Origin: Candidatus Micrarchaeota archaeon | Lineage (GTDB): Archaea; Micrarchaeota; Micrarchaeia; Anstonellales; Bilamarchaeaceae | Direction: 5' to 3' | Length of the DNA: 64,000 bases | NCBI GenBank assembly: GCA_040757035.1 | Contig: JBFLYM010000002.1 | Coordinates: forward strand, 4,300 to 68,299 | Made by a program: the position numbers and the translations under genes | Shown here: piece by piece, positions 1-64,000 of the stretch | Layout: every line of letters starts with the position of its first letter | Position numbering within the stretch: the stretch's first letter is position 1 | Notes under the pieces: generated by a model | Databases searched by the model: none | Told to the model about the DNA's origin: nothing | What the model saw: only the letters and a program-made list of their open reading frames with translations

Positions 1-219
1 ACCTTTGCGAAATCAAAACTCAAGACCAGAAACATGTTTTCCACAGTCCCCCACGCTACCAATACGCAGTTCCCTGTTTTCTGTTTTCAATTCCGAAATC
101 CAAAACCAATTCCGAAACAAAACCCATAAGGCAAAATTTGAAACCAAAAACTCAAGACCGAAAACTCTTACGCTATCATGGCCATCTAGTGGATTAGTAA
201 TTGGTTAGTACAATATAAA

Positions 220-1101
220 TTAAAATATCTTCAAATGTTTTTTTAAATATGTGCCATCACCGTGTACAAATTCTATCCTCTTTGCATTGGTTGATTTTAT
301 AAATTCAAGTAAATCGTAAAAATCAGCGTGATCGCTTAATAGAAATGAAATATCAGTATCAAAAAACCTGGAAAGCGCCCAACCAGTTGCAACCGCTACT
401 AAAGTCTTTCTTCCAAACGCTTGTGCCAATTTGTTTGCAAAATATCTCTTTGCTTTTTTCATTTCCACAATTCCGACAAACGGCTTTGTCATTAATTGCT
501 CTGCTTCTTCAGTTCCTACAACAGCGCGCTCCAATTTTACTCCAAACTTTTCGTAAATACAATTGAAATGTTCTATGTTTTTGTCCACTATAGGTACTAT
601 TCCAAAGGAATTAAGAATTTTAATCAGTTCTTGAGATTTCCCAAGTGCATAACCGCCTATGAGCAGATTACATTGCGAGTTTTTATTTACCCATTTTTCT
701 ATATCAGAATATATTTCGCAATAATCTGGAAACTTGTATTGCGGATTGCCATATGTTGATTCTATTATGAGAAAATCACATTCGACAATTTCCGCGCCTT
801 TAAAAAGAATTGACGAGCGCGTACGTATATCGCCAGTGTAAAGAATTTTTTCTCCCTTGTTTTCAACAACAAGCTGACGCGAACCCAAAATATGCCCTGC
901 ATTAAGAAGTTTTGTGTTTTGAAGTTTTGTGTTTTGACCCAAAAGATTGCCCAAAGCGATTGTTTCATCGCTCGCCATAATGCGCGTTTTATTTTTTACG
1001 CCAACAATATGATCGTTATGTGCGTGAGAAATAAACGAAACGTCGCCACCACCGCCAGCTCTATCCAAAGAAATAAGCGCTTCTTGAGATTGAATATGCA
1101 T
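220..1101 (-). CDS. MBL-fold / beta-CASP-like metallo-hydrolase (probable RNA-processing nuclease, short form)
   Basis: HAHNDH (HxHxDH) zinc motif plus ESTYG, SDHAD and HGD motifs typical of beta-CASP motifs A-C. Contains an in-frame tandem repeat QNTKLQNTKL from a 15-bp DNA duplication. Confidence 0.6.
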   Translation of the reverse strand: MHIQSQEALISLDRAGGGGDVSFISHAHNDHIVGVKNKTRIMASDETIALGNLLGQNTKLQNTKLLNAGHILGSRQLVVENKGEKILYTGDIRTRSSILFKGAEIVECDFLIIESTYGNPQYKFPDYCEIYSDIEKWVNKNSQCNLLIGGYALGKSQELIKILNSFGIVPIVDKNIEHFNCIYEKFGVKLERAVVGTEEAEQLMTKPFVGIVEMKKAKRYFANKLAQAFGRKTLVAVATGWALSRFFDTDISFLLSDHADFYDLLEFIKSTNAKRIEFVHGDGTYLKKHLKIF

Positions 1102-1142
1102 AACAATGTTTTACAAAAGCAATACATTTATTTCTATTATTT

Positions 1143-2222
1143 CTATTCAACAGTCTTAACCGTTGTGACAAAATATTGTTTTTTTCCGCATTCGCGGCAT
1201 CGCGAATCTTCAGTGATTAGGATTTCGGTTGCTCCAAATCCAAATCTTTTTACAAGAAGCGCGTTGCAATTGTAGCAATAAGTACTTTCTGTCTCAGCAT
1301 CTGCGCGATTGCCTGTATATGCGTATCTTAATCCTTCTTCAAACGCAATCGCTCTCGCTTTGCGCAGTGTTTCTAGCGGAGTTGCCGGCACGTTGATCAT
1401 TTTATACGCTGGATAAAACCCTATAAAATGTACAGGAATATTTTTGTCAACATCCGCTATCCATTTTGAAAGCGCGTGCAACTCATCCGCGCTGTCGTTT
1501 AATTTCGGAATTATCAGATTTATAATTTCTATGTGCATAATTTTGTGCAATGCTTTTATATTTTGCAAAACGGCTTCAAGTTTCGCATCTCCAACAACAT
1601 TACTGTATATTTTTTGATTGAACCCCTTTAAGTCTATGCGCGACGCGTCTATAAATGGTTTCATAAGATTTATCGCAGCAGCACTCATATAGCCATTTGT
1701 AACAAAAACATTATACATTTTTTTTTCTTTTGCGAGCTTCGCGGTATCTATTGCGTATTCCATAAATATTGTTGGTTCGGTATATGTATACGCAATTCCA
1801 TCTGCCTTCTCATATTCAGCAAGTTTTATCATTTGTTCTGGAGAGATATCTTCACCAGTGATGTTATCCCGTTGCTGGCTTATGTCCCAATTTTGACAAT
1901 ACTTGCACCGAAAATTGCAGCCTACTGTTGCGAAAGAAAGCGCATTGGTTCCTGGCATGAAATGATAAAATGGTTTTTTCTCTATCGGATCTGTTGCAAC
2001 AGCGATTGCTTTTCCATAATTCAGTGAATATAATATCCCGCCGATATTTTTTCTTACGCCGCAAAAACCTCTTTCGTTTTCTAAAATCTTGCAAAATCTA
2101 TTACACATAAAACAATTTACACTTTTATCTACACTTTTGGAATAAAGAAGCGCTTCTTTCATAATTGCTTCTTTCGTACGTATTGTCTTCATAACTACTT
2201 CCTTTATAGGTACTTCCTTCAT
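1143..2222 (-). CDS. AmmeMemoRadiSam-system radical SAM enzyme (PFL-activase-like)
   Basis: CNFRCKYCQNW matches the CxxxCxxC radical-SAM cluster motif. N-terminal Cys-rich region and overall length fit the AmmeMemoRadiSam radical SAM family. Confidence 0.65.
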   Translation of the reverse strand: MKEVPIKEVVMKTIRTKEAIMKEALLYSKSVDKSVNCFMCNRFCKILENERGFCGVRKNIGGILYSLNYGKAIAVATDPIEKKPFYHFMPGTNALSFATVGCNFRCKYCQNWDISQQRDNITGEDISPEQMIKLAEYEKADGIAYTYTEPTIFMEYAIDTAKLAKEKKMYNVFVTNGYMSAAAINLMKPFIDASRIDLKGFNQKIYSNVVGDAKLEAVLQNIKALHKIMHIEIINLIIPKLNDSADELHALSKWIADVDKNIPVHFIGFYPAYKMINVPATPLETLRKARAIAFEEGLRYAYTGNRADAETESTYCYNCNALLVKRFGFGATEILITEDSRCRECGKKQYFVTTVKTVE

Positions 2223-2225
2223 CCT

Positions 2226-3101
2226 TCATAATTCTAATCCGAGTCCATCTTCAGCAACTATTGTATTCGGAAATATCTTTTTTGCTTCTTTAAGGAGTTG
2301 CGAGAGTTGCAGAGCATTAGAATATCTTCCGCTTATATGCGTAAGCACAAGTTTCTTCACTTCTGCTTCGCTTGCAATTTCTGCGGCCTGCACCGCGGTA
2401 CTATGGCTGCGTTTTTTCGCTTCATCCTCTAGTTTTTTGTCATATGTAGCGTCGTGTATAAGCAAATCGGCATTCTTTGCTGATTTTATAACATTGCTGG
2501 ATGGTGAACAATCCCCACTGTAAACTATTTTTCTTCCTTTTTTCAACCATGTAACATCTTCAAGTTCAATTCTGTTTTTTCCTATTTTTATAAATCCCTG
2601 TTCCTGAATTCTGCGAAACATTTCTCCCTTTAATCCGAGCGCGTGCGCCTTTTCTTCGTAGAATTTCAAAATATCGTATTCTTTAAACACAAACCCAAAG
2701 CTTTCGCCAACATGTTTTACTTTAAACGCAGAGATTTCTCCTTCTCCATCCTTAAGCAATAATCCTGGTTTTATTTCGTTTATTTCAAGAAAATCCCATT
2801 TCTTTGGCAATAAAAGTTGAAATTTTTGCGGAGCGTAAATTAAAAGTTTTTGTGCAAACACCGATGAAAGCCGAAGCGTTTCTATAAGCCCGAACACTCC
2901 AAGAAAATGATCCAGATGTAAATGAGAAATAAATATTGCTTTCACGCTTCCGAATCCAATCCTGTATTTCATCATTTGTCTTTGCGTGCCTTCTCCGCAA
3001 TCCCACAAATAAAGTTCTTTTGCCTTTAGCGCAACAGAAGGCATGCTGCGATTTACTGTTGGTATGGATGCACTTGTACCAAGGAAAGTAATTTTAAGCA
3101 T
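2226..3101 (-). CDS. rnz: Ribonuclease Z (tRNA 3' endonuclease)
   Basis: MLKITFLGTSASIP N-terminus and HLHLDHFLG zinc motif. Length about 290 aa is typical of short-form RNase Z. Confidence 0.85.
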   Translation of the reverse strand: MLKITFLGTSASIPTVNRSMPSVALKAKELYLWDCGEGTQRQMMKYRIGFGSVKAIFISHLHLDHFLGVFGLIETLRLSSVFAQKLLIYAPQKFQLLLPKKWDFLEINEIKPGLLLKDGEGEISAFKVKHVGESFGFVFKEYDILKFYEEKAHALGLKGEMFRRIQEQGFIKIGKNRIELEDVTWLKKGRKIVYSGDCSPSSNVIKSAKNADLLIHDATYDKKLEDEAKKRSHSTAVQAAEIASEAEVKKLVLTHISGRYSNALQLSQLLKEAKKIFPNTIVAEDGLGLEL

Positions 3102-3260
3102 GCATTATTATAGTGTTTGATTTATATAATTATATAATTACTACAATCGTTTGTCAACTACCGTCAACTACCTCCTATTGAAATGATCAACTATGACCAG
3201 CTATGACTAAGTTGTAACCTATAGTTGTGAAAAAAAGCTTATTGCTAACTTGTTTTTGCT

Positions 3261-3358
3261 ATATACTCAACCAACTAAGTTTTTCCGATTTTGTTTTTTA
3301 GGTTTTATCTCGATTGGTTGAGTATATGCGATCCACGTTTTTTTAGTGGATCGGTATA
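3261..3358. repeat. 98-bp nested-hairpin intergenic repeat, copy A (family R1)
   Basis: Near-identical (1 mismatch) to the reverse complement of 12794-12891 and highly similar to 51748-51845. Stem 1 is atactcaaccaa/ttggttgagtat. Stem 2 is cgatccac/gtggatcg around a T-rich loop. It supplies the C-terminal 27 codons and stop of the upstream decarboxylase ORF. Confidence 0.9.
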
Positions 3359-4661
3359 ACCAACTTGCTTTTCTCTGTCCGGAAATTATTTTTTCGAACT
3401 CATCGTGTTTGCGCACTAATTCGTATTTTCCATTATTCACTAATATTTCCGCTGCTCTTGTTCTGAGATTGTAATTTGAGCTCATACTATATCCGTATGC
3501 GCCAGTAGTAAGCACGCACAATAAATCTCCTTCACTAAGTTTTGGCAAAGTTCGCGCGCGCGCAATGTAATCTCCGCTTTCGCATATTGGACCAACAACA
3601 TCATAAACATCATAAGTTTCCTGTTTTTTGTTTTTGGTTTCTGGTTTTCCATCCACAATTATGTGATGATAAGAATCGTACATAGTTGGACGCACCAAAA
3701 CATTAAAGCCTGCGTCTATTCCTGCAAATTTTTTATGCGGAGTTTGTTTGAGTGTATTTACGCGCGTGAGCAAAACAACCGCATCCGCAACTAAAAATCT
3801 TCCAGGTTCTATGCAAAAATACGGTTCGCCCAATTTATGCTCTTTAAGTTTTCGCACAAAAAGCCCGAGCACTTCATTCACATATTTGTCAAGATCGAAC
3901 TCATCTTCTGGTTTGTAAGGAACACCTAACCCGCCGCCTATATCTATAAACTCAAACTTTATTCCTGTTTTTTTCGCGATTTTGCCCGCTATGTCCATAA
4001 ATCGCGCAAGTGGTTGAATAAAATCCACTACATTTAGAATACCAGAACCTATATGCATATGAATTCCGAATTTTTTTACACCACCTATTGATTTGGCTCT
4101 TTCATAGAATTCAAGCGCATCGTGCTCCCATATCCCAAATTTTGAATCTGGACCAGCAGTAATGGTATGCGAATGATGGCCAGCGCCGATTTCTGGATTT
4201 ATTCTTGCGGAAATAAACTTGGATTTTACAATTTTAATTAATCGTTCAAGTGCGGAACGCGAATCCAGGTTCATGCGTATTTTTTTTTCAGAAAGCGCAC
4301 GCAATTCGTCATCTGTGACGTTTGTGCCAGTGAAAAGTATTTTTTCTTTTGCGAAACCTGCATCAAGCGCAGCGAGGACTTCGTTTAGAGAAAGCGCGTC
4401 AATATACGAACCTTCTGAATTAAGTATTTTGAGTATGTTAAGATTAGAATTTGCTTTCATTGCGTAATGAATCCGGACTTTGTTGATTTTGTATTTTTTT
4501 GCGAGCGCGTTTCTAAGCCGGATATAATTCTCTCGGATGCGGTTCTCGTTTATCACATAAAGTGGGGTGCGGAATTTTTTTGCGAGCAAAGCCGCGCTGA
4601 CACTCCCTATAAAAAGATTTCCATTTCTATTTACAATACCGGTTTTATAAAAATCTACCAT
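3267..4661 (-). CDS. lysA: PLP-dependent decarboxylase, diaminopimelate/ornithine/arginine decarboxylase fold (likely LysA)
   Basis: HYAMKAN PLP-lysine motif, TIM-barrel plus beta-sandwich organisation and CESGD motif. The C-terminal tail is encoded by repeat copy A. Confidence 0.7.
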   Translation of the reverse strand: MVDFYKTGIVNRNGNLFIGSVSAALLAKKFRTPLYVINENRIRENYIRLRNALAKKYKINKVRIHYAMKANSNLNILKILNSEGSYIDALSLNEVLAALDAGFAKEKILFTGTNVTDDELRALSEKKIRMNLDSRSALERLIKIVKSKFISARINPEIGAGHHSHTITAGPDSKFGIWEHDALEFYERAKSIGGVKKFGIHMHIGSGILNVVDFIQPLARFMDIAGKIAKKTGIKFEFIDIGGGLGVPYKPEDEFDLDKYVNEVLGLFVRKLKEHKLGEPYFCIEPGRFLVADAVVLLTRVNTLKQTPHKKFAGIDAGFNVLVRPTMYDSYHHIIVDGKPETKNKKQETYDVYDVVGPICESGDYIARARTLPKLSEGDLLCVLTTGAYGYSMSSNYNLRTRAAEILVNNGKYELVRKHDEFEKIISGQRKASWLYRSTKKTWIAYTQPIEIKPKKQNRKNLVG

Positions 4662-4703
4662 TTAAATCTCCTGCGGAATGCGAATCCAGGTTTATGCGTG
4701 TTT

Positions 4704-5966
4704 TTATTCCAATAACCACTTCCATAATGGAATTAGCTTTATTGCTTTGTTTTTCACCTTTAGTCCAGCTTCAAAATCTATGGTGATTATTGTTAAATTG
4801 TTGCACTTAAGTCTTTCACTTGCTGCAATAAGCGCATCAATTTCCCGTTCCTTCAGTTCATCTAGCAAGGATAGTGCAGTAACTTGAATTAGCTCTACGA
4901 TTTTTTGGCGTCTTTTCAAAACAAAGTCCACTTCCTTCTGGAAATAATCCTTCCAATAATAAACTTCCAATTCATGGTCCGTCTCTTTTTTCCGTTGAAG
5001 CTGAATAGCAACAATGTTTTCAAGAATTCGTCCTTTATTTTCTGAGAACTTGAAACCGATCAGATTAACAATTCCTGAGTCGATGCAATAAACCTTCTTG
5101 GGTGCAATAAACTGCTGTTTTAGCTTGAAGTCAAAACGTTCAACTTTAAAGACCAAAAAGCATTCTTCAAGATATGAAAACCACTTGGAAACAGTGGAAA
5201 CGTGTTTTACATCGAGCAGTTTTGCCAAAGAGCTATAAGTGAATTCTCCAGCAATGTTGGAAACAAGATATTTAGCCATTTGCTTTAGATTATCGCTTTT
5301 CTTTATTTTGTGTCTAACAACAATATCTTTGGTCAGAACGTCATCATATGTCCTTAGAAGTATCGTTTTGCCAAACTTGTAGGCCTCTGGCATGCCGCCG
5401 TTGATAAGGTAATCCTGAAGGTAATTGCCTATAATCGCCTTTTCCTGTGTAGTGTAGGCCTTTGAAAAGGTGAAATCCCGAAACGACAAATATTCTTTAA
5501 ATGAGAAGGGAAACAGCCTGATGGCTATGTGCCTGCCAGTGATGTGAGTGGCCAGTTCACTCGATAACAGACTGGAATTGCTGCCGGTGAGGATAACCCG
5601 CTTTGAACGCCTTAACCTATTGGCAAAAAGTTCCCAACCAACTATGTTCTGGATCTCATCCAAAACAATATAATCTATTTCCCTATAAAGCTCATAGAAG
5701 GCTTGCAAAACAGAGTCTAAATCGCTCGCCTTAAGCCCGAAAAGCCGCTCGTCGTCAAAGTTAACGTAGCCGAACTGGTGCCCTTGTTCAAGCAAATAGG
5801 AGAATATTGATTTACCGCACCGCCTAATCCCGGTAACTACAAGGATATTTGGGTAGTTGAGATAGGTCCGTGCTTCCGATAATCCTTCCCTCGGGATAAT
5901 ATGCTCGGTTTTTTGGATATTCTCCAATTCGAGCCTCTGCTCTTTGATAATTCCTTTTAAATCCAT
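4704..5966 (-). CDS. AAA+ ATPase, COG1373 type (AAA_14 plus DUF4143/PD-(D/E)xK-like C-terminal domain), paralog 1
   Basis: Walker A GIRRCGKS and Walker B VLDEIQ. C-terminal E..DFV..K motif. Ends ...LWKWLLE, as in the paralogs at 10086 and 21649. Confidence 0.75.
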   Translation of the reverse strand: MDLKGIIKEQRLELENIQKTEHIIPREGLSEARTYLNYPNILVVTGIRRCGKSIFSYLLEQGHQFGYVNFDDERLFGLKASDLDSVLQAFYELYREIDYIVLDEIQNIVGWELFANRLRRSKRVILTGSNSSLLSSELATHITGRHIAIRLFPFSFKEYLSFRDFTFSKAYTTQEKAIIGNYLQDYLINGGMPEAYKFGKTILLRTYDDVLTKDIVVRHKIKKSDNLKQMAKYLVSNIAGEFTYSSLAKLLDVKHVSTVSKWFSYLEECFLVFKVERFDFKLKQQFIAPKKVYCIDSGIVNLIGFKFSENKGRILENIVAIQLQRKKETDHELEVYYWKDYFQKEVDFVLKRRQKIVELIQVTALSLLDELKEREIDALIAASERLKCNNLTIITIDFEAGLKVKNKAIKLIPLWKWLLE

Positions 5967-6082
5967 GATAGATTATTAGAAAACAAATTTAAAAAGTTTT
6001 CTATTATGATAGATAACATTAAGTTGGACTAGTATATTTATAATTTGCGCTGTGATATTTCAGTGAGAGTTTGGTCGGGTAG

Positions 6083-6772
6083 TTGATAATGGTAACCGTA
6101 GCACATGTAGTATCAAAGCTTATAAGAATGGAGCCAATAATTGAGGACGCGCTTGCAAAGGATTTATTCAATTATTCAAAATTAGCCACGTATTTTCATT
6201 CTAAAGTTGAAAAAGAGATGAATAAACCGATCAAACTTTCAGCAATAATCATGGCAATAGCGCGCGCATCAGAAAAAATCAGGCAGGAATATCACAGGCA
6301 AGCGCATAAACTTTATTTTGCGCAAATAGAACTCAGCGTGCGTTCTGGTCTTGCGGAAATAACAATACAAAAATCCACATCATGTTTTAATAAAATCACT
6401 GAACTTTACAATATTGTTGATCTTTCTGCAGGGGATATTCTAAACATCAACTTGGGCGGAAGCGAAGTTTCAATAGTATATACTGCGCACTATATGAACG
6501 AATTCAAAAAAGCGCTTGAGGATGAGAATATAAAATTAGAGATTAGCGGTCTTGCTGAAATATCGGTGCGCTTTCCGAAAGATTGTTTATACGAACCTGG
6601 TTTTATTTACGCGATAACAAGACAATTTGCGTGGTATTCAATAAATATAGTTGAGATAATTTCTACTTTAAGCGAGCTTATATTAGTAATAAAAAATGAG
6701 GATACCACACGAGCATATAGCGCGCTTCAAGAACTTTTTTCGCAAAGTTCGCAACAGAGTTCGCAAAAATAA
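6083..6772 (+). CDS. hypothetical protein (possibly ACT-like regulatory domains)
   Basis: 229-aa ORF with good coding periodicity. No recognisable catalytic motif. Confidence 0.4.
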   Translation: MIMVTVAHVVSKLIRMEPIIEDALAKDLFNYSKLATYFHSKVEKEMNKPIKLSAIIMAIARASEKIRQEYHRQAHKLYFAQIELSVRSGLAEITIQKSTSCFNKITELYNIVDLSAGDILNINLGGSEVSIVYTAHYMNEFKKALEDENIKLEISGLAEISVRFPKDCLYEPGFIYAITRQFAWYSINIVEIISTLSELILVIKNEDTTRAYSALQELFSQSSQQSSQK

Positions 6773-6967
6773 ATAGCCCCGATCGGATTCTCGCCACTCA
6801 ATCCCAACGTTATCTAAAGAGGGTAAAGCCCCCTTGGGCTGACATTCGAACCGATGTTACAAGGTTTCTCCATTTTTTAGTGGATCAGTATATTTTGTGT
6901 TCCAAAATTGAAAACAGAAAACAAGGAAACCAGAGCCTTGTATCCTTGACCGCTAGAAGACGGGGCT
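6773..6967. ncRNA. candidate structured RNA / GC-enriched intergenic element
   Basis: Convergent intergenic region clearly GC-richer than its surroundings. Terminal inverted repeat agccccg...cggggct could close about 185 nt. Contains an R1-derived motif ttttttagtggatcagtata at 6874-6893. Confidence 0.2.
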
Positions 6968-7879
6968 TTATACAAATTCCAAAAACGCAGCTTCTATCGC
7001 ATCTTTTGCAACCGCATGTTTTACAAGCGGTTTTTCTTTTAATTGCGGGGTTTCGCTTTCATAGGTTGGCCTTTCTTCTCTATAAAAAATACCTATAGGT
7101 ATTTTTTCATAATTACTCGTAATTTCTTCAAACGCTTTTTCAAGTGCCGCAGTTTTATTTTTTTGATTGTATCCTTCTGATTGTCCTTCTAATCGTCCTT
7201 CTAATTTATAAATTCTCTGCTGCCACCATTGATAAGTATTTAATTTGTTAAAAGTAACGCAAGGTTGGAGCGCATCAACAAGCGCAAAACCCTTATGCGT
7301 TATTGCCTGCTTTAAAACATCTTTGGTGTGCATTATATCACCGGCAAACACGCGCGCGACAAAAGTCGCTCCGCTTGCTATTGCAGTGGCTAGTGGATTG
7401 AACGGGGTTTCAAGATTTCCATGCGGAGTGGATTTGGTTTTCATTCCTTTCTGAGTTGTTGGTGATGCCTGTCCTGTAGTAAGCCCATATAAAGCGTTAT
7501 TATGAACGATATAGGTCATATCAATATTACGTCTGAATGAATGTAAAAAATGCGCTGAACCTATACCATATCCATCTCCATCTCCGCTTTCAGCGATCAC
7601 TGTAAGTTCGTGATTCCCAAGTTTTATTCCTGCGGCTGTTGGAACGCTTCTTCCATGCAAAGATTCATATCCATAAACATTGATGTAATGATTGCTTTTA
7701 CTCGCGCATCCTATTCCTGTGACTATAACTATCTTTTCTCTTGGAATGTAAAGTTCAGCGAGCGCACTTTTGAACGCCATGTGCAAACTATAGTTTCCGC
7801 AACCAGGACACCACGGCGGTTTTTCTTTTGTGCTGAATTCTTGCACTGTATTTTGCACTGTATTTTGTATTGTACTCAT
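6968..7879 (-). CDS. korB: 2-oxoacid:ferredoxin oxidoreductase, beta (TPP-binding) subunit
   Basis: CPGCG Cys motif and the GDG..G TPP-binding motif (ESGDGDGYGIG). N-terminus carries the in-frame duplication NTVQNTVQ. Confidence 0.85.
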   Translation of the reverse strand: MSTIQNTVQNTVQEFSTKEKPPWCPGCGNYSLHMAFKSALAELYIPREKIVIVTGIGCASKSNHYINVYGYESLHGRSVPTAAGIKLGNHELTVIAESGDGDGYGIGSAHFLHSFRRNIDMTYIVHNNALYGLTTGQASPTTQKGMKTKSTPHGNLETPFNPLATAIASGATFVARVFAGDIMHTKDVLKQAITHKGFALVDALQPCVTFNKLNTYQWWQQRIYKLEGRLEGQSEGYNQKNKTAALEKAFEEITSNYEKIPIGIFYREERPTYESETPQLKEKPLVKHAVAKDAIEAAFLEFV

Positions 7880-7894
7880 TTTATCGTACTCGTT

Positions 7895-9787
7895 TTATTC
7901 ACTCGCTTTATTTCGCTCTATTTTTTGTTGTGTAGAAAAAATTTGTTGTGTAGAAAAATAATCATATTCAAAATCATCCATTATATGAATTTCTTTTTTT
8001 CCTTTCCAATTTTTTTCCTTAAGCCTTTTTACTTCAGCAACGATTTCTTCTGCAAAAAATTGCCGCGCATTATATTTGAGAAACTTGAAATTTGGTTTTA
8101 ATCCAGTATATTCCTTGAGGATACCTGCGAACTGCGCAGTCCTATTGTTTTCGATCATTATCGTCTTATTGAAAGCGCGAAATATTTTTTTGAGCTTTTT
8201 TGCGTTCAATGGAAATACGTAAATAAAATGAAGCGCGTTTGCTTTTATTCCATCTTTTGCGAGAAGGTTTATCGCATCCAAAACAATTCCCTTGTGCGAA
8301 CCCCAGCATATAAGCGTGATTTCTGCGTTAGGCATCCCATAAAGCTTTGGCACGAACAACTCAATTTCATTCTTAATTATATAATCAAGCTTGCGCATCC
8401 TTTTGTTTGCAAGCGCTGCGCGCGTTCCAAAGTGTTCTGTGCTGTAGCCGGTTTCATCGTGCTCATAAGAACTCGCAACATGTATTCCTCCTTTAACTCC
8501 TGGAATCGGGCGTGGCGAAACTCCATCCTTTGTAATCAGATATCTCTTGTATCGTGTCAAAAGGGGTAACTGAGGTAAATCTCCTCTATCACCTCTATCT
8601 TCGCTAATTATTCTACCGCGTTCAATTTTTATCTCATTTATGTTAAATTTCTCGCAGGAAAAATAAGTTTCTGAAAGATATTTATCGCTCAAAACAATTA
8701 CAGGAATTTGGTATTTTTCGGCTATATTGAGCGCGTTTGCGCTATGGATAAACGCCTCGGAAACATCTCCAGGCGCAACAATAACACGGGGAAATTCGCC
8801 TTGGCTTGCGTTTAGTGCAAACTTCAAATCTGCTTGCTCTGTCCATGTTGGCATTCCGGTGCTTGGGCCGGTCCGCTGTGCAAGAAAAACAGTAATCGGG
8901 GTTTCTGTCATTGCGGTCATTCCTATTGCTTCAACCATAAGCGAAAAACCGCCTCCGCTTGTTCCTGTTGCTGCTCTTACTCCTGCGTAACTCGCGCCGG
9001 CTGCATAAAGCACCGCAGCGATTTCATCTTCAGTTTGCTTTATCAAAATGTCAAAATCAAGTTCTTTTTGCGTAAGGTAATGCATTATGCCTGAAGAAGG
9101 CGTCATTGGGTAAACGGAATAAAACTTTAGTCCACCTGCCGCGGCTCCGAGCGCAAGCGCTTCGTTTCCTGTGATTATCATTTTCATTGCATCGCTCTTT
9201 TTTGAAATTTTGTACTGGAACGCGTTTAGTTCTGCACTATAATTTTCCAATATGTATCTATATCCAGCGTGAGCGATTTTTATATTTTGGTTTATTGTTT
9301 CCTGTCCTTTTTTTGCAAATGTTTCTGCGAGAACTTTTTCCAGCATGCCAATATCATAACCAATTATTGCGATGCTCGCTCCAAGTGCAACTGTATTGAT
9401 CATAATTACGCTACCGCGATTATCTGTAGCGAGTTTAAGTAGCGGAACATTGAACAATTTTATATCTTCGCGCAATTCTCCTGATTCTATTTTTGTTGTA
9501 TTCCCATCGTAAATCATTGCGCCATTCTGAGCAATCTGATCTTTAAGAAAATCTACGCTTGTTTTGTTCAGGCAAATTACCAGATGATTATTTATACATG
9601 GTGAGTGCGCTTCGCTGTCGCTTATTCTTATTTGAAACGTGTTTTCGCCCCCGCGCACAAGAGAAGGATATTCTGGATAACCAATAACATTGAATCCACC
9701 TCTTGTAAATATTTTGCTTAGAATCAGTCCAGAGGCCATTATGCCCATACCGGCTTCGCCGCCAATTTTCAATACAAATTCTACCAT
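7895..9787 (-). CDS. korA: 2-oxoacid:ferredoxin oxidoreductase, fused gamma-alpha subunit
   Basis: 630 aa with a GGEAGMGIMASG N-terminal gamma-like domain and alpha domains, as in two-subunit archaeal OFORs. C-terminus carries the in-frame duplication FSTQQIFSTQQ. Confidence 0.85.
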   Translation of the reverse strand: MVEFVLKIGGEAGMGIMASGLILSKIFTRGGFNVIGYPEYPSLVRGGENTFQIRISDSEAHSPCINNHLVICLNKTSVDFLKDQIAQNGAMIYDGNTTKIESGELREDIKLFNVPLLKLATDNRGSVIMINTVALGASIAIIGYDIGMLEKVLAETFAKKGQETINQNIKIAHAGYRYILENYSAELNAFQYKISKKSDAMKMIITGNEALALGAAAGGLKFYSVYPMTPSSGIMHYLTQKELDFDILIKQTEDEIAAVLYAAGASYAGVRAATGTSGGGFSLMVEAIGMTAMTETPITVFLAQRTGPSTGMPTWTEQADLKFALNASQGEFPRVIVAPGDVSEAFIHSANALNIAEKYQIPVIVLSDKYLSETYFSCEKFNINEIKIERGRIISEDRGDRGDLPQLPLLTRYKRYLITKDGVSPRPIPGVKGGIHVASSYEHDETGYSTEHFGTRAALANKRMRKLDYIIKNEIELFVPKLYGMPNAEITLICWGSHKGIVLDAINLLAKDGIKANALHFIYVFPLNAKKLKKIFRAFNKTIMIENNRTAQFAGILKEYTGLKPNFKFLKYNARQFFAEEIVAEVKRLKEKNWKGKKEIHIMDDFEYDYFSTQQIFSTQQKIERNKASE

Positions 9788-10085
9788 AATTTACATCTGT
9801 AATTCAATCATTCGTAACTTAATCATTCGTAATTAAGTTTGGTAATTAAGTTTGATCATTCGGTGATCACCCGGACAAACTAAAAATGATAGAAAACTTA
9901 ATATAACCTTACCTAAAAATATTTCGGCATTTGGCGAACTGCAACTAATCTTCCTTGAACTGCAGACCTAAATTTCCTTATCTTGAATCATACCGTTGGT
10001 GTGATGAGCTTAGATCGCATTCGCCGCATTTCGGCGCTCAGTAAAACGTAACATTTAAATATATTTTGTTACGTTATAATGTAAC

Positions 10086-11381
10086 ATGGGTATAGACAAA
10101 TTAAACGAATGGAATCCATGGTGGGAGAATAGAGAATCCTTATCTGAATTTACAGGCAAATCAAGGCCAGCATATCTTCAAATACTCAATTCTATAGACA
10201 TAAAGGAAATAACTATATTAACTGGTGTAAGAAGATCTGGAAAAAGTACGTTGATGTATCAGATGATTGATAATTTGCTAAAACAGGGAATTGATTCAAA
10301 ACAGATAGTTTTCGTAAATTTAGAAGATAAAAAACTTTCGAAAGATAGTTTGGATGATATTTACATAGCTTATAGAAAAGAACTCAATCCTGATAGAAAG
10401 GCGTATATTTTTTTTGATGAGATTCATAAGAAAAAGGATTGGGAGTTCTGGATAAGAAAAAAGTATGATTTAAAAACAAATGATAAATTCGTTATTTCCG
10501 GCTCTTGTTCTTATTTATTAAAAAAAGAATACTCTACTTTATTAACTGGGAGGAATATTTCTTATGAAATATTTCCTTTAAGTTTTGAAGAATTTTTATT
10601 GTTTAAAGGCATAGAGATCAATAAAGACAATTTGAAAAAAGGCATAATGATCGAAAAAACAAGATTCTTAATTCTTAAATTTCTTGATGAATACCTAGAT
10701 TTTGGCGGCTTTCCAGAGGTTTTTTTTAAACCAATAAATTTCAAAATAAAACTTTCGGAACAATATTTTGATGATATCCTCTATAAAGACATAATAGATA
10801 GATATAATCCAAATAGTCAAAAAACAAAGGATTTTGCATTATTTTTGATGACTAATTTTACGAGTTTGATTTCGTTAAGAAACATAAGAAATGCGCTTGG
10901 TATATCATATGACTCAATAAAGGATTATTTATCATATTACAAAGAAGCATTTTTATTTTTTATATTGAATCATTTTTCCTATTCCTTCAAAGAACAAAAA
11001 ACTTTGCCGTCCAAGATTTATTGTATAGACAATGGGTTAAGAAATGCCGTTAGCTTCAAATTTTCCAAAGACAAAGGAAAACTCGCAGAGAATGTTGTTT
11101 TTATTGAGTTAAGAAGACGAGGAAAAGATATTTATTATTGGAGAAATAAGGGTGAAATAGACTTTATAATAAAGAACAAGGATCAAACACTGACCGCCAT
11201 AAATGTTTCGTATACCGATGAGATTCCGGAAAGAGAAGTATTCTCATTAAAAGAATTTGAATCAGAATATAAAAACAAAGTGAAGGAACTCGTTTTGATA
11301 ACCGAAAGCATGGAAAAGGAAGAGGAAGGAATTAGGTTTGTTTCCCTATGGAAATGGTTGTTAGGGATGTTAGAAGAGTAA
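10086..11381 (+). CDS. AAA+ ATPase, COG1373 type (AAA_14 + DUF4143), paralog 2
   Basis: GVRRSGKST Walker A and FFDEIH Walker B. C-terminal GEIDFIIKNK (ExDxxxK). Ends SLWKWLLGMLEE. Confidence 0.75.
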   Translation: MGIDKLNEWNPWWENRESLSEFTGKSRPAYLQILNSIDIKEITILTGVRRSGKSTLMYQMIDNLLKQGIDSKQIVFVNLEDKKLSKDSLDDIYIAYRKELNPDRKAYIFFDEIHKKKDWEFWIRKKYDLKTNDKFVISGSCSYLLKKEYSTLLTGRNISYEIFPLSFEEFLLFKGIEINKDNLKKGIMIEKTRFLILKFLDEYLDFGGFPEVFFKPINFKIKLSEQYFDDILYKDIIDRYNPNSQKTKDFALFLMTNFTSLISLRNIRNALGISYDSIKDYLSYYKEAFLFFILNHFSYSFKEQKTLPSKIYCIDNGLRNAVSFKFSKDKGKLAENVVFIELRRRGKDIYYWRNKGEIDFIIKNKDQTLTAINVSYTDEIPEREVFSLKEFESEYKNKVKELVLITESMEKEEEGIRFVSLWKWLLGMLEE

Positions 11382-11402
11382 TTATATTATACGTTTGAGT
11401 AA

Positions 11403-12806
11403 TTATATCTTACTTTTCTTACTTTTGCCATGTTTTTTGTCATGTTTTTTCATCCATAAAATAAAATTTCCAAAGTCATGAGCCAATCCTTGGAATGGAT
11501 AAATCGTAACAATTTTTGCTATGAGTCTGCCAGTTGTTGCTTTTTTCAAAGGACGTACGATCTCTTTGGTGTTTGAAACAACGAAAAAACCAGTGATCAA
11601 TCTTGTCAATGCAATAATCAAAAAGAATATGTGAAAACTGAGAACGGCATTTCCCCCAAGAAACCCAAGAATCGCTCCGCCGAAAATTATTCCTGCAAAT
11701 GTTCCTGTACCACGAGAAAGAGAGAAATCTCCCATCGCGCTTACCCTTGAACGGACGGGTGTAATCTCGTAAAGGTAATTATATACCGTTGCGGATATAC
11801 CGCTCCAAATTATTCCGCTGTATGCTTCGGCAAGGAGAGATTGGACAAAATTGGAAACAAAAATCCAAGGCAATATCATTGTAAAGGAAAGCATACTTAC
11901 AGCGTTCAAGACCTTTTTAGTGCCGTATTTTTCTATCAATCTGCCCCAGTGTGGGGAAGCCAACGCGTAGCTTATTGTCCACAACGCTATTGTAAGTGAA
12001 AATTGGAAATAATCAAATTTAAGCATGTTGAACTTATATATTATTATGTACGGCGCAACCATATTGACTGAAAAGAAAACAAGAAAAATACAAACCAAAT
12101 ATTTCGTAAAATCGTTTCCGAGTTTGGATTTTGATTCTGCTTTTGGATTTGGGTCCCAATAAAGAGTAAGATAATAAGCACTAATGCTCCGAGTAACGAA
12201 TGCAATGAAAAAAAGCGTTCCGAAACCAAAGAATATGTTTGTTTTTGTGTAATCCAGAAAAATCCCTGCCAAAACAAGGGCAGCCAATCCTGCAAGATTC
12301 CACATTCTGTCCCTATAACCAAGCCAGCTCGCTCTTGTTTTTTCATGAACAACATCGCCTATAATTGCGAACCATGCTGGATTTACAACACCGCCAAAAA
12401 AATATATTGCAATTACAAGCAATATAAACGCAGTATTCGCAAAATCCTTAGAGAGTAAATTAAATTGGAACGCGAGCATCGCCACTCCGAACCATGTCAA
12501 AGCTTGTAGCGCAACTCCATAAATCAATATTTTTTTTCTTTCCCATCCAAAATCTGTGAAAAACGAGCCGATTTTCTGCGCAATGCCATCAAAAAGTGCA
12601 GGAAAAGAACCGAGCGCGGTTATGAAAAAAAGCGGAGCTTTGATTGCAATTGCAAACGGTGTCAGAAATACTGTGCCCGTATTCATCATTATTGCCCATA
12701 CTACTCCGTCTAGCGTGGAATAATGCATTGTTTTTTCTATTTTTTCTTTAACATTTTTTTCTTTAGCATTCATAATTATATCCTTGTCCAAATTATACCG
12801 ATCCAC
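11403..12806 (-). CDS. MFS transporter
   Basis: About 12 predicted TM helices and the GxxxDRxGRR-like loop (GYRDRMWN). Confidence 0.65.
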   Translation of the reverse strand: MDRYNLDKDIIMNAKEKNVKEKIEKTMHYSTLDGVVWAIMMNTGTVFLTPFAIAIKAPLFFITALGSFPALFDGIAQKIGSFFTDFGWERKKILIYGVALQALTWFGVAMLAFQFNLLSKDFANTAFILLVIAIYFFGGVVNPAWFAIIGDVVHEKTRASWLGYRDRMWNLAGLAALVLAGIFLDYTKTNIFFGFGTLFFIAFVTRSISAYYLTLYWDPNPKAESKSKLGNDFTKYLVCIFLVFFSVNMVAPYIIIYKFNMLKFDYFQFSLTIALWTISYALASPHWGRLIEKYGTKKVLNAVSMLSFTMILPWIFVSNFVQSLLAEAYSGIIWSGISATVYNYLYEITPVRSRVSAMGDFSLSRGTGTFAGIIFGGAILGFLGGNAVLSFHIFFLIIALTRLITGFFVVSNTKEIVRPLKKATTGRLIAKIVTIYPFQGLAHDFGNFILWMKKHDKKHGKSKKSKI

Positions 12807-12891
12807 TAAAAAAACGTGGATCGCATATACTCAACCAATCGAGATAAAACCTAAAAAACAAAACCGGAAAAACTTAGTTGGTTGAGTATAT
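12794..12891. repeat. 98-bp nested-hairpin repeat, copy B (family R1, opposite orientation to copy A)
   Basis: Reverse complement differs from 3261-3358 at one base. Confidence 0.9.
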
Positions 12892-12929
12892 CATCTGGAT
12901 AGTGTATTGGTGTACAAGCGCATCCAAAA

Positions 12930-13598
12930 TTATTTTATTCTAATAAATATCTCTCCAAAAAAATCATCTTGTCTTAGATCTATTATTTTTTTTTGCGAAA
13001 GATGGAGAAGCGGCATTAGAGTGTTCACTATTTCATTTGCATCTCTATTTTCTAGTAATCCTGAAAATGTCGCCCATCCTTCGCTATCCGCTTTTTGTTT
13101 TAAGCACAGAAAAACGCTACTCATGCGTTCTTCTATATCAAATCTTGGAATTGCAATAGTTATTATCTCTTCTATTTTTTTAGGCTTGGGTTCAACAGGA
13201 TTATCATAAGCAATTATTCGTTCCATTTCTTTTAGCAGATCTTCAAGCGCTATTGGAGCTTTTGGTGGTATGCGCGAAACAAGCTCTAATTTCGGTATTT
13301 CTTCGCACGCGCCCAATGTTCCAGATTCTTCAGCATGAACATCTTGTATTGGTAATTCTTCAGCTATTTTGAGTGCGTTGCTTTTATACTTTAGAAGGAT
13401 TGCGGCAGCGAGTATGAGATTTGCTGGAACATACAATTCAAGCGTTTTCATTTTTTTTAGATTACGAAGAAAACTATCTGCCAACAGCGTTATATCTATA
13501 TTCCAGGGATCAAGCCGTTCACTAGCCATCATCTCCATTAGCATTTCTTTCCACATTGGTTTAAGAATCATCTTTTCTATATTTTCTTCTGCAGACAT
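12930..13598 (-). CDS. scpA: segregation and condensation protein A (kleisin ScpA)
   Basis: N-terminal LDPWNIDITLLADSFL resembles the ScpA 'DIYDIPIAEITDQYL' helix. Length about 220 aa. Confidence 0.55.
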   Translation of the reverse strand: MSAEENIEKMILKPMWKEMLMEMMASERLDPWNIDITLLADSFLRNLKKMKTLELYVPANLILAAAILLKYKSNALKIAEELPIQDVHAEESGTLGACEEIPKLELVSRIPPKAPIALEDLLKEMERIIAYDNPVEPKPKKIEEIITIAIPRFDIEERMSSVFLCLKQKADSEGWATFSGLLENRDANEIVNTLMPLLHLSQKKIIDLRQDDFFGEIFIRIK

Positions 13599-13715
13599 AG
13601 TTGAATTTTAAAATATTCCTTTTATAATCATTATGTAAAATTATTTTATGTGTAAAATCATTTCATGAAGGTAACACGATAGCATAATTAACTAAGTAGA
13701 TAAGCGGGTGACGAT

Positions 13716-14819
13716 GTGAACATGCTAGAATCAAAACTCTTTGATGCGTCAGAACAACTATCAAAGGTGTTCAACGAAATATTGCGAACAGGAACTGCTG
13801 TTTTTATTACAAAAAACAACATACTTTTCGGCCTTATAGACGATAGAAACATGCGAATTGGAATAGCAAATGCGAGTAAAATGAAATGCGAGAATGCGTG
13901 TGTAAAATGCCCTGCGATAGCCGAAAACGCCTCAATTTTGGAATGCATTAACGCATTTCTTTCTGGACATTTCAAAGCACTTCCTGTTTTGAACGCAAAG
14001 AAAAAAATAGTAAATGCAATATCGCGCGTAGATGTTTTAAAAGAACTCAGTGCAAAAAGACTGATTCCGCGTGCGCAGATTTGCAGATATATGAACGCTC
14101 CGGTTTGCACTATAGAAACAGAACAAAGTGTTGCGGATGCGAAATCCAAAATGAAGAAATTTAGAGTACATCATTTAGTTGTAACTCAGAAAGGTAACAT
14201 AGTTGGGATTATTTCAACTTTTGATTTTGTGGGTCTTTTCGCAACACGAAAAGAAAGACAGTCTTACCAGCTAATAAGCGAAATAAAGAATTTTGATTCA
14301 AAAAAAATTAATGAGATTTACAGAGAAAATTTTGTTACTTTGGATGAAAACGCGACACTTGATGAAGCGGTACTAAAAATGATAGATGAGGATACTTCTT
14401 CAATAATAATTGTCGCCAATAAAAAACCTGTTGGCGTACTTACAGCCATGGATATATTCAAACTTGTGCGCAAACTTTGCGCTGAAGAAAGAGATATATC
14501 TATAAATGGCTTAGATAATACCGATGTCGAAGTACGCGTGCATTACGATAAAATAAAACAATATATAATTAATACTATAAATAAATTTGATAGATCATTT
14601 AAAATAGAGAATATCGCAATCCACATGAAAAAAGGAAAGGGCAGATACGAAGCACGCGCGCAGTTTTATCTTAACAATAAACAAATCGCGTTCAAGTGCG
14701 AAGCTTATAGTTTAGGTGAGATTGCATCAACGCTTTCAAGCGAATTTAAAACAATATTGGAAAAGAGAAAGAGCGAAAAAATGGAGAAAAAAAAGCGCTC
14801 GCCTGTAGAAGACCGATAA
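13716..14819 (+). CDS. CBS-domain (4 CBS motifs) protein fused to a C-terminal HPF/RaiA (S30AE)-like domain
   Basis: Four CBS-like segments in residues 1-270. The last ~95 aa (VEVRVHYDKIKQYIINTINKFDRSF...AFKCEAYSLGEIASTLSSEFKTILEKRKSE) align in order with the HPF beta-alpha-beta-beta-beta-alpha pattern (…A.AEG.DMY.AID..DKLARQL.K). Confidence 0.55.
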   Translation: MNMLESKLFDASEQLSKVFNEILRTGTAVFITKNNILFGLIDDRNMRIGIANASKMKCENACVKCPAIAENASILECINAFLSGHFKALPVLNAKKKIVNAISRVDVLKELSAKRLIPRAQICRYMNAPVCTIETEQSVADAKSKMKKFRVHHLVVTQKGNIVGIISTFDFVGLFATRKERQSYQLISEIKNFDSKKINEIYRENFVTLDENATLDEAVLKMIDEDTSSIIIVANKKPVGVLTAMDIFKLVRKLCAEERDISINGLDNTDVEVRVHYDKIKQYIINTINKFDRSFKIENIAIHMKKGKGRYEARAQFYLNNKQIAFKCEAYSLGEIASTLSSEFKTILEKRKSEKMEKKKRSPVEDR

Positions 14820-14866
14820 AAATATTCGGTCCTCTGAAAAACGTGGATCGCATATGGGGTAATTTC

Positions 14867-15283
14867 ATGAAAAAAGGACAGATTAGTATGGAATTGCTTA
14901 TCATAGTTGGATTTGTAATGCTACTTTTCATTCCGCTTATTCTCATCGTATCTCATAAAACAAATGAAATGGATGTTGATATGAAAGCAAGTCAAAGTCA
15001 TCTTATTTTATCTAAATTCACGTATATTGCTAATTCGCTAGGTTCAATGGGCGAAGGCAGTGCACTCAAGTTTGAACTTACGCTTCCAGAACAGGTAAAA
15101 ACGCTTCATTTTAGAGCACTTGGAGATGGAGGAGAGGTGATGCTTACAACGAACGATGGAAGTCAAATCTCTCAAATTACGCGATTTCCATTTAATAGTA
15201 CACAAAATTATTCTGGAGGTACAGCCTATAAATTTGAATTTCTTTCTCAAAATGGATATATTGTCATCTCGCTTTCGCAGTAA
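14867..15283 (+). CDS. type IV pilin-like protein (class III signal peptide)
   Basis: MKKGQ|ISMELLIIVGFVMLLFIPL is a K/R-G-Q cleavage motif followed by a hydrophobic helix. ORF opens at 14843 but the start is probably 14867. Confidence 0.6.
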   Translation: MKKGQISMELLIIVGFVMLLFIPLILIVSHKTNEMDVDMKASQSHLILSKFTYIANSLGSMGEGSALKFELTLPEQVKTLHFRALGDGGEVMLTTNDGSQISQITRFPFNSTQNYSGGTAYKFEFLSQNGYIVISLSQ

Positions 15284-15330
15284 ACAAATAAACAAAAACC
15301 TTATTAATTTTTCATACAAATAAAATCCTT

Positions 15331-15849
15331 ATGCTTACTTATTCTGAATTGCGTGAAATACAAAAAAAAGAGATTGAATCGTTTGAACTAGTGAAAGTTG
15401 AAAAGGATTTTTACTCCCAGCTTAAATTGTTTATAGAGTCTAAAAAAGCATGCGCACTCAAAAACCAATCATTTGATGAAATGCGAGAATTTGAAAACGC
15501 GAAGAAGATCGTGCGAAGTATAATAACAAAAAGAAGAGAAAAAATTTCAATGCTTTTCACGCTCCAAAACCAAGAAATAGAAGGGCTTGCAAACGAAGAA
15601 CGACTGTTTTTAGCCCAAATAAGAAAAATTGCTAGCGAATCTTTTGAACAATTTGATTCATTGTTTTTAGAACCAAAAAACGAAATCCTGCGTAGGACAA
15701 GAATAAAAATTGTTAAAACATTAGAAGCTTATAAAGGTTTTGATAACAATATATATGGACCGTACAAAGAAGGTGAGGAAATTTTTCTTCCAGAAGAAGA
15801 AGCCGAATGGCTCTTGAAAAACAAAATGGCTGAGCATATTAGTAATTAG
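15331..15849 (+). CDS. hypothetical protein, possible GINS subunit (Gins51/Gins15-like)
   Basis: N-terminal L..EL....E...L.....DFY..L..FI pattern resembles archaeal GINS A-domains. This is weak. Confidence 0.3.
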   Translation: MLTYSELREIQKKEIESFELVKVEKDFYSQLKLFIESKKACALKNQSFDEMREFENAKKIVRSIITKRREKISMLFTLQNQEIEGLANEERLFLAQIRKIASESFEQFDSLFLEPKNEILRRTRIKIVKTLEAYKGFDNNIYGPYKEGEEIFLPEEEAEWLLKNKMAEHISN

Positions 15850-15959
15850 ATAATCTTTAGATAATTAATAGAAAATCATATTGCTATAATTGATAATGCT
15901 ATAATTGATAAATTCCTGTGGTCTAAAGGTTAAAGGTCTGGAAATTTAGGTGATATAAA

Positions 15960-16241
15960 ATGAAATATCCAAAGGAAATTAATACCTATTGCCCAAATTG
16001 TAATTCGCACCAACTGCATAAAGTTAAAATGGCGAGCAAAGGACGCACCAGAACTATGGCAGTTGGAAACAGAAAACATGAAAAAAGATTGCACGGTCAC
16101 GGCGGTAAACGCGCTGGTGAAAAAACAGTAAAAAAACAAGGAAAACGACAAAAAGTGATAATTGAATGCCAAACTTGCAAAAAAAAGCATGAGCGTGTGA
16201 TCCGTGGGAGAACAAAAAAAAAGTTGGAAATAAAAGCGTGA
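15960..16241 (+). CDS. rpl44e: 50S ribosomal protein L44e (eL42)
   Basis: CPNC...CQTC zinc-ribbon motif, very basic 93-aa protein and conserved operon position. Confidence 0.9.
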   Translation: MKYPKEINTYCPNCNSHQLHKVKMASKGRTRTMAVGNRKHEKRLHGHGGKRAGEKTVKKQGKRQKVIIECQTCKKKHERVIRGRTKKKLEIKA

Positions 16242-16294
16242 TTAATAAGAAGAATAGTTAATAAGAAAAGTAATTACTAAAAAAGGATGACAAT

Positions 16295-16456
16295 ATGGCA
16301 AAATTTATAGTTATAAAATGCGAATGCGGAAACGAACAAAAAGTTTTTAGTACTCCGTCAACGAATGTTAAATGCAGAGTGTGCAATAAAATAATTGCAA
16401 TCGCAACTGGAGGAAAAGCAGCGTTTTTGGGAAAACGAATAAGAAGCGCAGAATAG
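16295..16456 (+). CDS. rps27e: 30S ribosomal protein S27e (eS27)
   Basis: 53-aa ORF MAKFIVIKCECGNEQKVFSTPSTNVKCRVCNKIIAIATGGKAAFLGKRIRSAE with C4 zinc finger. Below the ORF-track length cutoff. Confidence 0.85.
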   Translation: MAKFIVIKCECGNEQKVFSTPSTNVKCRVCNKIIAIATGGKAAFLGKRIRSAE

Positions 16457-16468
16457 CAGGAAATATTC

Positions 16469-17233
16469 ATGGAACCCACAACACTTCCCGAGGAAAGCGA
16501 ATTTGTGCTTGCAACCATAAAAAAAATAATGCCATACGGCGCACTTTGCGTCCTTCCTGAATACAAAAATGCCGAAGCGTTCTGTCATGTATCAGAAGTT
16601 GCTTCGCGCTGGATAAAAAATATTCATGAATTCATTTCTGAGAATGATAAAATAGTTGTAAAGGTTTTGCGTGTTGACCGCGAAAAAAGGCAGATTGATG
16701 TTTCAATCAGGCGCGTTAATGAAGAAGAAAAACGAAACAAGCTTGAATCAGTAAAAAGAGCGGCACGAGCGGAAAAATTGCTTCAGTTTGCACTTAGTAA
16801 ATCCAAATGTCAATTAAACCTAAATGAGATAGTATCAAAACTCGAGGATGTTTATGGCGAAGCATACTCAGCGCTTGAAAATGCGCTTGAAAATGATGAC
16901 GCCTTTGCAAAAATACAAATTCCTAATACGCTTAAGAAGGAGATTATAGACGTTGTACGAAAAAGCATAAAAAAAGCAAAAATTTTTGTAAGCGCCAAAT
17001 TTAATTTAAAGTGCTTCGGCGCTAATGGAGTAAACAGTATAAAAAAAGCACTAACAATAGACAAATCCGATGCGAATGATGTGCATATACTTTATATGGG
17101 CGCTCCGAATTATAAAATAGTGGTTTCTGCGTCAGAATATAAAGATGCAAATAAAAAGTTGGAGAAGATACTGGAAAAAATTAGCTCTTCATTGGATAAG
17201 GATTGCATATTTGAATATAGACTTGAAAAATAG
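16469..17233 (+). CDS. eif2a: translation initiation factor 2 alpha subunit (aIF2-alpha)
   Basis: N-terminal S1 domain (GALCVLPEYKNAEAFCHVSEVAS), length and operon context between S27e and Nop10. Confidence 0.85.
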   Translation: MEPTTLPEESEFVLATIKKIMPYGALCVLPEYKNAEAFCHVSEVASRWIKNIHEFISENDKIVVKVLRVDREKRQIDVSIRRVNEEEKRNKLESVKRAARAEKLLQFALSKSKCQLNLNEIVSKLEDVYGEAYSALENALENDDAFAKIQIPNTLKKEIIDVVRKSIKKAKIFVSAKFNLKCFGANGVNSIKKALTIDKSDANDVHILYMGAPNYKIVVSASEYKDANKKLEKILEKISSSLDKDCIFEYRLEK

Positions 17234-17277
17234 ATTTGAAAAGTAAAAAATGCTACGGAGAATAGGAAAGAATATAA

Positions 17278-17430
17278 ATGAAAAAAATGCGCAAATGTGG
17301 TATATGCAAGGTATATACATTTAAGGAATTACATTGCAATTCCTTAACGGCTTCGGCACATCCAGTGCGTTTCAATCCAAATGAAAGATACGCGGAACAG
17401 CGAAGAAAAACAAAAAACCTTGGTGGATGA
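17278..17430 (+). CDS. nop10: H/ACA ribonucleoprotein complex subunit Nop10
   Basis: 50-aa ORF MKKMRKCGICKVYTFKELHC...AHPVRFNPNERY matching the Nop10 zinc-ribbon and AHPxRFSP motif. Not in the ORF track (<60 aa). Confidence 0.85.
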   Translation: MKKMRKCGICKVYTFKELHCNSLTASAHPVRFNPNERYAEQRRKTKNLGG

Positions 17431-18197
17431 ATACTATGAAAGAAACTATTATTATAGAAAAATGTAAAATAAATCTTAGATCGCCGATTCTCCTTGTCGG
17501 ATTACCTGGTATTGGACTTATTGGGCAGGTGGTATGTAAATATGTGGCGCACAAAATGAATGGAAAAAAGATTGCGGATCTGTTTTCTCCACACTTTCCG
17601 CACCAGGTATTAATGACTAAAAAAGGTACAATTAGATCAATTAAGAACATGTTTTATCATGTTAAGATAAATAAATTAGATCTTGTTCTTCTTTTAGGGG
17701 ATGTACAGGCGATAACCCCAGAAGGACAATATGAAGTTGCAGGCAAGATAGTTGATTATGCGAAAACTATTGGAGTGAAAAATATTATTTGTATAGGTGG
17801 GTATAGCACAGGTAAGTTCAACGAAAATAGAAGGGTTTTTGGAGTGGTTACACACAGGCATCTTATTCCGAAATTCAAAAAGGTCAATGTTATTTTTGGC
17901 GAAGCAAGAGGCGCCATCTTAGGGGCTGCTGGTATTATACCTGCGATCGCAAAAATAAACGGAATGCACGCCGCGTGTATAATGGGTGAAACACACGGCG
18001 GATATGTCGATGCGATTTCGGCGCGCAATGTGATTAATGTTCTTGAAAAGCTTCTTAATTTCAGTATTGATCTTACTGATTTAGAGAAACAAGCTAAGGA
18101 AGGCGAAAAAATAATCAAAAAAATAGAAGATGAAATACAAAAACAGGTGATTGCGCCTTATGAAACAGAAAAAAAAGATATTTCTTATATTCGCTAA
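17427..18197 (+). CDS. PAC2-family proteasome assembly chaperone-like protein
   Basis: LLVGLPGIGLIGQV motif of the PAC2/DUF75 family. Start overlaps the Nop10 stop (ATGA), as in the conserved archaeal operon. Confidence 0.5.
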   Translation: MNTMKETIIIEKCKINLRSPILLVGLPGIGLIGQVVCKYVAHKMNGKKIADLFSPHFPHQVLMTKKGTIRSIKNMFYHVKINKLDLVLLLGDVQAITPEGQYEVAGKIVDYAKTIGVKNIICIGGYSTGKFNENRRVFGVVTHRHLIPKFKKVNVIFGEARGAILGAAGIIPAIAKINGMHAACIMGETHGGYVDAISARNVINVLEKLLNFSIDLTDLEKQAKEGEKIIKKIEDEIQKQVIAPYETEKKDISYIR

Positions 18198-18222
18198 ATA
18201 TTCGCTAACTTGAGGTGATAAT

Positions 18223-18444
18223 TTGAAAGGGCAACTCTCGGCGGAAATGATAATATTGATTGCGGTTATTCTTGCGGTAGTAGCGATAGTGGCTATTAGT
18301 ATGATAAAGTCTGCTGAAAAGGCGAGTAAAACATTTGAAAACCAAAGCGACACAATATTAGACCGCAGTGCTGATATTGTAAATAATCTTAGCGCTGAAA
18401 TTCCGCAAAACCAAAGCGCGGTTTCATTTGCAAAGATAGAATGA
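18223..18444 (+). CDS. type IV pilin-like protein (class III signal peptide)
   Basis: MKGQ|LSAEMIILIAVILAVVAIVAI. Confidence 0.6.
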   Translation: MKGQLSAEMIILIAVILAVVAIVAISMIKSAEKASKTFENQSDTILDRSADIVNNLSAEIPQNQSAVSFAKIE

Positions 18445-18839
18445 AAGATAAAATGAAGATGATCAGAGGTCAGCTCACTATAGAATATCTTTTTCTTGCA
18501 CTTATTTCGCTTTGTTTGATTACTATCTCATTAGGTGCGCTCATTAAATTGCAAGAAGCAGGCACACGTATTTTTCATTCCGGGGCGTTCAAATCCTCAG
18601 TACTTGATATTTATAATTCTGGTGAAGAATTATGTGCGATGGGTCCTGGAAATACTATGAAAATAAAAATAAAAGAAAACGTTTCTATTGCGCAAAACGA
18701 AACCAAAACAATATTTTCTAATCAAGACCTGAATATCTCAATTTCGCAAGATACGAATTGCAAATATCAAGATATAGATCTTTTGGCTAATTCAGAAATA
18801 ACAATAAAGAACGAGAATGGAGAGATAAGGATAGAATAA
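18441..18839 (+). CDS. type IV pilin-like protein (class III signal peptide)
   Basis: MIRGQ|LTIEYLFLALISLCLITISL. Translationally coupled to the preceding pilin gene. Confidence 0.6.
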   Translation: MKDKMKMIRGQLTIEYLFLALISLCLITISLGALIKLQEAGTRIFHSGAFKSSVLDIYNSGEELCAMGPGNTMKIKIKENVSIAQNETKTIFSNQDLNISISQDTNCKYQDIDLLANSEITIKNENGEIRIE

Positions 18840-19239
18840 AGTTACAAAAATAAGATTGATGAGGAGGTACGAAATGAAATTAGTTGAAATTAAGGATCTT
18901 TCTGTTGTTTTCGAAGAGCTTGAGCCAAAACAGGTGGCGTTCACGAACCCGAAATCGTTGTAAAAGCGCGCGCGTTTTGTAAAGTCAAGTTTGATGCTTC
19001 GGCTAAAGTCGGTAATATGAATGACTTGATAATCTGCCTTGAGGACTTGCTTAAACAAAGGGGCTAACATAGCCAAACCGAGATAAAAAACCGCCCGCTT
19101 GAGGTAAAGTGTGGTTGTTCTATTACAGAGATATATTTTTTGTTTATTTTTTATTCGTATTCGAACAAGTTGGCGGACAGCGAATCAATTAGGTATTGGT
19201 TGCGATATCTTATTAAACAATATTACGTAATATTAAAAA

Positions 19240-20994
19240 ATGAACGGGGCAGAACTTTTAACAAAAACGCTAATTGCGCATAATGTTAAGATAACATGGG
19301 GCATAACCGGAGGAGTGCTTATACCTTTATTTGACGCTATGCTTAACGAAAGCGACAACATAAAAAATATTCTTACAAGGCATGAACAAGGCGCAGTCCA
19401 TGCTGCTGAAGGATATTCACGCGCACTCGGAAAGCCAGGTGTGTGTATAGGAACGAGCGGTCCTGGAGCAACAAATTTAGTTACTGGAATAATGGACGCG
19501 TATATGGATTCTGTTCCGATAATCGCATTGGGCGGACAGGTTGCAACCCATCTTATAGGAAATGACGCGTTCCAAGAAACCGATATGTATGGAATAACTA
19601 TGCCGATAACCAAGCATAGTTTTGCGCTCCGCGATTCCGATAAAATTGGAATCACGCTGACAAAGGCATTCAAAATCGCAACAGAAGGGAGACCTGGTCC
19701 TGTTTATATAGATATGCCTATAGATGTACTAAAAAAAGAAGTTGGATCTCATCATGCTCATTACGCCCATCATATAAAACAAGCGTATATTGAAGGATTT
19801 CAGCCAACGCTAATACCAAATCACAGACAAGTCGTACGCGCAGCAGAACTCATACTCAAAGCAGAGCGGCCAGTTCTTATTGCAGGCGGAGGAGTTATAA
19901 TCGCAAATGCATCAAATGAACTTGCAGAACTCGCAACCCTATTATTTATTCCTGTTGTGACTACGCTCCAAGGTAAAGGTTGTTTTGACGAAAGACATCC
20001 GCTCGCTTTAGGAGTTATTGGCATGCATGGAAAAAAAGTCGCCAACTACGCACAAATAAACGCAGATGTAATTATAGCAATAGGTACAAGATTTTCTGAC
20101 AGAATTACCGGAAATCTTGCGAGTTATGCAGAACATGCGAAAGTTATACATGTGGATATTGATCCAGCAGAAATAGGCAAAAATGTAAAAGTTGAAGTAC
20201 CTATTGTTGGCGATGCAAAAAATACTCTTATTGCGTTGATACAGGTTATAAAAAAATTGATGAGAAAAAATGAAAAAAATGCGTGGAGCGAAAAATTAAT
20301 GCAGTTTAAAGAAATATGCGACAAGTGTATACTAATAGGTAAAATAGGCGGAAAGGAGGCTAATGTGCCTAATGTGCGGATTCATCCGCGGCAAATAATA
20401 GATGTGTTGAATTTCGTGCTTAAAGAAGATGATATCGTAACCACCGGAGTTGGGCAGCATCAAATGTTTGCAATGCATTTTCTTAAGCGTTCGCGGCCAA
20501 GAACGTTTATATCATCTGGCGGTTCTGGAACAATGGGTTTTGGACTTCCTTCTGCAATGGGTGCGAAGATTGCGATGCCGAATAAAAACGTAATTAATAT
20601 AGATGGCGATGGTTCGTTTCAGATGAACATTCAAGAACTTGGTACAATAAAAGAAAACAACATAAACATTACATCTATGATATTCAATAATTCGTACTTA
20701 GGAATGGTGCGCCAATGGCTTGAGATATTTTATGGAAAGAGATATGCGCAGGTAAATTTAGGTAAAAATATTCAATTCGCAAAAATAGCCGAAGCATATG
20801 GACTTAATGGCGAAGTTGTTGAGCGCTCTTCTGAATTAAATGAAAAAATAAAAAATGCGATTAAATCAGATGTTGCCACTGTGTTAGATGTGCGCATAGA
20901 GGAAGAATCAAACATCCTTCCAATGCTGCCGCCAGGAGGCAATCTCAAACAAATGTTCGGTCCCTGCATAAAAGGACCTGATCAGTGGTTTTGA
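19240..20994 (+). CDS. ilvB: acetolactate synthase, large (catalytic) subunit
   Basis: TPP-enzyme three-domain architecture with GTSGPGATNL, the FAD region and the C-terminal TPP motif GDGSFQMN. Confidence 0.9.
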   Translation: MNGAELLTKTLIAHNVKITWGITGGVLIPLFDAMLNESDNIKNILTRHEQGAVHAAEGYSRALGKPGVCIGTSGPGATNLVTGIMDAYMDSVPIIALGGQVATHLIGNDAFQETDMYGITMPITKHSFALRDSDKIGITLTKAFKIATEGRPGPVYIDMPIDVLKKEVGSHHAHYAHHIKQAYIEGFQPTLIPNHRQVVRAAELILKAERPVLIAGGGVIIANASNELAELATLLFIPVVTTLQGKGCFDERHPLALGVIGMHGKKVANYAQINADVIIAIGTRFSDRITGNLASYAEHAKVIHVDIDPAEIGKNVKVEVPIVGDAKNTLIALIQVIKKLMRKNEKNAWSEKLMQFKEICDKCILIGKIGGKEANVPNVRIHPRQIIDVLNFVLKEDDIVTTGVGQHQMFAMHFLKRSRPRTFISSGGSGTMGFGLPSAMGAKIAMPNKNVINIDGDGSFQMNIQELGTIKENNINITSMIFNNSYLGMVRQWLEIFYGKRYAQVNLGKNIQFAKIAEAYGLNGEVVERSSELNEKIKNAIKSDVATVLDVRIEEESNILPMLPPGGNLKQMFGPCIKGPDQWF

Positions 20995-21479
20995 TGGAGA
21001 AAAGGCATACTATTGCGATAACAGTGGAAGACCAGCCTGGCGTGCTAACGCGTATCGCAGGGCTTTTTTCGCGTAGAAGTTTTAATATAGACACTATCAC
21101 AGTAGGCAAAAGCGAAAGAGAAGGAATAAGTAAAATGATAATTAGTGTAATTGGCGATGACCACGATCTTGAACAAATTGAAAAACAAATAAACAAACTC
21201 ATAGACACAATAAAAGTAAGCGAAATGCCTGAGAAAAGTGCATTTATCGCTGAATTATGCATGATAAAGGTTGCGGTTTCGGACAAAAAAATTAAAGATG
21301 ATATATTTAGTTATGCGAGCGTATACAATGCAAAAATTGTTGGAATGACGAATAAAACTATGACCATGTACATAGTCGGCGAACCTGAAAATATTGAATC
21401 ATATATCAGGCTTATGAGTCAATTCGGAATAAAAGAGATAAGCAGAACAGGAATTACAGCGATTTCAAAGGATTGGTAA
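20985..21479 (+). CDS. ilvN: acetolactate synthase, small (regulatory) subunit
   Basis: ACT domain HTIAITVEDQPGVLTRIAGLFSRRSFNI. Overlaps ilvB. Confidence 0.85.
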   Translation: MVLMEKRHTIAITVEDQPGVLTRIAGLFSRRSFNIDTITVGKSEREGISKMIISVIGDDHDLEQIEKQINKLIDTIKVSEMPEKSAFIAELCMIKVAVSDKKIKDDIFSYASVYNAKIVGMTNKTMTMYIVGEPENIESYIRLMSQFGIKEISRTGITAISKDW

Positions 21480-21496
21480 TATACATATATGCGATC

Positions 21497-21516
21497 GATT
21501 TAGCGGCTCAGTAAAA
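21497..21516. repeat. 20-bp motif cgatttagcggctcagtaaa (left boundary of the two-ATPase block)
   Basis: Identical 20-mer at 24318-24337. A related 15-mer tcggcgctcagtaaa at 10036-10050 lies upstream of ATPase paralog 2. Confidence 0.7.
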
Positions 21517-21648
21517 AACAAAGGTTTTATGAAAAAAGCGAAGAAACTCGTTCGATTGTTACTACTATTGAGCAATAAAATTTCCAGCTATTATAAACTC
21601 GTATTTATAGAATTTGCGAAAAATCCATCATCCTAGAGGAACGAGGTG

Positions 21649-22899
21649 TTATCTCGACATCCACTTCCAAGCTGGTTCAATTACTATTCTTTTCTTATCT
21701 ATTTCTAATTTATCTTCTTGATCGAGCGTTATTATTATTCCTTCTTTCAAATTGTATCTATCTAATGCTTCCAAAAGCCCGCCCAGCTCCCGATCTTTAT
21801 TCTCATCTCCAACCTTAAAACAAACCTGCACTGCGAAAATTATCTTGTTGGCATCTTTGACCAGGAAATCGCATTCGCGCTTGCCTTTAAAATAATAAAT
21901 ATTTCTATATTTTTTTCTGAGATGCACATAAACAAGGTTTTCCAATAGTCTTCCCTTATCTTCAGATAGCGAAGTTGAGTTTATTCTTGATAATCCGTTG
22001 TCTATGGAGTATAATTTTTTTGGATTTACTAATTGTTTTCTCATTGAATAATCAAATCGAGGAACCGTAAACGCAAGATAACTATCTTCAAAAAACGAAA
22101 TGAAAGAAATAACACTATTGACCGAACCCAGTTCGAATATTTTCTTAAGAGAATTGTAGCTAAATTCCTTTCCAAAATTTGATAGAATGTACAGTGCCAT
22201 TTCATTTAAGGTTTTCAAATTCCTTATTTTGTGCCTTATAGATATATCTCTTGCGACAATATCGCCCAGCAAATGCCTGAGAACCTCGGGGTTTCGTTCT
22301 TTTAGATATTCCGGAAAGCCGCCGTTCCTTAGGTATTCCTCAAACGAATCCACGTCCGGATTCTGTTTCGTAAATTCTAAAAATTCAATATAAGAGAAGG
22401 GGTATAATTCATAAGTTAAGTGTCTGCCTGTCAAACGCGTTCCCAATTCTTTGCTTAGTAATGAAGCGTTGGAACCAGTTATAACAACATATTTTTTCTT
22501 TTCCAGGAGAGATCTTATATAGAGTTCCCATTTGTCCACGCTCTGTATCTCATCAAAAAAATAACAATTCTGTTCCCCTAATTCTTCTTTAAAAGCCTCA
22601 TCCAATCGCTGGAAGTCATTCAGTCCGAAACCAAATGCACGTGGGTCGTCGAAGTCGAAATAATAAAACGACTGATATTTCTTCATTAATTGGCGCATTA
22701 GTGTACTCTTGCCGCATCGTCTTATCCCAGAGATAATTATCGCAAAATTGGTAATTACTGGCATCTCTTTTAATTTTTCCCGTTCTACTCCATAATCCCG
22801 TTGTTTGAACTCTTTATTTTGGGATCGTACAATTTCCTTTAGAACATCCTTTAATATCATGGATGTAGTTTCTACATCTCTCTTTATAAATGTTTTCAT
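21649..22899 (-). CDS. AAA+ ATPase, COG1373 type (AAA_14 + DUF4143), paralog 3
   Basis: GIRRCGKST and FFDEIQ motifs. C-terminal RECDFLVKD. Ends PAWKWMSR. Confidence 0.75.
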   Translation of the reverse strand: MKTFIKRDVETTSMILKDVLKEIVRSQNKEFKQRDYGVEREKLKEMPVITNFAIIISGIRRCGKSTLMRQLMKKYQSFYYFDFDDPRAFGFGLNDFQRLDEAFKEELGEQNCYFFDEIQSVDKWELYIRSLLEKKKYVVITGSNASLLSKELGTRLTGRHLTYELYPFSYIEFLEFTKQNPDVDSFEEYLRNGGFPEYLKERNPEVLRHLLGDIVARDISIRHKIRNLKTLNEMALYILSNFGKEFSYNSLKKIFELGSVNSVISFISFFEDSYLAFTVPRFDYSMRKQLVNPKKLYSIDNGLSRINSTSLSEDKGRLLENLVYVHLRKKYRNIYYFKGKRECDFLVKDANKIIFAVQVCFKVGDENKDRELGGLLEALDRYNLKEGIIITLDQEDKLEIDKKRIVIEPAWKWMSR

Positions 22900-22953
22900 T
22901 GATAGTGCACACTATTGCTCATTGGCAATGAAATGGTGCTTACTTAATAATAT

Positions 22954-22995
22954 TCTTTTCCGATGCGATTAACCGCGCATGCAAATATTCCATTT
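22954..22995. repeat. 42-bp intergenic copy of an internal segment of the CN-hydrolase gene
   Basis: Exact 42/42 identity with 24514-24555 (minus strand encodes NGIFACAVNRIGKE). Together the two copies flank the ATPase gene 23020-24102 in direct orientation. Confidence 0.9.
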
Positions 22996-23019
22996 CATTG
23001 ATTATATTTATCTCTAGCG

Positions 23020-24102
23020 CTACAAACCCTGATCGCGTCTCACAGCCGAAAACTTCAAGGCTTCTTTTATAATTGGGTCTCCGAGATTGTATTTTCCCCC
23101 TTTTTCTTCTATGAACCCATATTCCTGCAGCTGATCAAGAAGATTGGAAAGCCTGCTATCTGGAATTGGTTGACCTGATTTCGCTATGATAAAATTTTTT
23201 ATTTCGTTCCATGAAAGCGGCTCTTGGCTGAGAGACGCCAATATAAACAGATAGCGCTCCTTTGCCGCGATTCTCATGTTTAGGAACTCCTTAAGTTCAG
23301 CCGCTATAATCTTTGAGCTGTCTTTTAGTGTTTTTGAAAGAGCAACTTCATGGAACAATTCCTGCCTATAAAAACCATAATAAGTAAGCCAGCCAATCAC
23401 ACCGTCAAGCTTATCAACCGCTGTTTCAATTTCATTTTCTCGAATATTTATTTTCAACTGAGCAAAACCGGTCCTTAAAAACGTGATAGAATCCTTGCGT
23501 TCCAGCCTCCTTAAATTTATCACTTTTTTTGGCCGCCCATACAGTAGGCTCCCGATCTCGGAGCCTATAAACTTGTCCAATATGCCTATTTCGGAACCGG
23601 CAAGTATGATTTTTATTCTTTTTAGTCTATCGTAGATGAAAGCCAAGAAACGGTCAAATCCTGAGGGTTTTAGAAGCTGAACTTCGTCAATAAAAAGGCA
23701 GAAAAAATCATTTCTATCCTCCATCATCTTATCAATTCTTTTTGCCAACTCGCTCAGGCCCTTTTCTTCCCTAAAGCTTAATTTTACATAAATATCCAGG
23801 CCTTCAAGATAGGATTTCGCTTTCTCGTACATGCTTATACTTCTTAGAAAATCGTAAAATGTCCTTCCAATATGTTCATAAACTGCTTTCCTCCCCTTCG
23901 CAATTTCCCTAGAATCGATAAAAAGCTTTGGATGTTTGATTTCGCTGTAAACTACATTCATTAAACTAGTCTTGCCTGTTCTTCGCAATCCGCGCAACAC
24001 TATGAGCCGCTGCTGTTCGAGTACCCTTTCTATTTCCGCACATTCCTTATCGAAACCGAACAAATCTTTTCTGCTCGTCTTTGGTGTGATGTCAAAGTAC
24101 AT
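23020..24102 (-). CDS. archaeal ATPase (Arch_ATPase/COG1672-like, with C-terminal wHTH)
   Basis: LRGLRRTGKTSL Walker A and LFIDEVQ Walker B. Architecture differs from the COG1373 paralogs. Confidence 0.65.
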   Translation of the reverse strand: MYFDITPKTSRKDLFGFDKECAEIERVLEQQRLIVLRGLRRTGKTSLMNVVYSEIKHPKLFIDSREIAKGRKAVYEHIGRTFYDFLRSISMYEKAKSYLEGLDIYVKLSFREEKGLSELAKRIDKMMEDRNDFFCLFIDEVQLLKPSGFDRFLAFIYDRLKRIKIILAGSEIGILDKFIGSEIGSLLYGRPKKVINLRRLERKDSITFLRTGFAQLKINIRENEIETAVDKLDGVIGWLTYYGFYRQELFHEVALSKTLKDSSKIIAAELKEFLNMRIAAKERYLFILASLSQEPLSWNEIKNFIIAKSGQPIPDSRLSNLLDQLQEYGFIEEKGGKYNLGDPIIKEALKFSAVRRDQGL

Positions 24103-24317
24103 GAAGAACGTTTAAGTGGAAAGGCTTTTAATACTAACGGGGCGTTAGTTACTAACGGGACGTTAGTAATTGTATGCTAATTATATGAAACTAAATCGAA
24201 AGGCATACCTTTTGAGATAGATACAACTACTGTAGATCAAATGACCGTAATGGCAGAGCCAATAAACCAAAAATATATCGATGAAGTGCTCAAGATTTCT
24301 CAAATTTCTGGATTTAG

Positions 24318-24337
24318 CTCGATTTAGCGGCTCAGTA
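24318..24337. repeat. 20-bp motif cgatttagcggctcagtaaa (right boundary of the two-ATPase block)
   Basis: See 21497-21516. Preceded by a local tandem gctaaatc x2. Confidence 0.7.
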
Positions 24338-25205
24338 AATGAGTATAACATTCAGATCTGCGATTATTGAGGAATTGCCAGCCGTTTCTTATTTTTTTAC
24401 ACATGGTTAAATCAACAACCGCAATAGAAGTGGTTTCGTTTCTACCAGCGCGCTTTATTATTTTGCCAAACGCATCGCATACGAACGAACCACCCCAAAA
24501 AGTTATTCTATCTTCTTTTCCGATGCGATTAACCGCGCATGCAAATATTCCATTTGCAATACAATGTCCGCGCATTACATTTTCCCACGCGCTTTTCCAA
24601 TTACCTTCGGTTTGTTTTATTCCTTTTATCGTACCTATTGCGGTGGGATAAAATATGATGTCCGCTTTCATAAGCGCGCTTATTCTTGCGGCTTCTGGAA
24701 ACCATTGGTCATAGCATATAAGTACGCCAATATTTCCATAATTTGTTTTGAACACTTTGAATTCTTCTCCGGGCGCAAAATAGTCCTTTTCCCAATAGCA
24801 TTCATCATATGGGATGTGAACTTTGCGGTATTTTCCTATTATGTTTCCGTTCTGGTCAAAAATTATAGAAGTGTTATATATTCTTTCGCCCGCTTTTTCG
24901 CATACCGAACCGCCTACGAGTATTATATTGTTATCACGCGCCGCTTTCGCAAGCGCATCTATAATTCTTTCAAAATTATCAGTGTATTCCGCGGTATATT
25001 TCGCGCGCTCATTTGTTTTTTTATATTGTGCGAAATATTTTGAAGCGAAAAGTTCAGGGAGACAAACAATGTTTGCGCCTTTTTTTGAGGCCATTGCGAT
25101 TTGTTTTACAGTACGCGCCAAATTTTCAGTAACGCTGTTGGACATACGCATTTGTATTAACCCTATCTTTGTCTTTCTTTTAGTTAACTCTAAGCGTTTG
25201 ATCAT
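24324..25205 (-). CDS. aguB: carbon-nitrogen hydrolase (N-carbamoylputrescine amidase-like)
   Basis: E-K-C triad context with PELF, RKVHIP and GVLICYDQWFPE. ORF opens at 25277 but the start is probably MIKRLELTK at 25205. Confidence 0.7.
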   Translation of the reverse strand: MIKRLELTKRKTKIGLIQMRMSNSVTENLARTVKQIAMASKKGANIVCLPELFASKYFAQYKKTNERAKYTAEYTDNFERIIDALAKAARDNNIILVGGSVCEKAGERIYNTSIIFDQNGNIIGKYRKVHIPYDECYWEKDYFAPGEEFKVFKTNYGNIGVLICYDQWFPEAARISALMKADIIFYPTAIGTIKGIKQTEGNWKSAWENVMRGHCIANGIFACAVNRIGKEDRITFWGGSFVCDAFGKIIKRAGRNETTSIAVVDLTMCKKIRNGWQFLNNRRSECYTHLLSR

Positions 25206-25380
25206 ACAAATCCGCATATTTTCTCTTAAGCTCCTCAAAAAATTATTTTCATAATAGTTTATAAGGCTTCCGCACATTCCCTTCCATTCCTTGCTGTAGT
25301 GAGCAACCCTATCCTCTTTTAAGATAGGATTATTTTTCTACTCCTTATCTGTTCTATAATGATTCTCAGTTTATCATTAC

Positions 25381-26562
25381 CTACTGAATTATTCCGAATG
25401 CCCTAAGGAAATCTAATGCAGCACTCTTTCCTGCTTCCCATGCAAGCGGGAGTTTCTCAAAATCAGTGAGTCCAATGTCCCATATACCTCTACCTATTTG
25501 GCAATGAATTGTGTTGAAAGGAAGCGATCTCATCATGGTTGTATCCATCTGTCCACGGGTAGCGATGTTAGTTTGCATAGAAAGTGCATTTCTTATCCTA
25601 TTCCACCAAGCGTGGAGATCGATTTCACGGTGACCTGGGAAAGCAGTACAAAGATCTATGACAATGTCGTTTGGCATCATATTAGCAAGTAATATGCCTA
25701 ATGGATAGTTGTACATATATCCGCCATCAAAAAGAGCGCCGCGTTCTGTAGCTTGTACGGGATACAATGAAACTATTCCATCTCCTTCTCTAATTGCCTG
25801 AAATGTTTCGCCGTGCGGACATCTCAAATTCTCAAATATTGGTAAGGACATTGATGCGTAAAGCGCCTCATATATTTTGAATCGTGGACTATACTCTGAA
25901 GAAAGAACAATTTTTTCAAAACTAGATACCTCATCATCGCGCATTGAATTCATAAGGGTCGCCATTATATACAGACCCGGAATATCTTCCATTGTTTTAT
26001 TTCCGTATTTTTGATCAAGTATTTCATCTATAAACATCATTATTTTATCGCCCTTGAGGGGAGGAAAAAAAAACTCTTTAAAATTTAGATCCCACATTAG
26101 AGCGCGCAGCAATTTCGCATTAAATACTTCCTTTACAACATCAAAATCGCATCCCATCTTGATTAACAACCCTGCAAGCGCGCCGCCAGAAGTACCAGCT
26201 ATATTTGTTATTGGAATGTTATGTTCATACAGAGTATTTACGAGTGCGAGAAATGCAAAAAATTTTATCCCAGCGCCACTCAATGCCAAATGGATGTTTA
26301 CTTTATCCAGATCAACGTTATTGTCAAGTTGCGTGGCATCTCCTAAGTAGAATATGTCTCCGCCAGTAATTAACTCTCTATGCCCGTTGAATTCGTTACG
26401 TGGTAAATTATGGTTTTTGAACACATCATAAAACTCTTTAATATTGGCGGTTTTCGCGAGCCGATCGGGTGCTTCAGAATATCTATTAGACACTGCATTA
26501 TTCCCTATTTCTTTTGCTGCACGCCGTATAATTTTATCTGGAAAAAGTACTGGGTATAACAT
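25381..26562 (-). CDS. patatin-like phospholipase
   Basis: LSGAGIKF oxyanion motif and GTSGG (GxSxG) nucleophile elbow. Confidence 0.65.
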   Translation of the reverse strand: MLYPVLFPDKIIRRAAKEIGNNAVSNRYSEAPDRLAKTANIKEFYDVFKNHNLPRNEFNGHRELITGGDIFYLGDATQLDNNVDLDKVNIHLALSGAGIKFFAFLALVNTLYEHNIPITNIAGTSGGALAGLLIKMGCDFDVVKEVFNAKLLRALMWDLNFKEFFFPPLKGDKIMMFIDEILDQKYGNKTMEDIPGLYIMATLMNSMRDDEVSSFEKIVLSSEYSPRFKIYEALYASMSLPIFENLRCPHGETFQAIREGDGIVSLYPVQATERGALFDGGYMYNYPLGILLANMMPNDIVIDLCTAFPGHREIDLHAWWNRIRNALSMQTNIATRGQMDTTMMRSLPFNTIHCQIGRGIWDIGLTDFEKLPLAWEAGKSAALDFLRAFGIIQ

Positions 26563-26746
26563 ACTAGATACCTTGTGTTATTGACACTATGTGATGAACA
26601 AGATAAATGGCACATATTCTCACTATAGCGAACATAATATCCCGCAAAATATAACGCACATAAAGAATTTAAATCTTTGTGTGTATTTATGTATATATAC
26701 ACATACATATTCTTATAAAATGAAAAATTGATGATGTGATAGATAT

Positions 26747-28555
26747 ATGATAGAAGGAGAAATATCAGAATTACGAAAAAAAATTGCCACCATCGCAACA
26801 CTAGCTATAACTGATATAGCTAAAATCCAAGGAGAAATAAAAAGTGATATAGAAAAGTTGCCAGAGACAGATTCACAAAGAAACACATTATCTAATGCAC
26901 TTGATGAGGCAGTACGCAATCGAATTAAAACTGAACTAAATTTTGAAAAATCATTAGCATCTAATATTCTACAAAAGGTGGTAACAGAGATACGCAAGAA
27001 TTTTGAATTGAACGCTGAGCTACTTTTTATCCTTGATATCGAATTAGACGAAGGAATTAAATCTGAAATAGAAAAAATTATCCGGAGTACAGATCCACCT
27101 TTTAAAAAAGGCCTTAAACTATATACTCGGTGGAGTATATTAACAAAACTTGGAATACCTGGCGACACAACTGGATCAATTAACGAGCGTATTACCCCCG
27201 AAGCAAGCAAATTACTCACACAATTAATTGCAGAAGCAGAACCAAAAGTGACCAACGCAATAAATGAAAACTCGGTATCGAAAAATGAAGAAGTGCTTAG
27301 ATATTTTCCTCTTATTATAAAACTCAATGGAATAGTTAAAGGAGATAAAGAAAAAGAAATAAATAAAACAATATCAGAACAAATAACAAAGTTATTTGAA
27401 ATTGTACAAAAAGAAGACAATATCAATAAAACAGAAATAATTTCTCAGTTTGTTGGTTTGATTCCATCATTACATGGAAAAAAAGAACTTATGGGTATAT
27501 TTCTACATCTATATGAAAAAAAGATAGATATTACTCCGATTCCAGAAGATAGAAAAAAGTTCATTGAGACTTTTAAGACTTGGAATGTTGAAATTAAAGA
27601 TTTAGCAATATCAGGAGAAGAAAAAAACAAATTGATTATATATCTCTGTGAAAAAATAATAAAAGAGTGTGATATACAATCTAATTCAGACTTATCTTCA
27701 TATGCTAATAAAATACCAGCGATTTATAAGGTCTTGGAAGTATTGAAATCTATTACCGGAGAGGCAAGAAGTTTAACCACACAATTAATTGCAGAAGCAG
27801 AAACAAAAATAGATGAAATTGCTGCAAAAGTGTTTGATTTAATACAAAAAGATGTTGATAAAAACTCCAATATAGAAGTACAGAAAAAAATTAGACTGCT
27901 GTTTGATGTAATAGAAAATGCACAAGAATTTGTTGAAAAATACGAATCAAAAATACAAGGCCAATTAATAGATGTATATATAAATGCTATTTGTTCTCGT
28001 GTTCTGCAACAAGGATCAGTTAGCGGAAGGCTTAACGATCCGGATGCATTCCTTTTTGTAGCTATTAGAGATGTTATAGACCAATTATTACCAAATCTTT
28101 ATAAATTCTATAAATGCCACCCTGAGATAGCTTCTCCTGCAGTGTATGCAGTTGAAGAAGACATTGAAACATTATATAAATTATATGTACAATCTAAATG
28201 GGCAGAAAAAAGAGATGAGTTAAAAAATGGACAACAAGCAAGTTGTTGGGTATCAACTGAAGGATTAGAAAAGATAATTAGGGAAGAAATTGACCCTAAG
28301 ATTGCTAAACAGGATATGCAAGAGATTAAAGAATTGCTTGCCAGATGTAAATATGCAATAACGAGATATTGTTTGGATTTTGATAAACGAATGACGACAG
28401 TTGAAGCGATACAAAACGATATAATGACTAAAACTGATGCACAACCGCTTGAGCCAACAAAAGTTCGTGAATTGATTTTGAGGATTATTAATGGCCAAAA
28501 AACTTTGCAACTTAGTGTTGTAAGTCAACTAATTACGCAAAAGTTAGTAAGATAA
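26747..28555 (+). CDS. hypothetical protein, predicted helical with an internal repeat
   Basis: 602 aa rich in charged, helical residues. Repeated segment LT(Q/T)QLIAEAE(P/T)K at two positions. No catalytic motif. Confidence 0.4.
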   Translation: MIEGEISELRKKIATIATLAITDIAKIQGEIKSDIEKLPETDSQRNTLSNALDEAVRNRIKTELNFEKSLASNILQKVVTEIRKNFELNAELLFILDIELDEGIKSEIEKIIRSTDPPFKKGLKLYTRWSILTKLGIPGDTTGSINERITPEASKLLTQLIAEAEPKVTNAINENSVSKNEEVLRYFPLIIKLNGIVKGDKEKEINKTISEQITKLFEIVQKEDNINKTEIISQFVGLIPSLHGKKELMGIFLHLYEKKIDITPIPEDRKKFIETFKTWNVEIKDLAISGEEKNKLIIYLCEKIIKECDIQSNSDLSSYANKIPAIYKVLEVLKSITGEARSLTTQLIAEAETKIDEIAAKVFDLIQKDVDKNSNIEVQKKIRLLFDVIENAQEFVEKYESKIQGQLIDVYINAICSRVLQQGSVSGRLNDPDAFLFVAIRDVIDQLLPNLYKFYKCHPEIASPAVYAVEEDIETLYKLYVQSKWAEKRDELKNGQQASCWVSTEGLEKIIREEIDPKIAKQDMQEIKELLARCKYAITRYCLDFDKRMTTVEAIQNDIMTKTDAQPLEPTKVRELILRIINGQKTLQLSVVSQLITQKLVR

Positions 28556-28580
28556 AAATAAGTATGACTTGTTTTGTTAT

Positions 28581-30335
28581 CTATATATTAAACGACGAAA
28601 CAAGCCTTTCAATTTGAAGCAATATCTCTTTTTCTTCTTGGCTCAACAGTTCAATTTTCTTTTTCCATTTTTCCAATTCGTTCTTTGTCATATATGTAAT
28701 AAGTATATCCTCCTGAAATACATCATTATTTAATGTTACTTCATCTATTGAGATAGCTGTTTGGAGACCTTTTTCAGCGATATTTAGTGCTTCTTTTTCC
28801 CTTTGTATTGTCTTTATTTCTCCTAAAACAACCCCGTTTTTATTCATGATTTTGAAGTGTGGTTTAAGTCTTCCGGCTAAAACTTCTATCCCAAAGATAG
28901 CAGGTTTGCTCATGCGAAAGAAACAATTTGGCAGTACTTTTATCGCGCATGGCCACGGCATCTTTTCAAAAACTTCTTTTTTCTCTTTTTCTTTTTCTTC
29001 TGACTTCCATTCATTGTAATTATCAACAAGTTTGTAAATTATATTGCTGTATATTATCGGAATATTTGTTTCTCTGCACGCAGTTCTCGCATCTGGCAAA
29101 ATCTGTACATTAAATGCAAATACTATACCGGTATATTTATCCTGCGCACCGACATTCGCGGCTATGAAAACATCGTTTTTTGTTACCGCACCCACATTCG
29201 CTGTTTTTATTGGAATTTTTTCATCTGTAAGTATTTTGAGTATCGCTTCTATGCTTCCCAAACTATCCGCTTTTATTATTGCGCCTAATCCAGAATTTTC
29301 AAAAATAAGTTTGCTTACCTGTGCTTCTATTTCTTTTTTGTTTTTTTCATAATCCTTATGGTCTTTGATTGCGACAAATGGGGAACCGCTTAGCGCATCT
29401 TCTAAATTTGGTGCCAAAATTTTAATCCCGGCTGCAGCAGCGATTTGTTTCACGCGCATAAACTTTTCTTTCGCACCATCTAAACTAGGTTCAAGCAACG
29501 CACGGATTTTTGTTTTTTTCACACCATGCTTGCCGAGAAAAAGAATTTCTTCGCCTTCGCTTAGTATTCCATCATAAATAATTATGTTTATTGTTGGTCC
29601 AAGCCCGCGTTCATCCTTTACTTCTATTATACTACCCTTTGCGCCTTTATCTGAATGAAAATGAAGCTCATTTTCTAAAAATTTTTGACTTAGTCCTGCG
29701 ATCAAAAGAAGAATTTCCGCGATGCCTTCATGCGTTTTAGCGCTTAGAGGTACTATTCCAAGCTGCTTGGTAAAGTCCGCTACCCTGTCAAAACGCTCTG
29801 AATCAAAATTATATTCAGAAAGCGCGCCAATCAATTCATATATTTTGTTATTTAAGTTGCTCTTCACATGTTCGGATTGTTTCGCAAATGATTCTAAAAA
29901 AGAATTTGTATTTTGCGTTTTCCATCCGGTGATCAAATCAATTTTATTCGCTGCGATTAAAAAAGGGGTTTTCGCATTCTTTAATATTTTCAGGCTTTCT
30001 ATTGTTTGCGGTTGAAACCCCTGCGCAATATCTACAACCAGCACCGCCATGTCGGCAATGCTTCCTCCGCGTTCCCGCAAATTAACGAATGCCGCATGGC
30101 CAGGAGTATCTATAAAAAGAATTCCTGGTATATGCAAATGCATCGTCATTTTTTTTGCAATTGATTTTGAAATTTCATCTATATTCTCTTTTCGGATGTA
30201 ACTTGCGCCGATCATTTGCGTAATGCCACCGGCTTCTTTCTTGGCAATACACGTGCCTCGCACAGCGTCAAGTAGCGAGGTTTTTCCATGATCAACATGA
30301 CCTAATACAGCGATTATTGGAGAACGAATACGCAT
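28581..30335 (-). CDS. infB: translation initiation factor IF-2 (aIF5B)
   Basis: GHVDHGKTSLLD (G1), DTPGH (G3) and NKID (G4) with aIF5B domain order. Probable start MRIRSP at 30335 (ORF opens at 30347). Confidence 0.9.
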   Translation of the reverse strand: MRIRSPIIAVLGHVDHGKTSLLDAVRGTCIAKKEAGGITQMIGASYIRKENIDEISKSIAKKMTMHLHIPGILFIDTPGHAAFVNLRERGGSIADMAVLVVDIAQGFQPQTIESLKILKNAKTPFLIAANKIDLITGWKTQNTNSFLESFAKQSEHVKSNLNNKIYELIGALSEYNFDSERFDRVADFTKQLGIVPLSAKTHEGIAEILLLIAGLSQKFLENELHFHSDKGAKGSIIEVKDERGLGPTINIIIYDGILSEGEEILFLGKHGVKKTKIRALLEPSLDGAKEKFMRVKQIAAAAGIKILAPNLEDALSGSPFVAIKDHKDYEKNKKEIEAQVSKLIFENSGLGAIIKADSLGSIEAILKILTDEKIPIKTANVGAVTKNDVFIAANVGAQDKYTGIVFAFNVQILPDARTACRETNIPIIYSNIIYKLVDNYNEWKSEEKEKEKKEVFEKMPWPCAIKVLPNCFFRMSKPAIFGIEVLAGRLKPHFKIMNKNGVVLGEIKTIQREKEALNIAEKGLQTAISIDEVTLNNDVFQEDILITYMTKNELEKWKKKIELLSQEEKEILLQIERLVSSFNI

Positions 30336-30452
30336 AAGGAACACCATGTTTATTATTTATATACAATCCATACAATTCGCGTTTTTTAGCGGATCGGTGT
30401 ATATAAAGGATCGGTATATATAAATAAAGAAAGATATTATAAAAGGAAATCT

Positions 30453-31460
30453 ATGAAAATTATGAGAACCACAAAAATTACCATTTCAAAGGACGCGCGT
30501 ACTCGTTGGGAAGCGAGTTACAGCATAATTGGAAATCATTCGGGAATCCAGATTTGTACATGGACAAAAAAAGCGTTGCGTGGAAAAGGAGTGTGCTACA
30601 AACAAAAATTTTATGGAATTGATACGCACAGATGCGCGCAAATTTCTCCAGCACTCGCATGGTGCAACGAAAATTGTATTTTTTGCTGGCGTCCGAACGA
30701 GTGGATGGAAAATATTAAAATGAAGCGCAATGAAGTGGACGAGCCTGCTGAAATAATCTCTGGCGTTTTGGAAAAAAGAAAAATCCTGATTTCCGGCCTA
30801 AAAGGCGCGCACGATGCGCAGAAAGAAAAATGGGAGGAAAGTTTCAAGTTTTTTCCATCGCATTGGGCAATATCTCTTTCCGGTGAACCAACTCTTTATC
30901 CAAAATTGGCAGAGCTAATAAAAGAACTAAGAAATCATAAAGAAGTGAAGAGTATTTTTTTGGTTTCGAATGGTCAGCTTCCGAGCGCAATTTTGAGATT
31001 GGTCAAAAAAGATGCACTTCCAACCCAGCTTTATATAAGTGTGAATGCCTGCAACAAAAAGATGTTTGAAAAAATAAATAGACCAAAATATTGCGATGGT
31101 TGGAAACGATTGAATAGAACAATTTCTCTGCTTCCTAAATTAAATTGCAACACTGTAATCAGGTTCACTATTATAAAAGGACAGAACGATTCTGAAAAAC
31201 ATTTAAAAAAATTTGCCAGAATATTTGAAAAATCCAGGGCAGATTTCATAGAAATAAAAGGATATATGTTTTTGGGTGATTCGCGCAAACGCTTGGTTTT
31301 TGAAAACATGCCAACGCATGAACATGTAAAAGAATATTCTCAGCGCATTATAAAAATGCTTCCGAACTATTTCATCAAAGATGAGGATTTTTCTTCTCGC
31401 ATAGTTCTGCTGAAAAGAAATAAGATAAATAAGATGATGTCTTTAGGCTGCGTTTCATAA
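30453..31460 (+). CDS. taw1: tRNA 4-demethylwyosine synthase (radical SAM TYW1/Taw1)
   Basis: CNENCIFCW radical-SAM cluster motif and the conserved N-terminal Cys region (ICTWTKKALRGKGVCYK). Confidence 0.7.
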   Translation: MKIMRTTKITISKDARTRWEASYSIIGNHSGIQICTWTKKALRGKGVCYKQKFYGIDTHRCAQISPALAWCNENCIFCWRPNEWMENIKMKRNEVDEPAEIISGVLEKRKILISGLKGAHDAQKEKWEESFKFFPSHWAISLSGEPTLYPKLAELIKELRNHKEVKSIFLVSNGQLPSAILRLVKKDALPTQLYISVNACNKKMFEKINRPKYCDGWKRLNRTISLLPKLNCNTVIRFTIIKGQNDSEKHLKKFARIFEKSRADFIEIKGYMFLGDSRKRLVFENMPTHEHVKEYSQRIIKMLPNYFIKDEDFSSRIVLLKRNKINKMMSLGCVS

Positions 31461-31488
31461 GTATATTAAGAGGAAAGTTAAAAACCTA

Positions 31489-32196
31489 ATGGTAGATATA
31501 TTTAGCATGAAAAAACAAATAATTTGCGATTCAAGTGCGTTAATTTCGCTTACAGGTTCCTGCCTTGTTGAATCGCTTTCTTTTCTTGCAAAAAAATTCG
31601 ACCTCTCTTTCATAATTACGGATACAATAGAATATGAATCAATAATTCATCCGCTTAATCTTGCGACAAAAGAATATGCGTTCTCAGCACTGAAAATAAA
31701 AAATGCAATTCAAAACGGCGCGCTCATAAAAATGACATCTGATGCGTACGTAATGCAAAAAAGAGACGAAATTCTTTCTCTTTCAAATAATATTTTTTTC
31801 GCGCGTGGGCGTCCGATAAATCTTGTACATGCAGGCGAAGCCGAAATGCTCGCGCTCGCGGATAAACTAAAAACAAACTATCTATTTATGGACGAGCGCA
31901 CTCTCAGAGTGCTTATAGAGGCTCCGTTCAAAATAAAGGAGCATTTTGAAGAAGAATTTAATACCAGCGTTATGATAAACAAAGATAATCTGGAAAAATT
32001 AGGCGTAATAGCAAAAGGACTAAATATTTTTAGAAGCGCAGAACTGATTTCGTTTGCTTATCTTAACGGCTTTTTTGACCAGTATAATGAGCTTAAGAAA
32101 GATATATATTCCGCTGCGCTTTACCATCTCAAATATTCTGGCTGCGGTATTCGCTACGACGAAATCGCAGAATTAACTACGGCTTTGATTTCATGA
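31489..32196 (+). CDS. PIN-domain-like protein (hypothetical nuclease)
   Basis: QIICDSSALISL (N-terminal Asp), ITDTIEYE, HAGEAEMLALA and LFMDERTL fit the PIN-fold acidic residue pattern. Extra ~85-aa C-terminal region. Confidence 0.35.
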   Translation: MVDIFSMKKQIICDSSALISLTGSCLVESLSFLAKKFDLSFIITDTIEYESIIHPLNLATKEYAFSALKIKNAIQNGALIKMTSDAYVMQKRDEILSLSNNIFFARGRPINLVHAGEAEMLALADKLKTNYLFMDERTLRVLIEAPFKIKEHFEEEFNTSVMINKDNLEKLGVIAKGLNIFRSAELISFAYLNGFFDQYNELKKDIYSAALYHLKYSGCGIRYDEIAELTTALIS

Positions 32197-33782
32197 AACA
32201 AGCATACGATACACTGAATAATGCGTGGAAATCCACTTGCAAAGTTCTGTTTGGAGAAGAGATTGGTGAATTAAAGGAATACGAAGAATGGTTAAAGGAA
32301 TATATGCCGATAATCGGTAGAAGAAAATCATGTATTTCTGGAAAAGAGGTTATTTTTGCTGTTGATAAGTATCATGGAACCAAAAATTTTGTTTCGTTAG
32401 ATGAAATTAATGAAAATAAGGAAAAGTCAATTGATCCGTTGACAATCAATGAAATAAAGGATATTGATTCAATCATTACTGCACTTTCTGAGAAATGGGA
32501 ATATTGCGGAAATAAAATTCTTGGAAATTCAATAGCTGTTGAACAATCGGATACCGTTAAGGATTCGCAATATATACTTGAATCCGCAGCCATTGAAAAA
32601 TCAGTCTATATTTATTCTTCTTTTCAGTGTACAAACTGCAAATATGTTTTCGGAGGAATAAGAGTAGCTGATGGCGAATTTATAATAGGAGGATTAAGGG
32701 GATTTGGAAAACGCTCTTTTAATTACTATTGGTCGCAAGATAATAGTGATCAATATGTTTGTTCCAATTGCCAAAATTGTAACAATATTATTTTTTGCTT
32801 TAACCAAATAAACAAAAATTACCGTATAGGAAATCTACAATTGGATAAAGAAAAATATTTTTCACTCAAAAGCAAATTAGTGAGTGAAATCAGAGATGAG
32901 TTGAAAAAGAACAAGAGGTTTCCTTCAATTTTCGAACTTGTTCCTGATGAAAAACCTAATGAAAATGCTATTAAAATAATAGAAAGTGTACCTACAAAGA
33001 AAGAAGGCGATATGAAATTGATAGAAGATGCTTTTAAGTCCACATTTAAAGTAATTTTCAGAAAGGATATAGAAGGAATAACTCCATATGAGGAATGGTT
33101 TTATCAAACCATACCAAAACAAAAAGAAATTGTTACAATTATAGGGTCTAAGGTATATAGTTTAGATCCTAAATTTTACAAAATTTATTCAAAAGTACCG
33201 AAAAAAAGAATGTTAAAGTTTGAAGAGACTATGATGTTAGATAATTTACATCTAAATGAAACTGAGATTACTTCTATCAAAAACATAATAACAAGATTGT
33301 CAGAAATAGCCTATATTACTGATGAGTTTTTTGGCGGAAAAATTCATAATCTTATTCAATGTAGATGTGGGTTAAACCTTTTTCATGCGTACAAAAGCAA
33401 TGGACAACGTGCAGAATACTTAGGATTAAACGATTTTCCTTTTGATTCCAAATACATCTTTGGTTCTGAAAGGGTGAGTAATTCGCAGTTTTGTATAAAA
33501 TGTTATTATATCCTTGATTGCGTGCGATGCTTTGAACTGGATTCGTGCGAGAAATGTTCGGACTCGTATTTTTGTCACAATTGTGAGGGTTTATCCAGCG
33601 CAATGTTCTGCTTTAATGTGAAAGCAAAAAGGTCAGCAATTGGCAATCTGGAAATGCAATTGGATCAATATAAAAAAATAAGAGATTCTTTAGTTGAACA
33701 AATGGCAAATGATATTCTAGGAAAAAAGGAATTGAAATATAATATTTTCAATATCATAAGCAGAATTAACAATTCGACTTGA
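32193..33782 (+). CDS. hypothetical Cys-rich protein made of two homologous ~260-aa halves
   Basis: Residues ~1-265 and ~275-529 are parallel: NAWKSTCKVLFGEEIGELKEYEEWL vs DAFKSTFKVIFRKDIEGITPYEEWF, plus CxxC-rich blocks (FCIKCYYILDCVRCFELDSCEKCSDSYFCHNCEG...FCFN). Start overlaps the stop of 31489 (ATGA). Confidence 0.5.
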   Translation: MKQAYDTLNNAWKSTCKVLFGEEIGELKEYEEWLKEYMPIIGRRKSCISGKEVIFAVDKYHGTKNFVSLDEINENKEKSIDPLTINEIKDIDSIITALSEKWEYCGNKILGNSIAVEQSDTVKDSQYILESAAIEKSVYIYSSFQCTNCKYVFGGIRVADGEFIIGGLRGFGKRSFNYYWSQDNSDQYVCSNCQNCNNIIFCFNQINKNYRIGNLQLDKEKYFSLKSKLVSEIRDELKKNKRFPSIFELVPDEKPNENAIKIIESVPTKKEGDMKLIEDAFKSTFKVIFRKDIEGITPYEEWFYQTIPKQKEIVTIIGSKVYSLDPKFYKIYSKVPKKRMLKFEETMMLDNLHLNETEITSIKNIITRLSEIAYITDEFFGGKIHNLIQCRCGLNLFHAYKSNGQRAEYLGLNDFPFDSKYIFGSERVSNSQFCIKCYYILDCVRCFELDSCEKCSDSYFCHNCEGLSSAMFCFNVKAKRSAIGNLEMQLDQYKKIRDSLVEQMANDILGKKELKYNIFNIISRINNST

Positions 33783-33788
33783 TCTAAT

Positions 33789-35213
33789 TTGCAAACGATC
33801 GGAAAAATTTGGTTGGTTGAGTATATGCCTGGAAAAATATTTGCAGTTGTTGGCAATCCAATACTCCATAGTAAAAGTCCAGAGATGTTCAATGCAGCAT
33901 TTAAGAAATTAAAGATAAACGCTATCTATATAAGAATTGCCGCATTTGATGCAGAAGAAGTGATGCGCACCGCAGATGATATTGGGCTATGTGGTTTAAA
34001 CATTACTTCGCCATTTAAGGAAGAATTAAAGAAAAAAATGCGCGTTTCGAATTCGTTAAACACACTCATAAATACAATCATTATAGATAAAAACGCAAGA
34101 GAAATCGATGCAATAAACTGTATAATTTGCAAAAATGATCCAAAATCAAAGTGTCCGAAGAAACAATTACTGGTTGGTTATAATACCGATGTTGCTGGCG
34201 TTATTGGTGCGCTCAAACATAATTCTTGCGATTTTGTTGGTAAAAAAATCATAGTGCTCGGTGCTGGAGGTGCGGCAAAGGCAGCGATATACGCACTTGT
34301 TTCTAAAAAAGCGGATGTAGTGGTGGTAAACCGCACATTCAAAAAGGCAAAAAAACTTGCGCAGCGATTTGGTTGCAGAGTCTCAAAATTTGATGAAATT
34401 GCGCAAGAACTCGAACATGCGAACATTCTAATCTCATGCGTTCCTACTGGCGAACGAATAATTCCAAAATCAGCGCTACGCAAAACGCTTAGTGTATTAG
34501 ATGCAAATTACTCAATAGATACAGCACTCAAAAAAGATGCAAAGAGCAATAATTGTAAAATAATTGATGGAAGAGAATGGTTACTTTTTCAGGCAATTCC
34601 GTGTTTTAAATATTTTATTGGTAAAAAAGCACCAGTCGCAGCGATGCGCAAAGTGCTTTACTCAAAAAAGAAAAGAAAAAAAAATATCGCTCTTATTGGT
34701 TTTATGGGTAGCGGAAAAACAGCGGTTGCTAAAGAACTCGCAACACTTAACGGAATGAAATCCGTAGATATAGACGCTAACATAGAAAAAAACATGAATA
34801 TGAAAATAGCGCAAATTTTTGAAGATATGGGAGAACGCGAATTTAGAAAAATAGAAAACGCGGAATTAAAAAAGGCGCTTGAATCCGAAAACGCAATAAT
34901 TTCCTGCGGAGGCGGGTTAGTGTTAGATCCGCGCAATGTAGACATGCTAAAAAGAGATTGCACTGTTTTTTGGTTATGGGCAGATATAACAACCATAATG
35001 GAAAGAATAAGTAAAGATGATTCAAGACCATTGATCAGAACTAAAAACAAAGGCGATCTCAAAACCAAAATCGAAATCGCCAAAAAAATATTAGAGCAGC
35101 GGTTATTTGTTTACGCAAACGCTTGCGATGCTCTAATAAATACAGTTGGAAAAAAACCAAAAGAAATTGCCGCAAGGATAGATTATGAAATTAACGAAAT
35201 TAATAAAGCCTAG
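33789..35213 (+). CDS. aroE: bifunctional shikimate dehydrogenase / P-loop shikimate kinase (AroE-AroK fusion)
   Basis: N-terminal AVVGNPILHSKSP with a Rossmann GAGGAAKA (AroE). C-terminal IALIGFMGSGKTAVAKELA...ISCGGG (bacterial-type shikimate kinase I). Probable start MPGKIF at 33825. Confidence 0.8.
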   Translation: MQTIGKIWLVEYMPGKIFAVVGNPILHSKSPEMFNAAFKKLKINAIYIRIAAFDAEEVMRTADDIGLCGLNITSPFKEELKKKMRVSNSLNTLINTIIIDKNAREIDAINCIICKNDPKSKCPKKQLLVGYNTDVAGVIGALKHNSCDFVGKKIIVLGAGGAAKAAIYALVSKKADVVVVNRTFKKAKKLAQRFGCRVSKFDEIAQELEHANILISCVPTGERIIPKSALRKTLSVLDANYSIDTALKKDAKSNNCKIIDGREWLLFQAIPCFKYFIGKKAPVAAMRKVLYSKKKRKKNIALIGFMGSGKTAVAKELATLNGMKSVDIDANIEKNMNMKIAQIFEDMGEREFRKIENAELKKALESENAIISCGGGLVLDPRNVDMLKRDCTVFWLWADITTIMERISKDDSRPLIRTKNKGDLKTKIEIAKKILEQRLFVYANACDALINTVGKKPKEIAARIDYEINEINKA

Positions 35214-36480
35214 TGAAGTAAATGGAGTGATAAATGCGCCTCCTTCAAAAAGCATTATGGGTAGAATTACTGCGGCCGCGCTACTATCAGATGGCATAAC
35301 AAAAATCCGTAATGCATCATTGTGCGATGATGGATTAACGGCATTAGATATTATAGAAACGCTCGGCGCGCACGTTACGCGTGTCGCGCACATCAAAGTC
35401 GATGCAAAAAAATTTGTGAATGAAGTCATAGTCAAAAGTAAAGGTATATTCAAAACAGTTCCGAAAAGTGATGTTATTAATTGTAAAGAATCTGGACTAT
35501 GCATGCGAATGTTTGCGCCTATACTTTCACTTTTGAAAAGACAATTTACGCTTAATGCAACCGACTCGCTGCAAAAAAGACCGATGAAAATGCTGGAAGC
35601 ACTTGCACAATTAGGCGCGCATTGCAAAACTTCAGCAGCCGGTTATTCTCCGATCAAATTAAAAGGAGCAATAAAGGGAGGAAAAATTAAAATTGATGGT
35701 TCGGATAGCTCGCAATTTCTTACAGGTTTGCTTATGGCCCTGCCATTATGCAAAAAGAATTCAATAATTGAGGTTTTGAATCTGAAAAGCAAGCCGTATG
35801 TCCAAATGACGATTTCGCTCCTTGCGCGTCTTGGAATAAAAATAGATAGCTGCGGTAATTTCCAAAAATTTAAAATTAGCGGACATCAAAAATATAAAAC
35901 AAACATAAATTATTCTGTTGAAGGTGATTGGTCTGGCGCTTCATTTATGCTTGTTGCAGGTGCGATTGCAGGGAAAGTTAGAATCAACTGGCTTAGTATA
36001 AATTCGTTTCAGGCCGATAAAGAAATAATCTCTGCACTAAAACGCGCTGGCGCAAAAATAAAAATCCAAAAGAACAATATTATTGTTGAGAAAGATAGAC
36101 TGAATGCGTTTGAATTTGATGCGAATGATTGTCCAGATCTTTTTCCGCCATTGACAGTGCTTGCAATAAATTGCAGTGGGATATCTGTAATCAAAGGTGT
36201 AAAAAGATTAAAATATAAAGAAAGCGACCGCGCGACCGCGCTTGCACAAGAATTTGGAAAAATAGGCGCAAAAATAAAAATCGTAGGAAATAACATGAAG
36301 ATCATTGGAACAAAACTCAGGGGAGGAAAAATAGACTCACACAATGATCACAGAATTGCGATGGCTGGTGCGATTGCGGCGTTAAACTCAGAAAAAGGTA
36401 TTTATTTATTAAATCCGAAATGTGTTTCCAAATCATATCCAGAATTTTTTGATGATCTTGAAAGGTTGAAAGAAAGATAA
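35185..36480 (+). CDS. aroA: 3-phosphoshikimate 1-carboxyvinyltransferase (EPSP synthase)
   Basis: PPSKSIMGR motif, GSDSSQF-type region and length. Confidence 0.85.
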   Translation: MKLTKLIKPSEVNGVINAPPSKSIMGRITAAALLSDGITKIRNASLCDDGLTALDIIETLGAHVTRVAHIKVDAKKFVNEVIVKSKGIFKTVPKSDVINCKESGLCMRMFAPILSLLKRQFTLNATDSLQKRPMKMLEALAQLGAHCKTSAAGYSPIKLKGAIKGGKIKIDGSDSSQFLTGLLMALPLCKKNSIIEVLNLKSKPYVQMTISLLARLGIKIDSCGNFQKFKISGHQKYKTNINYSVEGDWSGASFMLVAGAIAGKVRINWLSINSFQADKEIISALKRAGAKIKIQKNNIIVEKDRLNAFEFDANDCPDLFPPLTVLAINCSGISVIKGVKRLKYKESDRATALAQEFGKIGAKIKIVGNNMKIIGTKLRGGKIDSHNDHRIAMAGAIAALNSEKGIYLLNPKCVSKSYPEFFDDLERLKER

Positions 36481-36496
36481 AGGAAAGGTTAAAAAA

Positions 36497-37522
36497 ATGA
36501 ATACGCTTGGAAGATTATTGCGAATAAGCATTTTTGGAGAATCGCATGGTGAATGTGTCGGAATAGTAATTGACGGATGTCCGCCAGGACTTCATCTTAG
36601 TGCATCAGACTTAATTTTTGATTTAGAGAGAAGAAAAGGAAGCCAAAGGAAAATTGGTACAACTTCGCGCATTGAAGCAGACGTTCCGCTGATAAAAACC
36701 GGAATTTTTAACGGCAGAACTACTGGTGCGCCGATTTTAATAATGTTTGAGAATAAAGACGTAGATTCGAAAATGTATGAAAAACTTAAGGATAATCCAA
36801 GACCAGGACATGCGGATTTGGTTGCAAAACAAAAATTTGATGGATTTAACGATTATCGCGGAACCGGACATTTCTCGGGACGACTTACAATTGGGCTAGT
36901 TGCTGCAGGCGTAATAGCAAAAAAGATTATAGCAAAAAAACTTCTGAAAAATGCGAAAAATGTCAAAATCAAAGCAACAATAATTGAAGTTGGCGGTATA
37001 AAGAACATAAAAAAAGAGAGCATAAAAAAAGCTATAGATCATGCGGTAAAAAAGAACGATTCTGTAGGTGGAATTATAGAATGTAGAATAAGTGGACTAC
37101 CTTGTAGTTTGGGTGAACCGTTTTTTGATTCTGCAGAATCTCTTATTTCTCATGCAATATTCTCTATACCAGGAGTAAAAGGAATAGAATTTGGTTCTGG
37201 TTTTAAATGCGCGTCTATGTATGGAAGCGAATGTAATGATGAGATAATTGACATAAAAGGAAAAACAAAGACAAACAATGCCGGAGGAATAAATGGTGGA
37301 ATAACCAATGGAAACGATGTAGTTTTTCGTATAGCAATAAGACCAACTTCAAGCATAAGTAAAATTCAGAACATCATTGATCTAAAAACAGGTAAAATAT
37401 CAAAGATTTCAATCGAAGGAAGGCACGATAGGTGCATAGCTCTCAGAATACCGGTTATAGTTGAAGCAATTTCTGCTTTGGTTTTTGCCGATTTAATGCT
37501 TTTAAATGAGAATGTTAGATGA
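36497..37522 (+). CDS. aroC: chorismate synthase
   Basis: N-terminal RISIFGESHG signature. Confidence 0.9.
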   Translation: MNTLGRLLRISIFGESHGECVGIVIDGCPPGLHLSASDLIFDLERRKGSQRKIGTTSRIEADVPLIKTGIFNGRTTGAPILIMFENKDVDSKMYEKLKDNPRPGHADLVAKQKFDGFNDYRGTGHFSGRLTIGLVAAGVIAKKIIAKKLLKNAKNVKIKATIIEVGGIKNIKKESIKKAIDHAVKKNDSVGGIIECRISGLPCSLGEPFFDSAESLISHAIFSIPGVKGIEFGSGFKCASMYGSECNDEIIDIKGKTKTNNAGGINGGITNGNDVVFRIAIRPTSSISKIQNIIDLKTGKISKISIEGRHDRCIALRIPVIVEAISALVFADLMLLNENVR

Positions 37523-37550
37523 AAATTTTAGATAAAAAAAGGGTAATCTT

Positions 37551-38627
37551 ATGAATGATGAAAAGATGCGGAATATTGAAAAGATGCGGAAAAAAGTGGA
37601 ATTGATAGATTACGAAATACTAAAACTCATAAATGAGCGTATGGAGTTCGCGGTAAAACTGAAAAAACTGAAGACCACTATCGCGGATCCAAAGCGAGAA
37701 GAAGAAGTAATTAATTATGTGTGTAATCGTTCGCACAATATATTATCTCCAAGTTTTTCTAAGACATTAATTATGCAGATAATAGAAGAAAGCAAAAGAT
37801 TACAGGCAAAGGATATGAAACTAATCGGATTCCAAGGCGAACATGGTGCGTATAGCGAACTCGCAGCGCGTTCTTACAATAATTCGCTGGTTCCAATTCC
37901 ATGCGCAGAATTTGCGGAAATCTTTGAAAGTATAGAAAAAGGGATACTTGATTATGGAATAGTTCCTGTGGAAAATTCGCTCGAAGGTTCGGTTGTTCAA
38001 GTGAACGATCTTTTTATTGAGACTGACTTAAAAATAATTGGAGAAATTAACATGCCAATCCATCATAATTTACTCGCTCTTCCAGAAACAAACTATCGCG
38101 ATATAAAATCGGTGTACTCGCATTCGCAAGCGCTCGCACAATGCCATCAATTTATTTCAAGGAATAATCTTGAACCAAGACCTTTTTATGATACTGCTGG
38201 CGCTGCAAAAATGCTCTCAAAAGAAAGATTGCCGGATACAGCGGTAATTGCGAGTAGTCTTTGCGCGCAACTTTACAATTTAGAGGTAATAAAGGAAAAT
38301 ATTGAAGATCACGCATCAAATTCAACAAGATTTGTGATAATTTCTCGCGAAGAAAGCGCGGAAAACGGAAACAAGTGTTCAATACTTTTTTCTACTAAGC
38401 ATGAAGCTGGGGCGCTATTCAGAATACTTAAAATTTTTTCAGATGCGCGCGTAAATCTCACGCGAATAGAATCTCGGAGAATTAGAGGCGATCAGCGTAA
38501 CTATGCGTTTCTTTTGGATTTTCAAGGCTGTAAAGATAATAAGAAAATAGAGGATGCACTTAACGAAGTTAAGAAGGATGCGATCATGTACAAATTCATG
38601 GGTTGTTATAAGGAAGCATGTGAGTAA
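37551..38627 (+). CDS. pheA: bifunctional chorismate mutase / prephenate dehydratase (P-protein) with ACT domain
   Basis: N-terminal AroQ-type CM helix (IDYEILKLINERMEFAVKLKK), a PDT domain (IGFQGEHGAYSELAA...TRF) and a C-terminal ACT domain. Confidence 0.8.
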   Translation: MNDEKMRNIEKMRKKVELIDYEILKLINERMEFAVKLKKLKTTIADPKREEEVINYVCNRSHNILSPSFSKTLIMQIIEESKRLQAKDMKLIGFQGEHGAYSELAARSYNNSLVPIPCAEFAEIFESIEKGILDYGIVPVENSLEGSVVQVNDLFIETDLKIIGEINMPIHHNLLALPETNYRDIKSVYSHSQALAQCHQFISRNNLEPRPFYDTAGAAKMLSKERLPDTAVIASSLCAQLYNLEVIKENIEDHASNSTRFVIISREESAENGNKCSILFSTKHEAGALFRILKIFSDARVNLTRIESRRIRGDQRNYAFLLDFQGCKDNKKIEDALNEVKKDAIMYKFMGCYKEACE

Positions 38628-38644
38628 ACATCTAAAGTGGACGT

Positions 38645-39430
38645 ATGCGCATAGCGATTATAGGAACTGGAAATATAGGAAGTTGGCTTACAAAGGAATT
38701 TTCATCAGAGCATGAAATAGCAGTATACAACCGTACGTTAGAAAAAGCTGAACTGCTTGCAAAGAAAATCAAAAAAGTGCGCGTGCTTTCTGGATTTAGC
38801 GAGCTTAATGATTTTGCTCCAGAACTTCTGATAAATGCGGTTAGTCTTCCAAACACCGTTTCTGTATTTCAAGAAGCAGTGAAATATATTCCAAAAGGTT
38901 GCGTTATTTGCGATGTTGCTTCAATAAAAGGTGAAATTCCAAAATACTACAAAGAATCTGGTTTTAAATTTGTATCGGTACACCCAATGTTTGGCCCAAC
39001 ATTTGCAAATATTAAAAATTTAAGTGAAGAAAGCGCAGTAATAATAAAAGAATCCGATCTCCAAATTGCGGCATTTTTCAGGAAGTTTTTTCAGTCGTTA
39101 AAATTAAAAATTTTTGAATACACTTTTGACGAACATGATAAAATAATGGCATATTCACTTACCATTCCATTCATATCCACTCTTGTGTTTGCTGCATGTA
39201 TAGATAAAACTACGGTCCCTGGCACAACGTTTAAAAAGCATATTCACATCGCAAAAGGATTACTTTCAGAAAACGATTGGCTTCTTGCAGAGATTCTGTT
39301 CAATTTGGATTCTTTAAAAGAATTAGAAAAAATTATTTCAAGGCTGGAATTCTTGAAGCACATAATAAAAGGAAAGGATTACGAAGAAGCAAAACGTTTC
39401 TTCAGAAAGTTAAGGAAAAATGTTTACTAA
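38645..39430 (+). CDS. tyrA: prephenate dehydrogenase
   Basis: MRIAIIGTGNIGSWL Rossmann fold and HPMFGP motif. Confidence 0.75.
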   Translation: MRIAIIGTGNIGSWLTKEFSSEHEIAVYNRTLEKAELLAKKIKKVRVLSGFSELNDFAPELLINAVSLPNTVSVFQEAVKYIPKGCVICDVASIKGEIPKYYKESGFKFVSVHPMFGPTFANIKNLSEESAVIIKESDLQIAAFFRKFFQSLKLKIFEYTFDEHDKIMAYSLTIPFISTLVFAACIDKTTVPGTTFKKHIHIAKGLLSENDWLLAEILFNLDSLKELEKIISRLEFLKHIIKGKDYEEAKRFFRKLRKNVY

Positions 39431-39442
39431 TAATTGCGAAAG

Positions 39443-40750
39443 TCAGGTAGATTGCTTCAATAAATCCAATGGTTTCACATTAAATGTGGGTGAAAAACAC
39501 TTGTTACATATTCTATCAATAAATCTACCTAAGAAAATCTTGGTCATTAGATGAACATAATACATGCCATTTTTTGTTACCTTAAATTCACCATTATTTA
39601 GATTTATAATTCCTAAAAAGCGAAGTGCATGTAGAAGACCTTTTATCCGAGAATTATTTATATCACATCCAAAAATATTCTTAAATTCATTTTGTTTAAA
39701 ACCCATTGAGTATAAGCTCATCATCACAAATTCCGCCATTCTTTCCTCCACCGAGAAATCGATCCCACACACTATCGGTAGATGTTCATTACTTAAGGCT
39801 TTAATATATTCATCTACCAAATTCGTATTCCCGTACATTTGACCATCTACTTTCGATAACGCACCTGCTCCAAATCCGAAATATTCATCTCTCTCAACAG
39901 AGCCGTATGGGGTATAACCTTCTTTAATAAAACTCCAGACCGAGCAAGGTTTATACCCTCTATCCAGTAGAAACTTGGTGAGAATATCGTACATTGTTCT
40001 ATCACTTTTCTTACCTGGAAGTTTTAAAAGCCCTCTTTTAACGTCTTTATACCATCGATTAAAAGAAAATAGAACTACAGGATAAGTTGCTATTTGAGGT
40101 ATACCTAAGGATGTTGCAATCTCCAAATCGGAAATTAAATTTTCAACTCTCTGAGATGGTAAAGAGAACATTAGATCAATACTGAAAGTATCAAAATATC
40201 CACAATCTACAATCAGTTTTATTGCATTTATTGCTGTTTCGGACGTGTGACTTCTCCTTCCTATAGCTTTTAAGATACTATCGTTAAAAGATTCAACTCC
40301 CATGCTGATTTTCCTTACTCCGACACTGGAAAGCATCTCAAGTACTTTTTGGGTTATGTCATCTGGATTAGCTTCTACGCCTATTTCTTTAATGTCAAAA
40401 TTCTCGTTAACATATTCTATTATTGAGCAAAGAGCATTTGGATTTATAGTAGGGGTTCCTCCACCAATATATAAACTGTTTATTTTGAGATTATCTAATA
40501 AGTCTTTGTATAGTTTGATTTCTCTTTTGAGGGATTCAACATATCCTTCTATTTTTTGGGCATTGTATTTAAATCTAATAAATCCGCAATAAGGACATGG
40601 AATTTTACAAAAGGGAATATGAATATATAATCCAATTTCACCTTCACTCTTGTAAATGCGTGGAATAAATCCACTTTTTATTTCAATTTGATCAAGCATC
40701 ATTCTTGTCGTTTCTTCTATAATTTTTTCCTTGATCACAATTCTCATCAT
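39443..40750 (-). CDS. radical SAM protein, HemN/HemW-like (oxygen-independent coproporphyrinogen oxidase family)
   Basis: HIPFCKIPCPYCGF cluster motif and GGGTP motif. About 435 aa. Confidence 0.6.
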   Translation of the reverse strand: MMRIVIKEKIIEETTRMMLDQIEIKSGFIPRIYKSEGEIGLYIHIPFCKIPCPYCGFIRFKYNAQKIEGYVESLKREIKLYKDLLDNLKINSLYIGGGTPTINPNALCSIIEYVNENFDIKEIGVEANPDDITQKVLEMLSSVGVRKISMGVESFNDSILKAIGRRSHTSETAINAIKLIVDCGYFDTFSIDLMFSLPSQRVENLISDLEIATSLGIPQIATYPVVLFSFNRWYKDVKRGLLKLPGKKSDRTMYDILTKFLLDRGYKPCSVWSFIKEGYTPYGSVERDEYFGFGAGALSKVDGQMYGNTNLVDEYIKALSNEHLPIVCGIDFSVEERMAEFVMMSLYSMGFKQNEFKNIFGCDINNSRIKGLLHALRFLGIINLNNGEFKVTKNGMYYVHLMTKIFLGRFIDRICNKCFSPTFNVKPLDLLKQST

Positions 40751-40756
40751 ATTTCT

Positions 40757-41110
40757 TTATTTTGAAAACTTCGTTGCCACAACATCTGCAATAACTCCAT
40801 ATACTATGCCAAAAGCAAGAAGTGGTAAACCGCCAATGACATTTCCATCAACTATTGGAATAATGCTCATAGCCATTGTTATTATTACTCCGATTGCAGC
40901 ACCTCTCAAAACTGGATGTAGTTTTATGCTATCTCCGATGCCGATAAAAAATCCAATCAGTACCCTATTGTACACGATGGAAGCCAGGATTCCGGTGGTT
41001 ACTACAAAATTCGCTCCCCCGCTATCGGCCATCATCTTGGCACCGTAGGCACAAAAAAGCCCGCATAGCAATCCTATCGCCGTTGCGATTAAAATTCTTT
41101 TTGTGTTCAT
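40757..41110 (-). CDS. small integral membrane protein
   Basis: 117 aa with 3-4 predicted TM helices. Confidence 0.4.
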   Translation of the reverse strand: MNTKRILIATAIGLLCGLFCAYGAKMMADSGGANFVVTTGILASIVYNRVLIGFFIGIGDSIKLHPVLRGAAIGVIITMAMSIIPIVDGNVIGGLPLLAFGIVYGVIADVVATKFSK

Positions 41111-41230
41111 TTTATTTTCACCTCCTTTTGTTTTTTATTTTAATTTTGTTCGACCTTTAGGTATTTTAGATTTTTAATATTTTCATTTTTGCGTCCTCAA
41201 TAATCCAATTCATGGTTTTTTGGTTTTAAT

Positions 41231-42082
41231 TCACGTTAGCATAAGCATAAAAACATCTCCTATAATTACGCTTATAATCAGTCCTAAAAGTATAAATGGA
41301 AGAAATGGTGGAAGTTTTGTATATACATATATTTCTTTTATCTTTAATTGTTTCAACCTTTCGAGTTCTTTTGCATCCAACAATCTTTTTATGTTATGTT
41401 CTTTTACCAGTAAAGGCATAAGCTCAAGTACTGCAATCTCTTCCTCATCTACTTTGGAAATAGGAACTTTTCTTGCCATGCATTCCATTATCCGTTCTTT
41501 ATAAATCATGAATAATATTAGCGAAATTATAAGCACGCTTAATGTAATCAAATATACCGGACCAAAAATTCCAACCGAATAAATAAAATAGATAAGTATT
41601 GCGTATATTGGTGCGAGCAATAAATACTCAAATTTACCTTTTATTCTTTTGAGAATTATATTCTGCAATATGAAATAAATAAAATAAAGGGCAAAGAACA
41701 GACCTGATAAAATTATGATTGAAAACACAATTGGAATGTTGAGCGATACATTTGTGTAGGATGGAAATATCGGTACAAGTAGTGCAATTGAAGTCAATAC
41801 ATAAATGTCAGCACCGCCTATATAGCCCATTCTATAAAAAAAGTACCCGAATAGAAAAATTATTGCAGCAACAAAAACGGAATAAACAAAAACATCATAC
41901 TGAAAAAAAACAAGATTCACAGCAAATGCTATTGCAAGAAACGCATAAAGCAAATTATTAGGAACGTTTTTATTGTTTTTAATATCGTACCAACTTGCGA
42001 TTGCTGTTCCAATTACAGCGACTACAACGCGTACTAATTCGCCAGACATCGTCATTTTTTCAATAAAACAATTTTCAAGCAT
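41231..42082 (-). CDS. prepilin/preflagellin peptidase (A24 family, FlaK/PibD-like)
   Basis: Polytopic membrane protein with the two catalytic Asp contexts ASWYDIKNN and GGADIYVL (GxGD-like). Confidence 0.5.
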   Translation of the reverse strand: MLENCFIEKMTMSGELVRVVVAVIGTAIASWYDIKNNKNVPNNLLYAFLAIAFAVNLVFFQYDVFVYSVFVAAIIFLFGYFFYRMGYIGGADIYVLTSIALLVPIFPSYTNVSLNIPIVFSIIILSGLFFALYFIYFILQNIILKRIKGKFEYLLLAPIYAILIYFIYSVGIFGPVYLITLSVLIISLILFMIYKERIMECMARKVPISKVDEEEIAVLELMPLLVKEHNIKRLLDAKELERLKQLKIKEIYVYTKLPPFLPFILLGLIISVIIGDVFMLMLT

Positions 42083-42106
42083 TTACTAAACCTTTAATCC
42101 TCAATC

Positions 42107-43189
42107 TCATTGGTTCTGAATATCCTGAAGGAATTCATCGTATATCTTTACAACTGAAAGATTTAAACACTTTACTTTTTTTCCTAATTTTTCTGCAATG
42201 TTCGGTTTGGTTCTTCCATTATCCCCGTTTATGAATTCTTTTATGTATGTACCTGCTTCGGCAACTATATAAATCTTGGACGAACCGATTATCTGCAAAT
42301 CAAGGATTTTTCGTTTTCTTATCAAATTACTTCTTCTGTGCAAAACCCTTTCCGGTGTTTGCTGATATATTGTTTTACCACCGAAAGAAAGGATTTTCTT
42401 TTTATCTGTAGAAGAAAGCCTTATTCCTATCTCCGCTTGATAGGCCTTGTCAAAATGCGAGTCTGATACCAAAGCGACTTCGGAGTTTGAAACGTATTTT
42501 AGGTCGCTTATTTTCACTTTTTTTGATTTATTCACGCGATTTAACAAAATTTTCAGATCAAGTTTGTTTTTTGTTGGGGCGCGCAGTTCAAGAACAAAGG
42601 CTCTTCCGGCAACATTAAGGACATCGATATCCTCTCTGCCAGAACAATGCAGTTCGGCATCTTTCGCTCCGTAAATTTCTCTGGCTTCTTTTCCGATTAT
42701 CGCTTCAATTGAATTATATTTTATGCCGGCAAAACCGCATTTTTCGCATCCTTTTCCGTTGCATGACTTACATGTCCATTCGCTTTGCGCAAGATTTGTA
42801 CAAAATTTTTTGTATTTTCCAAAAATGAAAATATCCGAATTTGAGAAATATACGCTATTTTTTATGAAATCAAACGTTATTTTTCCATCATTTTTGAAAA
42901 CGTTGTACTCCACTCCTTTTTTTACGAGCGCAGAAACGATTTTTTTATTAAAATCATTTTTTATGCTTTCTGCAATTCCGAAATCCCAGACTTCTTCTTC
43001 GCGCGCCATTATTTCGCGCGGAATTTCTGTACTTATTGCGAACGATTTCCATTCTTTCGGAAGTGACAGATTTTTAAGCATTTTGTTCAAGCGTGCGCTC
43101 GCGCCTTTGCATATAAAACATTGTTCATTCGCGCATTTTTTGAATTTTGATAAGTTCCTTTTTTTACAGTATATACAAAGTTTTATCAT
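42107..43189 (-). CDS. pus10: tRNA pseudouridine(54/55) synthase Pus10
   Basis: N-terminal CxxC...CxxC zinc module, internal CKSCNGKGCEKC, and the catalytic region with HCSGREDIDV and GTYIKEF. Confidence 0.7.
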   Translation of the reverse strand: MIKLCIYCKKRNLSKFKKCANEQCFICKGASARLNKMLKNLSLPKEWKSFAISTEIPREIMAREEEVWDFGIAESIKNDFNKKIVSALVKKGVEYNVFKNDGKITFDFIKNSVYFSNSDIFIFGKYKKFCTNLAQSEWTCKSCNGKGCEKCGFAGIKYNSIEAIIGKEAREIYGAKDAELHCSGREDIDVLNVAGRAFVLELRAPTKNKLDLKILLNRVNKSKKVKISDLKYVSNSEVALVSDSHFDKAYQAEIGIRLSSTDKKKILSFGGKTIYQQTPERVLHRRSNLIRKRKILDLQIIGSSKIYIVAEAGTYIKEFINGDNGRTKPNIAEKLGKKVKCLNLSVVKIYDEFLQDIQNQ

Positions 43190-43246
43190 ATCATTTATCT
43201 CAATTCAAATTCATCCCAATCCAAGTTTGTTATTTGGATAGATTTA

Positions 43247-43963
43247 TTACCTAATTATTTTTCCATCGCTGGAAATCATCCAATATGTTTTATCAAAGTC
43301 GCTGTTCATTGGAATGAACTCTGCGTTTATCTTTTCATGCGCGCTTAAAGATTTCTTCAGTTTTTCAAACTCGCTTGGCGTTATTTCAAATATTTTTTTA
43401 TTTGCTCTTGCTTCACCTAATTTTGGATCAAATTGAAATATTCTCCATTGTTTTATTGGTCTGTTTTTGAGTAGTGCTGCAATTTTTTTGATTTCATTTA
43501 AGTTTGTTTTAGTTGCAACTGTTGTGATGCGTACGTTGCGTTTTGTTGCGAGTAAATCTAAAACTTTGAGCGTATGCTTCAGGCTTCCTCTTCCTATGGC
43601 ATAATTTGTTGTTTCATTTGCTCCGTCAATAGGCAAATTAATCAAATCAAAATGCTTGATAATATTACTTATATTATTTTCGTCAATTAAAACTCCATTC
43701 GTATGCAAAAATACTTTCATTCCAAGTTTTCTCACGAAATCCGCGAGAATAAAAATATCCCTTCTCAAAAGCGGTTCGCCACCTGAAAAAACAAAATATT
43801 TTATCTTCCGTGCGCTTATTTTTTTGATTAATTTTTTTGCGTGTTCTGTATTCAACTCTAAGCGTTTCTCCTTTCCGAAGCAAAATTTACAATTAAGATT
43901 ACATGCGTTTGTACATGTCCACACTGCAATCTTTCTTTTATTTTCTGCCTGCAATAAATCCAT
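43247..43963 (-). CDS. radical SAM protein (small, function unknown)
   Basis: CTNACNLNCKFC cluster motif and FSGGEPLL motif. 238 aa. Confidence 0.6.
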   Translation of the reverse strand: MDLLQAENKRKIAVWTCTNACNLNCKFCFGKEKRLELNTEHAKKLIKKISARKIKYFVFSGGEPLLRRDIFILADFVRKLGMKVFLHTNGVLIDENNISNIIKHFDLINLPIDGANETTNYAIGRGSLKHTLKVLDLLATKRNVRITTVATKTNLNEIKKIAALLKNRPIKQWRIFQFDPKLGEARANKKIFEITPSEFEKLKKSLSAHEKINAEFIPMNSDFDKTYWMISSDGKIIR

Positions 43964-43964
43964 A

Positions 43965-44651
43965 TTATTCCTTCGCTGAAGTGTGTAGTATGTTCAAAAG
44001 TTTTTCCCTATCCATGTACCCCTCATATTTTTTATTATTAACAATAATCGCTGGCACTCGCGTAACATTTTGCATTCTAATAAACATTTTGACAGGAGGG
44101 CTGTCTACATGTATATCAAATGCATAAACCGTAATATTAATCTTTGAACGTATTTGATCTATTATAATTCCCTGATCAACCCGTGCATCATAGTTTTCAT
44201 TTGAATAGAAATAGAGAAGGATGGTATGCGTTGCATTGCATTTTTTCTGAGTTTTTTCTAATAAAAGATAGTTTCTAAGCTGAAGTAGATTGTAGCTTGC
44301 CTTGAATCTCATTACTTCTGAATCCATCTTTCCTTTTTGATTTTCCATAAAATCTATTTTTTTCCCAAACTCTATTGCTTCTTCACCAAATTTGTTTAAC
44401 TGCTCCTTATAAAGCTCGCATACAAATTCATCGCTATAATTCATAAGAAACATAACCTCCAGAGCATAATCACTAACCCTCAGTTTTTCGTATTCATCCT
44501 TAATCTGTGAGATTGCTGAAAAAGCAATCTGCCATCCAATGAATATTCCAAGTAGAAATAGAATGCTCGCAATGATGAATGCGGTTATATAAATTGAGAT
44601 ATTTATCTTCCTTTCCATAGCTCTTGCCTTCCAATCATTTTCATTATACAT
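43965..44651 (-). CDS. membrane-anchored hypothetical protein
   Basis: Single N-terminal TM helix and a soluble domain with a lone CNATHTILLY motif. Confidence 0.35.
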   Translation of the reverse strand: MYNENDWKARAMERKINISIYITAFIIASILFLLGIFIGWQIAFSAISQIKDEYEKLRVSDYALEVMFLMNYSDEFVCELYKEQLNKFGEEAIEFGKKIDFMENQKGKMDSEVMRFKASYNLLQLRNYLLLEKTQKKCNATHTILLYFYSNENYDARVDQGIIIDQIRSKINITVYAFDIHVDSPPVKMFIRMQNVTRVPAIIVNNKKYEGYMDREKLLNILHTSAKE

Positions 44652-45814
44652 TTTCTAGTAATAATATATAACCAGAAAAATATTAAAAGAAAGGAGAATA
44701 CCATATAGGAGATGAAAAATACTACTGGGTTCTGCTCGTTAAACTGTCTTGAAATCAAATATAATACGAAAAAGATTAATAATGCTACTATAAAAAACAA
44801 GCCCAGATCGTATCCTTGAAGGTAAAACAGGTCAATGGAAAAGGATGGTAGACCAGCAAGATAGCCTGAATAAAGATATCTGTAGAGCGTATGAGTAGCA
44901 TTGGAAAAAGTATAGACGAATATGAATAAACCGAGGAATAAAAGTATGAGTCTCATTGGAAACATCAAGACTCCAAAATCGCCATATTTTTTAGAACATA
45001 GAAACCTATATCTATATGCATTTTCTAAAAAACCAGTATACCATCTGATTCTCTGTTTTAATAATTTCTGAATATTAACTGGTGATACCGTATGGACCCT
45101 CGTATTATATGAACTTTTTATCTTGTACTGCGCACTTTGGATTCTTAACGCTATCTCGGTATCCTCTGTAATGTTATTTTCATCAAAATAACCTATTTTT
45201 TCAAATATGCTTGCCTTATATACAGTAAAGGGACCCGGAGTTACCATAATCGCATCAAGAAAGGATAGAATTTTTGTGAAAAACGCAGAAACAAGGTATT
45301 CTATATATTGCATACTCTGAATAATATTTTCTGGTTCATGAACCTTTAAGACAAGCACCACGGCAGCTACTTTCTCATCCTCTTCAAAATAACCTAACAT
45401 ATAATTCAGGGCATTGGATTCAACAAAAGAATCCGCATCCAATGTTGCTATGAATTCACCCTTTGCCTTTTTTATTCCAATATTCACAGAATTTGCCTTT
45501 CCTGTATTTTTCTTGTTGATTAATACAACTTCCTTAAAAGTTTTTACAAACTCTGCGGTTTTATCAGTACTGCCATCGTTTATAACTATTATTTCAAGCT
45601 TTTCTTTGGGATAATTCAGCTTAAGTACCGATTCAATTGTTTTAGAAATTGTCTTTTCTTCATTATAAGCGGGTATAATTATACTAACCATCGGATTTCG
45701 CTTTGGAGATGGATCTGACAGATTCTGTATATTCTTAAAATAAATAAGCAGATAGAATACAATACTATATAATGATAAAAAATAGAATAGATACATAAAA
45801 AATACAAAGGACAT
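44603..45814 (-). CDS. family 2 glycosyltransferase with C-terminal TM region
   Basis: SIIIPAYNEE...VINDGSTD...DADS (DxD) motifs, QRIRWYTG motif, and flanking TM helices. Confidence 0.75.
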   Translation of the reverse strand: MSFVFFMYLFYFLSLYSIVFYLLIYFKNIQNLSDPSPKRNPMVSIIIPAYNEEKTISKTIESVLKLNYPKEKLEIIVINDGSTDKTAEFVKTFKEVVLINKKNTGKANSVNIGIKKAKGEFIATLDADSFVESNALNYMLGYFEEDEKVAAVVLVLKVHEPENIIQSMQYIEYLVSAFFTKILSFLDAIMVTPGPFTVYKASIFEKIGYFDENNITEDTEIALRIQSAQYKIKSSYNTRVHTVSPVNIQKLLKQRIRWYTGFLENAYRYRFLCSKKYGDFGVLMFPMRLILLFLGLFIFVYTFSNATHTLYRYLYSGYLAGLPSFSIDLFYLQGYDLGLFFIVALLIFFVLYLISRQFNEQNPVVFFISYMVFSFLLIFFWLYIITRKCIMKMIGRQELWKGR

Positions 45815-45837
45815 AAAAGATCTTGCTTTGTTTATTC

Positions 45838-46644
45838 TTAAACTTCATTTTTAATTATCGGTTTCGGAACAATAGTACCAAGTGATGAACGTATATCTTC
45901 AGTATGTGCTGTTTGTACGGCTTCTATATTAGCACGTATTATGGCCTCTATATCATCGTTATTCAATCCATTTTTCTTCATATCCCTAATCAATTCAACA
46001 AAATCCGCTGCATTCTCTTTTTTCTTTTCTTTGTTTTCCTCGCTTTCATTTGCAGTTATAATGTCTATAACTTTGGAATTATCTTTCTCTTCTATTATTT
46101 TATTTACTATATTATAAGCTTGATCGAGCATAGAAGGACTAAGCTTTTGAAGAAGATTTTGCATAATAATATTTTGCGTGTTTTTAATAATTCGATCAAC
46201 TTCCATTCTGATTCTATCGAATTCGCGTTCGTAGCCGTGGTCGATTGCGAAATCTTGCAGTTGCTTCATTGTACGAATATTATTCCAATTATCTAGGAGG
46301 GATTGTTGTTTTTCAGGGCTTGCTATTTTATAGATCCAACGCTTAGCAAGGTCAACCCCAATAGATTCGGAAATATCATTTATTACCTTGTCAGTTAATT
46401 TAATTGTTTTTAAATAAGAAACTAATTCTTTAGATACCTCGTCCTTTTCCTTTTTTGATAGTAGAGATATGCATAATTTATTATATAAATCTTTTATATT
46501 ATTTTTTTGATCATCGGTCAGAGTTTTTTCTTTCTGTATAATATTTATAATGTTTTCAACGTCACTCTTTACGCATTCCTGAGGAAATTGATCTTGAATC
46601 CGCTTCTTACTGTTATCAGCTCCAACGCTTATTAGACTGTTCAT
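45838..46644 (-). CDS. hypothetical protein
   Basis: 268 aa, helical and charged. Its 3'-proximal 85 bp (45971-46053) is duplicated at 47655-47739. Confidence 0.4.
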   Translation of the reverse strand: MNSLISVGADNSKKRIQDQFPQECVKSDVENIINIIQKEKTLTDDQKNNIKDLYNKLCISLLSKKEKDEVSKELVSYLKTIKLTDKVINDISESIGVDLAKRWIYKIASPEKQQSLLDNWNNIRTMKQLQDFAIDHGYEREFDRIRMEVDRIIKNTQNIIMQNLLQKLSPSMLDQAYNIVNKIIEEKDNSKVIDIITANESEENKEKKKENAADFVELIRDMKKNGLNNDDIEAIIRANIEAVQTAHTEDIRSSLGTIVPKPIIKNEV

Positions 46645-46695
46645 ACAAACAACACCAAAACGAATGTGTAATTATATTATTCTATTTTACATTAA

Positions 46696-47634
46696 TTACT
46701 TCGTTAGTTTTGCTAGACACGTATTAGAACCTATAATTGGGAGAGCGTATTCAGAATTTTTAGATTGAGAAACGATAATTAGAACAAATTGCATAGAACT
46801 ATTGCAATCACGTTTTGCTAACTCATAATCTTGTTCATCACATACGATGATATATTTTGAATTATTTATATCTGTTATAATTACTTTTGGTAATTTTTTT
46901 ATAGGTAGGTAAGGGTCGCGAGTTCCATCTTCACATGTTCTTCCATCTAAATAAATTATTGTACCCTCAATTTTCTTCTCTTTGTAATTAGGTTGAAATA
47001 TCTCAATCATTTCAGGTGAAACAGCAACAGTGTACCATATAGGTCCAAGTTTAAATGCATAAAATTCACATTTCAGATTATCTTTACCATAAGTTGGAAA
47101 AACATTATAACCAAAATTCACGTGCGCCCACCCCTTAGGGACATAATATAACATAGGACACACAATCCGAGAAGGTAAGTTTAGAAACCAACCATTAGTC
47201 TTTTTAAAATCTACCTGCTGGCCCCTGGTTGCCTTAGGATCATAATTAAAGCGTTGTATATTTGGATTAAGTTTCATCTCTTTTTCAGCATTTTCTAGCT
47301 CTGAAAATGGAATTGTCTGTAGTTCTTTTGCACACGCAAGCGGAATTTTAAACATACCTAGAATTTTGTCAACTGGAGTCGTATTTGTTTTTTGATTTTG
47401 TGGTAGAACTTGCTCAATTCCAGGTTTTTTGTTGTTATCTAGGGGGTTTTTAGTTTGAGTATTATACAGTGCGGGTCCAGATAATGGACTTATTAAAGAT
47501 GCCACCAATAAGGAACTTGCTAACTTTTTTGCTATTTCTTTTTTTCTTTGTATTTTCGGAGGTGTAATCTTCTCCACTTTTTTTTCATGTCCTACCATAA
47601 TCTTATTTATGAGACAAAAAATATATAAAACCAT
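46696..47634 (-). CDS. secreted hypothetical protein
   Basis: Signal-peptide-like KKLASSLLVASLISPLSGPALY and several Cys in the mature part. Confidence 0.4.
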   Translation of the reverse strand: MVLYIFCLINKIMVGHEKKVEKITPPKIQRKKEIAKKLASSLLVASLISPLSGPALYNTQTKNPLDNNKKPGIEQVLPQNQKTNTTPVDKILGMFKIPLACAKELQTIPFSELENAEKEMKLNPNIQRFNYDPKATRGQQVDFKKTNGWFLNLPSRIVCPMLYYVPKGWAHVNFGYNVFPTYGKDNLKCEFYAFKLGPIWYTVAVSPEMIEIFQPNYKEKKIEGTIIYLDGRTCEDGTRDPYLPIKKLPKVIITDINNSKYIIVCDEQDYELAKRDCNSSMQFVLIIVSQSKNSEYALPIIGSNTCLAKLTK

Positions 47635-47739
47635 AGGTTCGTTCGTAACAGTTCGTTTTTCTTCATATCCTTAATCAATTCAACAAAATCCGCTGCATTC
47701 TCTTTTTTCTTTTCTTTGTTTTCGTCGCTTTCATTTGCA

Positions 47740-47787
47740 TTCTGGCAATTGTGGCATAGTAGCTGTTTGCCGGTATTTGCCAATATT
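47740..47787. repeat. 48-bp direct repeat, left copy, flanking the AlbA_2 gene
   Basis: ttctggcaattgtggcatagtagctgtttgccggtatttgccaatatt matches 49120-49168 with 3 mismatches. Internally palindromic (tggcaa/ttgcca, ggca/tgcc). Confidence 0.85.
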
Positions 47788-47815
47788 TAAAAATACTTAG
47801 TATTAAAAATATATC

Positions 47816-49120
47816 ATGAAGCTAACCGAATCTCAGCATGCTGAATTTAAGGAAAGTCTTGCTAATCTTGATGCTATTGTAATTAGTGTGGTAGCCTTTG
47901 CGAATAACGGTGGCGGTAAAATATATATTGGAATAAAGGATGATGGAACAATAAAGGGTATTGATGTCGGAAAAAATACAATTGAAAATCTGGCTGCTGT
48001 AATCACAAAAAATACTGAGACAGCAATACTGCCAAGGATTTATATTGAAGGAATTGAAAAAAAAATCATAATAGTCGTTGAAGTTGAAGAAAGCTCGGCC
48101 AAACCTCATTTTTATCGTAAAATTGCATATAAAAGGGTTGGAAAATCCAATATTCAAATGGACATTTTAGAAATAAAACAAATGATCTTAGATCAATCTG
48201 AACGTAGTTTTGATGAAAGCCTTTTTGAGTTTGATTTATCAGAAATTAATACCTCTGTTTTCAATCGGTTCCTGGAAAAATGTAAGCAGAGCGGTAGATT
48301 AAACGTCAAAGAAGATGCGAGTTTAGAAGATCATATTGAAAAGTTGGGCGCATTAAAAGAAAGAAAGGTAAAATTAGGATTTTTACTAATGTTTGCTCAA
48401 AACCCAACCCATTTTCTTCCTCATTTTGGGGTAAAACTTGCAAAAATATCTTCACAAACATTTTCAATTGGTTCGCTTGAACGCAGTATATTTTATACCG
48501 AATCAATATTCAGAGTGATAGATGAGATAGTATTTGAAATAGTCAAAGAACTACCTAAAAGAGTGTACTTAGATGGCTCCAAACGTATAGAAGAACCTAT
48601 AATTCCAACTTCAGCAATTAGAGAATTTGTAGCCAATGCTTTGGTTCATTGTGATTATAGGATTGCATCATCTATTTCGATTTTGCTTACCCCAACTTGT
48701 TTAGAAATATCCAACCCAGGCAGATTGATGGGTTTGAAAATCCAGGATCTTTACAAAAAACACCGCTCAATACTTCGTAATCCATTTCTTGCCAGATTAA
48801 TGTTCCTTTCAGGAGATATTGAAGAATGGGGATCTGGAATTGAAAATGCAAATATAGCTGTACTAAAATCTGGCCTAAGTTTGCCACAATTCAATGTTAA
48901 TTCTGGTTTTTTCAGCGTACGAATAAATTTTGGTACTTCTCAAATTTCTGCTTCGGATAAAATTATCAAAATGCTCAAAGCAGGTCCATTAAGTAGTAAA
49001 CAAATAGCCAAAAAACTAGATATTGCAGACCGAACCGTGAGGGCGGAATTAAAGAAACTTGTGGATTTGGAAGCAATAAAAAAACAGCGAAAAGGTCGCA
49101 AAATTACCTATAAAATTTGA
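47816..49120 (+). CDS. AlbA_2 (Schlafen-like) + HATPase_c_4 + C-terminal HTH protein (putative DNA-binding/regulatory ATP-binding protein)
   Basis: N-terminal ESQHAEFKESL...AFANNGGGKIYIGIKDDGTIKGIDVG matches the AlbA_2 domain signature. C-terminal KQIAKKLDIADRTVRAELKKL is an HTH. Confidence 0.65.
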   Translation: MKLTESQHAEFKESLANLDAIVISVVAFANNGGGKIYIGIKDDGTIKGIDVGKNTIENLAAVITKNTETAILPRIYIEGIEKKIIIVVEVEESSAKPHFYRKIAYKRVGKSNIQMDILEIKQMILDQSERSFDESLFEFDLSEINTSVFNRFLEKCKQSGRLNVKEDASLEDHIEKLGALKERKVKLGFLLMFAQNPTHFLPHFGVKLAKISSQTFSIGSLERSIFYTESIFRVIDEIVFEIVKELPKRVYLDGSKRIEEPIIPTSAIREFVANALVHCDYRIASSISILLTPTCLEISNPGRLMGLKIQDLYKKHRSILRNPFLARLMFLSGDIEEWGSGIENANIAVLKSGLSLPQFNVNSGFFSVRINFGTSQISASDKIIKMLKAGPLSSKQIAKKLDIADRTVRAELKKLVDLEAIKKQRKGRKITYKI

Positions 49121-49168
49121 TTCTGGCAATTGTGGCATAATAGTTGTTTGCCAGTATTTGCCAATATT
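49120..49168. repeat. 48-bp direct repeat, right copy
   Basis: See 47740-47787. Begins at the stop codon of the 47816-49120 gene. Confidence 0.85.
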
Positions 49169-49173
49169 CAGAT

Positions 49174-50418
49174 TTATGAGAGCCGTTTTTTATAATCAGA
49201 ATATCCAAATTTTCGCACTATGCGCAAGTTTTCTTTACCGTTTAGTTTATGCGGATTGTAAATAGCAATTGAAGGATGCCTTACACCATTAAACATTGTT
49301 GTTTTCACCATGGAGTAATGCGCCATATCCAGAAAAACCAGCTTATCTCCAACACCGAGAGGTTTTGCAAACGAATAATCCCCGATTATATCTCCAGCAA
49401 GGCAGGTCACTCCAGTTAATTGATAGGTATATTTTTGTTCGCCTGGTTTTCCAGCCCCAATAATTTCTGGGCGATAGGGCATCGCAAGCACATCAGGCAT
49501 ATGAGCTTCTGCAGAAGTGTCCAATATCGCAATTTTCATTTTGCTTTTGATTATTACATCTAAAACGCTTGCTACGAGCACACCCGCATTAAGCGCAACC
49601 GCTTCGCCTGGTTCAAGATAAACTTGCACAGAATATTTTTTCTTAAAATCGTTTATTGTTTTGCATAACAAATCAACATCGTAATCATTCCTTGTGATAT
49701 GATGACCGCCACCAAAATTTATCCATTTCATTTCAGAAATATAATTTTTGTACAATTTTTCAAACGATTTCAAAACGCGCACAAGTACATCTGAATTTTG
49801 TTCGCATAACGCATGAAAATGCAGTCCGTCTATTTTTGAAGCAATCTCGTCCAAATCCTCGCATTCGAGGTCTTCTGGTCGCACACCGAGCCTTGAACCT
49901 GGAACGCATGGATTGTAAAGCCTTGTTTTTATCTCAGAATATCCTGGATTTACCCTGAGTCCAACTTCTATTTTTTTTCCCAATTTTTTTTCAGATTCGG
50001 TTATCGCATCGCGATATTTTTTCCATTGCGAAATTGAGTTGAAAATTATGCAATTAGAATAGCGAATTACTTCATCCATGTCGCGTTTAGAATAAGCCGG
50101 CGCAAATGTATGAACTTCTTTTCCAAATTCTTCTTTGCCGAGTCGCGCTTCAATCGCTCCGCTTGCGCACACGCCATCAAGATATTTTTTTATTAATGGA
50201 AAAGTGGAATGCATCGCAAATGCTTTCAGAGCAAGAAAAATTTTTGTATTTGTACGCTTCCGAACCGAACTCAAAATTTTCAAATTCTTTTTCAGCAAAT
50301 CTTCATTCACGATAAAGCATGGCGTTTCTATTTTATCTGTAATTTTTTTCGGGAAATTTTCTAATTCCCTGATATTGAACTTATCTGCGTTCATAGTTTC
50401 ATTCATAGTTTTATTCAT
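49174..50418 (-). CDS. nspC: carboxynorspermidine/carboxyspermidine decarboxylase (PLP-dependent)
   Basis: FLALKAFAM PLP-lysine motif, GGG..HHITRNDYD and the overall fold II decarboxylase layout of NspC. Confidence 0.75.
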   Translation of the reverse strand: MNKTMNETMNADKFNIRELENFPKKITDKIETPCFIVNEDLLKKNLKILSSVRKRTNTKIFLALKAFAMHSTFPLIKKYLDGVCASGAIEARLGKEEFGKEVHTFAPAYSKRDMDEVIRYSNCIIFNSISQWKKYRDAITESEKKLGKKIEVGLRVNPGYSEIKTRLYNPCVPGSRLGVRPEDLECEDLDEIASKIDGLHFHALCEQNSDVLVRVLKSFEKLYKNYISEMKWINFGGGHHITRNDYDVDLLCKTINDFKKKYSVQVYLEPGEAVALNAGVLVASVLDVIIKSKMKIAILDTSAEAHMPDVLAMPYRPEIIGAGKPGEQKYTYQLTGVTCLAGDIIGDYSFAKPLGVGDKLVFLDMAHYSMVKTTMFNGVRHPSIAIYNPHKLNGKENLRIVRKFGYSDYKKRLS

Positions 50419-51641
50419 TACAGAAGTTTTCCTTTGAACTCAATTTGCTGCCATTTGAGTCCATATTTATTAAGCGCTTCCATGAACATATCAGGATCCA
50501 ATTGTTCAACATTAAACACGCCTGCTCCTTTCACTTTCCATACGCCTTTGAGTACTAACATCGCACCTATCATTGCAGGAACTCCTGTAGTATAAGAGAC
50601 CGCTTGCGCCTGAACTTCTTTGTATGCTTCTGCGTGATCGCACATATTATAGATATACGTTTTCTTTTTTTTGCCGTCTTTGGTAATACCGTCAAATATA
50701 CATCCTATTACCGTTTTGCCAGTGTAGTTCACGCCAAGCGAAGCCGGATCAGGAAGTAGAGCCTTCAAGAATTTCAGCGGTACTATTTTTTTACCTTCAA
50801 AATCAATTTCATCTATTCGCGTCATCCCGATATTCTGAAGTACTCGCAGATGCGTTAAATAATTTTCAGAGAACGTCATCCAAAATCGTATGCGCTTCAA
50901 TCCGCGTATGTTTTTTATAAGCGATTCCAGTTCTTCATGATAAAGGAGATAACTTTCTTTTGGACCAACTACTGGATAATCGAACGAAAAATGCACGCTT
51001 TTAGGATTTAGTATTGGCGGTGTTTCAATCCATTTGCCGTTTTCCCAATGCTTTACTATTTGTGTGACTTCGCGAATATTTATTTCGGGATTAAAATTCG
51101 TTGCAAATGGGTGGCCATGACTACCGGCGTTGCAATCTAAAATATCTATGTTCGTTATCTCTTTATAGATATGCTTTTGCGCGTATGCACAAAAAACATT
51201 TGAAACACCTGGATCAAAACCACAACCAAGCACTGCAATTATTCCTCTTTTTTTGAATTTTTCTTGGTACGCCCATTGCCAACTATACTCAAAATGCGCT
51301 TCATCAGGTGGCTCATAATTTGCCGTGTCCAGATAGTGCACTCCTGTTTCAAGGCATGCGTCCATTATAGTTAAATCTTGGTAAGGAAGCGCGACGTTGA
51401 TTACTATGTCCGGTTTGAATTTATTTATAAGTTTGATTAATTCGGGAACTTTATCAGCGTCAACTTGCGCGGTTTTTATTTTTCTACCTGTATTTTTTTC
51501 TATTTCGGCAGCTATTTTATCGCATTTTTCCACAGTTCTGCTGGCGATGCAGATTTCGGTAAAAACTTCAGGAACCTGCACGCATTTTTTTGCAACAACA
51601 TTTCCAACTCCGCCTGCACCAATAATTAATACTCTTCCCAT
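50418..51641 (-). CDS. carboxynorspermidine synthase/dehydrogenase (saccharopine dehydrogenase family)
   Basis: MGRVLIIGAGGVGNVVAKK NAD(P) fold and saccharopine-DH C-terminal domain. Overlaps the nspC start. Confidence 0.75.
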   Translation of the reverse strand: MGRVLIIGAGGVGNVVAKKCVQVPEVFTEICIASRTVEKCDKIAAEIEKNTGRKIKTAQVDADKVPELIKLINKFKPDIVINVALPYQDLTIMDACLETGVHYLDTANYEPPDEAHFEYSWQWAYQEKFKKRGIIAVLGCGFDPGVSNVFCAYAQKHIYKEITNIDILDCNAGSHGHPFATNFNPEINIREVTQIVKHWENGKWIETPPILNPKSVHFSFDYPVVGPKESYLLYHEELESLIKNIRGLKRIRFWMTFSENYLTHLRVLQNIGMTRIDEIDFEGKKIVPLKFLKALLPDPASLGVNYTGKTVIGCIFDGITKDGKKKKTYIYNMCDHAEAYKEVQAQAVSYTTGVPAMIGAMLVLKGVWKVKGAGVFNVEQLDPDMFMEALNKYGLKWQQIEFKGKLL

Positions 51642-51747
51642 ATTTTGTTCACCAGAATTAATATTTGCGATTTAACTTGTTAATTCGCATATAATTCGCA
51701 TATGAAAGTTTTTAAACAGGATAGATAAAAAAGATATATAAAAATAA

Positions 51748-51845
51748 TATACCGATCCACTAAAAAAACGTGGATCGCATATACGCAACCTGTCGAGATA
51801 AAACCTAAAAAACAAAACCGGAAAAACTTAGTGGGTTGCGTATAT
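51748..51845. repeat. 98-bp nested-hairpin repeat, copy C (family R1) with compensatory stem substitutions
   Basis: Same architecture as copies A and B, but the outer stem is acgcaacc/ggttgcgt instead of actcaacc/ggttgagt. A paired T>G / A>C change preserves the hairpin. Confidence 0.85.
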
Positions 51846-51928
51846 GATGAAATTGGATGATGAAATTAGTAGGACCGGTGGTTGGTTTAATAGTTGACTT
51901 GATGGCGAGATTAATGATGGGTTAATGG

Positions 51929-53398
51929 TTGGTTATTTTGATTAATTCTAAAAATTGTTCCAAGGATTTGTATTTTGAGCATATAAAAAAACAAATGCAC
52001 AACGGCGAAAAACTTGCATCATCTAGTTCAATGAAAGAAATGAACATAGGTGCGATTTCAGAAAAAGATGAAGGTAAAACTGTTACTATTGCAGGTTGGA
52101 TACATTCATTGAGAGAAATAGGAACTATTAGTTTTCTAACATTGCGCGACTCCAGCGGTAAAATTCAGGTCAAACTCTCCAAATCTCTTAAGTTCTCTAA
52201 ACCAAATAAATCAAACAACAAATCAGAAGAAGAATTAGAAAGAGAGAAAGAAGGAGAGAGTGTTGAATTAGTAGGAGAAAGCACTGAACTAGATAGAGAA
52301 AGCGCCGTACAGATGTGCGGAAAAGTAAGAAAAGACGCTCGCGCACCGAACGGAATAGAACTTGAAGCGCAAAGCGTGAAAGTACTTGGAAAGATTTATC
52401 AGTTGCCACCATTTTACCCTTTACAAAAAAACGAGCCTAATCTTAATGTAAGACTTGACAATAGATCACTCGACTTGCGTGGAGAAAGAACACGCGCGAT
52501 TTTCAATATACGCGCAGCGCTTGAAAGCGGATTTAGAGATGCGGTTATCGCACTTAATTTTGAGGAAATAAACCCAGCGTGTATAGTTAGTTCTTCAACC
52601 GAAGGAGGCGCACAATTATTTAAGATTGATTATTTTGACCGACCGGCGTTTTTGGCACAAAGCCCGCAATTTTATAAACAGCTTGCGGTAATAGGCGGAA
52701 TGGAGCGCGTTTTTATGACCATGCCTGTTTTCAGAGCCGAAAAACACGAAGGTCCGTTTCATATAAACGAAATTCATCAAATGGATATAGAAATCGCATT
52801 CGCTGATGATGGCGATGCAATAGCGTTACTTTCTGAAGTTTTTTTGCACATGCTCGGGTCGGTAAAGGAAAACAATGAAAACGACCTAAACTCGCTCAAT
52901 GTTAAAATGAATGTCCCGAATAAGGCTTCGCTGTACACATATTCGGATTTGGTTGAAACGCTTTCTGCAAACGGCGAAAAAATAACATGGGGCGAGGATT
53001 TTTCAAGGGAGCATGAAATGAAAATTTGCGAATTTGCGAAAAACGATGTTGTAATAGTAAAAGATTATCCAACCGCGATGCGTGCCTTCTATTCAATGCC
53101 TTATAAAGATAATCCAAAAATATGCAAAGCGTACGATCTTATATACAAAGGACTTGAAGTTGCTTCGGGCGCGCAGCGTATTCATGTTCCTGAATTGCTT
53201 AAAAAACAAGCGCTCGCAAAAGGCATGGATTTAGAAAGCCAAAGTCTTGCTTCTTACATTAGCGCGTTCAACTACGGCGCACCACCGCATGCTGGCTGGA
53301 GTATGGGTTTGGATAGAATAACCATGCAGGTGTGTGGATTGGATAACATACGAGAAGCAGTGATGTTCCCGCGCGACAAACAACGCGTTAAACCGTAG
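51929..53398 (+). CDS. aspS: aspartyl-tRNA synthetase (archaeal/eukaryal type)
   Basis: Class II motifs FRAE (motif 2) and GAPPHAGWSMGLDR (motif 3). N-terminal OB domain interrupted by a ~45-aa low-complexity K/E/S-rich insertion. Probable start near 52031. Confidence 0.85.
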   Translation: MVILINSKNCSKDLYFEHIKKQMHNGEKLASSSSMKEMNIGAISEKDEGKTVTIAGWIHSLREIGTISFLTLRDSSGKIQVKLSKSLKFSKPNKSNNKSEEELEREKEGESVELVGESTELDRESAVQMCGKVRKDARAPNGIELEAQSVKVLGKIYQLPPFYPLQKNEPNLNVRLDNRSLDLRGERTRAIFNIRAALESGFRDAVIALNFEEINPACIVSSSTEGGAQLFKIDYFDRPAFLAQSPQFYKQLAVIGGMERVFMTMPVFRAEKHEGPFHINEIHQMDIEIAFADDGDAIALLSEVFLHMLGSVKENNENDLNSLNVKMNVPNKASLYTYSDLVETLSANGEKITWGEDFSREHEMKICEFAKNDVVIVKDYPTAMRAFYSMPYKDNPKICKAYDLIYKGLEVASGAQRIHVPELLKKQALAKGMDLESQSLASYISAFNYGAPPHAGWSMGLDRITMQVCGLDNIREAVMFPRDKQRVKP

Positions 53399-53437
53399 TT
53401 AAAATGTTTTAAATATTGCGCAATACAAATTTCAATT

Positions 53438-54031
53438 ATGTCAATTGTAATTGAAATATTTGTAAATTTTTTTTCTGCGCTCATTTACTTACTTATTATA
53501 ATAGATCCGTTTGCGAGCCTTCCAATATTCGCAACTCTTACTCGAAAAATGACTGATTCAGAAATGCGTTTCTGCGCAAATCAAGCAGTGTTTATTGCAG
53601 GAGCACTCGCTTTGTTGTTCATATTTGCAGGCACTCAAATACTTTCTTTAATACAAGTAGATCTTCAATCATTTAAAATAGGAGGTGGAATAATTCTTGG
53701 TCTTCTTGGTCTTGAAACTGTGTTTGGATTTAGCTTTTCGAACAATGCAAAAAATAAGAATAACGCAATCATAACTCTCATCGCAACTCCATTGCTTACT
53801 GGACCCGGCCTTATAACTTCGCTTATAGTAATGACAAATGAGCAAGGTTATGTAATTCCGCTGACAGCAACCATTTCCGCACTTTATATTTCATTACTAA
53901 TACTTGAAAATTCGGCCAGGATAAGCAAAAAGCTTGGTTCTGGAACAATTAATATTATCACTAGAGTTTTTGGCTTATTTTTAGTTGCACTTGGAGTTTC
54001 TTATATACGCGCAGGTATTATCGCTACATAG
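53438..54031 (+). CDS. MarC-family (UPF0056) integral membrane protein
   Basis: 197 aa, six TM helices, N-terminal IIDPFASLPIF motif. Confidence 0.65.
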   Translation: MSIVIEIFVNFFSALIYLLIIIDPFASLPIFATLTRKMTDSEMRFCANQAVFIAGALALLFIFAGTQILSLIQVDLQSFKIGGGIILGLLGLETVFGFSFSNNAKNKNNAIITLIATPLLTGPGLITSLIVMTNEQGYVIPLTATISALYISLLILENSARISKKLGSGTINIITRVFGLFLVALGVSYIRAGIIAT

Positions 54032-54101
54032 TATCCAATGCTTTTTTGATAAATCTCGAACGGAAAATTTTTCGTCGCGAAGAGAGATATGGAGAAAAAA
54101 T

Positions 54102-54153
54102 TTGTTCAGACTTACGACCATTTTCGACTATTTTTGGTCGGTTTTCTGAACAA
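54102..54153. repeat. 52-bp palindromic direct repeat, left copy, flanking ATPase paralog 5
   Basis: ttgttcagacttacgaccattttcgactatttttggtcggttttctgaacaa. Nested inverted repeats ttgttcaga/tctgaacaa and cgacca/tggtcg. Matches 55381-55432 with 1 mismatch. Confidence 0.9.
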
Positions 54154-55342
54154 AACCAAGAACAATAAGCGCATCGTCGTTCATGACAACTCCTTTCTTT
54201 CCTTCGAATTGAGAGGTTCCTTTGGAACTTCCACCTATTTCGAACAAAACAGTTTTCTCACCAATTTTAACTAGATAATCAGGAACTTTTCTCATTTTTT
54301 TAGGTATGAAAATTGGAAATCCGAGTTCGGAAATGTGAAAGACAAAATATTCTTCTCGCAGTGCACCCAATTCCGCTTCGCGCATGAGTTGGTCTGCAAA
54401 AGCCGAACGTAGATTCGGATGCGAAAAAATCAGTTTAACCGTTGCCTTTGCTTTTGCTTTCGGGGAGTCTTCTTCTATATATCTTATTATCCCCAATTCG
54501 TACAACATGCGTGCGGCCTCATAAACCGTTGATTTTGCATATCCGCTCATTAAGGAGAATGAAGTATAACTAAATTCTCCTGGTTTGGATGATGCCAAAA
54601 AAGAAAGAAGTCGTTCTGCAACATCAACCTTGTTTTCACTAAGGCTGAATTCTGCGAGTGCGTCTTCGTATATCATTTTTTTCATGAGTCGGAATATCGC
54701 ATCTTTTGCCGAAATTCCAGACGGAAATCCGCCTAAATTCAAGTATGTTCGATAATGTTTTTCAATATCCGGATGAGCCGCAAGCCAGTGTATTGTATTT
54801 TTTTTATCCACTGCTTCTTCTAAACTGGCAGAATAATCCGCACAATCCAAAATGTAAACAAATTCGCGGAAAGTTAGCGGGGACAGGGGCATTTCGATTG
54901 CCCGACGCCCTAACGTTATCGCGCCTTTTTTCAACGCAGCTGTAGAAGACCCAGAAACTACAATCGTCAAATCAAAATTATCACAAATATTTTTCAGTTC
55001 GTTTATCCATCTCACGTATTGATGAATTTCGTCTATGAATATTATCTTGTATCCGTTTCTGTATAAATGCTCTATAGTATTATAAAGACCTTCGGATTTG
55101 ATTAGCACAGAATCTGCTGAAAAATAAAAAGATTCTTTATATTCGTCGAACAATTGAATAAGAAGAGTGGTTTTTCCAATTCCTCGTATTCCAGGAACGA
55201 TTATTACTGGTTTCTTCATATTTTGCCCTTTGAATTCCTCAATAAGGCGTTTTAGTTTCGGATATAATAAGCGCTTCCTATAATCCTTTACAAGTAAGGT
55301 ATTTTCCACGGCTACTCGATAGAGTTTTTCTATTTCGATCAT
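54128..55342 (-). CDS. AAA+ ATPase (COG1373-like), paralog 5
   Basis: GIRGIGKTTLL Walker A and FIDEIHQ Walker B. Last 8 codons and stop lie inside the left 52-bp repeat. Confidence 0.7.
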   Translation of the reverse strand: MIEIEKLYRVAVENTLLVKDYRKRLLYPKLKRLIEEFKGQNMKKPVIIVPGIRGIGKTTLLIQLFDEYKESFYFSADSVLIKSEGLYNTIEHLYRNGYKIIFIDEIHQYVRWINELKNICDNFDLTIVVSGSSTAALKKGAITLGRRAIEMPLSPLTFREFVYILDCADYSASLEEAVDKKNTIHWLAAHPDIEKHYRTYLNLGGFPSGISAKDAIFRLMKKMIYEDALAEFSLSENKVDVAERLLSFLASSKPGEFSYTSFSLMSGYAKSTVYEAARMLYELGIIRYIEEDSPKAKAKATVKLIFSHPNLRSAFADQLMREAELGALREEYFVFHISELGFPIFIPKKMRKVPDYLVKIGEKTVLFEIGGSSKGTSQFEGKKGVVMNDDALIVLGFVQKTDQK

Positions 55343-55380
55343 ATCAAAATATATACCGTATTTATTTTTAATTCTTTCTT

Positions 55381-55432
55381 TTGTTCAGACTTACGACCAT
55401 TTTCGGCTATTTTTGGTCGGTTTTCTGAACAA
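55381..55432. repeat. 52-bp palindromic direct repeat, right copy
   Basis: See 54102-54153. Confidence 0.9.
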
Positions 55433-55468
55433 ATGATTAGCTTTTCCGTTCGCAATAGATAAAAAATC

Positions 55469-56026
55469 TTATAATATAAAAACCGCAACCGCAATTACTG
55501 TATTCCACATTCCGTTTTTATCGCATATCGCTGATTGAGTGATATTTGTGGTTCTAACAATTTCTTTGCTCATTTTGAAATATTTTTCTTTTTCGTTCCA
55601 CGCTTGAGCTGGATTAAATGGAATGCCAAGTGTGGTTGCAAGCATTGAAGCCGCAAGATCTTCTGAGTACTCTCCTGCTTTTTCATCTGTTTGCCCATAT
55701 GCATGATGCTCGCTTAGATAGCCATATTTTTTCTTATCTTTTGGAAGAGCACAACCAATGCTTGCAGCTATAAGTCTGTTTGGTTCATCCGATGCAATTC
55801 TTGCCATCACACAGAAAATTACTTGACCCGCTTTTAGTTGTTTTAATCCTCTTTCTTTTGAAATAGTTTTGCATCCAGGCGGAAAAATACTTGAAACACT
55901 GACAATATTAAATTGAGCTATACCCGCATCGCGCAATGCACTCTCAAATGAAGAAAGTGTATCCCGACCTTTTCCCACACCTTTCGTAAGAAACATTTTT
56001 TTCGGTACAAGTACCATAAGAACCAA
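55469..56026 (-). CDS. pdaD: pyruvoyl-dependent arginine decarboxylase
   Basis: VPKKMFLTKGVGKGRDTLSSFESALRDAGIAQFNIVSVSSIFPP matches the PdaD N-terminus including the Ser-Ser self-cleavage region. Confidence 0.8.
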   Translation of the reverse strand: MVLMVLVPKKMFLTKGVGKGRDTLSSFESALRDAGIAQFNIVSVSSIFPPGCKTISKERGLKQLKAGQVIFCVMARIASDEPNRLIAASIGCALPKDKKKYGYLSEHHAYGQTDEKAGEYSEDLAASMLATTLGIPFNPAQAWNEKEKYFKMSKEIVRTTNITQSAICDKNGMWNTVIAVAVFIL

Positions 56027-56037
56027 ATATTTAGGAA

Positions 56038-56340
56038 CTAGCCAAAAAGGTTTGCTAGTCCTTCGGCTGCTTGTTCTTCCTTTTTCGCTTTATCTTCTTC
56101 TGGTTTTTCCTCTTTTTTGGTTTCTGTTGTTGTTGCTGGTGCAACTGTAGCCACGCTTGCATTTTTGAGAAGCTCTTCTATATTTGTATCTTTTGTTGCA
56201 TCAACAAGTAGTTTCACTTTTGCGTTGTCAATCTCAATTCCGGACGCATTAAGTACAGAGATTATATTTGATTCATTTATCTCTTTTCCTGCCCCATAAA
56301 GAAGCAATACTGCGTGCAAATATGGATCTATTTTTGTCAT
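56038..56340 (-). CDS. rpl12: 50S ribosomal protein P1 (L12)
   Basis: LLLYGAGKEINESNIISVLNASGIEID and an acidic/Ala-rich C-terminal tail ending GLANLFG. Confidence 0.9.
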   Translation of the reverse strand: MTKIDPYLHAVLLLYGAGKEINESNIISVLNASGIEIDNAKVKLLVDATKDTNIEELLKNASVATVAPATTTETKKEEKPEEDKAKKEEQAAEGLANLFG

Positions 56341-56391
56341 GTATCATTCACCTACCTTTGCTTATTTTTATCTTTTGTTATTTATCTTTTA

Positions 56392-57231
56392 TTACTTGTT
56401 TATTCCCGAAATTGCCATCCCTTGCCTTATCGCTTGGGTGAGAAGCTGCGCAATCGAGTTATAAGAATAATAATTTGCATTTATTGCTGCATTTTTTGCA
56501 TCGCAGAATGCGTGAGCTAAGTTTTGTCTAAACATTTCATTGTCAAATGAAAGCAATTCGCCTCCATATAGATACTTTCCGTCGTACGCAAAAACTATCT
56601 CGGCCCCGACTTCAAAAGGAAAAATACCAAGCATTTGGAGTGCTTTAGCTTTTCCTGCTGTTATAGTTTCACCTTGTTTCGCGATTATAGAATCTTTATT
56701 TACAGAAATTTTTCCTGCTTTTATCATAACATTAATCCCGGCTGTTTTGAGTTCTGAAAGTGCTGGTCCTGGAGGAAGTGCGGTATCTCCAGCAGGCACT
56801 ATAATCTCATAAGGTGCAACTTGTCTTGCTTTTGCTGCAACCTTTTTCCTATTTTTTCTAAAAAAGTTTATAAGTCCATATACACTCTGATTTGTAAGAA
56901 TTAATGCTGATGGATTAACAATATTACTAGCTTCATTAGTTAATCCAATATTTTGAAGCACTTTTTTGAGTACTATAAGCTTTGAAACTTTTATAATAGT
57001 TCCATCCTTTTCTCGTAAATTCTTTTTTATGGATTGGAGAAGATCATCCGGAAGATTATTTAGATTAAGTACCGCAATAACAGGATATTCCTTTGTTTTT
57101 GCACACAATTCGGAAATCAATTGTTTCTTTTTTATAATAGCGATTCTTTCATTCTTTTTATTAATATTATCAACATCTTTTTTTATATTTCCTATGGTTT
57201 TTATGACATTTTTTCCCATGATATCACGCAA
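56392..57231 (-). CDS. rplP0: 50S ribosomal protein P0 (L10)
   Basis: Position between L1 and P1, length and conserved central region. Confidence 0.8.
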   Translation of the reverse strand: MRDIMGKNVIKTIGNIKKDVDNINKKNERIAIIKKKQLISELCAKTKEYPVIAVLNLNNLPDDLLQSIKKNLREKDGTIIKVSKLIVLKKVLQNIGLTNEASNIVNPSALILTNQSVYGLINFFRKNRKKVAAKARQVAPYEIIVPAGDTALPPGPALSELKTAGINVMIKAGKISVNKDSIIAKQGETITAGKAKALQMLGIFPFEVGAEIVFAYDGKYLYGGELLSFDNEMFRQNLAHAFCDAKNAAINANYYSYNSIAQLLTQAIRQGMAISGINK

Positions 57232-57311
57232 TTGTCAATTATTATATAGACATTGTATAGTTATTATATGATTATATATGATTACATTTTTCTTTTCTAA
57301 TTCTTATTGGA

Positions 57312-57944
57312 TTACATAATTCTTATTGGCTTCCCCATAGTTAGTTTGAGATAAACCGATTTTATATTTCCTTCTGCTGTTTTATTCTTTATCGCATCAT
57401 AAACAGCTTCTGCATTATCAATTAAATTATCAATTAGCATGTCTTCAGTTCCTATAAATGTCTGGACGGTTGGAAGATATTTTCCTTTAGAAACAATTCG
57501 TACGCTTTTCCTTGCTCTTTCTATCGCTTCTTTTACATTATCTATAAGTGGTTTTGGAAGCTTGCCGCGCGGACCCAAATATTGCCCAACATTTTTAGCT
57601 ACAATGGACATTTGATTTGGTTGTGCAAGCATACTATATTCGTTTGCAAGCATTGCAAGTTTATCCTTTGCAGTATAAGAAGATATTTCTGTTGGTAATA
57701 TTGTAAGTTCTGCACCAGAATTTTTTGCTTCCCTGACTATTCCTTCATCGCCAACAACAGCAACTTTAGGCGATTTAGCGCCTTTCCCTTTTGGAAGCAC
57801 TATATCTAAATTTAATCTATTTTCTGATTTTGAAAAATCAATGCTCCTGAAATTGAATATCATCTCAACGCTTTGTATAAATTTTCGTTTTCCTTTTTCC
57901 TCAAGCATTTTTTGCATAGCTTCAATAATTTTATTTTTGTCCAT
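57312..57944 (-). CDS. rpl1: 50S ribosomal protein L1
   Basis: FIQSVEMIFNFRSID...LDIVLPKGKGK motifs. Probable start MDKNKIIEAM (ORF opens at 57995). Confidence 0.85.
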   Translation of the reverse strand: MDKNKIIEAMQKMLEEKGKRKFIQSVEMIFNFRSIDFSKSENRLNLDIVLPKGKGAKSPKVAVVGDEGIVREAKNSGAELTILPTEISSYTAKDKLAMLANEYSMLAQPNQMSIVAKNVGQYLGPRGKLPKPLIDNVKEAIERARKSVRIVSKGKYLPTVQTFIGTEDMLIDNLIDNAEAVYDAIKNKTAEGNIKSVYLKLTMGKPIRIM

Positions 57945-58021
57945 AAAAATCAATGAATCCGCAAATAAATAAAAAGCTTCGCATTTCCGGATCATTTATA
58001 GAATTTGCGAAATTTCGGTAA

Positions 58022-59617
58022 CTAAAATTTTGAAACATATGGACCATCCAAAAAATATCCTCGTTTATAATAATACGGTCTAACACCTACCGCGCTCAAT
58101 ATAACCATTTTCTTTTTATCAAATTCTTCGCTTGCTATTTTCTCAGCTTCGGCGAGCAATGAAGAACCAAATCCTCTATGTTGGACGCTTCCTTTTTTTC
58201 CTAATAAGGTTTCTTCGCCGTACACATGAAGTTCGCGCACAAGCGCGGTTTTATCTGTTATTTCAGGGCGAAAGGTTGAATTTGGAATACGAACTCTGAT
58301 AAATGCCGCGATCGTGTTGTTAATCTTGTCTTCAACTGAAAGAAATATCTCTTCTCCGCCGCTTGCGCTGTAATCGGTGCGCATGAAAACAGGTTCAACT
58401 ATTGGTTTTGCGCTAAGACCGGTTTCCCTATATCTTATTTCTCTTATATTTATTCCAAGCGACGCTGCTTTTCGCTCCACAATTTCGCGCAAATTGCTTT
58501 TTCTCACTCCGTCAGCAATCAAATTAGATGGAATATCGCGCTGAATGCGCATCACTCTTACATATTTCGGAATGTAGCGATATGCGCTTACTATTATTTG
58601 CGCTGCATCTTCTGTTGAATACGCGTCATATTCTTCCTTTTTCATCATTTCATAGAGATGAGTACCTGGAATAATGAGCGTAGGATATATTTTGAGCATA
58701 TCTGGTCTAAATCTTTTGTCAGAAAAAATCTTTTTAAACATTTCAATATCTTTTTTTGGAGATGAACCAGGAAGACCAATCATGATATGATATGCGATTT
58801 TAAATGCCGAATCTCTCAGGAGTTTTGTCGCTTCTATCACATGAGAAACGAAATGACCACGATTAATTATTTTATAGATGCTGTTAGAAATGTGCTGTAC
58901 GCCAAGCTCAACCTTTGTCACTCCGTACTTAAGCATTCTGTTTATTTCGTCTTGTCCGCAAACATCTGGTCGCGTTTCTATTGTAAGTCCGACCATTCTG
59001 TGAGCTGAAGTTTCATTGCGTCTTTTTGCGTTTTCAAGCGAATCTAATTTTTCTTCATTTAACGCATTATTGTTCAGTATATCATTATTTAGTGCATCAG
59101 CATTTAGCGTATCATAAAGCGATTTCACAAAATTTTCTTGATATGCAAATGGGGTGGAAAGAAAAGTGCCGCCCATTATTATTACATCACATTTTTCGGT
59201 TTTATGACAATTAAGTTTAAATTGTTTCAATCTGGTTTTTATCTGTTTTATAGGATCAAAACCATTGCTTCGCGCCCGCAATGCCGCTGGTTCGCTACCA
59301 GTATAACTTTTTGGTGCTTTTCCAGTATACGGGCAGTATATACAGTTCCACCTGCAAGAATTTTCCGGCGCGATCATCACCGCTATTGGAGTTACACCAG
59401 ACAGTGTGCGCACAGGTTTCCTTTTCAAAAGTTTTATTATTTTCTGGCTAAATTTATTTTTAGGAAATTTTTCTACAATTGAAGTATTTTTTATAAATTT
59501 GTTTAAACAAAATTTCACTGAAGCTTGGCGTTTGAGCTTTTCCAGATTAGTTTCACCATTAAGAATTTTATCTATAATATAAGAAATCGCCTTTGCTTTT
59601 GCGTCCATCTGATTCAC
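58022..59617 (-). CDS. elp3: Elongator protein 3 homolog (radical SAM + GNAT, tRNA U34 modification)
   Basis: CRWNCIYCP cluster motif, large radical-SAM core and C-terminal GNAT motif QHRGFGSSLLAEAEKIA. Confidence 0.8.
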   Translation of the reverse strand: MNQMDAKAKAISYIIDKILNGETNLEKLKRQASVKFCLNKFIKNTSIVEKFPKNKFSQKIIKLLKRKPVRTLSGVTPIAVMIAPENSCRWNCIYCPYTGKAPKSYTGSEPAALRARSNGFDPIKQIKTRLKQFKLNCHKTEKCDVIIMGGTFLSTPFAYQENFVKSLYDTLNADALNNDILNNNALNEEKLDSLENAKRRNETSAHRMVGLTIETRPDVCGQDEINRMLKYGVTKVELGVQHISNSIYKIINRGHFVSHVIEATKLLRDSAFKIAYHIMIGLPGSSPKKDIEMFKKIFSDKRFRPDMLKIYPTLIIPGTHLYEMMKKEEYDAYSTEDAAQIIVSAYRYIPKYVRVMRIQRDIPSNLIADGVRKSNLREIVERKAASLGINIREIRYRETGLSAKPIVEPVFMRTDYSASGGEEIFLSVEDKINNTIAAFIRVRIPNSTFRPEITDKTALVRELHVYGEETLLGKKGSVQHRGFGSSLLAEAEKIASEEFDKKKMVILSAVGVRPYYYKRGYFLDGPYVSKF

Positions 59618-59696
59618 TGATAATATCGCTGAGAGTTCCGCTTCCGCTTGTTTTTTTTTTTGCGAAGCGAATTATCATTATATCCTGCAAATACTT

Positions 59697-60860
59697 CTAT
59701 TGTGCTCTTTTCCTTACTTCAGAAACACAATATGCTTGCTGACTGATATTAGCTACGAGCGTGCAAAGTGTTTCATTTTTTGCGTACCACGCAGTTTCAA
59801 TCAAGCATATATCTCTTATTGATTCATTGCCTATCTTCAAACATAAATCACCGCGCTGCATCATGGGAGAAATCATCGCTATACAGTTATCTTTAGATTG
59901 ATTGGCAAATAGACATATTTCCGGAATGCGTTGCTGAATTGCATAAGTTTTTACACATTCATCTTTAGTAGTTTTATCCTTCAAACATGCCAATATCTGT
60001 TGTTCATTGTTTTTTGCATTGAAAAAAAGTTCATGCGTTGCTGTTTCATTTTCTGATATACGAAAGACAAATTCGCTTCGGTTTGCTTTGTTCCACCCAT
60101 TTTCTATAATCTTAGTTACCGCTCTTTTTGGTGTTCCAAAATAAGAGTAATCCATACTAACTGATAATACGTTGCTATCATTATCTACACAATACTCAAA
60201 CGAATAAGTTTTAGAAACGAATAATACCGGATCATCCTGATTCAAACCGATTTCTTTAAGGTCATCAAGTGTTAATTTTGAATAATCAAGTGTATATCTC
60301 ACTATGTTACATTCCGTTCCGTTTATATTTCCCTTTTCTATTTTTTCATTGAATTTTGCTGCGCCGCTTTCTAGGTATATCTTCATAGCTTTGGTGGGGT
60401 CGCTAATTTTATTTGAAATCAATTTATTTTTCATTCCCTCAAGTTCTGGCATTAAAGTTGAATTTTGCCCAATCTCTGAGCAGGAAGTGTTTTCAAAGTA
60501 AGTTACACATAGTACACTTGTATTAGAACCAAAATAACCTGATTTTTCAAAAACTGGCGTTTTTATCTTTACTATTGAGAAATCCGGCGAATGCACAATC
60601 CGAGTTTGAATTGAATAATCGTCAGGTTGGTCTACATATTCATAAGTATAGTTTTGATATTTATATGGCTTTTCTATTGCGGCAAGAACAATATTTGCCC
60701 CAATGGACAGATCTTCTTTTTGGAGCTCTTTTGAGACCCCCTCTATTGTACCGTGTGGATTTTTTTCAAGAGATCCCACTCCAACAGAGTATATTACATA
60801 ACCGGCTAGAAGCGTAACTATTAGTGCAGCAAATGGCATTATAAAATTTCTGATTTCCAT
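59697..60860 (-). CDS. hypothetical surface/secreted protein (N-terminal TM anchor, many N-x-S/T sequons, Cys-rich C-terminus)
   Basis: TM helix at residues 8-28, more than 12 NxS/T sites, and paired Cys in the last 120 aa. Confidence 0.4.
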   Translation of the reverse strand: MEIRNFIMPFAALIVTLLAGYVIYSVGVGSLEKNPHGTIEGVSKELQKEDLSIGANIVLAAIEKPYKYQNYTYEYVDQPDDYSIQTRIVHSPDFSIVKIKTPVFEKSGYFGSNTSVLCVTYFENTSCSEIGQNSTLMPELEGMKNKLISNKISDPTKAMKIYLESGAAKFNEKIEKGNINGTECNIVRYTLDYSKLTLDDLKEIGLNQDDPVLFVSKTYSFEYCVDNDSNVLSVSMDYSYFGTPKRAVTKIIENGWNKANRSEFVFRISENETATHELFFNAKNNEQQILACLKDKTTKDECVKTYAIQQRIPEICLFANQSKDNCIAMISPMMQRGDLCLKIGNESIRDICLIETAWYAKNETLCTLVANISQQAYCVSEVRKRAQ

Positions 60861-60864
60861 AAAA

Positions 60865-62016
60865 TCACCCTGAAATTATTTTGATTACATCACCATCTTT
60901 AAGGATATGATCTTTGCCGATATGCATGTTTCTTTTTGCATCCACAGAAGAAATAAAATTTTTTGCAAGTTCTGTATGTACTTTTGTAGCCAAATCCAAA
61001 GGTGTAGAATTTTTTTGAAGGAGGAAAACATTTGGAAGTATTGTACCTTTTTTGTCGCTCCATTTATGCTCATCTTCAACCGGATAAACAGCAATCATAC
61101 CGAGCATTTCATTCACTGCTTTTTCAAGCACATTCTGCACGCCTGTATTTCCATTTTCTTTTAGATATACCACTATCTTTTCAAGCGCTCTGTGTTGTTC
61201 GTCATTCGCATTTATTATTTTGAATTCTGAAGAACCGGGGATATACTCTATTACACCGCTTTTCGCCGCTTTTCTAAGCGCAAGCTCATACATTGATGAA
61301 CAAAAAGCTATTCGTGGGGCGAATTTTTCCTTTAATATATTCATGGTTTCTATACATGCCAAATCTGCTTTGTTCGCTGCTATGAAAATTGGTTTTGTCT
61401 TAGTTATTTCCTTTGCAAAACTTAGTTTTTGTTCTTCATCCCAATCCAATATTTTATGCAATTCCAATTTACCAACTATAGCTTCTACTTGCGCATTGCT
61501 CACTTTCATTGAATTGAAGATATCATAAATCGCAGAAATTGGTTTTCCTTTGACTTTATTCCAATTTCTTTCCAGAATTCCACTAATCCAATACATTATT
61601 TCTTTTTCTAGAAATTCAACTTCTTTCGCAGGATCGCAATTTTCGGTTGTTTTGCCCTCCAAATCACTTTTTCCGCTTGCGTCTATAACCTGAATAAGGG
61701 CATCGACTTGCCTGATATCATCTAAAAATTGCAATCCCAGCCCCTTTCCCAAATGTGCTTCTGGTACCAATCCAGCAACATCTATGATCTGTATTGGAAC
61801 AAATCTAGTTCCATCTATGCAAGAAGAGTCACGCGGTTCGCACTTCTTTCTGAGAATTGTATGGGGGCATTGCTTCCTTATATATGCTATCGCTTTATTC
61901 GGTTCGATTGTTGTAAACGGATATGGTGCGATTTTTACGTCAGCCATTGTCAACGCAGAAAAAAAAGTGCTTTTGCCAGTATTCGGTTTCCCAACAATTC
62001 CAAGTGAAACAGCCAT
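60865..62016 (-). CDS. ychF: P-loop GTPase/ATPase of the YchF/OLA1 family with C-terminal TGS domain
   Basis: GIVGKPNTGKSTFFSAL (G1), IAPYPFTTIEPN (G2) and DVAGLV (G3). TGS-like C-terminus ...KDGDVIKIISG. Confidence 0.55.
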   Translation of the reverse strand: MAVSLGIVGKPNTGKSTFFSALTMADVKIAPYPFTTIEPNKAIAYIRKQCPHTILRKKCEPRDSSCIDGTRFVPIQIIDVAGLVPEAHLGKGLGLQFLDDIRQVDALIQVIDASGKSDLEGKTTENCDPAKEVEFLEKEIMYWISGILERNWNKVKGKPISAIYDIFNSMKVSNAQVEAIVGKLELHKILDWDEEQKLSFAKEITKTKPIFIAANKADLACIETMNILKEKFAPRIAFCSSMYELALRKAAKSGVIEYIPGSSEFKIINANDEQHRALEKIVVYLKENGNTGVQNVLEKAVNEMLGMIAVYPVEDEHKWSDKKGTILPNVFLLQKNSTPLDLATKVHTELAKNFISSVDAKRNMHIGKDHILKDGDVIKIISG

Positions 62017-62087
62017 CTTATAACACGTTTTTCTGCGATTTTCTGTGAATTAAGTACAGATATATATTAAGTACAAGCATATATGAA

Positions 62088-62777
62088 TTAAGAAGTATAT
62101 AATGGGTCTTCTTCTTTGGTATAGGTCTCGTGAATTGTTTTCCATACTGCTCTTGCTTTCTTTTCACCAAGACCTTCAATTTTTAAAAAATCTTCCTCGC
62201 TCGCGCAAAAGAGCGCTTCCAAACTCCCAAAATGAATAAGCAGTTTTTTCGCCATACACGGACCTATCATCGGAAGCATCTCAACAACAGAGCGCTGGGT
62301 TTGCGCAAGGGTAAGCGATTTTCTTTTTGCGAATATTCTCATTTTTATTTTCTTCGCAAGTTGTTCGTGTTTCGCAATCGAATAAACAAGTTCGGCAGTG
62401 GATTTTTCATTTTTTGTGAAAAAAAGCGACGCGCCAAAATCTGTTATCACAGAAACATAAGCGCCCATAAGTGCTGCGCGACTAAGCGAATGTCCACTTG
62501 TTTTTTCGTTTCCCATTCCCTCTATTACAACTATTACATTTTCAAAATTTGCACGCAAATTCCGGAGTTGGGAAAAAAACCTGCCGTCCAATATAGATGC
62601 TTCAAAATCGCTGCGCGTTTTTCTTTCTACAATTGTTTTTTCAGAACAAACAAAATCTCCAACTTCAAGCATTTTCTCTTCTACTTCTGCACCGAATTCA
62701 GAGAGAAGATTCGCAAATCCGCGCTCGCGTTTATCAACTGCAATTTTTGCTTTTTGCTCTTGCATATACTCAGCCAA
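62088..62777 (-). CDS. short XPF/ERCC4-type structure-specific endonuclease with (HhH)2 domain
   Basis: GDFVCSEKTIVERKTRSDFEASILDGR contains the ERK/GDxn motif of the ERCC4 nuclease. C-terminal LEALFCASEEDFLKIEGLGEKKARAV is an HhH2. Confidence 0.55.
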   Translation of the reverse strand: MAEYMQEQKAKIAVDKRERGFANLLSEFGAEVEEKMLEVGDFVCSEKTIVERKTRSDFEASILDGRFFSQLRNLRANFENVIVVIEGMGNEKTSGHSLSRAALMGAYVSVITDFGASLFFTKNEKSTAELVYSIAKHEQLAKKIKMRIFAKRKSLTLAQTQRSVVEMLPMIGPCMAKKLLIHFGSLEALFCASEEDFLKIEGLGEKKARAVWKTIHETYTKEEDPLYTS

Positions 62778-63126
62778 TCAAATTACTCCGCTAACCAAAT
62801 TTTTCCGATCGTTTGCGAATCTTCAATATCATTTCTTCACTATCATTGGTTTTATATAGAGGCGATCAGACATGTTGGGACATGTTGGCTCATAAATCCC
62901 AGAAAAAATTTAAAAATTTTCCTGTGCGAAAAATTTTCCTGTGCGCAAAGCGGAAAGATGCGCAAAATAATTGTAAAATAGCAGCTTTCGGCTAAGTTTA
63001 ATCCGAAATGCGAAGCTTTTTATTTATTTGCGGATTTATTCCCATTAGACGAATATAGACAAATACCCTTTTTCTAAAAAGAGTAAGATCAAGAAAAAAA
63101 AGAGTAAGACTAAAAATGATGAAAAA

Positions 63127-63822
63127 ATGGTCGGTCTTGATAAGGCGATAATCGCCGATATCACTATAAATGGCGATGTATTTGAAATTTATGTAGATCC
63201 AGAAATGGCGAATGCGTATAAGGAGGGTAGAAAACCAGATACAAAAAATATTCTTGTAGTTGAAGAAGTATATTCTGATGCAAAAAAAGCAGAGCGCGCG
63301 AAAAGCAATGCGCTCCAGAAAGCATTTGGTACTACAGACGTGATGAAAATTCTTGAAATAATCTTAAAGAAAGGAAATCTTCAATTAACCACAGAACAAA
63401 AAAGAAAAAAAAGCGAAGAAAAATATAAACAAATTGTAACTATCCTTATGCAAGAAACCATAGATCCAAGAACGAATGCCCCACATACTCAATCTAGAAT
63501 AGAAGAAGCTTTAGAAAAAGCGCAGATTCATATCGATCCGTTTAAAGATGCGAGAGATCAACTTCCAGATATTATTAAAGAGATAAGAGCGATAATTCCA
63601 CTTAAATTTGAAAAGCTCAAAATAGCCGTGAAAATACCTGTTGAATATGCGCGTCGTTCTTACGGTACGCTAAAAAGTTGGGGAATTCTTAAAGAACAAT
63701 GGATGGGCGACGGTTCACTTATTGTAGTTATAGAAATTCCGGCAGGTATACAAGGCGAGTTTTACAGTAAAATAAATAAAATGACTGCAGGAAATAACGA
63801 AACTAAGATTATAGAAAAATAA
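63127..63822 (+). CDS. sdo1: ribosome maturation protein SBDS (Sdo1)
   Basis: FYSH-domain N-terminus (DVFEIYVDPEMANAYKEG) and the three-domain length. Confidence 0.8.
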   Translation: MVGLDKAIIADITINGDVFEIYVDPEMANAYKEGRKPDTKNILVVEEVYSDAKKAERAKSNALQKAFGTTDVMKILEIILKKGNLQLTTEQKRKKSEEKYKQIVTILMQETIDPRTNAPHTQSRIEEALEKAQIHIDPFKDARDQLPDIIKEIRAIIPLKFEKLKIAVKIPVEYARRSYGTLKSWGILKEQWMGDGSLIVVIEIPAGIQGEFYSKINKMTAGNNETKIIEK

Positions 63823-63849
63823 GCATTTGAAAGTAAATATAATTATTAG

Positions 63850-64000
63850 ATGCGAAATAATAGGGAAAGTATGGATATAGCTAATGCATTCAAATCCACG
63901 TTTAGAATAATTTTCGGTAGTGAATGCAATGTCCAACTTGAAGAATTGCGAGATTACCTTTGGAAATATCATTATCCTTCTTTCAAAAAAAAATCTTCGC
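63850..64000 (+). CDS. partial CDS, third paralog of the NAxKSTxK(V/I)(I/L)FG module seen twice in 32193-33782
   Basis: M..MDIANAFKSTFRIIFGSECNVQLEELRDYLWKY parallels NAWKSTCKVLFGEEIGELKEYEEW and DAFKSTFKVIFRKDIEGITPYEEW. Truncated by the window end. Confidence 0.45.
   Translation, partial: MRNNRESMDIANAFKSTFRIIFGSECNVQLEELRDYLWKYHYPSFKKKSS

Follow-up and report, generated by a model that had tools for sequence, protein, structure and literature searches.

Operators of ArsR/SmtB repressors and of the controller proteins of restriction-modification systems are made of repeated half-sites at helical spacing, and they overlap the core promoter from which the regulator itself is expressed. Integron cassettes are associated with attC sites and IntI, are promoterless and stand in arrays, and pdif modules are bounded by XerC/D-type 11-6-11 sites. 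Restriction-modification genes insert with a long target duplication (Nobusato 2000; Furuta 2010, PMC2853133); no archaeal case came out of the 2010 survey (PMC2853133).

For prokaryotic Schlafens (pSlfns), a role as anti-phage effectors has been shown only recently. Their HisKinase-HTH class makes up 19.2% of 5,930 pSlfns (Nat Microbiol 2026, PMC13056530) and lies outside the four architectures tested for defence in that paper, in which a term search found no mention of repeats or mobile elements. TrlG of Photorhabdus (PMC7554251) has the same domain order and belongs to an operon of three genes, in which the regulator, TrlR, is a separate protein. The gene described here has this order too, but it stands alone and is archaeal. 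It lies in a window of 64,000 nucleotides (the whole stretch of Micrarchaeota DNA that was analysed), where the following features were recorded.

45971..46054, minus strand: source copy of the gene fragment, within the intact ORFan gene 45838-46644
47656..47739, minus strand: orphan 84-nt copy of codons 198-227 of ORF 45838-46644, 82/84 identical
47739..47787, plus strand: DR1, the upstream copy of a 49-nt repeat, whose 3' end runs into the TATA box
47743-47747, 47752-47756, 47768-47771 and 47778-47782: the four half-sites of DR1
47783..47796, plus strand: TATA-like box ATATTTAAAAATAC, read from the sequence, ~26 nt upstream of the ATG
47816..49120, plus strand: Schlafen/AlbA_2 gene for a 434-aa protein with a nuclease domain, a GHKL ATPase and an ArsR-like winged helix
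49120..49168, plus strand: DR2, the downstream copy, which is the counterpart of the stop-codon array described below and occupies the 53-nt gap to the convergent nspC gene

An earlier note on this DNA had assigned the gene to the AlbA_2/Schlafen-HATPase proteins, and Pfam matches bear this out for the N-terminal domain (SLFN_AlbA_2, PF04326, E 3.2e-22) and the middle domain (HATPase_c_4, E 1.7e-14). They also add a C-terminal helix-turn-helix (HTH), for which several families match residues 380-433 below their curated cut-offs. Thus, the order is SLFN_AlbA_2 with an E-x4-E-x-K motif, then HATPase_c_4/GHKL, then the HTH, as in TrlG and the HisKinase-HTH class. The catalytic motif, defined as E-x4-(E/D)-x-K (PMC13056530), is present as E5-x4-E10-x-K12 in the segment ESQHAEFKES; E10 and K12 do not vary among 22 homologues, and E5 is kept in at least 90% of them. 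A sequence search of the PDB gave no match. However, a fold search with the AlphaFold2 model (pLDDT 87.8) matched 3LMM, the N-domains of SLFN11/12/13/14, the SAMD9 tRNase and histidine-kinase cores. The C-terminus (~residues 378-434) forms an ArsR-like winged helix (wHTH) that superposes on the ArsR-family repressor CzrA with an rmsd of 0.8 Å. Judged by its sequence, the protein is a defence-type Schlafen, and its family shares with the HisKinase-HTH class the patchy distribution across genomes of a defence gene.

The two repeats are as the earlier note described them. Positions 47740-47787 and 49121-49168 are identical at 45 of 48 positions (46 of 49 when the shared A at 47739/49120 is counted), each copy is internally symmetric with the pattern TGGCA-N4-TGGCA-N11-TGCC(G/A)-N5-TGCCA, and the first base of DR2 is also the final base of the TGA stop codon (49118-49120). 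If one gap is allowed, a further 6 nt at the gene's end can be aligned (47733-47787 versus 49115-49168). The pattern amounts to four TGGCA half-sites per repeat, two direct and two inverted, spaced by 9-10 nt within each arm. When the window and its 68%-identical homologue L026 are taken together, the half-sites differ between the two copies at 0 of 19 positions versus 12 of 60 elsewhere, and in L026 alone this avoidance of mismatches has p = 0.007. The four half-sites are thus selectively conserved between the two copies. Directly after the last half-site of DR1, which ends with position 47782, comes the putative TATA-like box, which overlaps the last 5 nt of the repeat. Its distance of ~26 nt from the ATG implies a leaderless or short-leader mRNA.

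It had been conceivable that the 48-mer was a common intergenic motif. The 64-kb window contains only the two copies (≤3 mismatches), and 100 dinucleotide-preserving shuffles yielded none under the same limit. No solo copies were found in the window, the related nspC loci, the fetched flanks of family loci or viral contigs. A scan of GTDB species genomes for the four-half-site pattern produced 23 bacterial matches versus ~4 expected by chance, and no archaeal match, so that this collection does not cover the source genome.

The same layout recurs in homologues with 31-76% identity that reside in unrelated neighbourhoods: one repeat copy abuts the TATA box and the other starts at the stop codon. 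In addition to the window, five loci with both flanks available (L026, L028, L034, L040 and L041; 31-68% identity) carry a near-identical repeat pair at the same two positions beside different neighbours, and in L032 (76% identity) the downstream copy is seen. The upstream copy ends 2-6 nt before the TATA box in five loci, and its DR1-like position beside that box was found in L026, L034, L040 and L041. Neighbouring genes differ at every locus compared. Nucleotide homology marks the limits of the unit, because the blastn alignment between the window and L026 spans 47736-49163, exactly repeat to repeat, and homology to L032 ends at 49168. Relatives with a 73-75%-identical nspC have no Schlafen gene beside the nspC operon, which is conserved and is followed by a different gene in each relative. 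This comparison shows absence of the gene rather than a precise empty site, and the relatives' nspC loci contain no DR-like sequence.

Spacer positions are also nearly identical between the two copies in the window, L028, L034 and L041. For DR1 and DR2, this near-identity requires an additional process, either gene conversion or a recent duplication. Family genes stand in tandem, as twos or threes, at L058, L064, L092 and L106, which provides a route to repeat homogenisation. As a separate observation, an AAA_14 gene at 54128-55342 of the same window shows the same layout framed by palindromic repeats. The inner and outer arms of those repeats differ, and they resemble a structured recombination site more than four equal half-sites.

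The position of DR2 reflects a wider regularity. At least three exact copies of a 6-mer at an exact 11-nt period were found at the stop codon in 32 of 57 dereplicated lineages, and of these 32 arrays, 26 have their start between -16 and +6 relative to the stop. The same search returned 0 of 570 for shuffled sequences and at most 2 of ~195 for non-family ORFs. DR2 is the local form of this family-wide stop-codon array, which apparently has not been described before in either the archaeal or the bacterial relatives. Most bacterial relatives carry the array downstream only, followed by a gene of the same orientation in 32 of 37 loci. In these relatives, control by the array may be directed at the neighbour and not at its own gene.

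Sequence comparison also indicates that the lineage-specific motif co-varies with the recognition helix of the wHTH. Pairs of proteins that share a motif are 68% identical in the C-terminal domain versus 63% in the N-terminal part, whereas for non-sharing pairs these values are 33% and 51%; the pairs are phylogenetically non-independent, which inflates the p-values of this comparison. The recognition helix reads A(D/E)RT.RAEL in the three loci with TGGCA half-sites, and is different where the half-sites differ.

We consider it probable (about 0.6) that the repeats are operators of the encoded protein itself, and that they mark the ends of a compact single-gene module that has moved horizontally. 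DR1 and DR2 would be the cognate sites of the C-terminal ArsR-like winged helix, each offering four TGGCA half-sites in helical phase, of which two are direct and two inverted. An autoregulatory operator would look like this, with its half-sites repeated at helical spacing beside the gene's own core promoter. Because DR1 lies just upstream of the TATA box, its occupancy should control the gene's own promoter, and we infer autorepression of a potentially toxic nuclease. As best guesses, DR2 may loop with DR1, may serve as an insulator or a roadblock to transcription, or may capture newly made protein at its own gene. The unit of repeat, promoter, gene and repeat (~1.43 kb) would be self-contained and would have moved as a block, and the near-identity of positions that are not expected to be contacted would best fit recent duplication or unequal crossing-over between units.

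The earlier note had interpreted the layout as the signature of a single-gene insertion cassette. The self-contained module stands, given the repeat-to-repeat homology and the varying neighbours. The repeats as scars or by-products of insertion do not, as related repeats travel with the gene, their half-sites are conserved, the motif co-varies with the helix and the array is family-wide.

A second possibility, which we judge unlikely, is that the repeats serve mainly in mobility as recombination sites (attC, Xer-type pdif or subterminal-hairpin-like) that perhaps are also bound by protein. The recombinase would then be encoded elsewhere, or the Schlafen-GHKL protein would itself excise and insert the cassette. 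Unit boundaries that coincide with the outer repeat edges fit such a scheme, and the spacer near-identity in the window, L028, L034 and L041 looks as if both copies were regenerated with each move. Repeat pairs and flanking gene-fragment pairs have diverged to a similar extent (82% versus 76-79% in L026; 94% versus 95-98% in the window), which suggests one event per pair, and the unrelated AAA_14 gene has the same kind of frame. However, the scanned ORFs of the window showed no integrase, transposase or recombinase domain, and solo copies are missing from the places searched. The repeat runs from TTCTGGCAAT to TTTGCCAATATT, so that its ends have no AAC/GTT core and the attC-type RYYYAAC/GTTRRRY core is absent, and the gene stands alone with its own TATA box. 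In single-strand folding, DR1 does no better than shuffled sequences (z -0.5, -0.9), and DR2 has only a marginal advantage over them (z -1.8, -2.3). Most of the family, moreover, has three direct 11-nt repeats from which no hairpin can form, and which have the look of a protein-binding array.

The locus L056 bears on the same question. It is a contig of 2,020 nt with an exact terminal overlap of 127 nt, holding only the family gene and one small ORF. This contig may be a circle, as mobility by recombination would predict, or a chromosomal insertion flanked by a perfect duplication, which explains it equally well. Logan contigs were considered as evidence for circles and were set aside, since their ends are explained by assembly-graph structure.

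It is very unlikely that the repeats act as single-stranded hairpins, either as an RNA 3' stabiliser or terminator or as a DNA cruciform, instead of as duplex binding sites. Each copy is an imperfect palindrome, and in L028 the outer arms have changed jointly on both sides from TGGCA to CGGCA. The predicted stability, however, is weak and not significant, and no tRNA or Rfam match was found. DR1 lies upstream of the TATA box and therefore outside the gene's own transcript, and elsewhere in the family the direct repeats follow the 11-nt helical period of DNA.

Phased direct repeats adjoining the gene for a DNA-binding ATPase, together with the possible circularity of L056, might also suggest the iterons of a minimal integrated replicon with the gene product as its initiator. 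We find this highly improbable, as the fold of Schlafen nuclease, GHKL and wHTH is that of no known initiator and the loci are chromosomal, among housekeeping genes. A tblastn search of 72,556 plasmid records gave 30 weak matches at 23-31% identity (maximum 31.3%), none of them in Enterobacteriaceae.

Scarcely any weight can be given to the idea that the repeats are a functionless long target duplication left by insertion of the gene, even though such duplications are documented for restriction-modification systems. Flanking direct duplications do occur at 25 of 62 family loci versus ~7 of 156 other genes, a control from which AlbA_2 and AAA_14-type genes were removed, and copies of neighbouring-gene fragments flank many family loci (e.g. 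L026, L096, L094, L097 and L108). But repeats of the same family flank the orthologues in L026 and L032 in unrelated contexts, and so the repeat belongs to the element and not to the target. Both copies have half-sites under selection, and the repeats keep their place with respect to the TATA box and the stop codon.

The gene fragment to the left of DR1 is a separate matter. The earlier note had matched 47655-47739 to 45971-46053 (83/85); the copy is real, with limits of 47656-47739 and 45971-46054 and 82 of 84 positions identical, and a repeat search extends the match to 91 nt at 95%. It derives from the C-terminal third of the 268-codon ORF 45838-46644, but not from the 3' end itself, as it stops 126 nt before the stop codon. 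Among 5.8 billion proteins, this ORF has no homologue other than itself, and exact-protein look-ups of the two left-hand ORFs returned nothing on record. The fragment ends exactly at DR1, where a 6-7-nt microhomology, ATTTG(C)A, links it to the 3' terminus of the Schlafen gene. A target duplication would have its partner to the right of DR2, whereas the partner of this fragment is found 1.6 kb leftward, within an intact gene. Simple target duplication and Campbell-type insertion were both rejected as its origin on geometric grounds. The fragment is probably the footprint of illegitimate, microhomology-mediated recombination.

Although the source is a metagenome-assembled genome, there is practically no chance that the repeats or the fragment are an assembly artefact, because DR1, the gene and DR2 are identical in the product of a second assembler, fixed substitutions distinguish the copies, and the architecture recurs in six other loci from other samples. 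The second assembly, a Logan contig, equals window positions 47694-51732 exactly, from the right-hand portion of the fragment through DR1, the gene and DR2 and beyond, and contains all three differences between DR1 and DR2. The sample behind it is probably that of the genome, and so it counts as a second assembly and not as a second sample. It breaks inside the fragment, and hence the left junction at 47655/47656 rests on one assembly.

An array fixed in place at the stop codon suggests retention of the protein at its own locus, or its control from there. The lineage-specific array that co-varies with the HTH offers a testable DNA target for about one-fifth of prokaryotic Schlafens, and a simple sequence signature for finding and delimiting Schlafen-GHKL-wHTH genes. 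The data also indicate that these Schlafen genes, like those for AAA_14-type ATPases, move in blocks of a single gene, often with long duplications of neighbouring genes left behind, as has been described so far mainly for restriction-modification systems. A more speculative and rather doubtful extension is that Schlafen-GHKL-wHTH genes, and apparently AAA_14/ATPase_2-type orphan ATPase genes, are recombinase-less selfish modules of a single gene, whose product binds the phased repeats at its ends and is captured in cis at the stop-codon array. Such an array could act as a tether or sensor for a toxic effector, and it could also have a part in how the module is duplicated, excised and re-inserted, with long duplications of the flanking genes as a result.

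Compared with known mobile units, the element resembles integron attC cassettes and Acinetobacter pdif modules in being a single gene with imperfect-palindrome bounds in varied contexts. It differs in lacking an attC core, IntI and an XerC/D-type 11-6-11 site, in having its own promoter outside any array, and in carrying near-identical flanking sites that are specific to the gene's lineage. With restriction-modification insertions it shares a small defence gene without a mobility gene, direct repeats of more than 30 nt and copies of neighbour-gene fragments around many family loci, but DR1 and DR2 are borne by the element and the fragment in the window has no partner on the element's other side. 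With the operators of ArsR/SmtB-type repressors and of restriction-modification controller proteins, the repeats have in common half-sites at helical spacing, overlap with the core promoter of their own gene and a site sequence that varies by lineage in step with the recognition helix. Unlike those operators, there is a second full copy at the 3' end of the gene that starts at the stop codon, most of the Schlafen family has a triple 11-nt direct array only at the stop, and the regulator is here fused to its effector.

The Schlafen gene and the two 49-nt direct repeats that frame it (DR1 upstream, DR2 downstream) constitute a discrete, portable single-gene module. The repeats are most likely functional parts of this module, its own predicted operators, rather than insertion scars. 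Thus, the single-gene cassette proposed in the earlier note survives as a portable unit defined by homology from repeat to repeat, whereas a reading of the repeats as insertion scars does not. The features concerned are listed below.

47739-47787 (+), DR1, upstream 49-nt repeat copy
47816-49120 (+), Schlafen gene, 434-aa product with SLFN_AlbA_2, HATPase_c_4 and C-terminal HTH
49120-49168 (+), DR2, downstream 49-nt repeat copy
49174-50418, convergent gene of the carboxynorspermidine dehydrogenase/decarboxylase operon to the right of the Schlafen gene

DR1 and DR2 agree at 46/49 positions (45/48 over the 48-mer of the earlier note), and a second assembly, a Logan contig probably derived from the same sample, reproduces 47694-51732 exactly, including the three differences between the copies, which bears out the reported direct repeats. 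The placement of the right repeat at the stop codon is likewise correct, as the first base of DR2 is the final base of TGA (49118-49120), and DR2 occupies the 53-nt gap ahead of the convergent gene. A search for further copies at ≤3 mismatches recovered exactly two in the 64-kb window, both framing the gene, and 0 in 100 dinucleotide-preserving shuffles. Each copy follows the consensus TGGCA-N4-TGGCA-N11-TGCC(G/A)-N5-TGCCA, comprising two direct and two inverted half-sites spaced 9-10 nt within each arm.

The window sequence is archaeal and the region is chromosomal, carrying mostly housekeeping genes; Pus10, ELP3, an L10P-type ribosomal protein, pyruvoyl arginine decarboxylase and archaeal prepilin peptidase are present, and no integrase or transposase domains were found among the window ORFs scanned. 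Two lineage-specific ORFs lie to the left of the Schlafen gene. A search of 5.8 billion proteins for homologues of ORF 45838-46644 returned the ORF itself and no other. For ORF 46696-47634, the more likely start is ATG 47598 rather than its first ATG (47634), which is overlapped by a strong TATA-like box, TTTTATATATTTTTT (minus strand, within 47598-47640), ~25-30 nt upstream of ATG 47598. Relatives whose nspC (the convergent neighbour) is 73-75% identical lack the Schlafen gene at this locus, and their nspC loci yield no precise empty site because synteny past the operon is lost.

Among 53 window genes, such a repeat pair accompanies only the Schlafen gene (repeat-pair score 51.5) and an AAA_14 gene at 54128-55342 (41.5), all others scoring ≤13. 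This second repeat-framed gene lends some weight to the idea that the repeats serve primarily in recombination, which we nevertheless consider unlikely, as no recombinase was found among the window ORFs scanned, no solo site in the window or the flanks retrieved, and no attC-type core in the repeats. The AAA_14 and Schlafen genes belong to different families and share one layout. The AAA_14 repeats are 54 nt long, palindromic and 98% identical (54101-54154 and 55380-55433), with nested inverted arms (outer TTTGTTCAGA...TCTGAACAAA, inner CGACCA...TGGTCG). Copy one extends over the stop codon, 27 of its nucleotides lying in the CDS, and copy two occupies -91 to -38 relative to the start, ending 38 nt upstream of it. 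The 64 kb contain five orphan ATPase genes of the AAA_14/DUF4143 or ATPase_2 type, scattered among the housekeeping genes:

4704-5966, orphan ATPase gene
10086-11381, orphan ATPase gene
21649-22899, orphan ATPase gene
23020-24102 (-), ATPase_2/AAA_14 gene with an MCM-type winged helix
54128-55342 (-), AAA_14-type gene, matching PADLOC candidate PDC-S01

All three orphan ATPase genes scanned match this candidate defence family. The gene at 23020-24102 is flanked by 46-nt direct repeats (98%; 22950-22995 and 24510-24555), the right-hand one ~400 nt upstream of the gene and within the 3' portion of a nitrilase-family ORF (24324-25277); this arrangement looks like a long target duplication. A 98-nt repeat present in three copies (94-99%; 3261-3359, inverted; 12793-12891; 51748-51845) has two internal hairpins, GATCCAC...GTGGATC and ATATACTCAACC...GGTTGAGTATAT, with paired changes in the second stem of copy three. 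It has no tRNA or Rfam matches; a small non-coding RNA and a miniature mobile element are both possible identities. In addition, a 41-nt inverted repeat pair (95%; 57952-57992 and 63001-63040), 5 kb apart, brackets the stretch from ribosomal protein L1 to ORF 62088-62777.

The interpretation of DR1 and DR2 as functional parts of the module draws first on homologues from other samples, in which the same frame recurs amid other neighbours.

Repeat frames around homologues of the Schlafen gene at metagenome loci
L026, protein 68% identical, 49-nt pair (82%), neighbours AAA ATPase genes
L028, protein 51% identical, 52-nt pair (98%), neighbours giant beta-helix proteins
L034, protein 38% identical, 47-nt pair, TGACA half-sites
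L041, protein 35% identical, 44-nt pair, GGAAC half-sites
L040, protein 31% identical, weaker pair, CTAAAC half-sites
L032, protein 76% identical, downstream copy only (contig cut upstream), neighbour AsnC-type regulator

One copy begins at or overlaps the stop codon in every tabulated locus, and the upstream copy ends 2-6 nt ahead of a TATA-like box, ~26-30 nt upstream of the ATG, except in L028, where it is farther from the ATG. Blastn aligns window 47736-49163 to L026 4442-5866 with no alignment outside, and nucleotide homology with L032 stops at 49168. Because these limits coincide with the repeats, the conserved unit runs exactly from repeat to repeat, and plain target duplication is therefore ruled out.

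The repeats are also under selection. All mismatches within the pairs of L026 (nine) and the window (three) fall outside the 19 half-site positions (p = 0.007 for L026 alone). The recognition helices at the three TGGCA loci are closely similar (IADRTVRAEL, MADRTARAEL and IAERTTRAEL), and at L028, L034, L041 and L040 both helix and half-sites differ. Locus pairs that share a motif are 68% identical in the C-terminal domain and 63% in the N-terminal domain, versus 33% and 51% for pairs that do not. Motif similarity thus tracks C-terminal identity more than the rest of the protein (partial Spearman 0.19), an effect size that weighs more than its p-value because the pairs are phylogenetically non-independent.

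At the C-terminus of the encoded protein, residues 380-433 match several HTH families. SLFN_AlbA_2 (E 3e-22) and HATPase_c_4 (E 2e-14) are matched elsewhere, and the N-terminal catalytic motif E-x4-E-x-K reads ESQHAEFKES, with E10 and K12 invariant across 22 homologues. An AlphaFold2 model (pLDDT 87.8) used for fold matching resembles the uncharacterised structure 3LMM from end to end, the SLFN11/12/13/14 and SAMD9 tRNase fold in its N-domain, histidine-kinase catalytic cores in its middle domain and the ArsR-family repressor CzrA at its C-terminus (rmsd 0.8 A). This is the HisKinase-HTH architecture. A 2026 defence study (PMC13056530) assigns 19.2% of prokaryotic Schlafens to it, and it is not among the architectures assayed there; in a term search of the same article, neither repeats nor mobile elements came up. 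Loss of a characterised relative, TrlG of Photorhabdus, lifts temperature restriction of growth (PMC7554251). The protein family is already known; the repeat frame and the family-wide stop-codon array appear undescribed in the literature searched.

We surveyed 80 metagenome loci with relatives 28-51% identical, dereplicated to 59 gene clusters. At least three exact copies of a 6-mer with a period of exactly 11 nt occur in 32/57 evaluable lineages, none of which has arrays of period 9, 10 or 12, and 0/570 shuffled sequences carry 11-nt-period arrays. Array starts fall at -16 to +6 relative to the stop codon in 26 of the 32. Positives among control ORFs are mostly tandem family paralogues, unrelated ORFs contributing at most 2 of ~195. 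The 11-mers are lineage-specific (e.g. TTTCGGATAAA, TATGCCAACTT, CGTGCAATTTG, TGATGCAAAAA) and accompany the gene into different contexts, always directly after the stop. An 11-nt period corresponds to the DNA helical repeat, and direct triple repeats lack hairpin capacity; together with the covariation, these properties point to duplex DNA to which the winged helix of the same protein would bind. DR2 is the Micrarchaeota-clade form of the stop-codon array and DR1 an extra copy at the promoter.

Architecture, conservation and covariation support the view that the module carries putative binding sites for its own product at both ends. Occupancy of DR1 beside the TATA box would control the gene's own transcription, most plausibly by repressing a nuclease that may be toxic. 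The 3' array might loop to DR1, act as a roadblock to read-through or capture the protein beside its gene. A role as operator of the next gene is excluded in the window, L026 and L032 because that gene is convergent, but neighbour control is possible elsewhere in the family, since the next gene is co-directional in 32/37 loci.

Flanking direct duplications surround family genes at 25/62 loci; in a control set, 13 of the 20 duplication positives are themselves AlbA_2 or AAA_14/ATPase_2-type genes, leaving ~7/156 for other genes. DR1 and DR2 are near-identical even at spacer positions, although spacers differ freely between orthologues, which calls for a recent duplication or unequal crossing-over as the probable source of the spacer identity. 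Units do duplicate, as family genes standing two or three in tandem show. Divergent Schlafen-GHKL paralogues are arrayed in twos or threes at L058 (1045-4066), L064, L092 (1322-5973) and L106, and at L058, L064 and L092 the stop codon of the paralogue is followed by an 11-12-nt repeat array of its own. L056 (1-2020), a metagenome contig of 2,020 nt with an exact 127-nt terminal overlap, holds a Schlafen-GHKL gene, a 3 x 11-nt array, one small secreted-protein ORF and nothing else; this represents either a circle of 1.9 kb or an insert in the chromosome with perfect duplications on its two sides. Family genes often reside in or beside cell-surface polysaccharide genes (L051, L062, L069, L084, L096, L063, L076; window 44603-45814), including UDP-GlcNAc 2-epimerase, DegT aminotransferase, NAD-epimerases and GT2 glycosyltransferase, and fragments of such genes are duplicated on either side of some family genes.

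The window has a duplication of its own to the left of DR1. The earlier note described a copy of a neighbour's 3' coding region; the copy is real (47656-47739 matches 45971-46054 at 82/84 positions, or 91 nt at 95% in an extended repeat search), but it represents codons 198-227 of the 268-codon ORF 45838-46644, a segment internal to the C-terminal third rather than the 3' end. Its left junction is supported by one assembly, because the Logan contig breaks inside the fragment. At the junction with DR1, a 6-7-nt microhomology, ATTTG(C)A, is common to 46048-46054 and the gene end (49115-49120), and we read the fragment as a putative footprint of illegitimate recombination.

At L026, the left repeat adjoins a decayed copy (76-79%) of the final ~220 nt of the gene on the right, and more copies of that gene's family are interspersed with two ATPase genes. 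Copies, full and partial, of a single unannotated gene family (12-234, 1724-2632, 4203-4450 and 5890-6338) alternate with AAA_14/DUF4143, ATPase_2/DUF234 and Schlafen genes, three cassette-like singles. The pattern suggests a series of insertions, each duplicating a portion of one and the same target gene. These duplications resemble the insertion with long target duplication of restriction-modification genes (PMC2853133), whereas the geometry of the window fragment differs from the L026 pattern, its partner lying inside an intact gene 1.6 kb leftward.

What the first reader, a model, noticed from the sequence alone, without database searches (positions are those of the whole stretch)
54102..55432. 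AAA+ ATPase gene sitting in a cassette bounded by 52-bp palindromic direct repeats
The ATPase ORF 54128-55342 is flanked at 54102-54153 and 55381-55432 by a 52-bp sequence that is identical at 51/52 positions and in direct orientation. Each copy is a nested hairpin (ttgttcaga/tctgaacaa outer, cgacca/tggtcg inner). The gene's last codons and stop lie inside the left repeat. A single gene between imperfect-palindrome direct repeats is the geometry of a site-specifically mobilised gene cassette (attC-like), not of ordinary promoters or terminators. Integron-type cassettes are a bacterial concept, so an archaeal analogue would be unusual.
Basis: seen in the sequence. Interest (0 to 1): 0.75.

Follow-up and report, generated by a model that had tools for sequence, protein, structure and literature searches.

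The report
Hairpin-bounded ATPase gene cassette in Micrarchaeota
A candidate antiviral ATPase-nuclease gene of a tiny DPANN archaeon sits between two nearly identical copies of a 54-base hairpin, and this gene-plus-hairpin unit recurs in many related archaea, where it can be cleanly absent leaving one hairpin, so it behaves like a previously undescribed excisable gene cassette rather than a bacterial-type integron cassette.

Summary
A 54-nt nested hairpin (54101-54154, 55380-55433; 53/54 identical) brackets a 404-aa AAA_14 ATPase gene (54128-55342, minus strand). The gene's last 8 codons and stop lie in the left copy. The source is a Micrarchaeota MAG.

The anatomy is conserved: hairpin, TATA-like box, ORF ending in the hairpin loop. 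It recurs in at least 12 independent assemblies at about 60% protein identity. Three more distant subfamilies (33-39%) have it too, each with its own repeat. A covariance model links two of these repeat types to this one.

The two copies within a genome stay alike (mostly 0-1 differences of 54). Between genomes the median is 10. Homology between genomes stops at the hairpin bases.

One near-identical genome pair shows a precise 1,263-bp absence that leaves a single repeat. A solo hairpin exists elsewhere. An unrelated Schlafen-like gene in this window has the same anatomy, also conserved in a relative.

It is not an integron cassette: the attC consensus and extrahelical bases are absent, no integrase is nearby, and the gene has its own promoter.

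Best reading is an excisable, exchangeable single-gene module. The recombination agent is unknown. The main rival is a duplicated operator/terminator kept alike by gene conversion.

The parts
55380..55433 (-). Upstream copy of the 54-nt nested hairpin (gene orientation). It lies 35 nt after the stop of the PvlArgDC gene and 37 nt before the ATPase ATG. Its 3' arm abuts the TATA-like box.
   Evidence: covariance model R1 score 77.8 bits
55359..55371 (-). TATA-like box TTAAAAATAAATA, about 17-30 nt upstream of the ATG and preceded by a purine-rich AGAAAGAA stretch. This is the inferred archaeal promoter of a leaderless or short-leader mRNA.
   Evidence: Sequence. An A/T-rich TATA-like motif occupies the same place in relatives: TTTATAAATA, TTAATAAA, TTTAAAAAA. 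Promoter function is inferred from general knowledge of archaeal promoters and was not tested.
54128..55342 (-). 404-aa AAA_14 ATPase with a wHTH and a C-terminal DUF4143-like (PD-(D/E)XK-type) domain, of the PDC-S01 candidate defence family. The last 8 codons and the stop are encoded by the hairpin.
54101..54154 (-). Downstream copy of the hairpin. Its 5' arm encodes FVQKTDQK, the TAG stop is in the loop, and a T6 run follows on the gene strand. It lies between the convergent ATPase and MarC genes.
   Evidence: R1 score 79.7 bits
47739..49168 (+). Second module of the same anatomy in the window. A 49-nt direct repeat (47739-47787 and 49120-49168, 94%) brackets a 434-aa Schlafen-AlbA_2/HATPase_c_4/HTH gene (47816-49120). 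One repeat lies 28 nt upstream of the ATG and the other starts at the stop codon. The unit is 1,381 nt.
   Evidence: A homologous repeat pair (82%, unit 1,379 nt) surrounds the 68%-identical gene in L067. The predicted hairpin is weak.

Best explanation
The region is one member of a conserved family of self-contained single-gene modules in Micrarchaeota/Anstonellales. Each module consists of a structured about 54-nt hairpin, a TATA-type promoter directly after it, and a PDC-S01-type ATPase-nuclease gene whose reading frame runs into a second, identical copy of the hairpin and stops in its loop. The two hairpin copies are the boundaries of the unit and act as its recombination sites. Exchange between them removes the about 1.27-kb unit, presumably as a circle carrying one hairpin, and leaves one hairpin in the chromosome. 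The reverse reaction, or replacement through the shared hairpins, puts a module into a site. Repeated rounds of this, or gene conversion, keep the two copies alike while the hairpin co-diverges with its gene. In place, the hairpin probably also serves the gene: the upstream copy abuts the promoter (operator or insulator position) and the downstream copy forms the 3' end. Shown: the anatomy, its conservation, the sameness of the two copies, the unit boundaries, one precise presence/absence polymorphism and one solo hairpin. Inferred: the circle, the reinsertion, the regulatory roles and the catalyst. The catalyst could be host recombination, a structure-specific enzyme acting in trans, or the encoded nuclease.
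For: (1) The same anatomy occurs around every clade member with enough flank. Pairs of 40-70 nt with units of 1,264-1,288 nt were found in the window, L004/5/53, L008/12, L013/46, L020, L024, L051, L052, L054 and L057. (2) Three more distant subfamilies have their own bracketing repeats: 36% (L008 8494-8546 and 9757-9809, unit 1,263), 39% (L061/62, 61 nt, 100%, unit 1,332) and 33% (L058-60, unit 1,242). A covariance model built from type-A hairpins hits the type-B and P0050-type repeats over its full length (nhmmer). (3) Within-genome copies differ at 0-1 of 54 positions in most genomes, against a between-genome median of 10. L004 and L005 differ by one base that is changed in both copies. (4) Nucleotide homology between loci begins and ends within about 5 nt of the hairpin bases, and the flanks are unrelated in most pairs. 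(5) L057 shares flank genes with L013 (88% and 79% aa), but its ATPase is 71% identical to L013's and 81% identical to that of L008, which shares no flank genes. (6) Empty site: L009 has the flanks of L008 at 99.65% identity with exactly one repeat B and no module. (7) A solo type-A hairpin lies between convergent genes in L015/L048 with no ATPase within 8 kb. (8) The hairpin is 82% conserved where the protein is about 60% identical. It encodes a low-confidence C-terminal tail that distant relatives lack, since they end at ...FGFLY. This points to constraint on the nucleic acid. (9) Unit-length contigs with k-1 self-overlap exist: L010 is 1,264+30 nt.
Against: There is no direct evidence of a circle, of an insertion event, or of more than one type-A module per genome. 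Only one empty site was found. It is for the paralogous module B, not for this locus, and its left flank is only 58 nt because the contig ends there. Loss between 50-nt direct repeats needs no dedicated machinery. Related genomes L004 and L051 keep the module at the same place with module identity about equal to flank identity (79% and 81%), so movement is not frequent. No recombinase is encoded in the module or in the window. Solo hairpins are rare: one in two whole-collection scans. No target-site duplication is visible outside the hairpins. Unit-length contigs are also what a de Bruijn assembler produces at chromosomal direct repeats. Covariation support for the hairpin is only moderate: 6 pairs with double changes, and 18/500 shuffles reach the observed score.
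Confidence: 0.55

Rival explanations
1. The repeats are a purely cis-regulatory duplication. The hairpin is the binding site of the encoded wHTH protein (an operator overlapping the BRE/TATA region) and/or a terminator-insulator, used at both ends of the gene, possibly for looping. The two copies are kept alike by intrachromosomal gene conversion. The gene is inherited vertically, contexts differ because DPANN genomes rearrange quickly, and the L009 deletion and the L015 solo are incidental repeat-mediated losses.
For: The upstream copy ends directly at the TATA-like box in all members. Both protein families that carry such repeats have HTH or wHTH domains. The hairpin sequence is conserved beyond what structure alone requires. 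L004 and L051 keep the module in place with flank-like divergence. Synteny decays quickly anyway: relatives with 86-88% identical PvlArgDC already have a different neighbourhood. A T-run follows the downstream copy in the window.
Against: Selection for a binding site does not explain identity at positions that vary freely between genomes (loop and internal loops). Nor does it explain why homology between genomes stops exactly at the hairpin bases. The incongruence of L057 with L013 and L008 needs exchange. Direct repeats around a useful gene are a deletion liability, yet they persist in four ATPase subfamilies and an unrelated family. The T-run after the downstream copy is not conserved. Bacterial homologues and the other three DUF4143 genes in this window function without such repeats.
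Confidence: 0.3
2. It is an integron-type gene cassette or a CALIN (cluster of attC sites lacking an integrase). The hairpins would be attC sites recombined as folded single strands by an integron integrase encoded elsewhere.
For: Two structured imperfect palindromes lie less than 4 kb apart around one ORF. The nested stem / internal loop / stem / loop geometry recalls R box, spacer, L box and variable loop. Hairpin sequence varies between subfamilies while the shape is kept. Integrons and CALINs exist in Archaea (PMC9668308).
Against: The R'' RYYYAAC ... R' GTTRRRY arrangement is absent; here GTT is in the 5' arm and AAC in the 3' arm. The internal loop is symmetric with no extrahelical bases, so nothing marks one strand. 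The cassette carries its own promoter and the ORF overlaps the site. The two sites are identical rather than cassette-specific. There are never arrays of more than one ORF per pair. No IntI or any tyrosine recombinase is in the window.
Confidence: 0.03
3. It is a Xer/dif-dependent module, like an IMEX element or the pdif modules of Acinetobacter plasmids. The hairpin would be a dif-like site recombined by host XerA.
For: It is a small recombinase-less unit between imperfect palindromes. A solo copy lies between convergent genes in another genome. There is usually one module of a given type per contig.
Against: The site does not have the 11-6-11 dif layout: arms are 10 and 7 bp and the central region is 14 nt. 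Two different hairpin types flank two modules head to head in one genome (L008), which a single chromosomal dif cannot explain. The ORF ends inside the site in two subfamilies.
Confidence: 0.05
4. The hairpins are the ends of a single-strand (IS200/IS605-like, PATE-like) or REP/RAYT-like element, mobilised in trans by a Y1 HUH transposase. The ATPase would be cargo.
For: IS200/IS605 ends carry similar subterminal hairpins in the same orientation. REP sequences flank and co-evolve with their RAYT gene. This comparison rests on general knowledge.
Against: No TnpA, TnpB or RAYT gene is in the module or the window. Peel-and-paste excision takes both hairpins and leaves none, whereas the empty site keeps one. 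The hairpins are not dispersed in the window or the collections. The two ends are identical over the whole hairpin, with no distinct left and right guide sequences.
Confidence: 0.04
5. It is a chance repeat or an assembly artefact.
For: None beyond the fact that the source is a MAG.
Against: There were 0 matches in 100 shuffles. The same structure appears in an independent Logan assembly of the same organism (L001) and in more than 12 assemblies from NCBI, JGI, ENA and Logan.
Confidence: 0.01

Closest known systems
Integron gene cassettes / CALINs (attC sites), including the archaeal ones of Ghaly et al. 2022 (PMC9668308)
   Same: A single ORF is delimited by structured imperfect palindromes. 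The shape of the site is more conserved than its sequence across subfamilies. Precise loss of the unit leaves one site. The units are found in variable genomic contexts.
   Different: There is no R''/R' consensus, no extrahelical bases and no integrase nearby. The gene has its own promoter. The ORF stop lies inside the site. The two sites of a unit are identical and co-diverge with the gene. There are no multi-cassette arrays.
pdif modules of Acinetobacter plasmids and IMEX elements (Xer-dependent units); comparison from general knowledge
   Same: Small units without a recombinase, often one gene, lie between short imperfect palindromes and are found in different contexts.
   Different: The site layout is not 11-6-11. 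The sites are in direct orientation and 54 nt long. Two unrelated site types occur side by side in one genome. These are archaeal chromosomes rather than plasmids.
REP/REPIN-RAYT systems (REPtrons); comparison from general knowledge
   Same: A single-copy gene is flanked by its own cognate palindromic repeats, which co-evolve with the gene clade.
   Different: The flanked gene is an AAA+ ATPase with a PD-(D/E)XK-like domain, not a Y1 transposase. The repeats are direct rather than inverted. There is no genome-wide population of repeats.
PDC-S01 / COG1373 (AAA_14 + DUF4143) candidate defence ATPase-nucleases
   Same: The protein belongs here: PADLOC PDC-S01 E 2.7e-24, Walker motifs, and a conserved acidic/lysine set in the C-terminal domain. 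The family is described as an ATPase fused to a PD-(D/E)XK domain and as very abundant in Archaea (PMC12988326).
   Different: The papers found that mention DUF4143, COG1373 or PDC-S01 gave no indication of flanking hairpin repeats; only two were read, at the passages holding the search terms. Bacterial plasmid homologues and the three other DUF4143 genes in this window lack such repeats. This clade has a hairpin-encoded C-terminal tail.

Membership tests
Integron gene cassette (attC) | Conserved R'' (RYYYAAC) at the 5' end and R' (GTTRRRY) at the 3' end of the site | tested here: not met
   The hairpin reads TTTGTTCAGA...TCTGAACAAA on both strands, so GTT is in the 5' arm and AAC in the 3' arm. 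GTTCAGA does not fit GTTRRRY. The consensus itself is from general knowledge.
Integron gene cassette (attC) | Extrahelical bases and asymmetry that mark the recombinogenic bottom strand | tested here: not met
   Both strands fold to the same symmetric structure with 4+4-nt internal loops and no bulged bases.
Integron gene cassette (attC) | Integron integrase (IntI) adjacent, or at least two attC sites less than 4 kb apart (CALIN) | tested here: inconclusive
   Two sites lie 1.28 kb apart, so the spacing criterion is met. No tyrosine recombinase is found in any window ORF of 150 aa or more. The rest of the genome could not be examined.
Integron gene cassette (attC) | Promoterless ORF expressed from Pc, with the site downstream of and separate from the ORF | tested here: not met
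   A TATA-like box lies between the upstream hairpin and the ATG in all members, and the ORF ends inside the site. Promoter activity itself was not tested.
PDC-S01 / COG1373 ATPase-nuclease | AAA_14-type P-loop ATPase with Walker A/B, sensor and arginine residues | tested here: met
PDC-S01 / COG1373 ATPase-nuclease | Match to the family's defence-system profile | tested here: met
   PADLOC PDC-S01 models, best E 2.7e-24 over residues 33-363.
PDC-S01 / COG1373 ATPase-nuclease | C-terminal DUF4143 (PD-(D/E)XK clan) domain | tested here: inconclusive
   PF13635 is not reported for this protein at E<0.01. Homologues at 33-39% identity carry it and align end to end. E330, D355, E368 and K374 are invariant and lie on an alpha-beta-beta-beta-alpha-beta segment. 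A domain-only model failed (pLDDT 39).
PDC-S01 / COG1373 ATPase-nuclease | Antiviral defence activity | not testable with these tools
   The family is only a candidate and is experimentally unvalidated (PMC12988326).
IS200/IS605-type or PATE element | Y1 HUH transposase (or TnpB) and seamless excision that removes both subterminal hairpins | tested here: not met
   There is no such gene in the module or window. The empty site retains one hairpin.
Xer/dif-dependent module (IMEX, pdif) | 28-nt site with two about 11-bp arms around a 6-8-bp central region, and one chromosomal dif | tested here: not met
   Arms are 10 and 7 bp and the central region is 14 nt. Two different site types are adjacent in L008.
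REP/RAYT (REPtron) | RAYT gene flanked by inverted REPs, plus many dispersed REP copies | tested here: not met
   The flanked gene is an AAA+ ATPase and the repeats are direct. There are only 2 copies in 64 kb and one solo in the whole-collection scans.
Intrinsic-type terminator | GC-rich stem followed by a T run at the 3' end of the gene, conserved among relatives | tested here: inconclusive
   A T6 run follows the downstream copy in the window but not in L004, L008 or L057. The consensus scan found 2 sites on the opposite strand against 2.1 expected. The scan is not designed for archaea.

The most novel reading that the evidence does not exclude
The module is a minimal, autonomous mobile element. 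Its single protein (AAA+ ATPase, wHTH, PD-(D/E)XK-like nuclease) would recognise its own cognate hairpin, extruded as a cruciform or folded in single-stranded DNA, and cut at the base of the stems. This would excise or copy the about 1.27-kb unit. Because resolving a cruciform and unfolding the two hairpin ends regenerates a full palindrome at each end, every insertion would be born with two identical direct copies. That would explain the exact hairpin-base boundaries and the sameness of the copies. It would make part of the very abundant PDC-S01 'defence' family a new class of selfish, single-gene, hairpin-bounded elements. The Schlafen-like module would be a second, analogous class.
Probability: 0.12. 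Interest if true: 0.9.

Novelty: new variant of a known kind. Interest (0 to 1): 0.7.

Why it matters
PDC-S01 ATPase-nucleases are among the most common candidate defence genes of prokaryotes and are especially abundant in Archaea, including DPANN lineages that have few other systems (PMC12988326). Nothing is known about how they work or spread. This study shows that a whole archaeal clade of them comes packaged in a fixed, hairpin-bounded unit. The ends of that unit are kept identical, and the unit can be cleanly absent. That gives a concrete, testable handle. The hairpin is a candidate DNA ligand or substrate of the protein, and the unit is a candidate new type of archaeal gene cassette that needs no integron. 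If the unit moves by itself or through a structure-specific host activity, it would add a new mechanism of gene flow in the poorly understood DPANN archaea. It would also provide a compact 1.3-kb portable expression unit. If it is only regulatory, it is still an unusual conserved design: the stop codon lies in the loop of a hairpin that is duplicated at the gene's own promoter.

Tried and rejected
- **Empty site for this locus.** Relatives with 86-88% identical PvlArgDC (L026-L031) have PvlArgDC, a hypothetical gene, a DHH gene and then MarC, a different upstream region and no hairpin. They are uninformative.
- **Source genome census.** The source genome is not among the GTDB representatives scanned, so the hairpin could not be counted genome-wide.
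- **Viral contigs (IMG/VR).** No copy of the hairpin pattern was found. The phage collection holds only a weak partial protein hit.
- **Bacterial plasmid homologues.** At about 26% identity they have no bracketing repeats, so the architecture is not a general property of COG1373.
- **Other DUF4143 genes.** The three others in the window, and the 25% paralogue in L013, have no bracketing repeats.
- **Rfam.** Nothing at gathering threshold in the window, and only sub-threshold snoRNA noise in the region.
- **L061 versus L062.** Their apparent different contexts are a downstream inversion unrelated to the repeat.
- **L012 232-nt repeat.** It is the shared 5' part of two paralogous membrane-protein genes, not a module.
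- **L015 solo site.** It shares no genes with any occupied locus in hand.
- **Target-site duplications.** None is seen outside the hairpins.
- **CRISPR, BHB-intron and rolling-circle origin readings.** Considered and dropped. There is no array, no bulge-helix-bulge geometry, no Rep gene and no conserved loop nonamer.
Full report
**1. The observation**

A 54-nt direct repeat lies at 54101-54154 and 55380-55433 (53/54 identical, 1,279 nt start to start). Either strand of either copy folds into the same nested hairpin: 10-bp outer stem, 4-nt internal loops, 6-bp inner stem, 14-nt loop. As DNA the energy is -12.7 to -13.3 kcal/mol, z -3.4 to -7.9; RNA folding gives the same structure.

The ORF 54128-55342 on the minus strand encodes a 404-aa AAA_14 ATPase. 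Its last eight codons (FVQKTDQK) and the TAG stop are part of the left repeat, with the stop in the loop.

In gene orientation the order is:
- PvlArgDC stop, then 35 nt
- hairpin
- 37 nt with a TATA-like box (TTAAAAATAAATA)
- ATG and the ORF, which ends inside the second hairpin
- convergent MarC gene

The neighbours are archaeal housekeeping genes: ribosomal P1, L10 and L1, ELP3 and a class II aminoacyl-tRNA synthetase. An NCBI record names the identical protein as from a Candidatus Micrarchaeota MAG. An independent Logan assembly of the same organism contains the same structure (L001).

**2. The anatomy is conserved in relatives**

The ATPase has about 47 relatives at 51-63% identity, all about 400 aa, from Micrarchaeota/Anstonellales. 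Wherever enough flanking DNA was available, the gene is bracketed by a direct repeat of a homologous hairpin, and a TATA-like motif lies between the upstream copy and the ATG.

| Locus | Repeat length (nt) | Mismatches | Unit (nt) |
|---|---|---|---|
| window | 54 | 1 | 1,279 |
| L004/L005/L053 | 62 | 1 | 1,268 |
| L008/L012 | 52 | 0 | 1,264 |
| L013/L046 | 55 | 1 | 1,268 |
| L020 | 70 | 0 | 1,285 |
| L051 | 51 | 0 | 1,268 |
| L057 | 53 | 0 | 1,265 |
| L054 | 54 | 3 | 1,265 |
| L052 | 52 | 3 | 1,275 |
| L024 | 40+ | 5 | 1,288 |

A degenerate pattern covering all variants was scanned over the GTDB representative genomes and the JGI metagenomes. It found genuine hairpins only in such archaea, and only as pairs around this gene, apart from one solo copy.

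The C-terminal tail ...LGFVQKTDQK is shared by the clade. Distant relatives end at ...FGFLY, and the tail is of low confidence in the structure model. The hairpin is 82% conserved in sequence where the proteins are about 60% identical. The constraint is therefore on the nucleic acid, and the tail is a by-product of the frame running into the hairpin.

Covariation gives moderate support for pairing: 86% of cells are paired against 23-46% for slid controls, and six pairs have changes on both sides.

**3. The anatomy extends to paralogous subfamilies and to a second protein family**

In L008 and L012 a 36%-identical paralogue lies head to head with the type-A module. It has its own 50-53-nt direct repeat of different sequence (8494-8546 and 9757-9809, unit 1,263). 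Again the stop codon is in the hairpin loop, and again the upstream copy lies about 27 nt before the ATG.

A 39% homologue (L061/L062) has a 61-nt perfect repeat (unit 1,332) containing CGACCAAAAATAAGCAAAATTGGTCG, visibly related to the inner stem here. A 33% homologue (L058-L060) has a 54-78-nt repeat (unit 1,242). A covariance model built only from type-A hairpins hits the type-B and P0050-type repeats over its full length (E about 0.005 and 2e-4; nhmmer). Those three repeat types therefore form one diverging structured family that tracks its gene.

The architecture is not universal. Bacterial plasmid homologues (about 26%) lack it, as do three other AAA_14+DUF4143 genes in this same window.

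An unrelated gene in the window has the same layout. It is a 434-aa Schlafen-AlbA_2/HATPase_c_4/HTH protein (47816-49120) with a 49-nt direct repeat 28 nt before the ATG and again starting at the stop codon (unit 1,381). Its 68% homologue in another MAG (L067) is bracketed by a homologous repeat pair with a unit of 1,379. A scan of all Micrarchaeota loci in hand for gene-bracketing repeats found essentially only these two families.

**4. The two copies are kept alike, and the unit has sharp edges**

On the alignment, the two copies in one genome differ at 0-1 of 54 positions in most genomes (3, 5 and 9 in L054, L052 and L024). Copies from different genomes differ at a median of 10 positions, range 2-19. 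L004 and L005 differ by one base that is changed in both copies. Positions that vary freely between genomes, such as the loop centre and internal loops, are thus the same within a genome. Selection for a binding site alone would not produce this.

In all-against-all blastn of ten type-A loci, homology starts and stops within about 5 nt of the outer bases of the hairpins. Most flanks are unrelated.

Two qualifications apply:
- L004 and L051 are syntenic, with module identity (79%) about equal to flank identity (81%), so the module can stay in place for long periods.
- L013 and L057 share flank genes (88% and 79% aa) around a variable stretch. Yet the ATPase of L057 is 71% identical to that of L013 and 81% identical to that of L008, which shares no flank genes. 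This is incongruent with simple vertical descent.

**5. Presence/absence**

L009 (GCA_038849995.1) and L008 (GCA_038885195.1) are 99.65% identical over 1.7 kb. L009 goes from the left flank of module B (58 nt, identical) through exactly one copy of repeat B into the right flank and module A. The 1,263-nt unit is missing. The caveat is that the left flank is short because the contig ends there. The two repeat copies share at most about 29 identical bases in a row, which makes an assembler mis-join unlikely but not impossible.

A solo type-A hairpin lies between two convergent genes in L015/L048, with no ATPase within 8 kb.

Several relatives of both the ATPase and the Schlafen-like protein sit on contigs of unit length. 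L010 is exactly one unit plus a 30-nt (k-1) self-overlap. This fits circles or multiple contexts, but it is also what direct repeats do to a de Bruijn graph, so I give it little weight.

No clean empty site could be obtained for the window's own locus.

**6. The protein**

The AlphaFold2 model is confident (pLDDT 89). Its first 250 residues or so match the archaeal Walker-type ATPases 2qen and 2fna, STAND NTPases (CED-4, NLRs) and Cdc6/Orc1, that is, an AAA+ domain plus a winged helix.

The C-terminal 80 residues form an alpha-beta-beta-beta-alpha-beta segment carrying the family-invariant E330, D355, E368 and K374. Relatives at 33-39% identity are scored as DUF4143, a PD-(D/E)XK-clan domain (PMC3424549).

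The protein matches PADLOC's PDC-S01. That family is an unvalidated single-gene defence candidate, described as an ATPase fused to a PD-(D/E)XK domain and as very abundant in Archaea (PMC12988326). The papers found that mention DUF4143, COG1373, AAA_14 or PDC-S01 gave no indication of flanking repeats; only two of them were read, at the passages holding the search terms.

**7. What it most likely is**

The best-supported reading is a discrete, self-contained single-gene module whose two hairpin copies are its boundaries and recombination sites. Exchange between them removes the unit and leaves one hairpin; this is shown once, and the solo copy fits it. Reinsertion or replacement through the hairpins, or gene conversion, keeps the copies alike and lets modules move between genomes; this is inferred from the sharp edges, the sameness of the copies and the incongruence.

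In a circular or tandem form, one hairpin would sit at once at the end of the ORF and in front of the promoter. A linear insertion that keeps both functions needs the hairpin at both ends. This may be why only this geometry is seen.

The agent is unknown. A second, unrelated protein family with the same layout speaks for a general or trans-acting process, or for analogous self-acting proteins. The co-divergence of hairpin and gene, and the nuclease-like domain, keep the encoded protein in play.

The main rival is a duplicated operator/terminator homogenised by gene conversion, with incidental deletions. It explains the position at the promoter and the HTH domains. It does not readily explain the identity at free positions, the sharp edges, the incongruence, or the persistence of a deletion-prone layout.

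**8. Comparison with known systems**

It works most like a site-delimited gene cassette (integron cassettes, pdif modules), but it fails the defining features of each:
- **attC:** no R''/R' consensus, no extrahelical bases, own promoter, ORF overlapping the site, and no integrase in the window.
- **dif-like site:** not an 11-6-11 site, and two site types occur side by side.
- **IS200/IS605-like or REP/RAYT-like element:** no Y1 transposase, one hairpin stays behind on loss, and there are no dispersed copies.

This unit is nevertheless not one of them.

I rate it a new variant of a known kind (gene cassettes bounded by structured repeats), carried by a known but uncharacterised protein family. 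The probability that it is a new self-mobilising element is small but not negligible.

**9. Verdict**

Interest is 0.7. The pattern is robust, conserved and apparently undescribed, and it gives a concrete handle on a very common candidate defence family in DPANN archaea. The mechanism remains unproven.

Noticed in passing
window 47739-49168: A Schlafen-AlbA_2/HATPase_c_4/HTH gene (47816-49120) is bracketed by a 49-nt direct repeat (94%, unit 1,381 nt) with the same repeat-promoter-ORF-repeat layout. A homologous repeat pair surrounds its 68% homologue in L067 (3925-3973 and 5304-5352). Several relatives sit on contigs of 1,368-1,427 bp.
   Followed up: partly
window 22950-22995 and 24510-24555: A 46-nt direct repeat (98%, unit 1,560 nt). 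One copy is inside the CN-hydrolase ORF 24324-25277 and encodes NGIFACAVNRIGKE. The other is a stray fragment on the far side of an ATPase_2/AAA_14 + MCM_C-wHTH gene (23020-24102). It looks like an att-type duplication from insertion of a 1.5-kb unit into the 3' part of the hydrolase gene.
   Followed up: partly
window 3261-3359, 12793-12894, 51748-51848 (partial copies at 33787-33826 and 62784-62820): An about 98-nt repeat family (94-99% identical). It has an 8-bp hairpin (CGATCCAC/GTGGATCG) and a 14-bp long-range stem (ATATACTCAACCAA/TTGGTTGAGTATAT), with compensatory changes in the third copy. There is no Rfam match. It could be a MITE-like element or an unannotated small RNA.
   Followed up: partly
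window 4704-5966, 10086-11381, 21649-22899, 23020-24102, 54128-55342: Five AAA_14/ATPase_2-type 'archaeal ATPase' genes lie in 64 kb of a small DPANN genome. Three have clear DUF4143 domains and no bracketing repeats.
   Followed up: partly
window 45964-46054 and 47649-47739: A 91-nt direct repeat (95%, unit 1,685 nt) that reads as coding on the minus strand (...DFVELIRDMKKNGL). It lies inside ORF 45838-46644 and just upstream of ORF 46696-47634, neither of which has a Pfam match. The second copy abuts the Schlafen-gene repeat. L067 has a comparable 146-nt pair with a unit of 1,689 nt.
   Followed up: no
window 57952-57987 and 63005-63040: A 36-nt inverted repeat (97%). One arm is at the 5' end of the ribosomal protein L1 gene and the other lies about 90 nt upstream of the SBDS gene (63127-63822). 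It may be a shared regulatory RNA or DNA site, since archaeal L1 operons are known to be autoregulated through an mRNA mimic of the rRNA site.
   Followed up: no
window 1-64000: There is no tRNA gene (ARAGORN) and no Rfam family at gathering threshold in the entire 64 kb.
   Followed up: yes
L012 5088-5319 and 7021-7252: A 232-nt direct repeat (99%, unit 1,933 nt) consisting of the promoter plus the first 53 codons of two paralogous membrane-protein genes, with a RelE-like 92-aa ORF between them. The near-identical genome L008 has only one copy, so this is another presence/absence difference next to the ATPase modules.
   Followed up: partly
L008 8494-11157 (also L012 2325-4987): Two ATPase modules of different subfamilies (36% identical), each with its own hairpin type, sit head to head about 30 nt apart. 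L067 likewise clusters a DUF4143 ATPase, an ATPase_2/DUF234 ATPase and the Schlafen-like module. These genes gather in small variable islands.
   Followed up: partly
L061 4420-5577 versus L062 2453-3263: Two JGI contigs with the identical P0050 module differ by an inversion starting about 130 nt downstream of the module's right repeat. It was not examined further and may be an assembly or strain difference.
   Followed up: no
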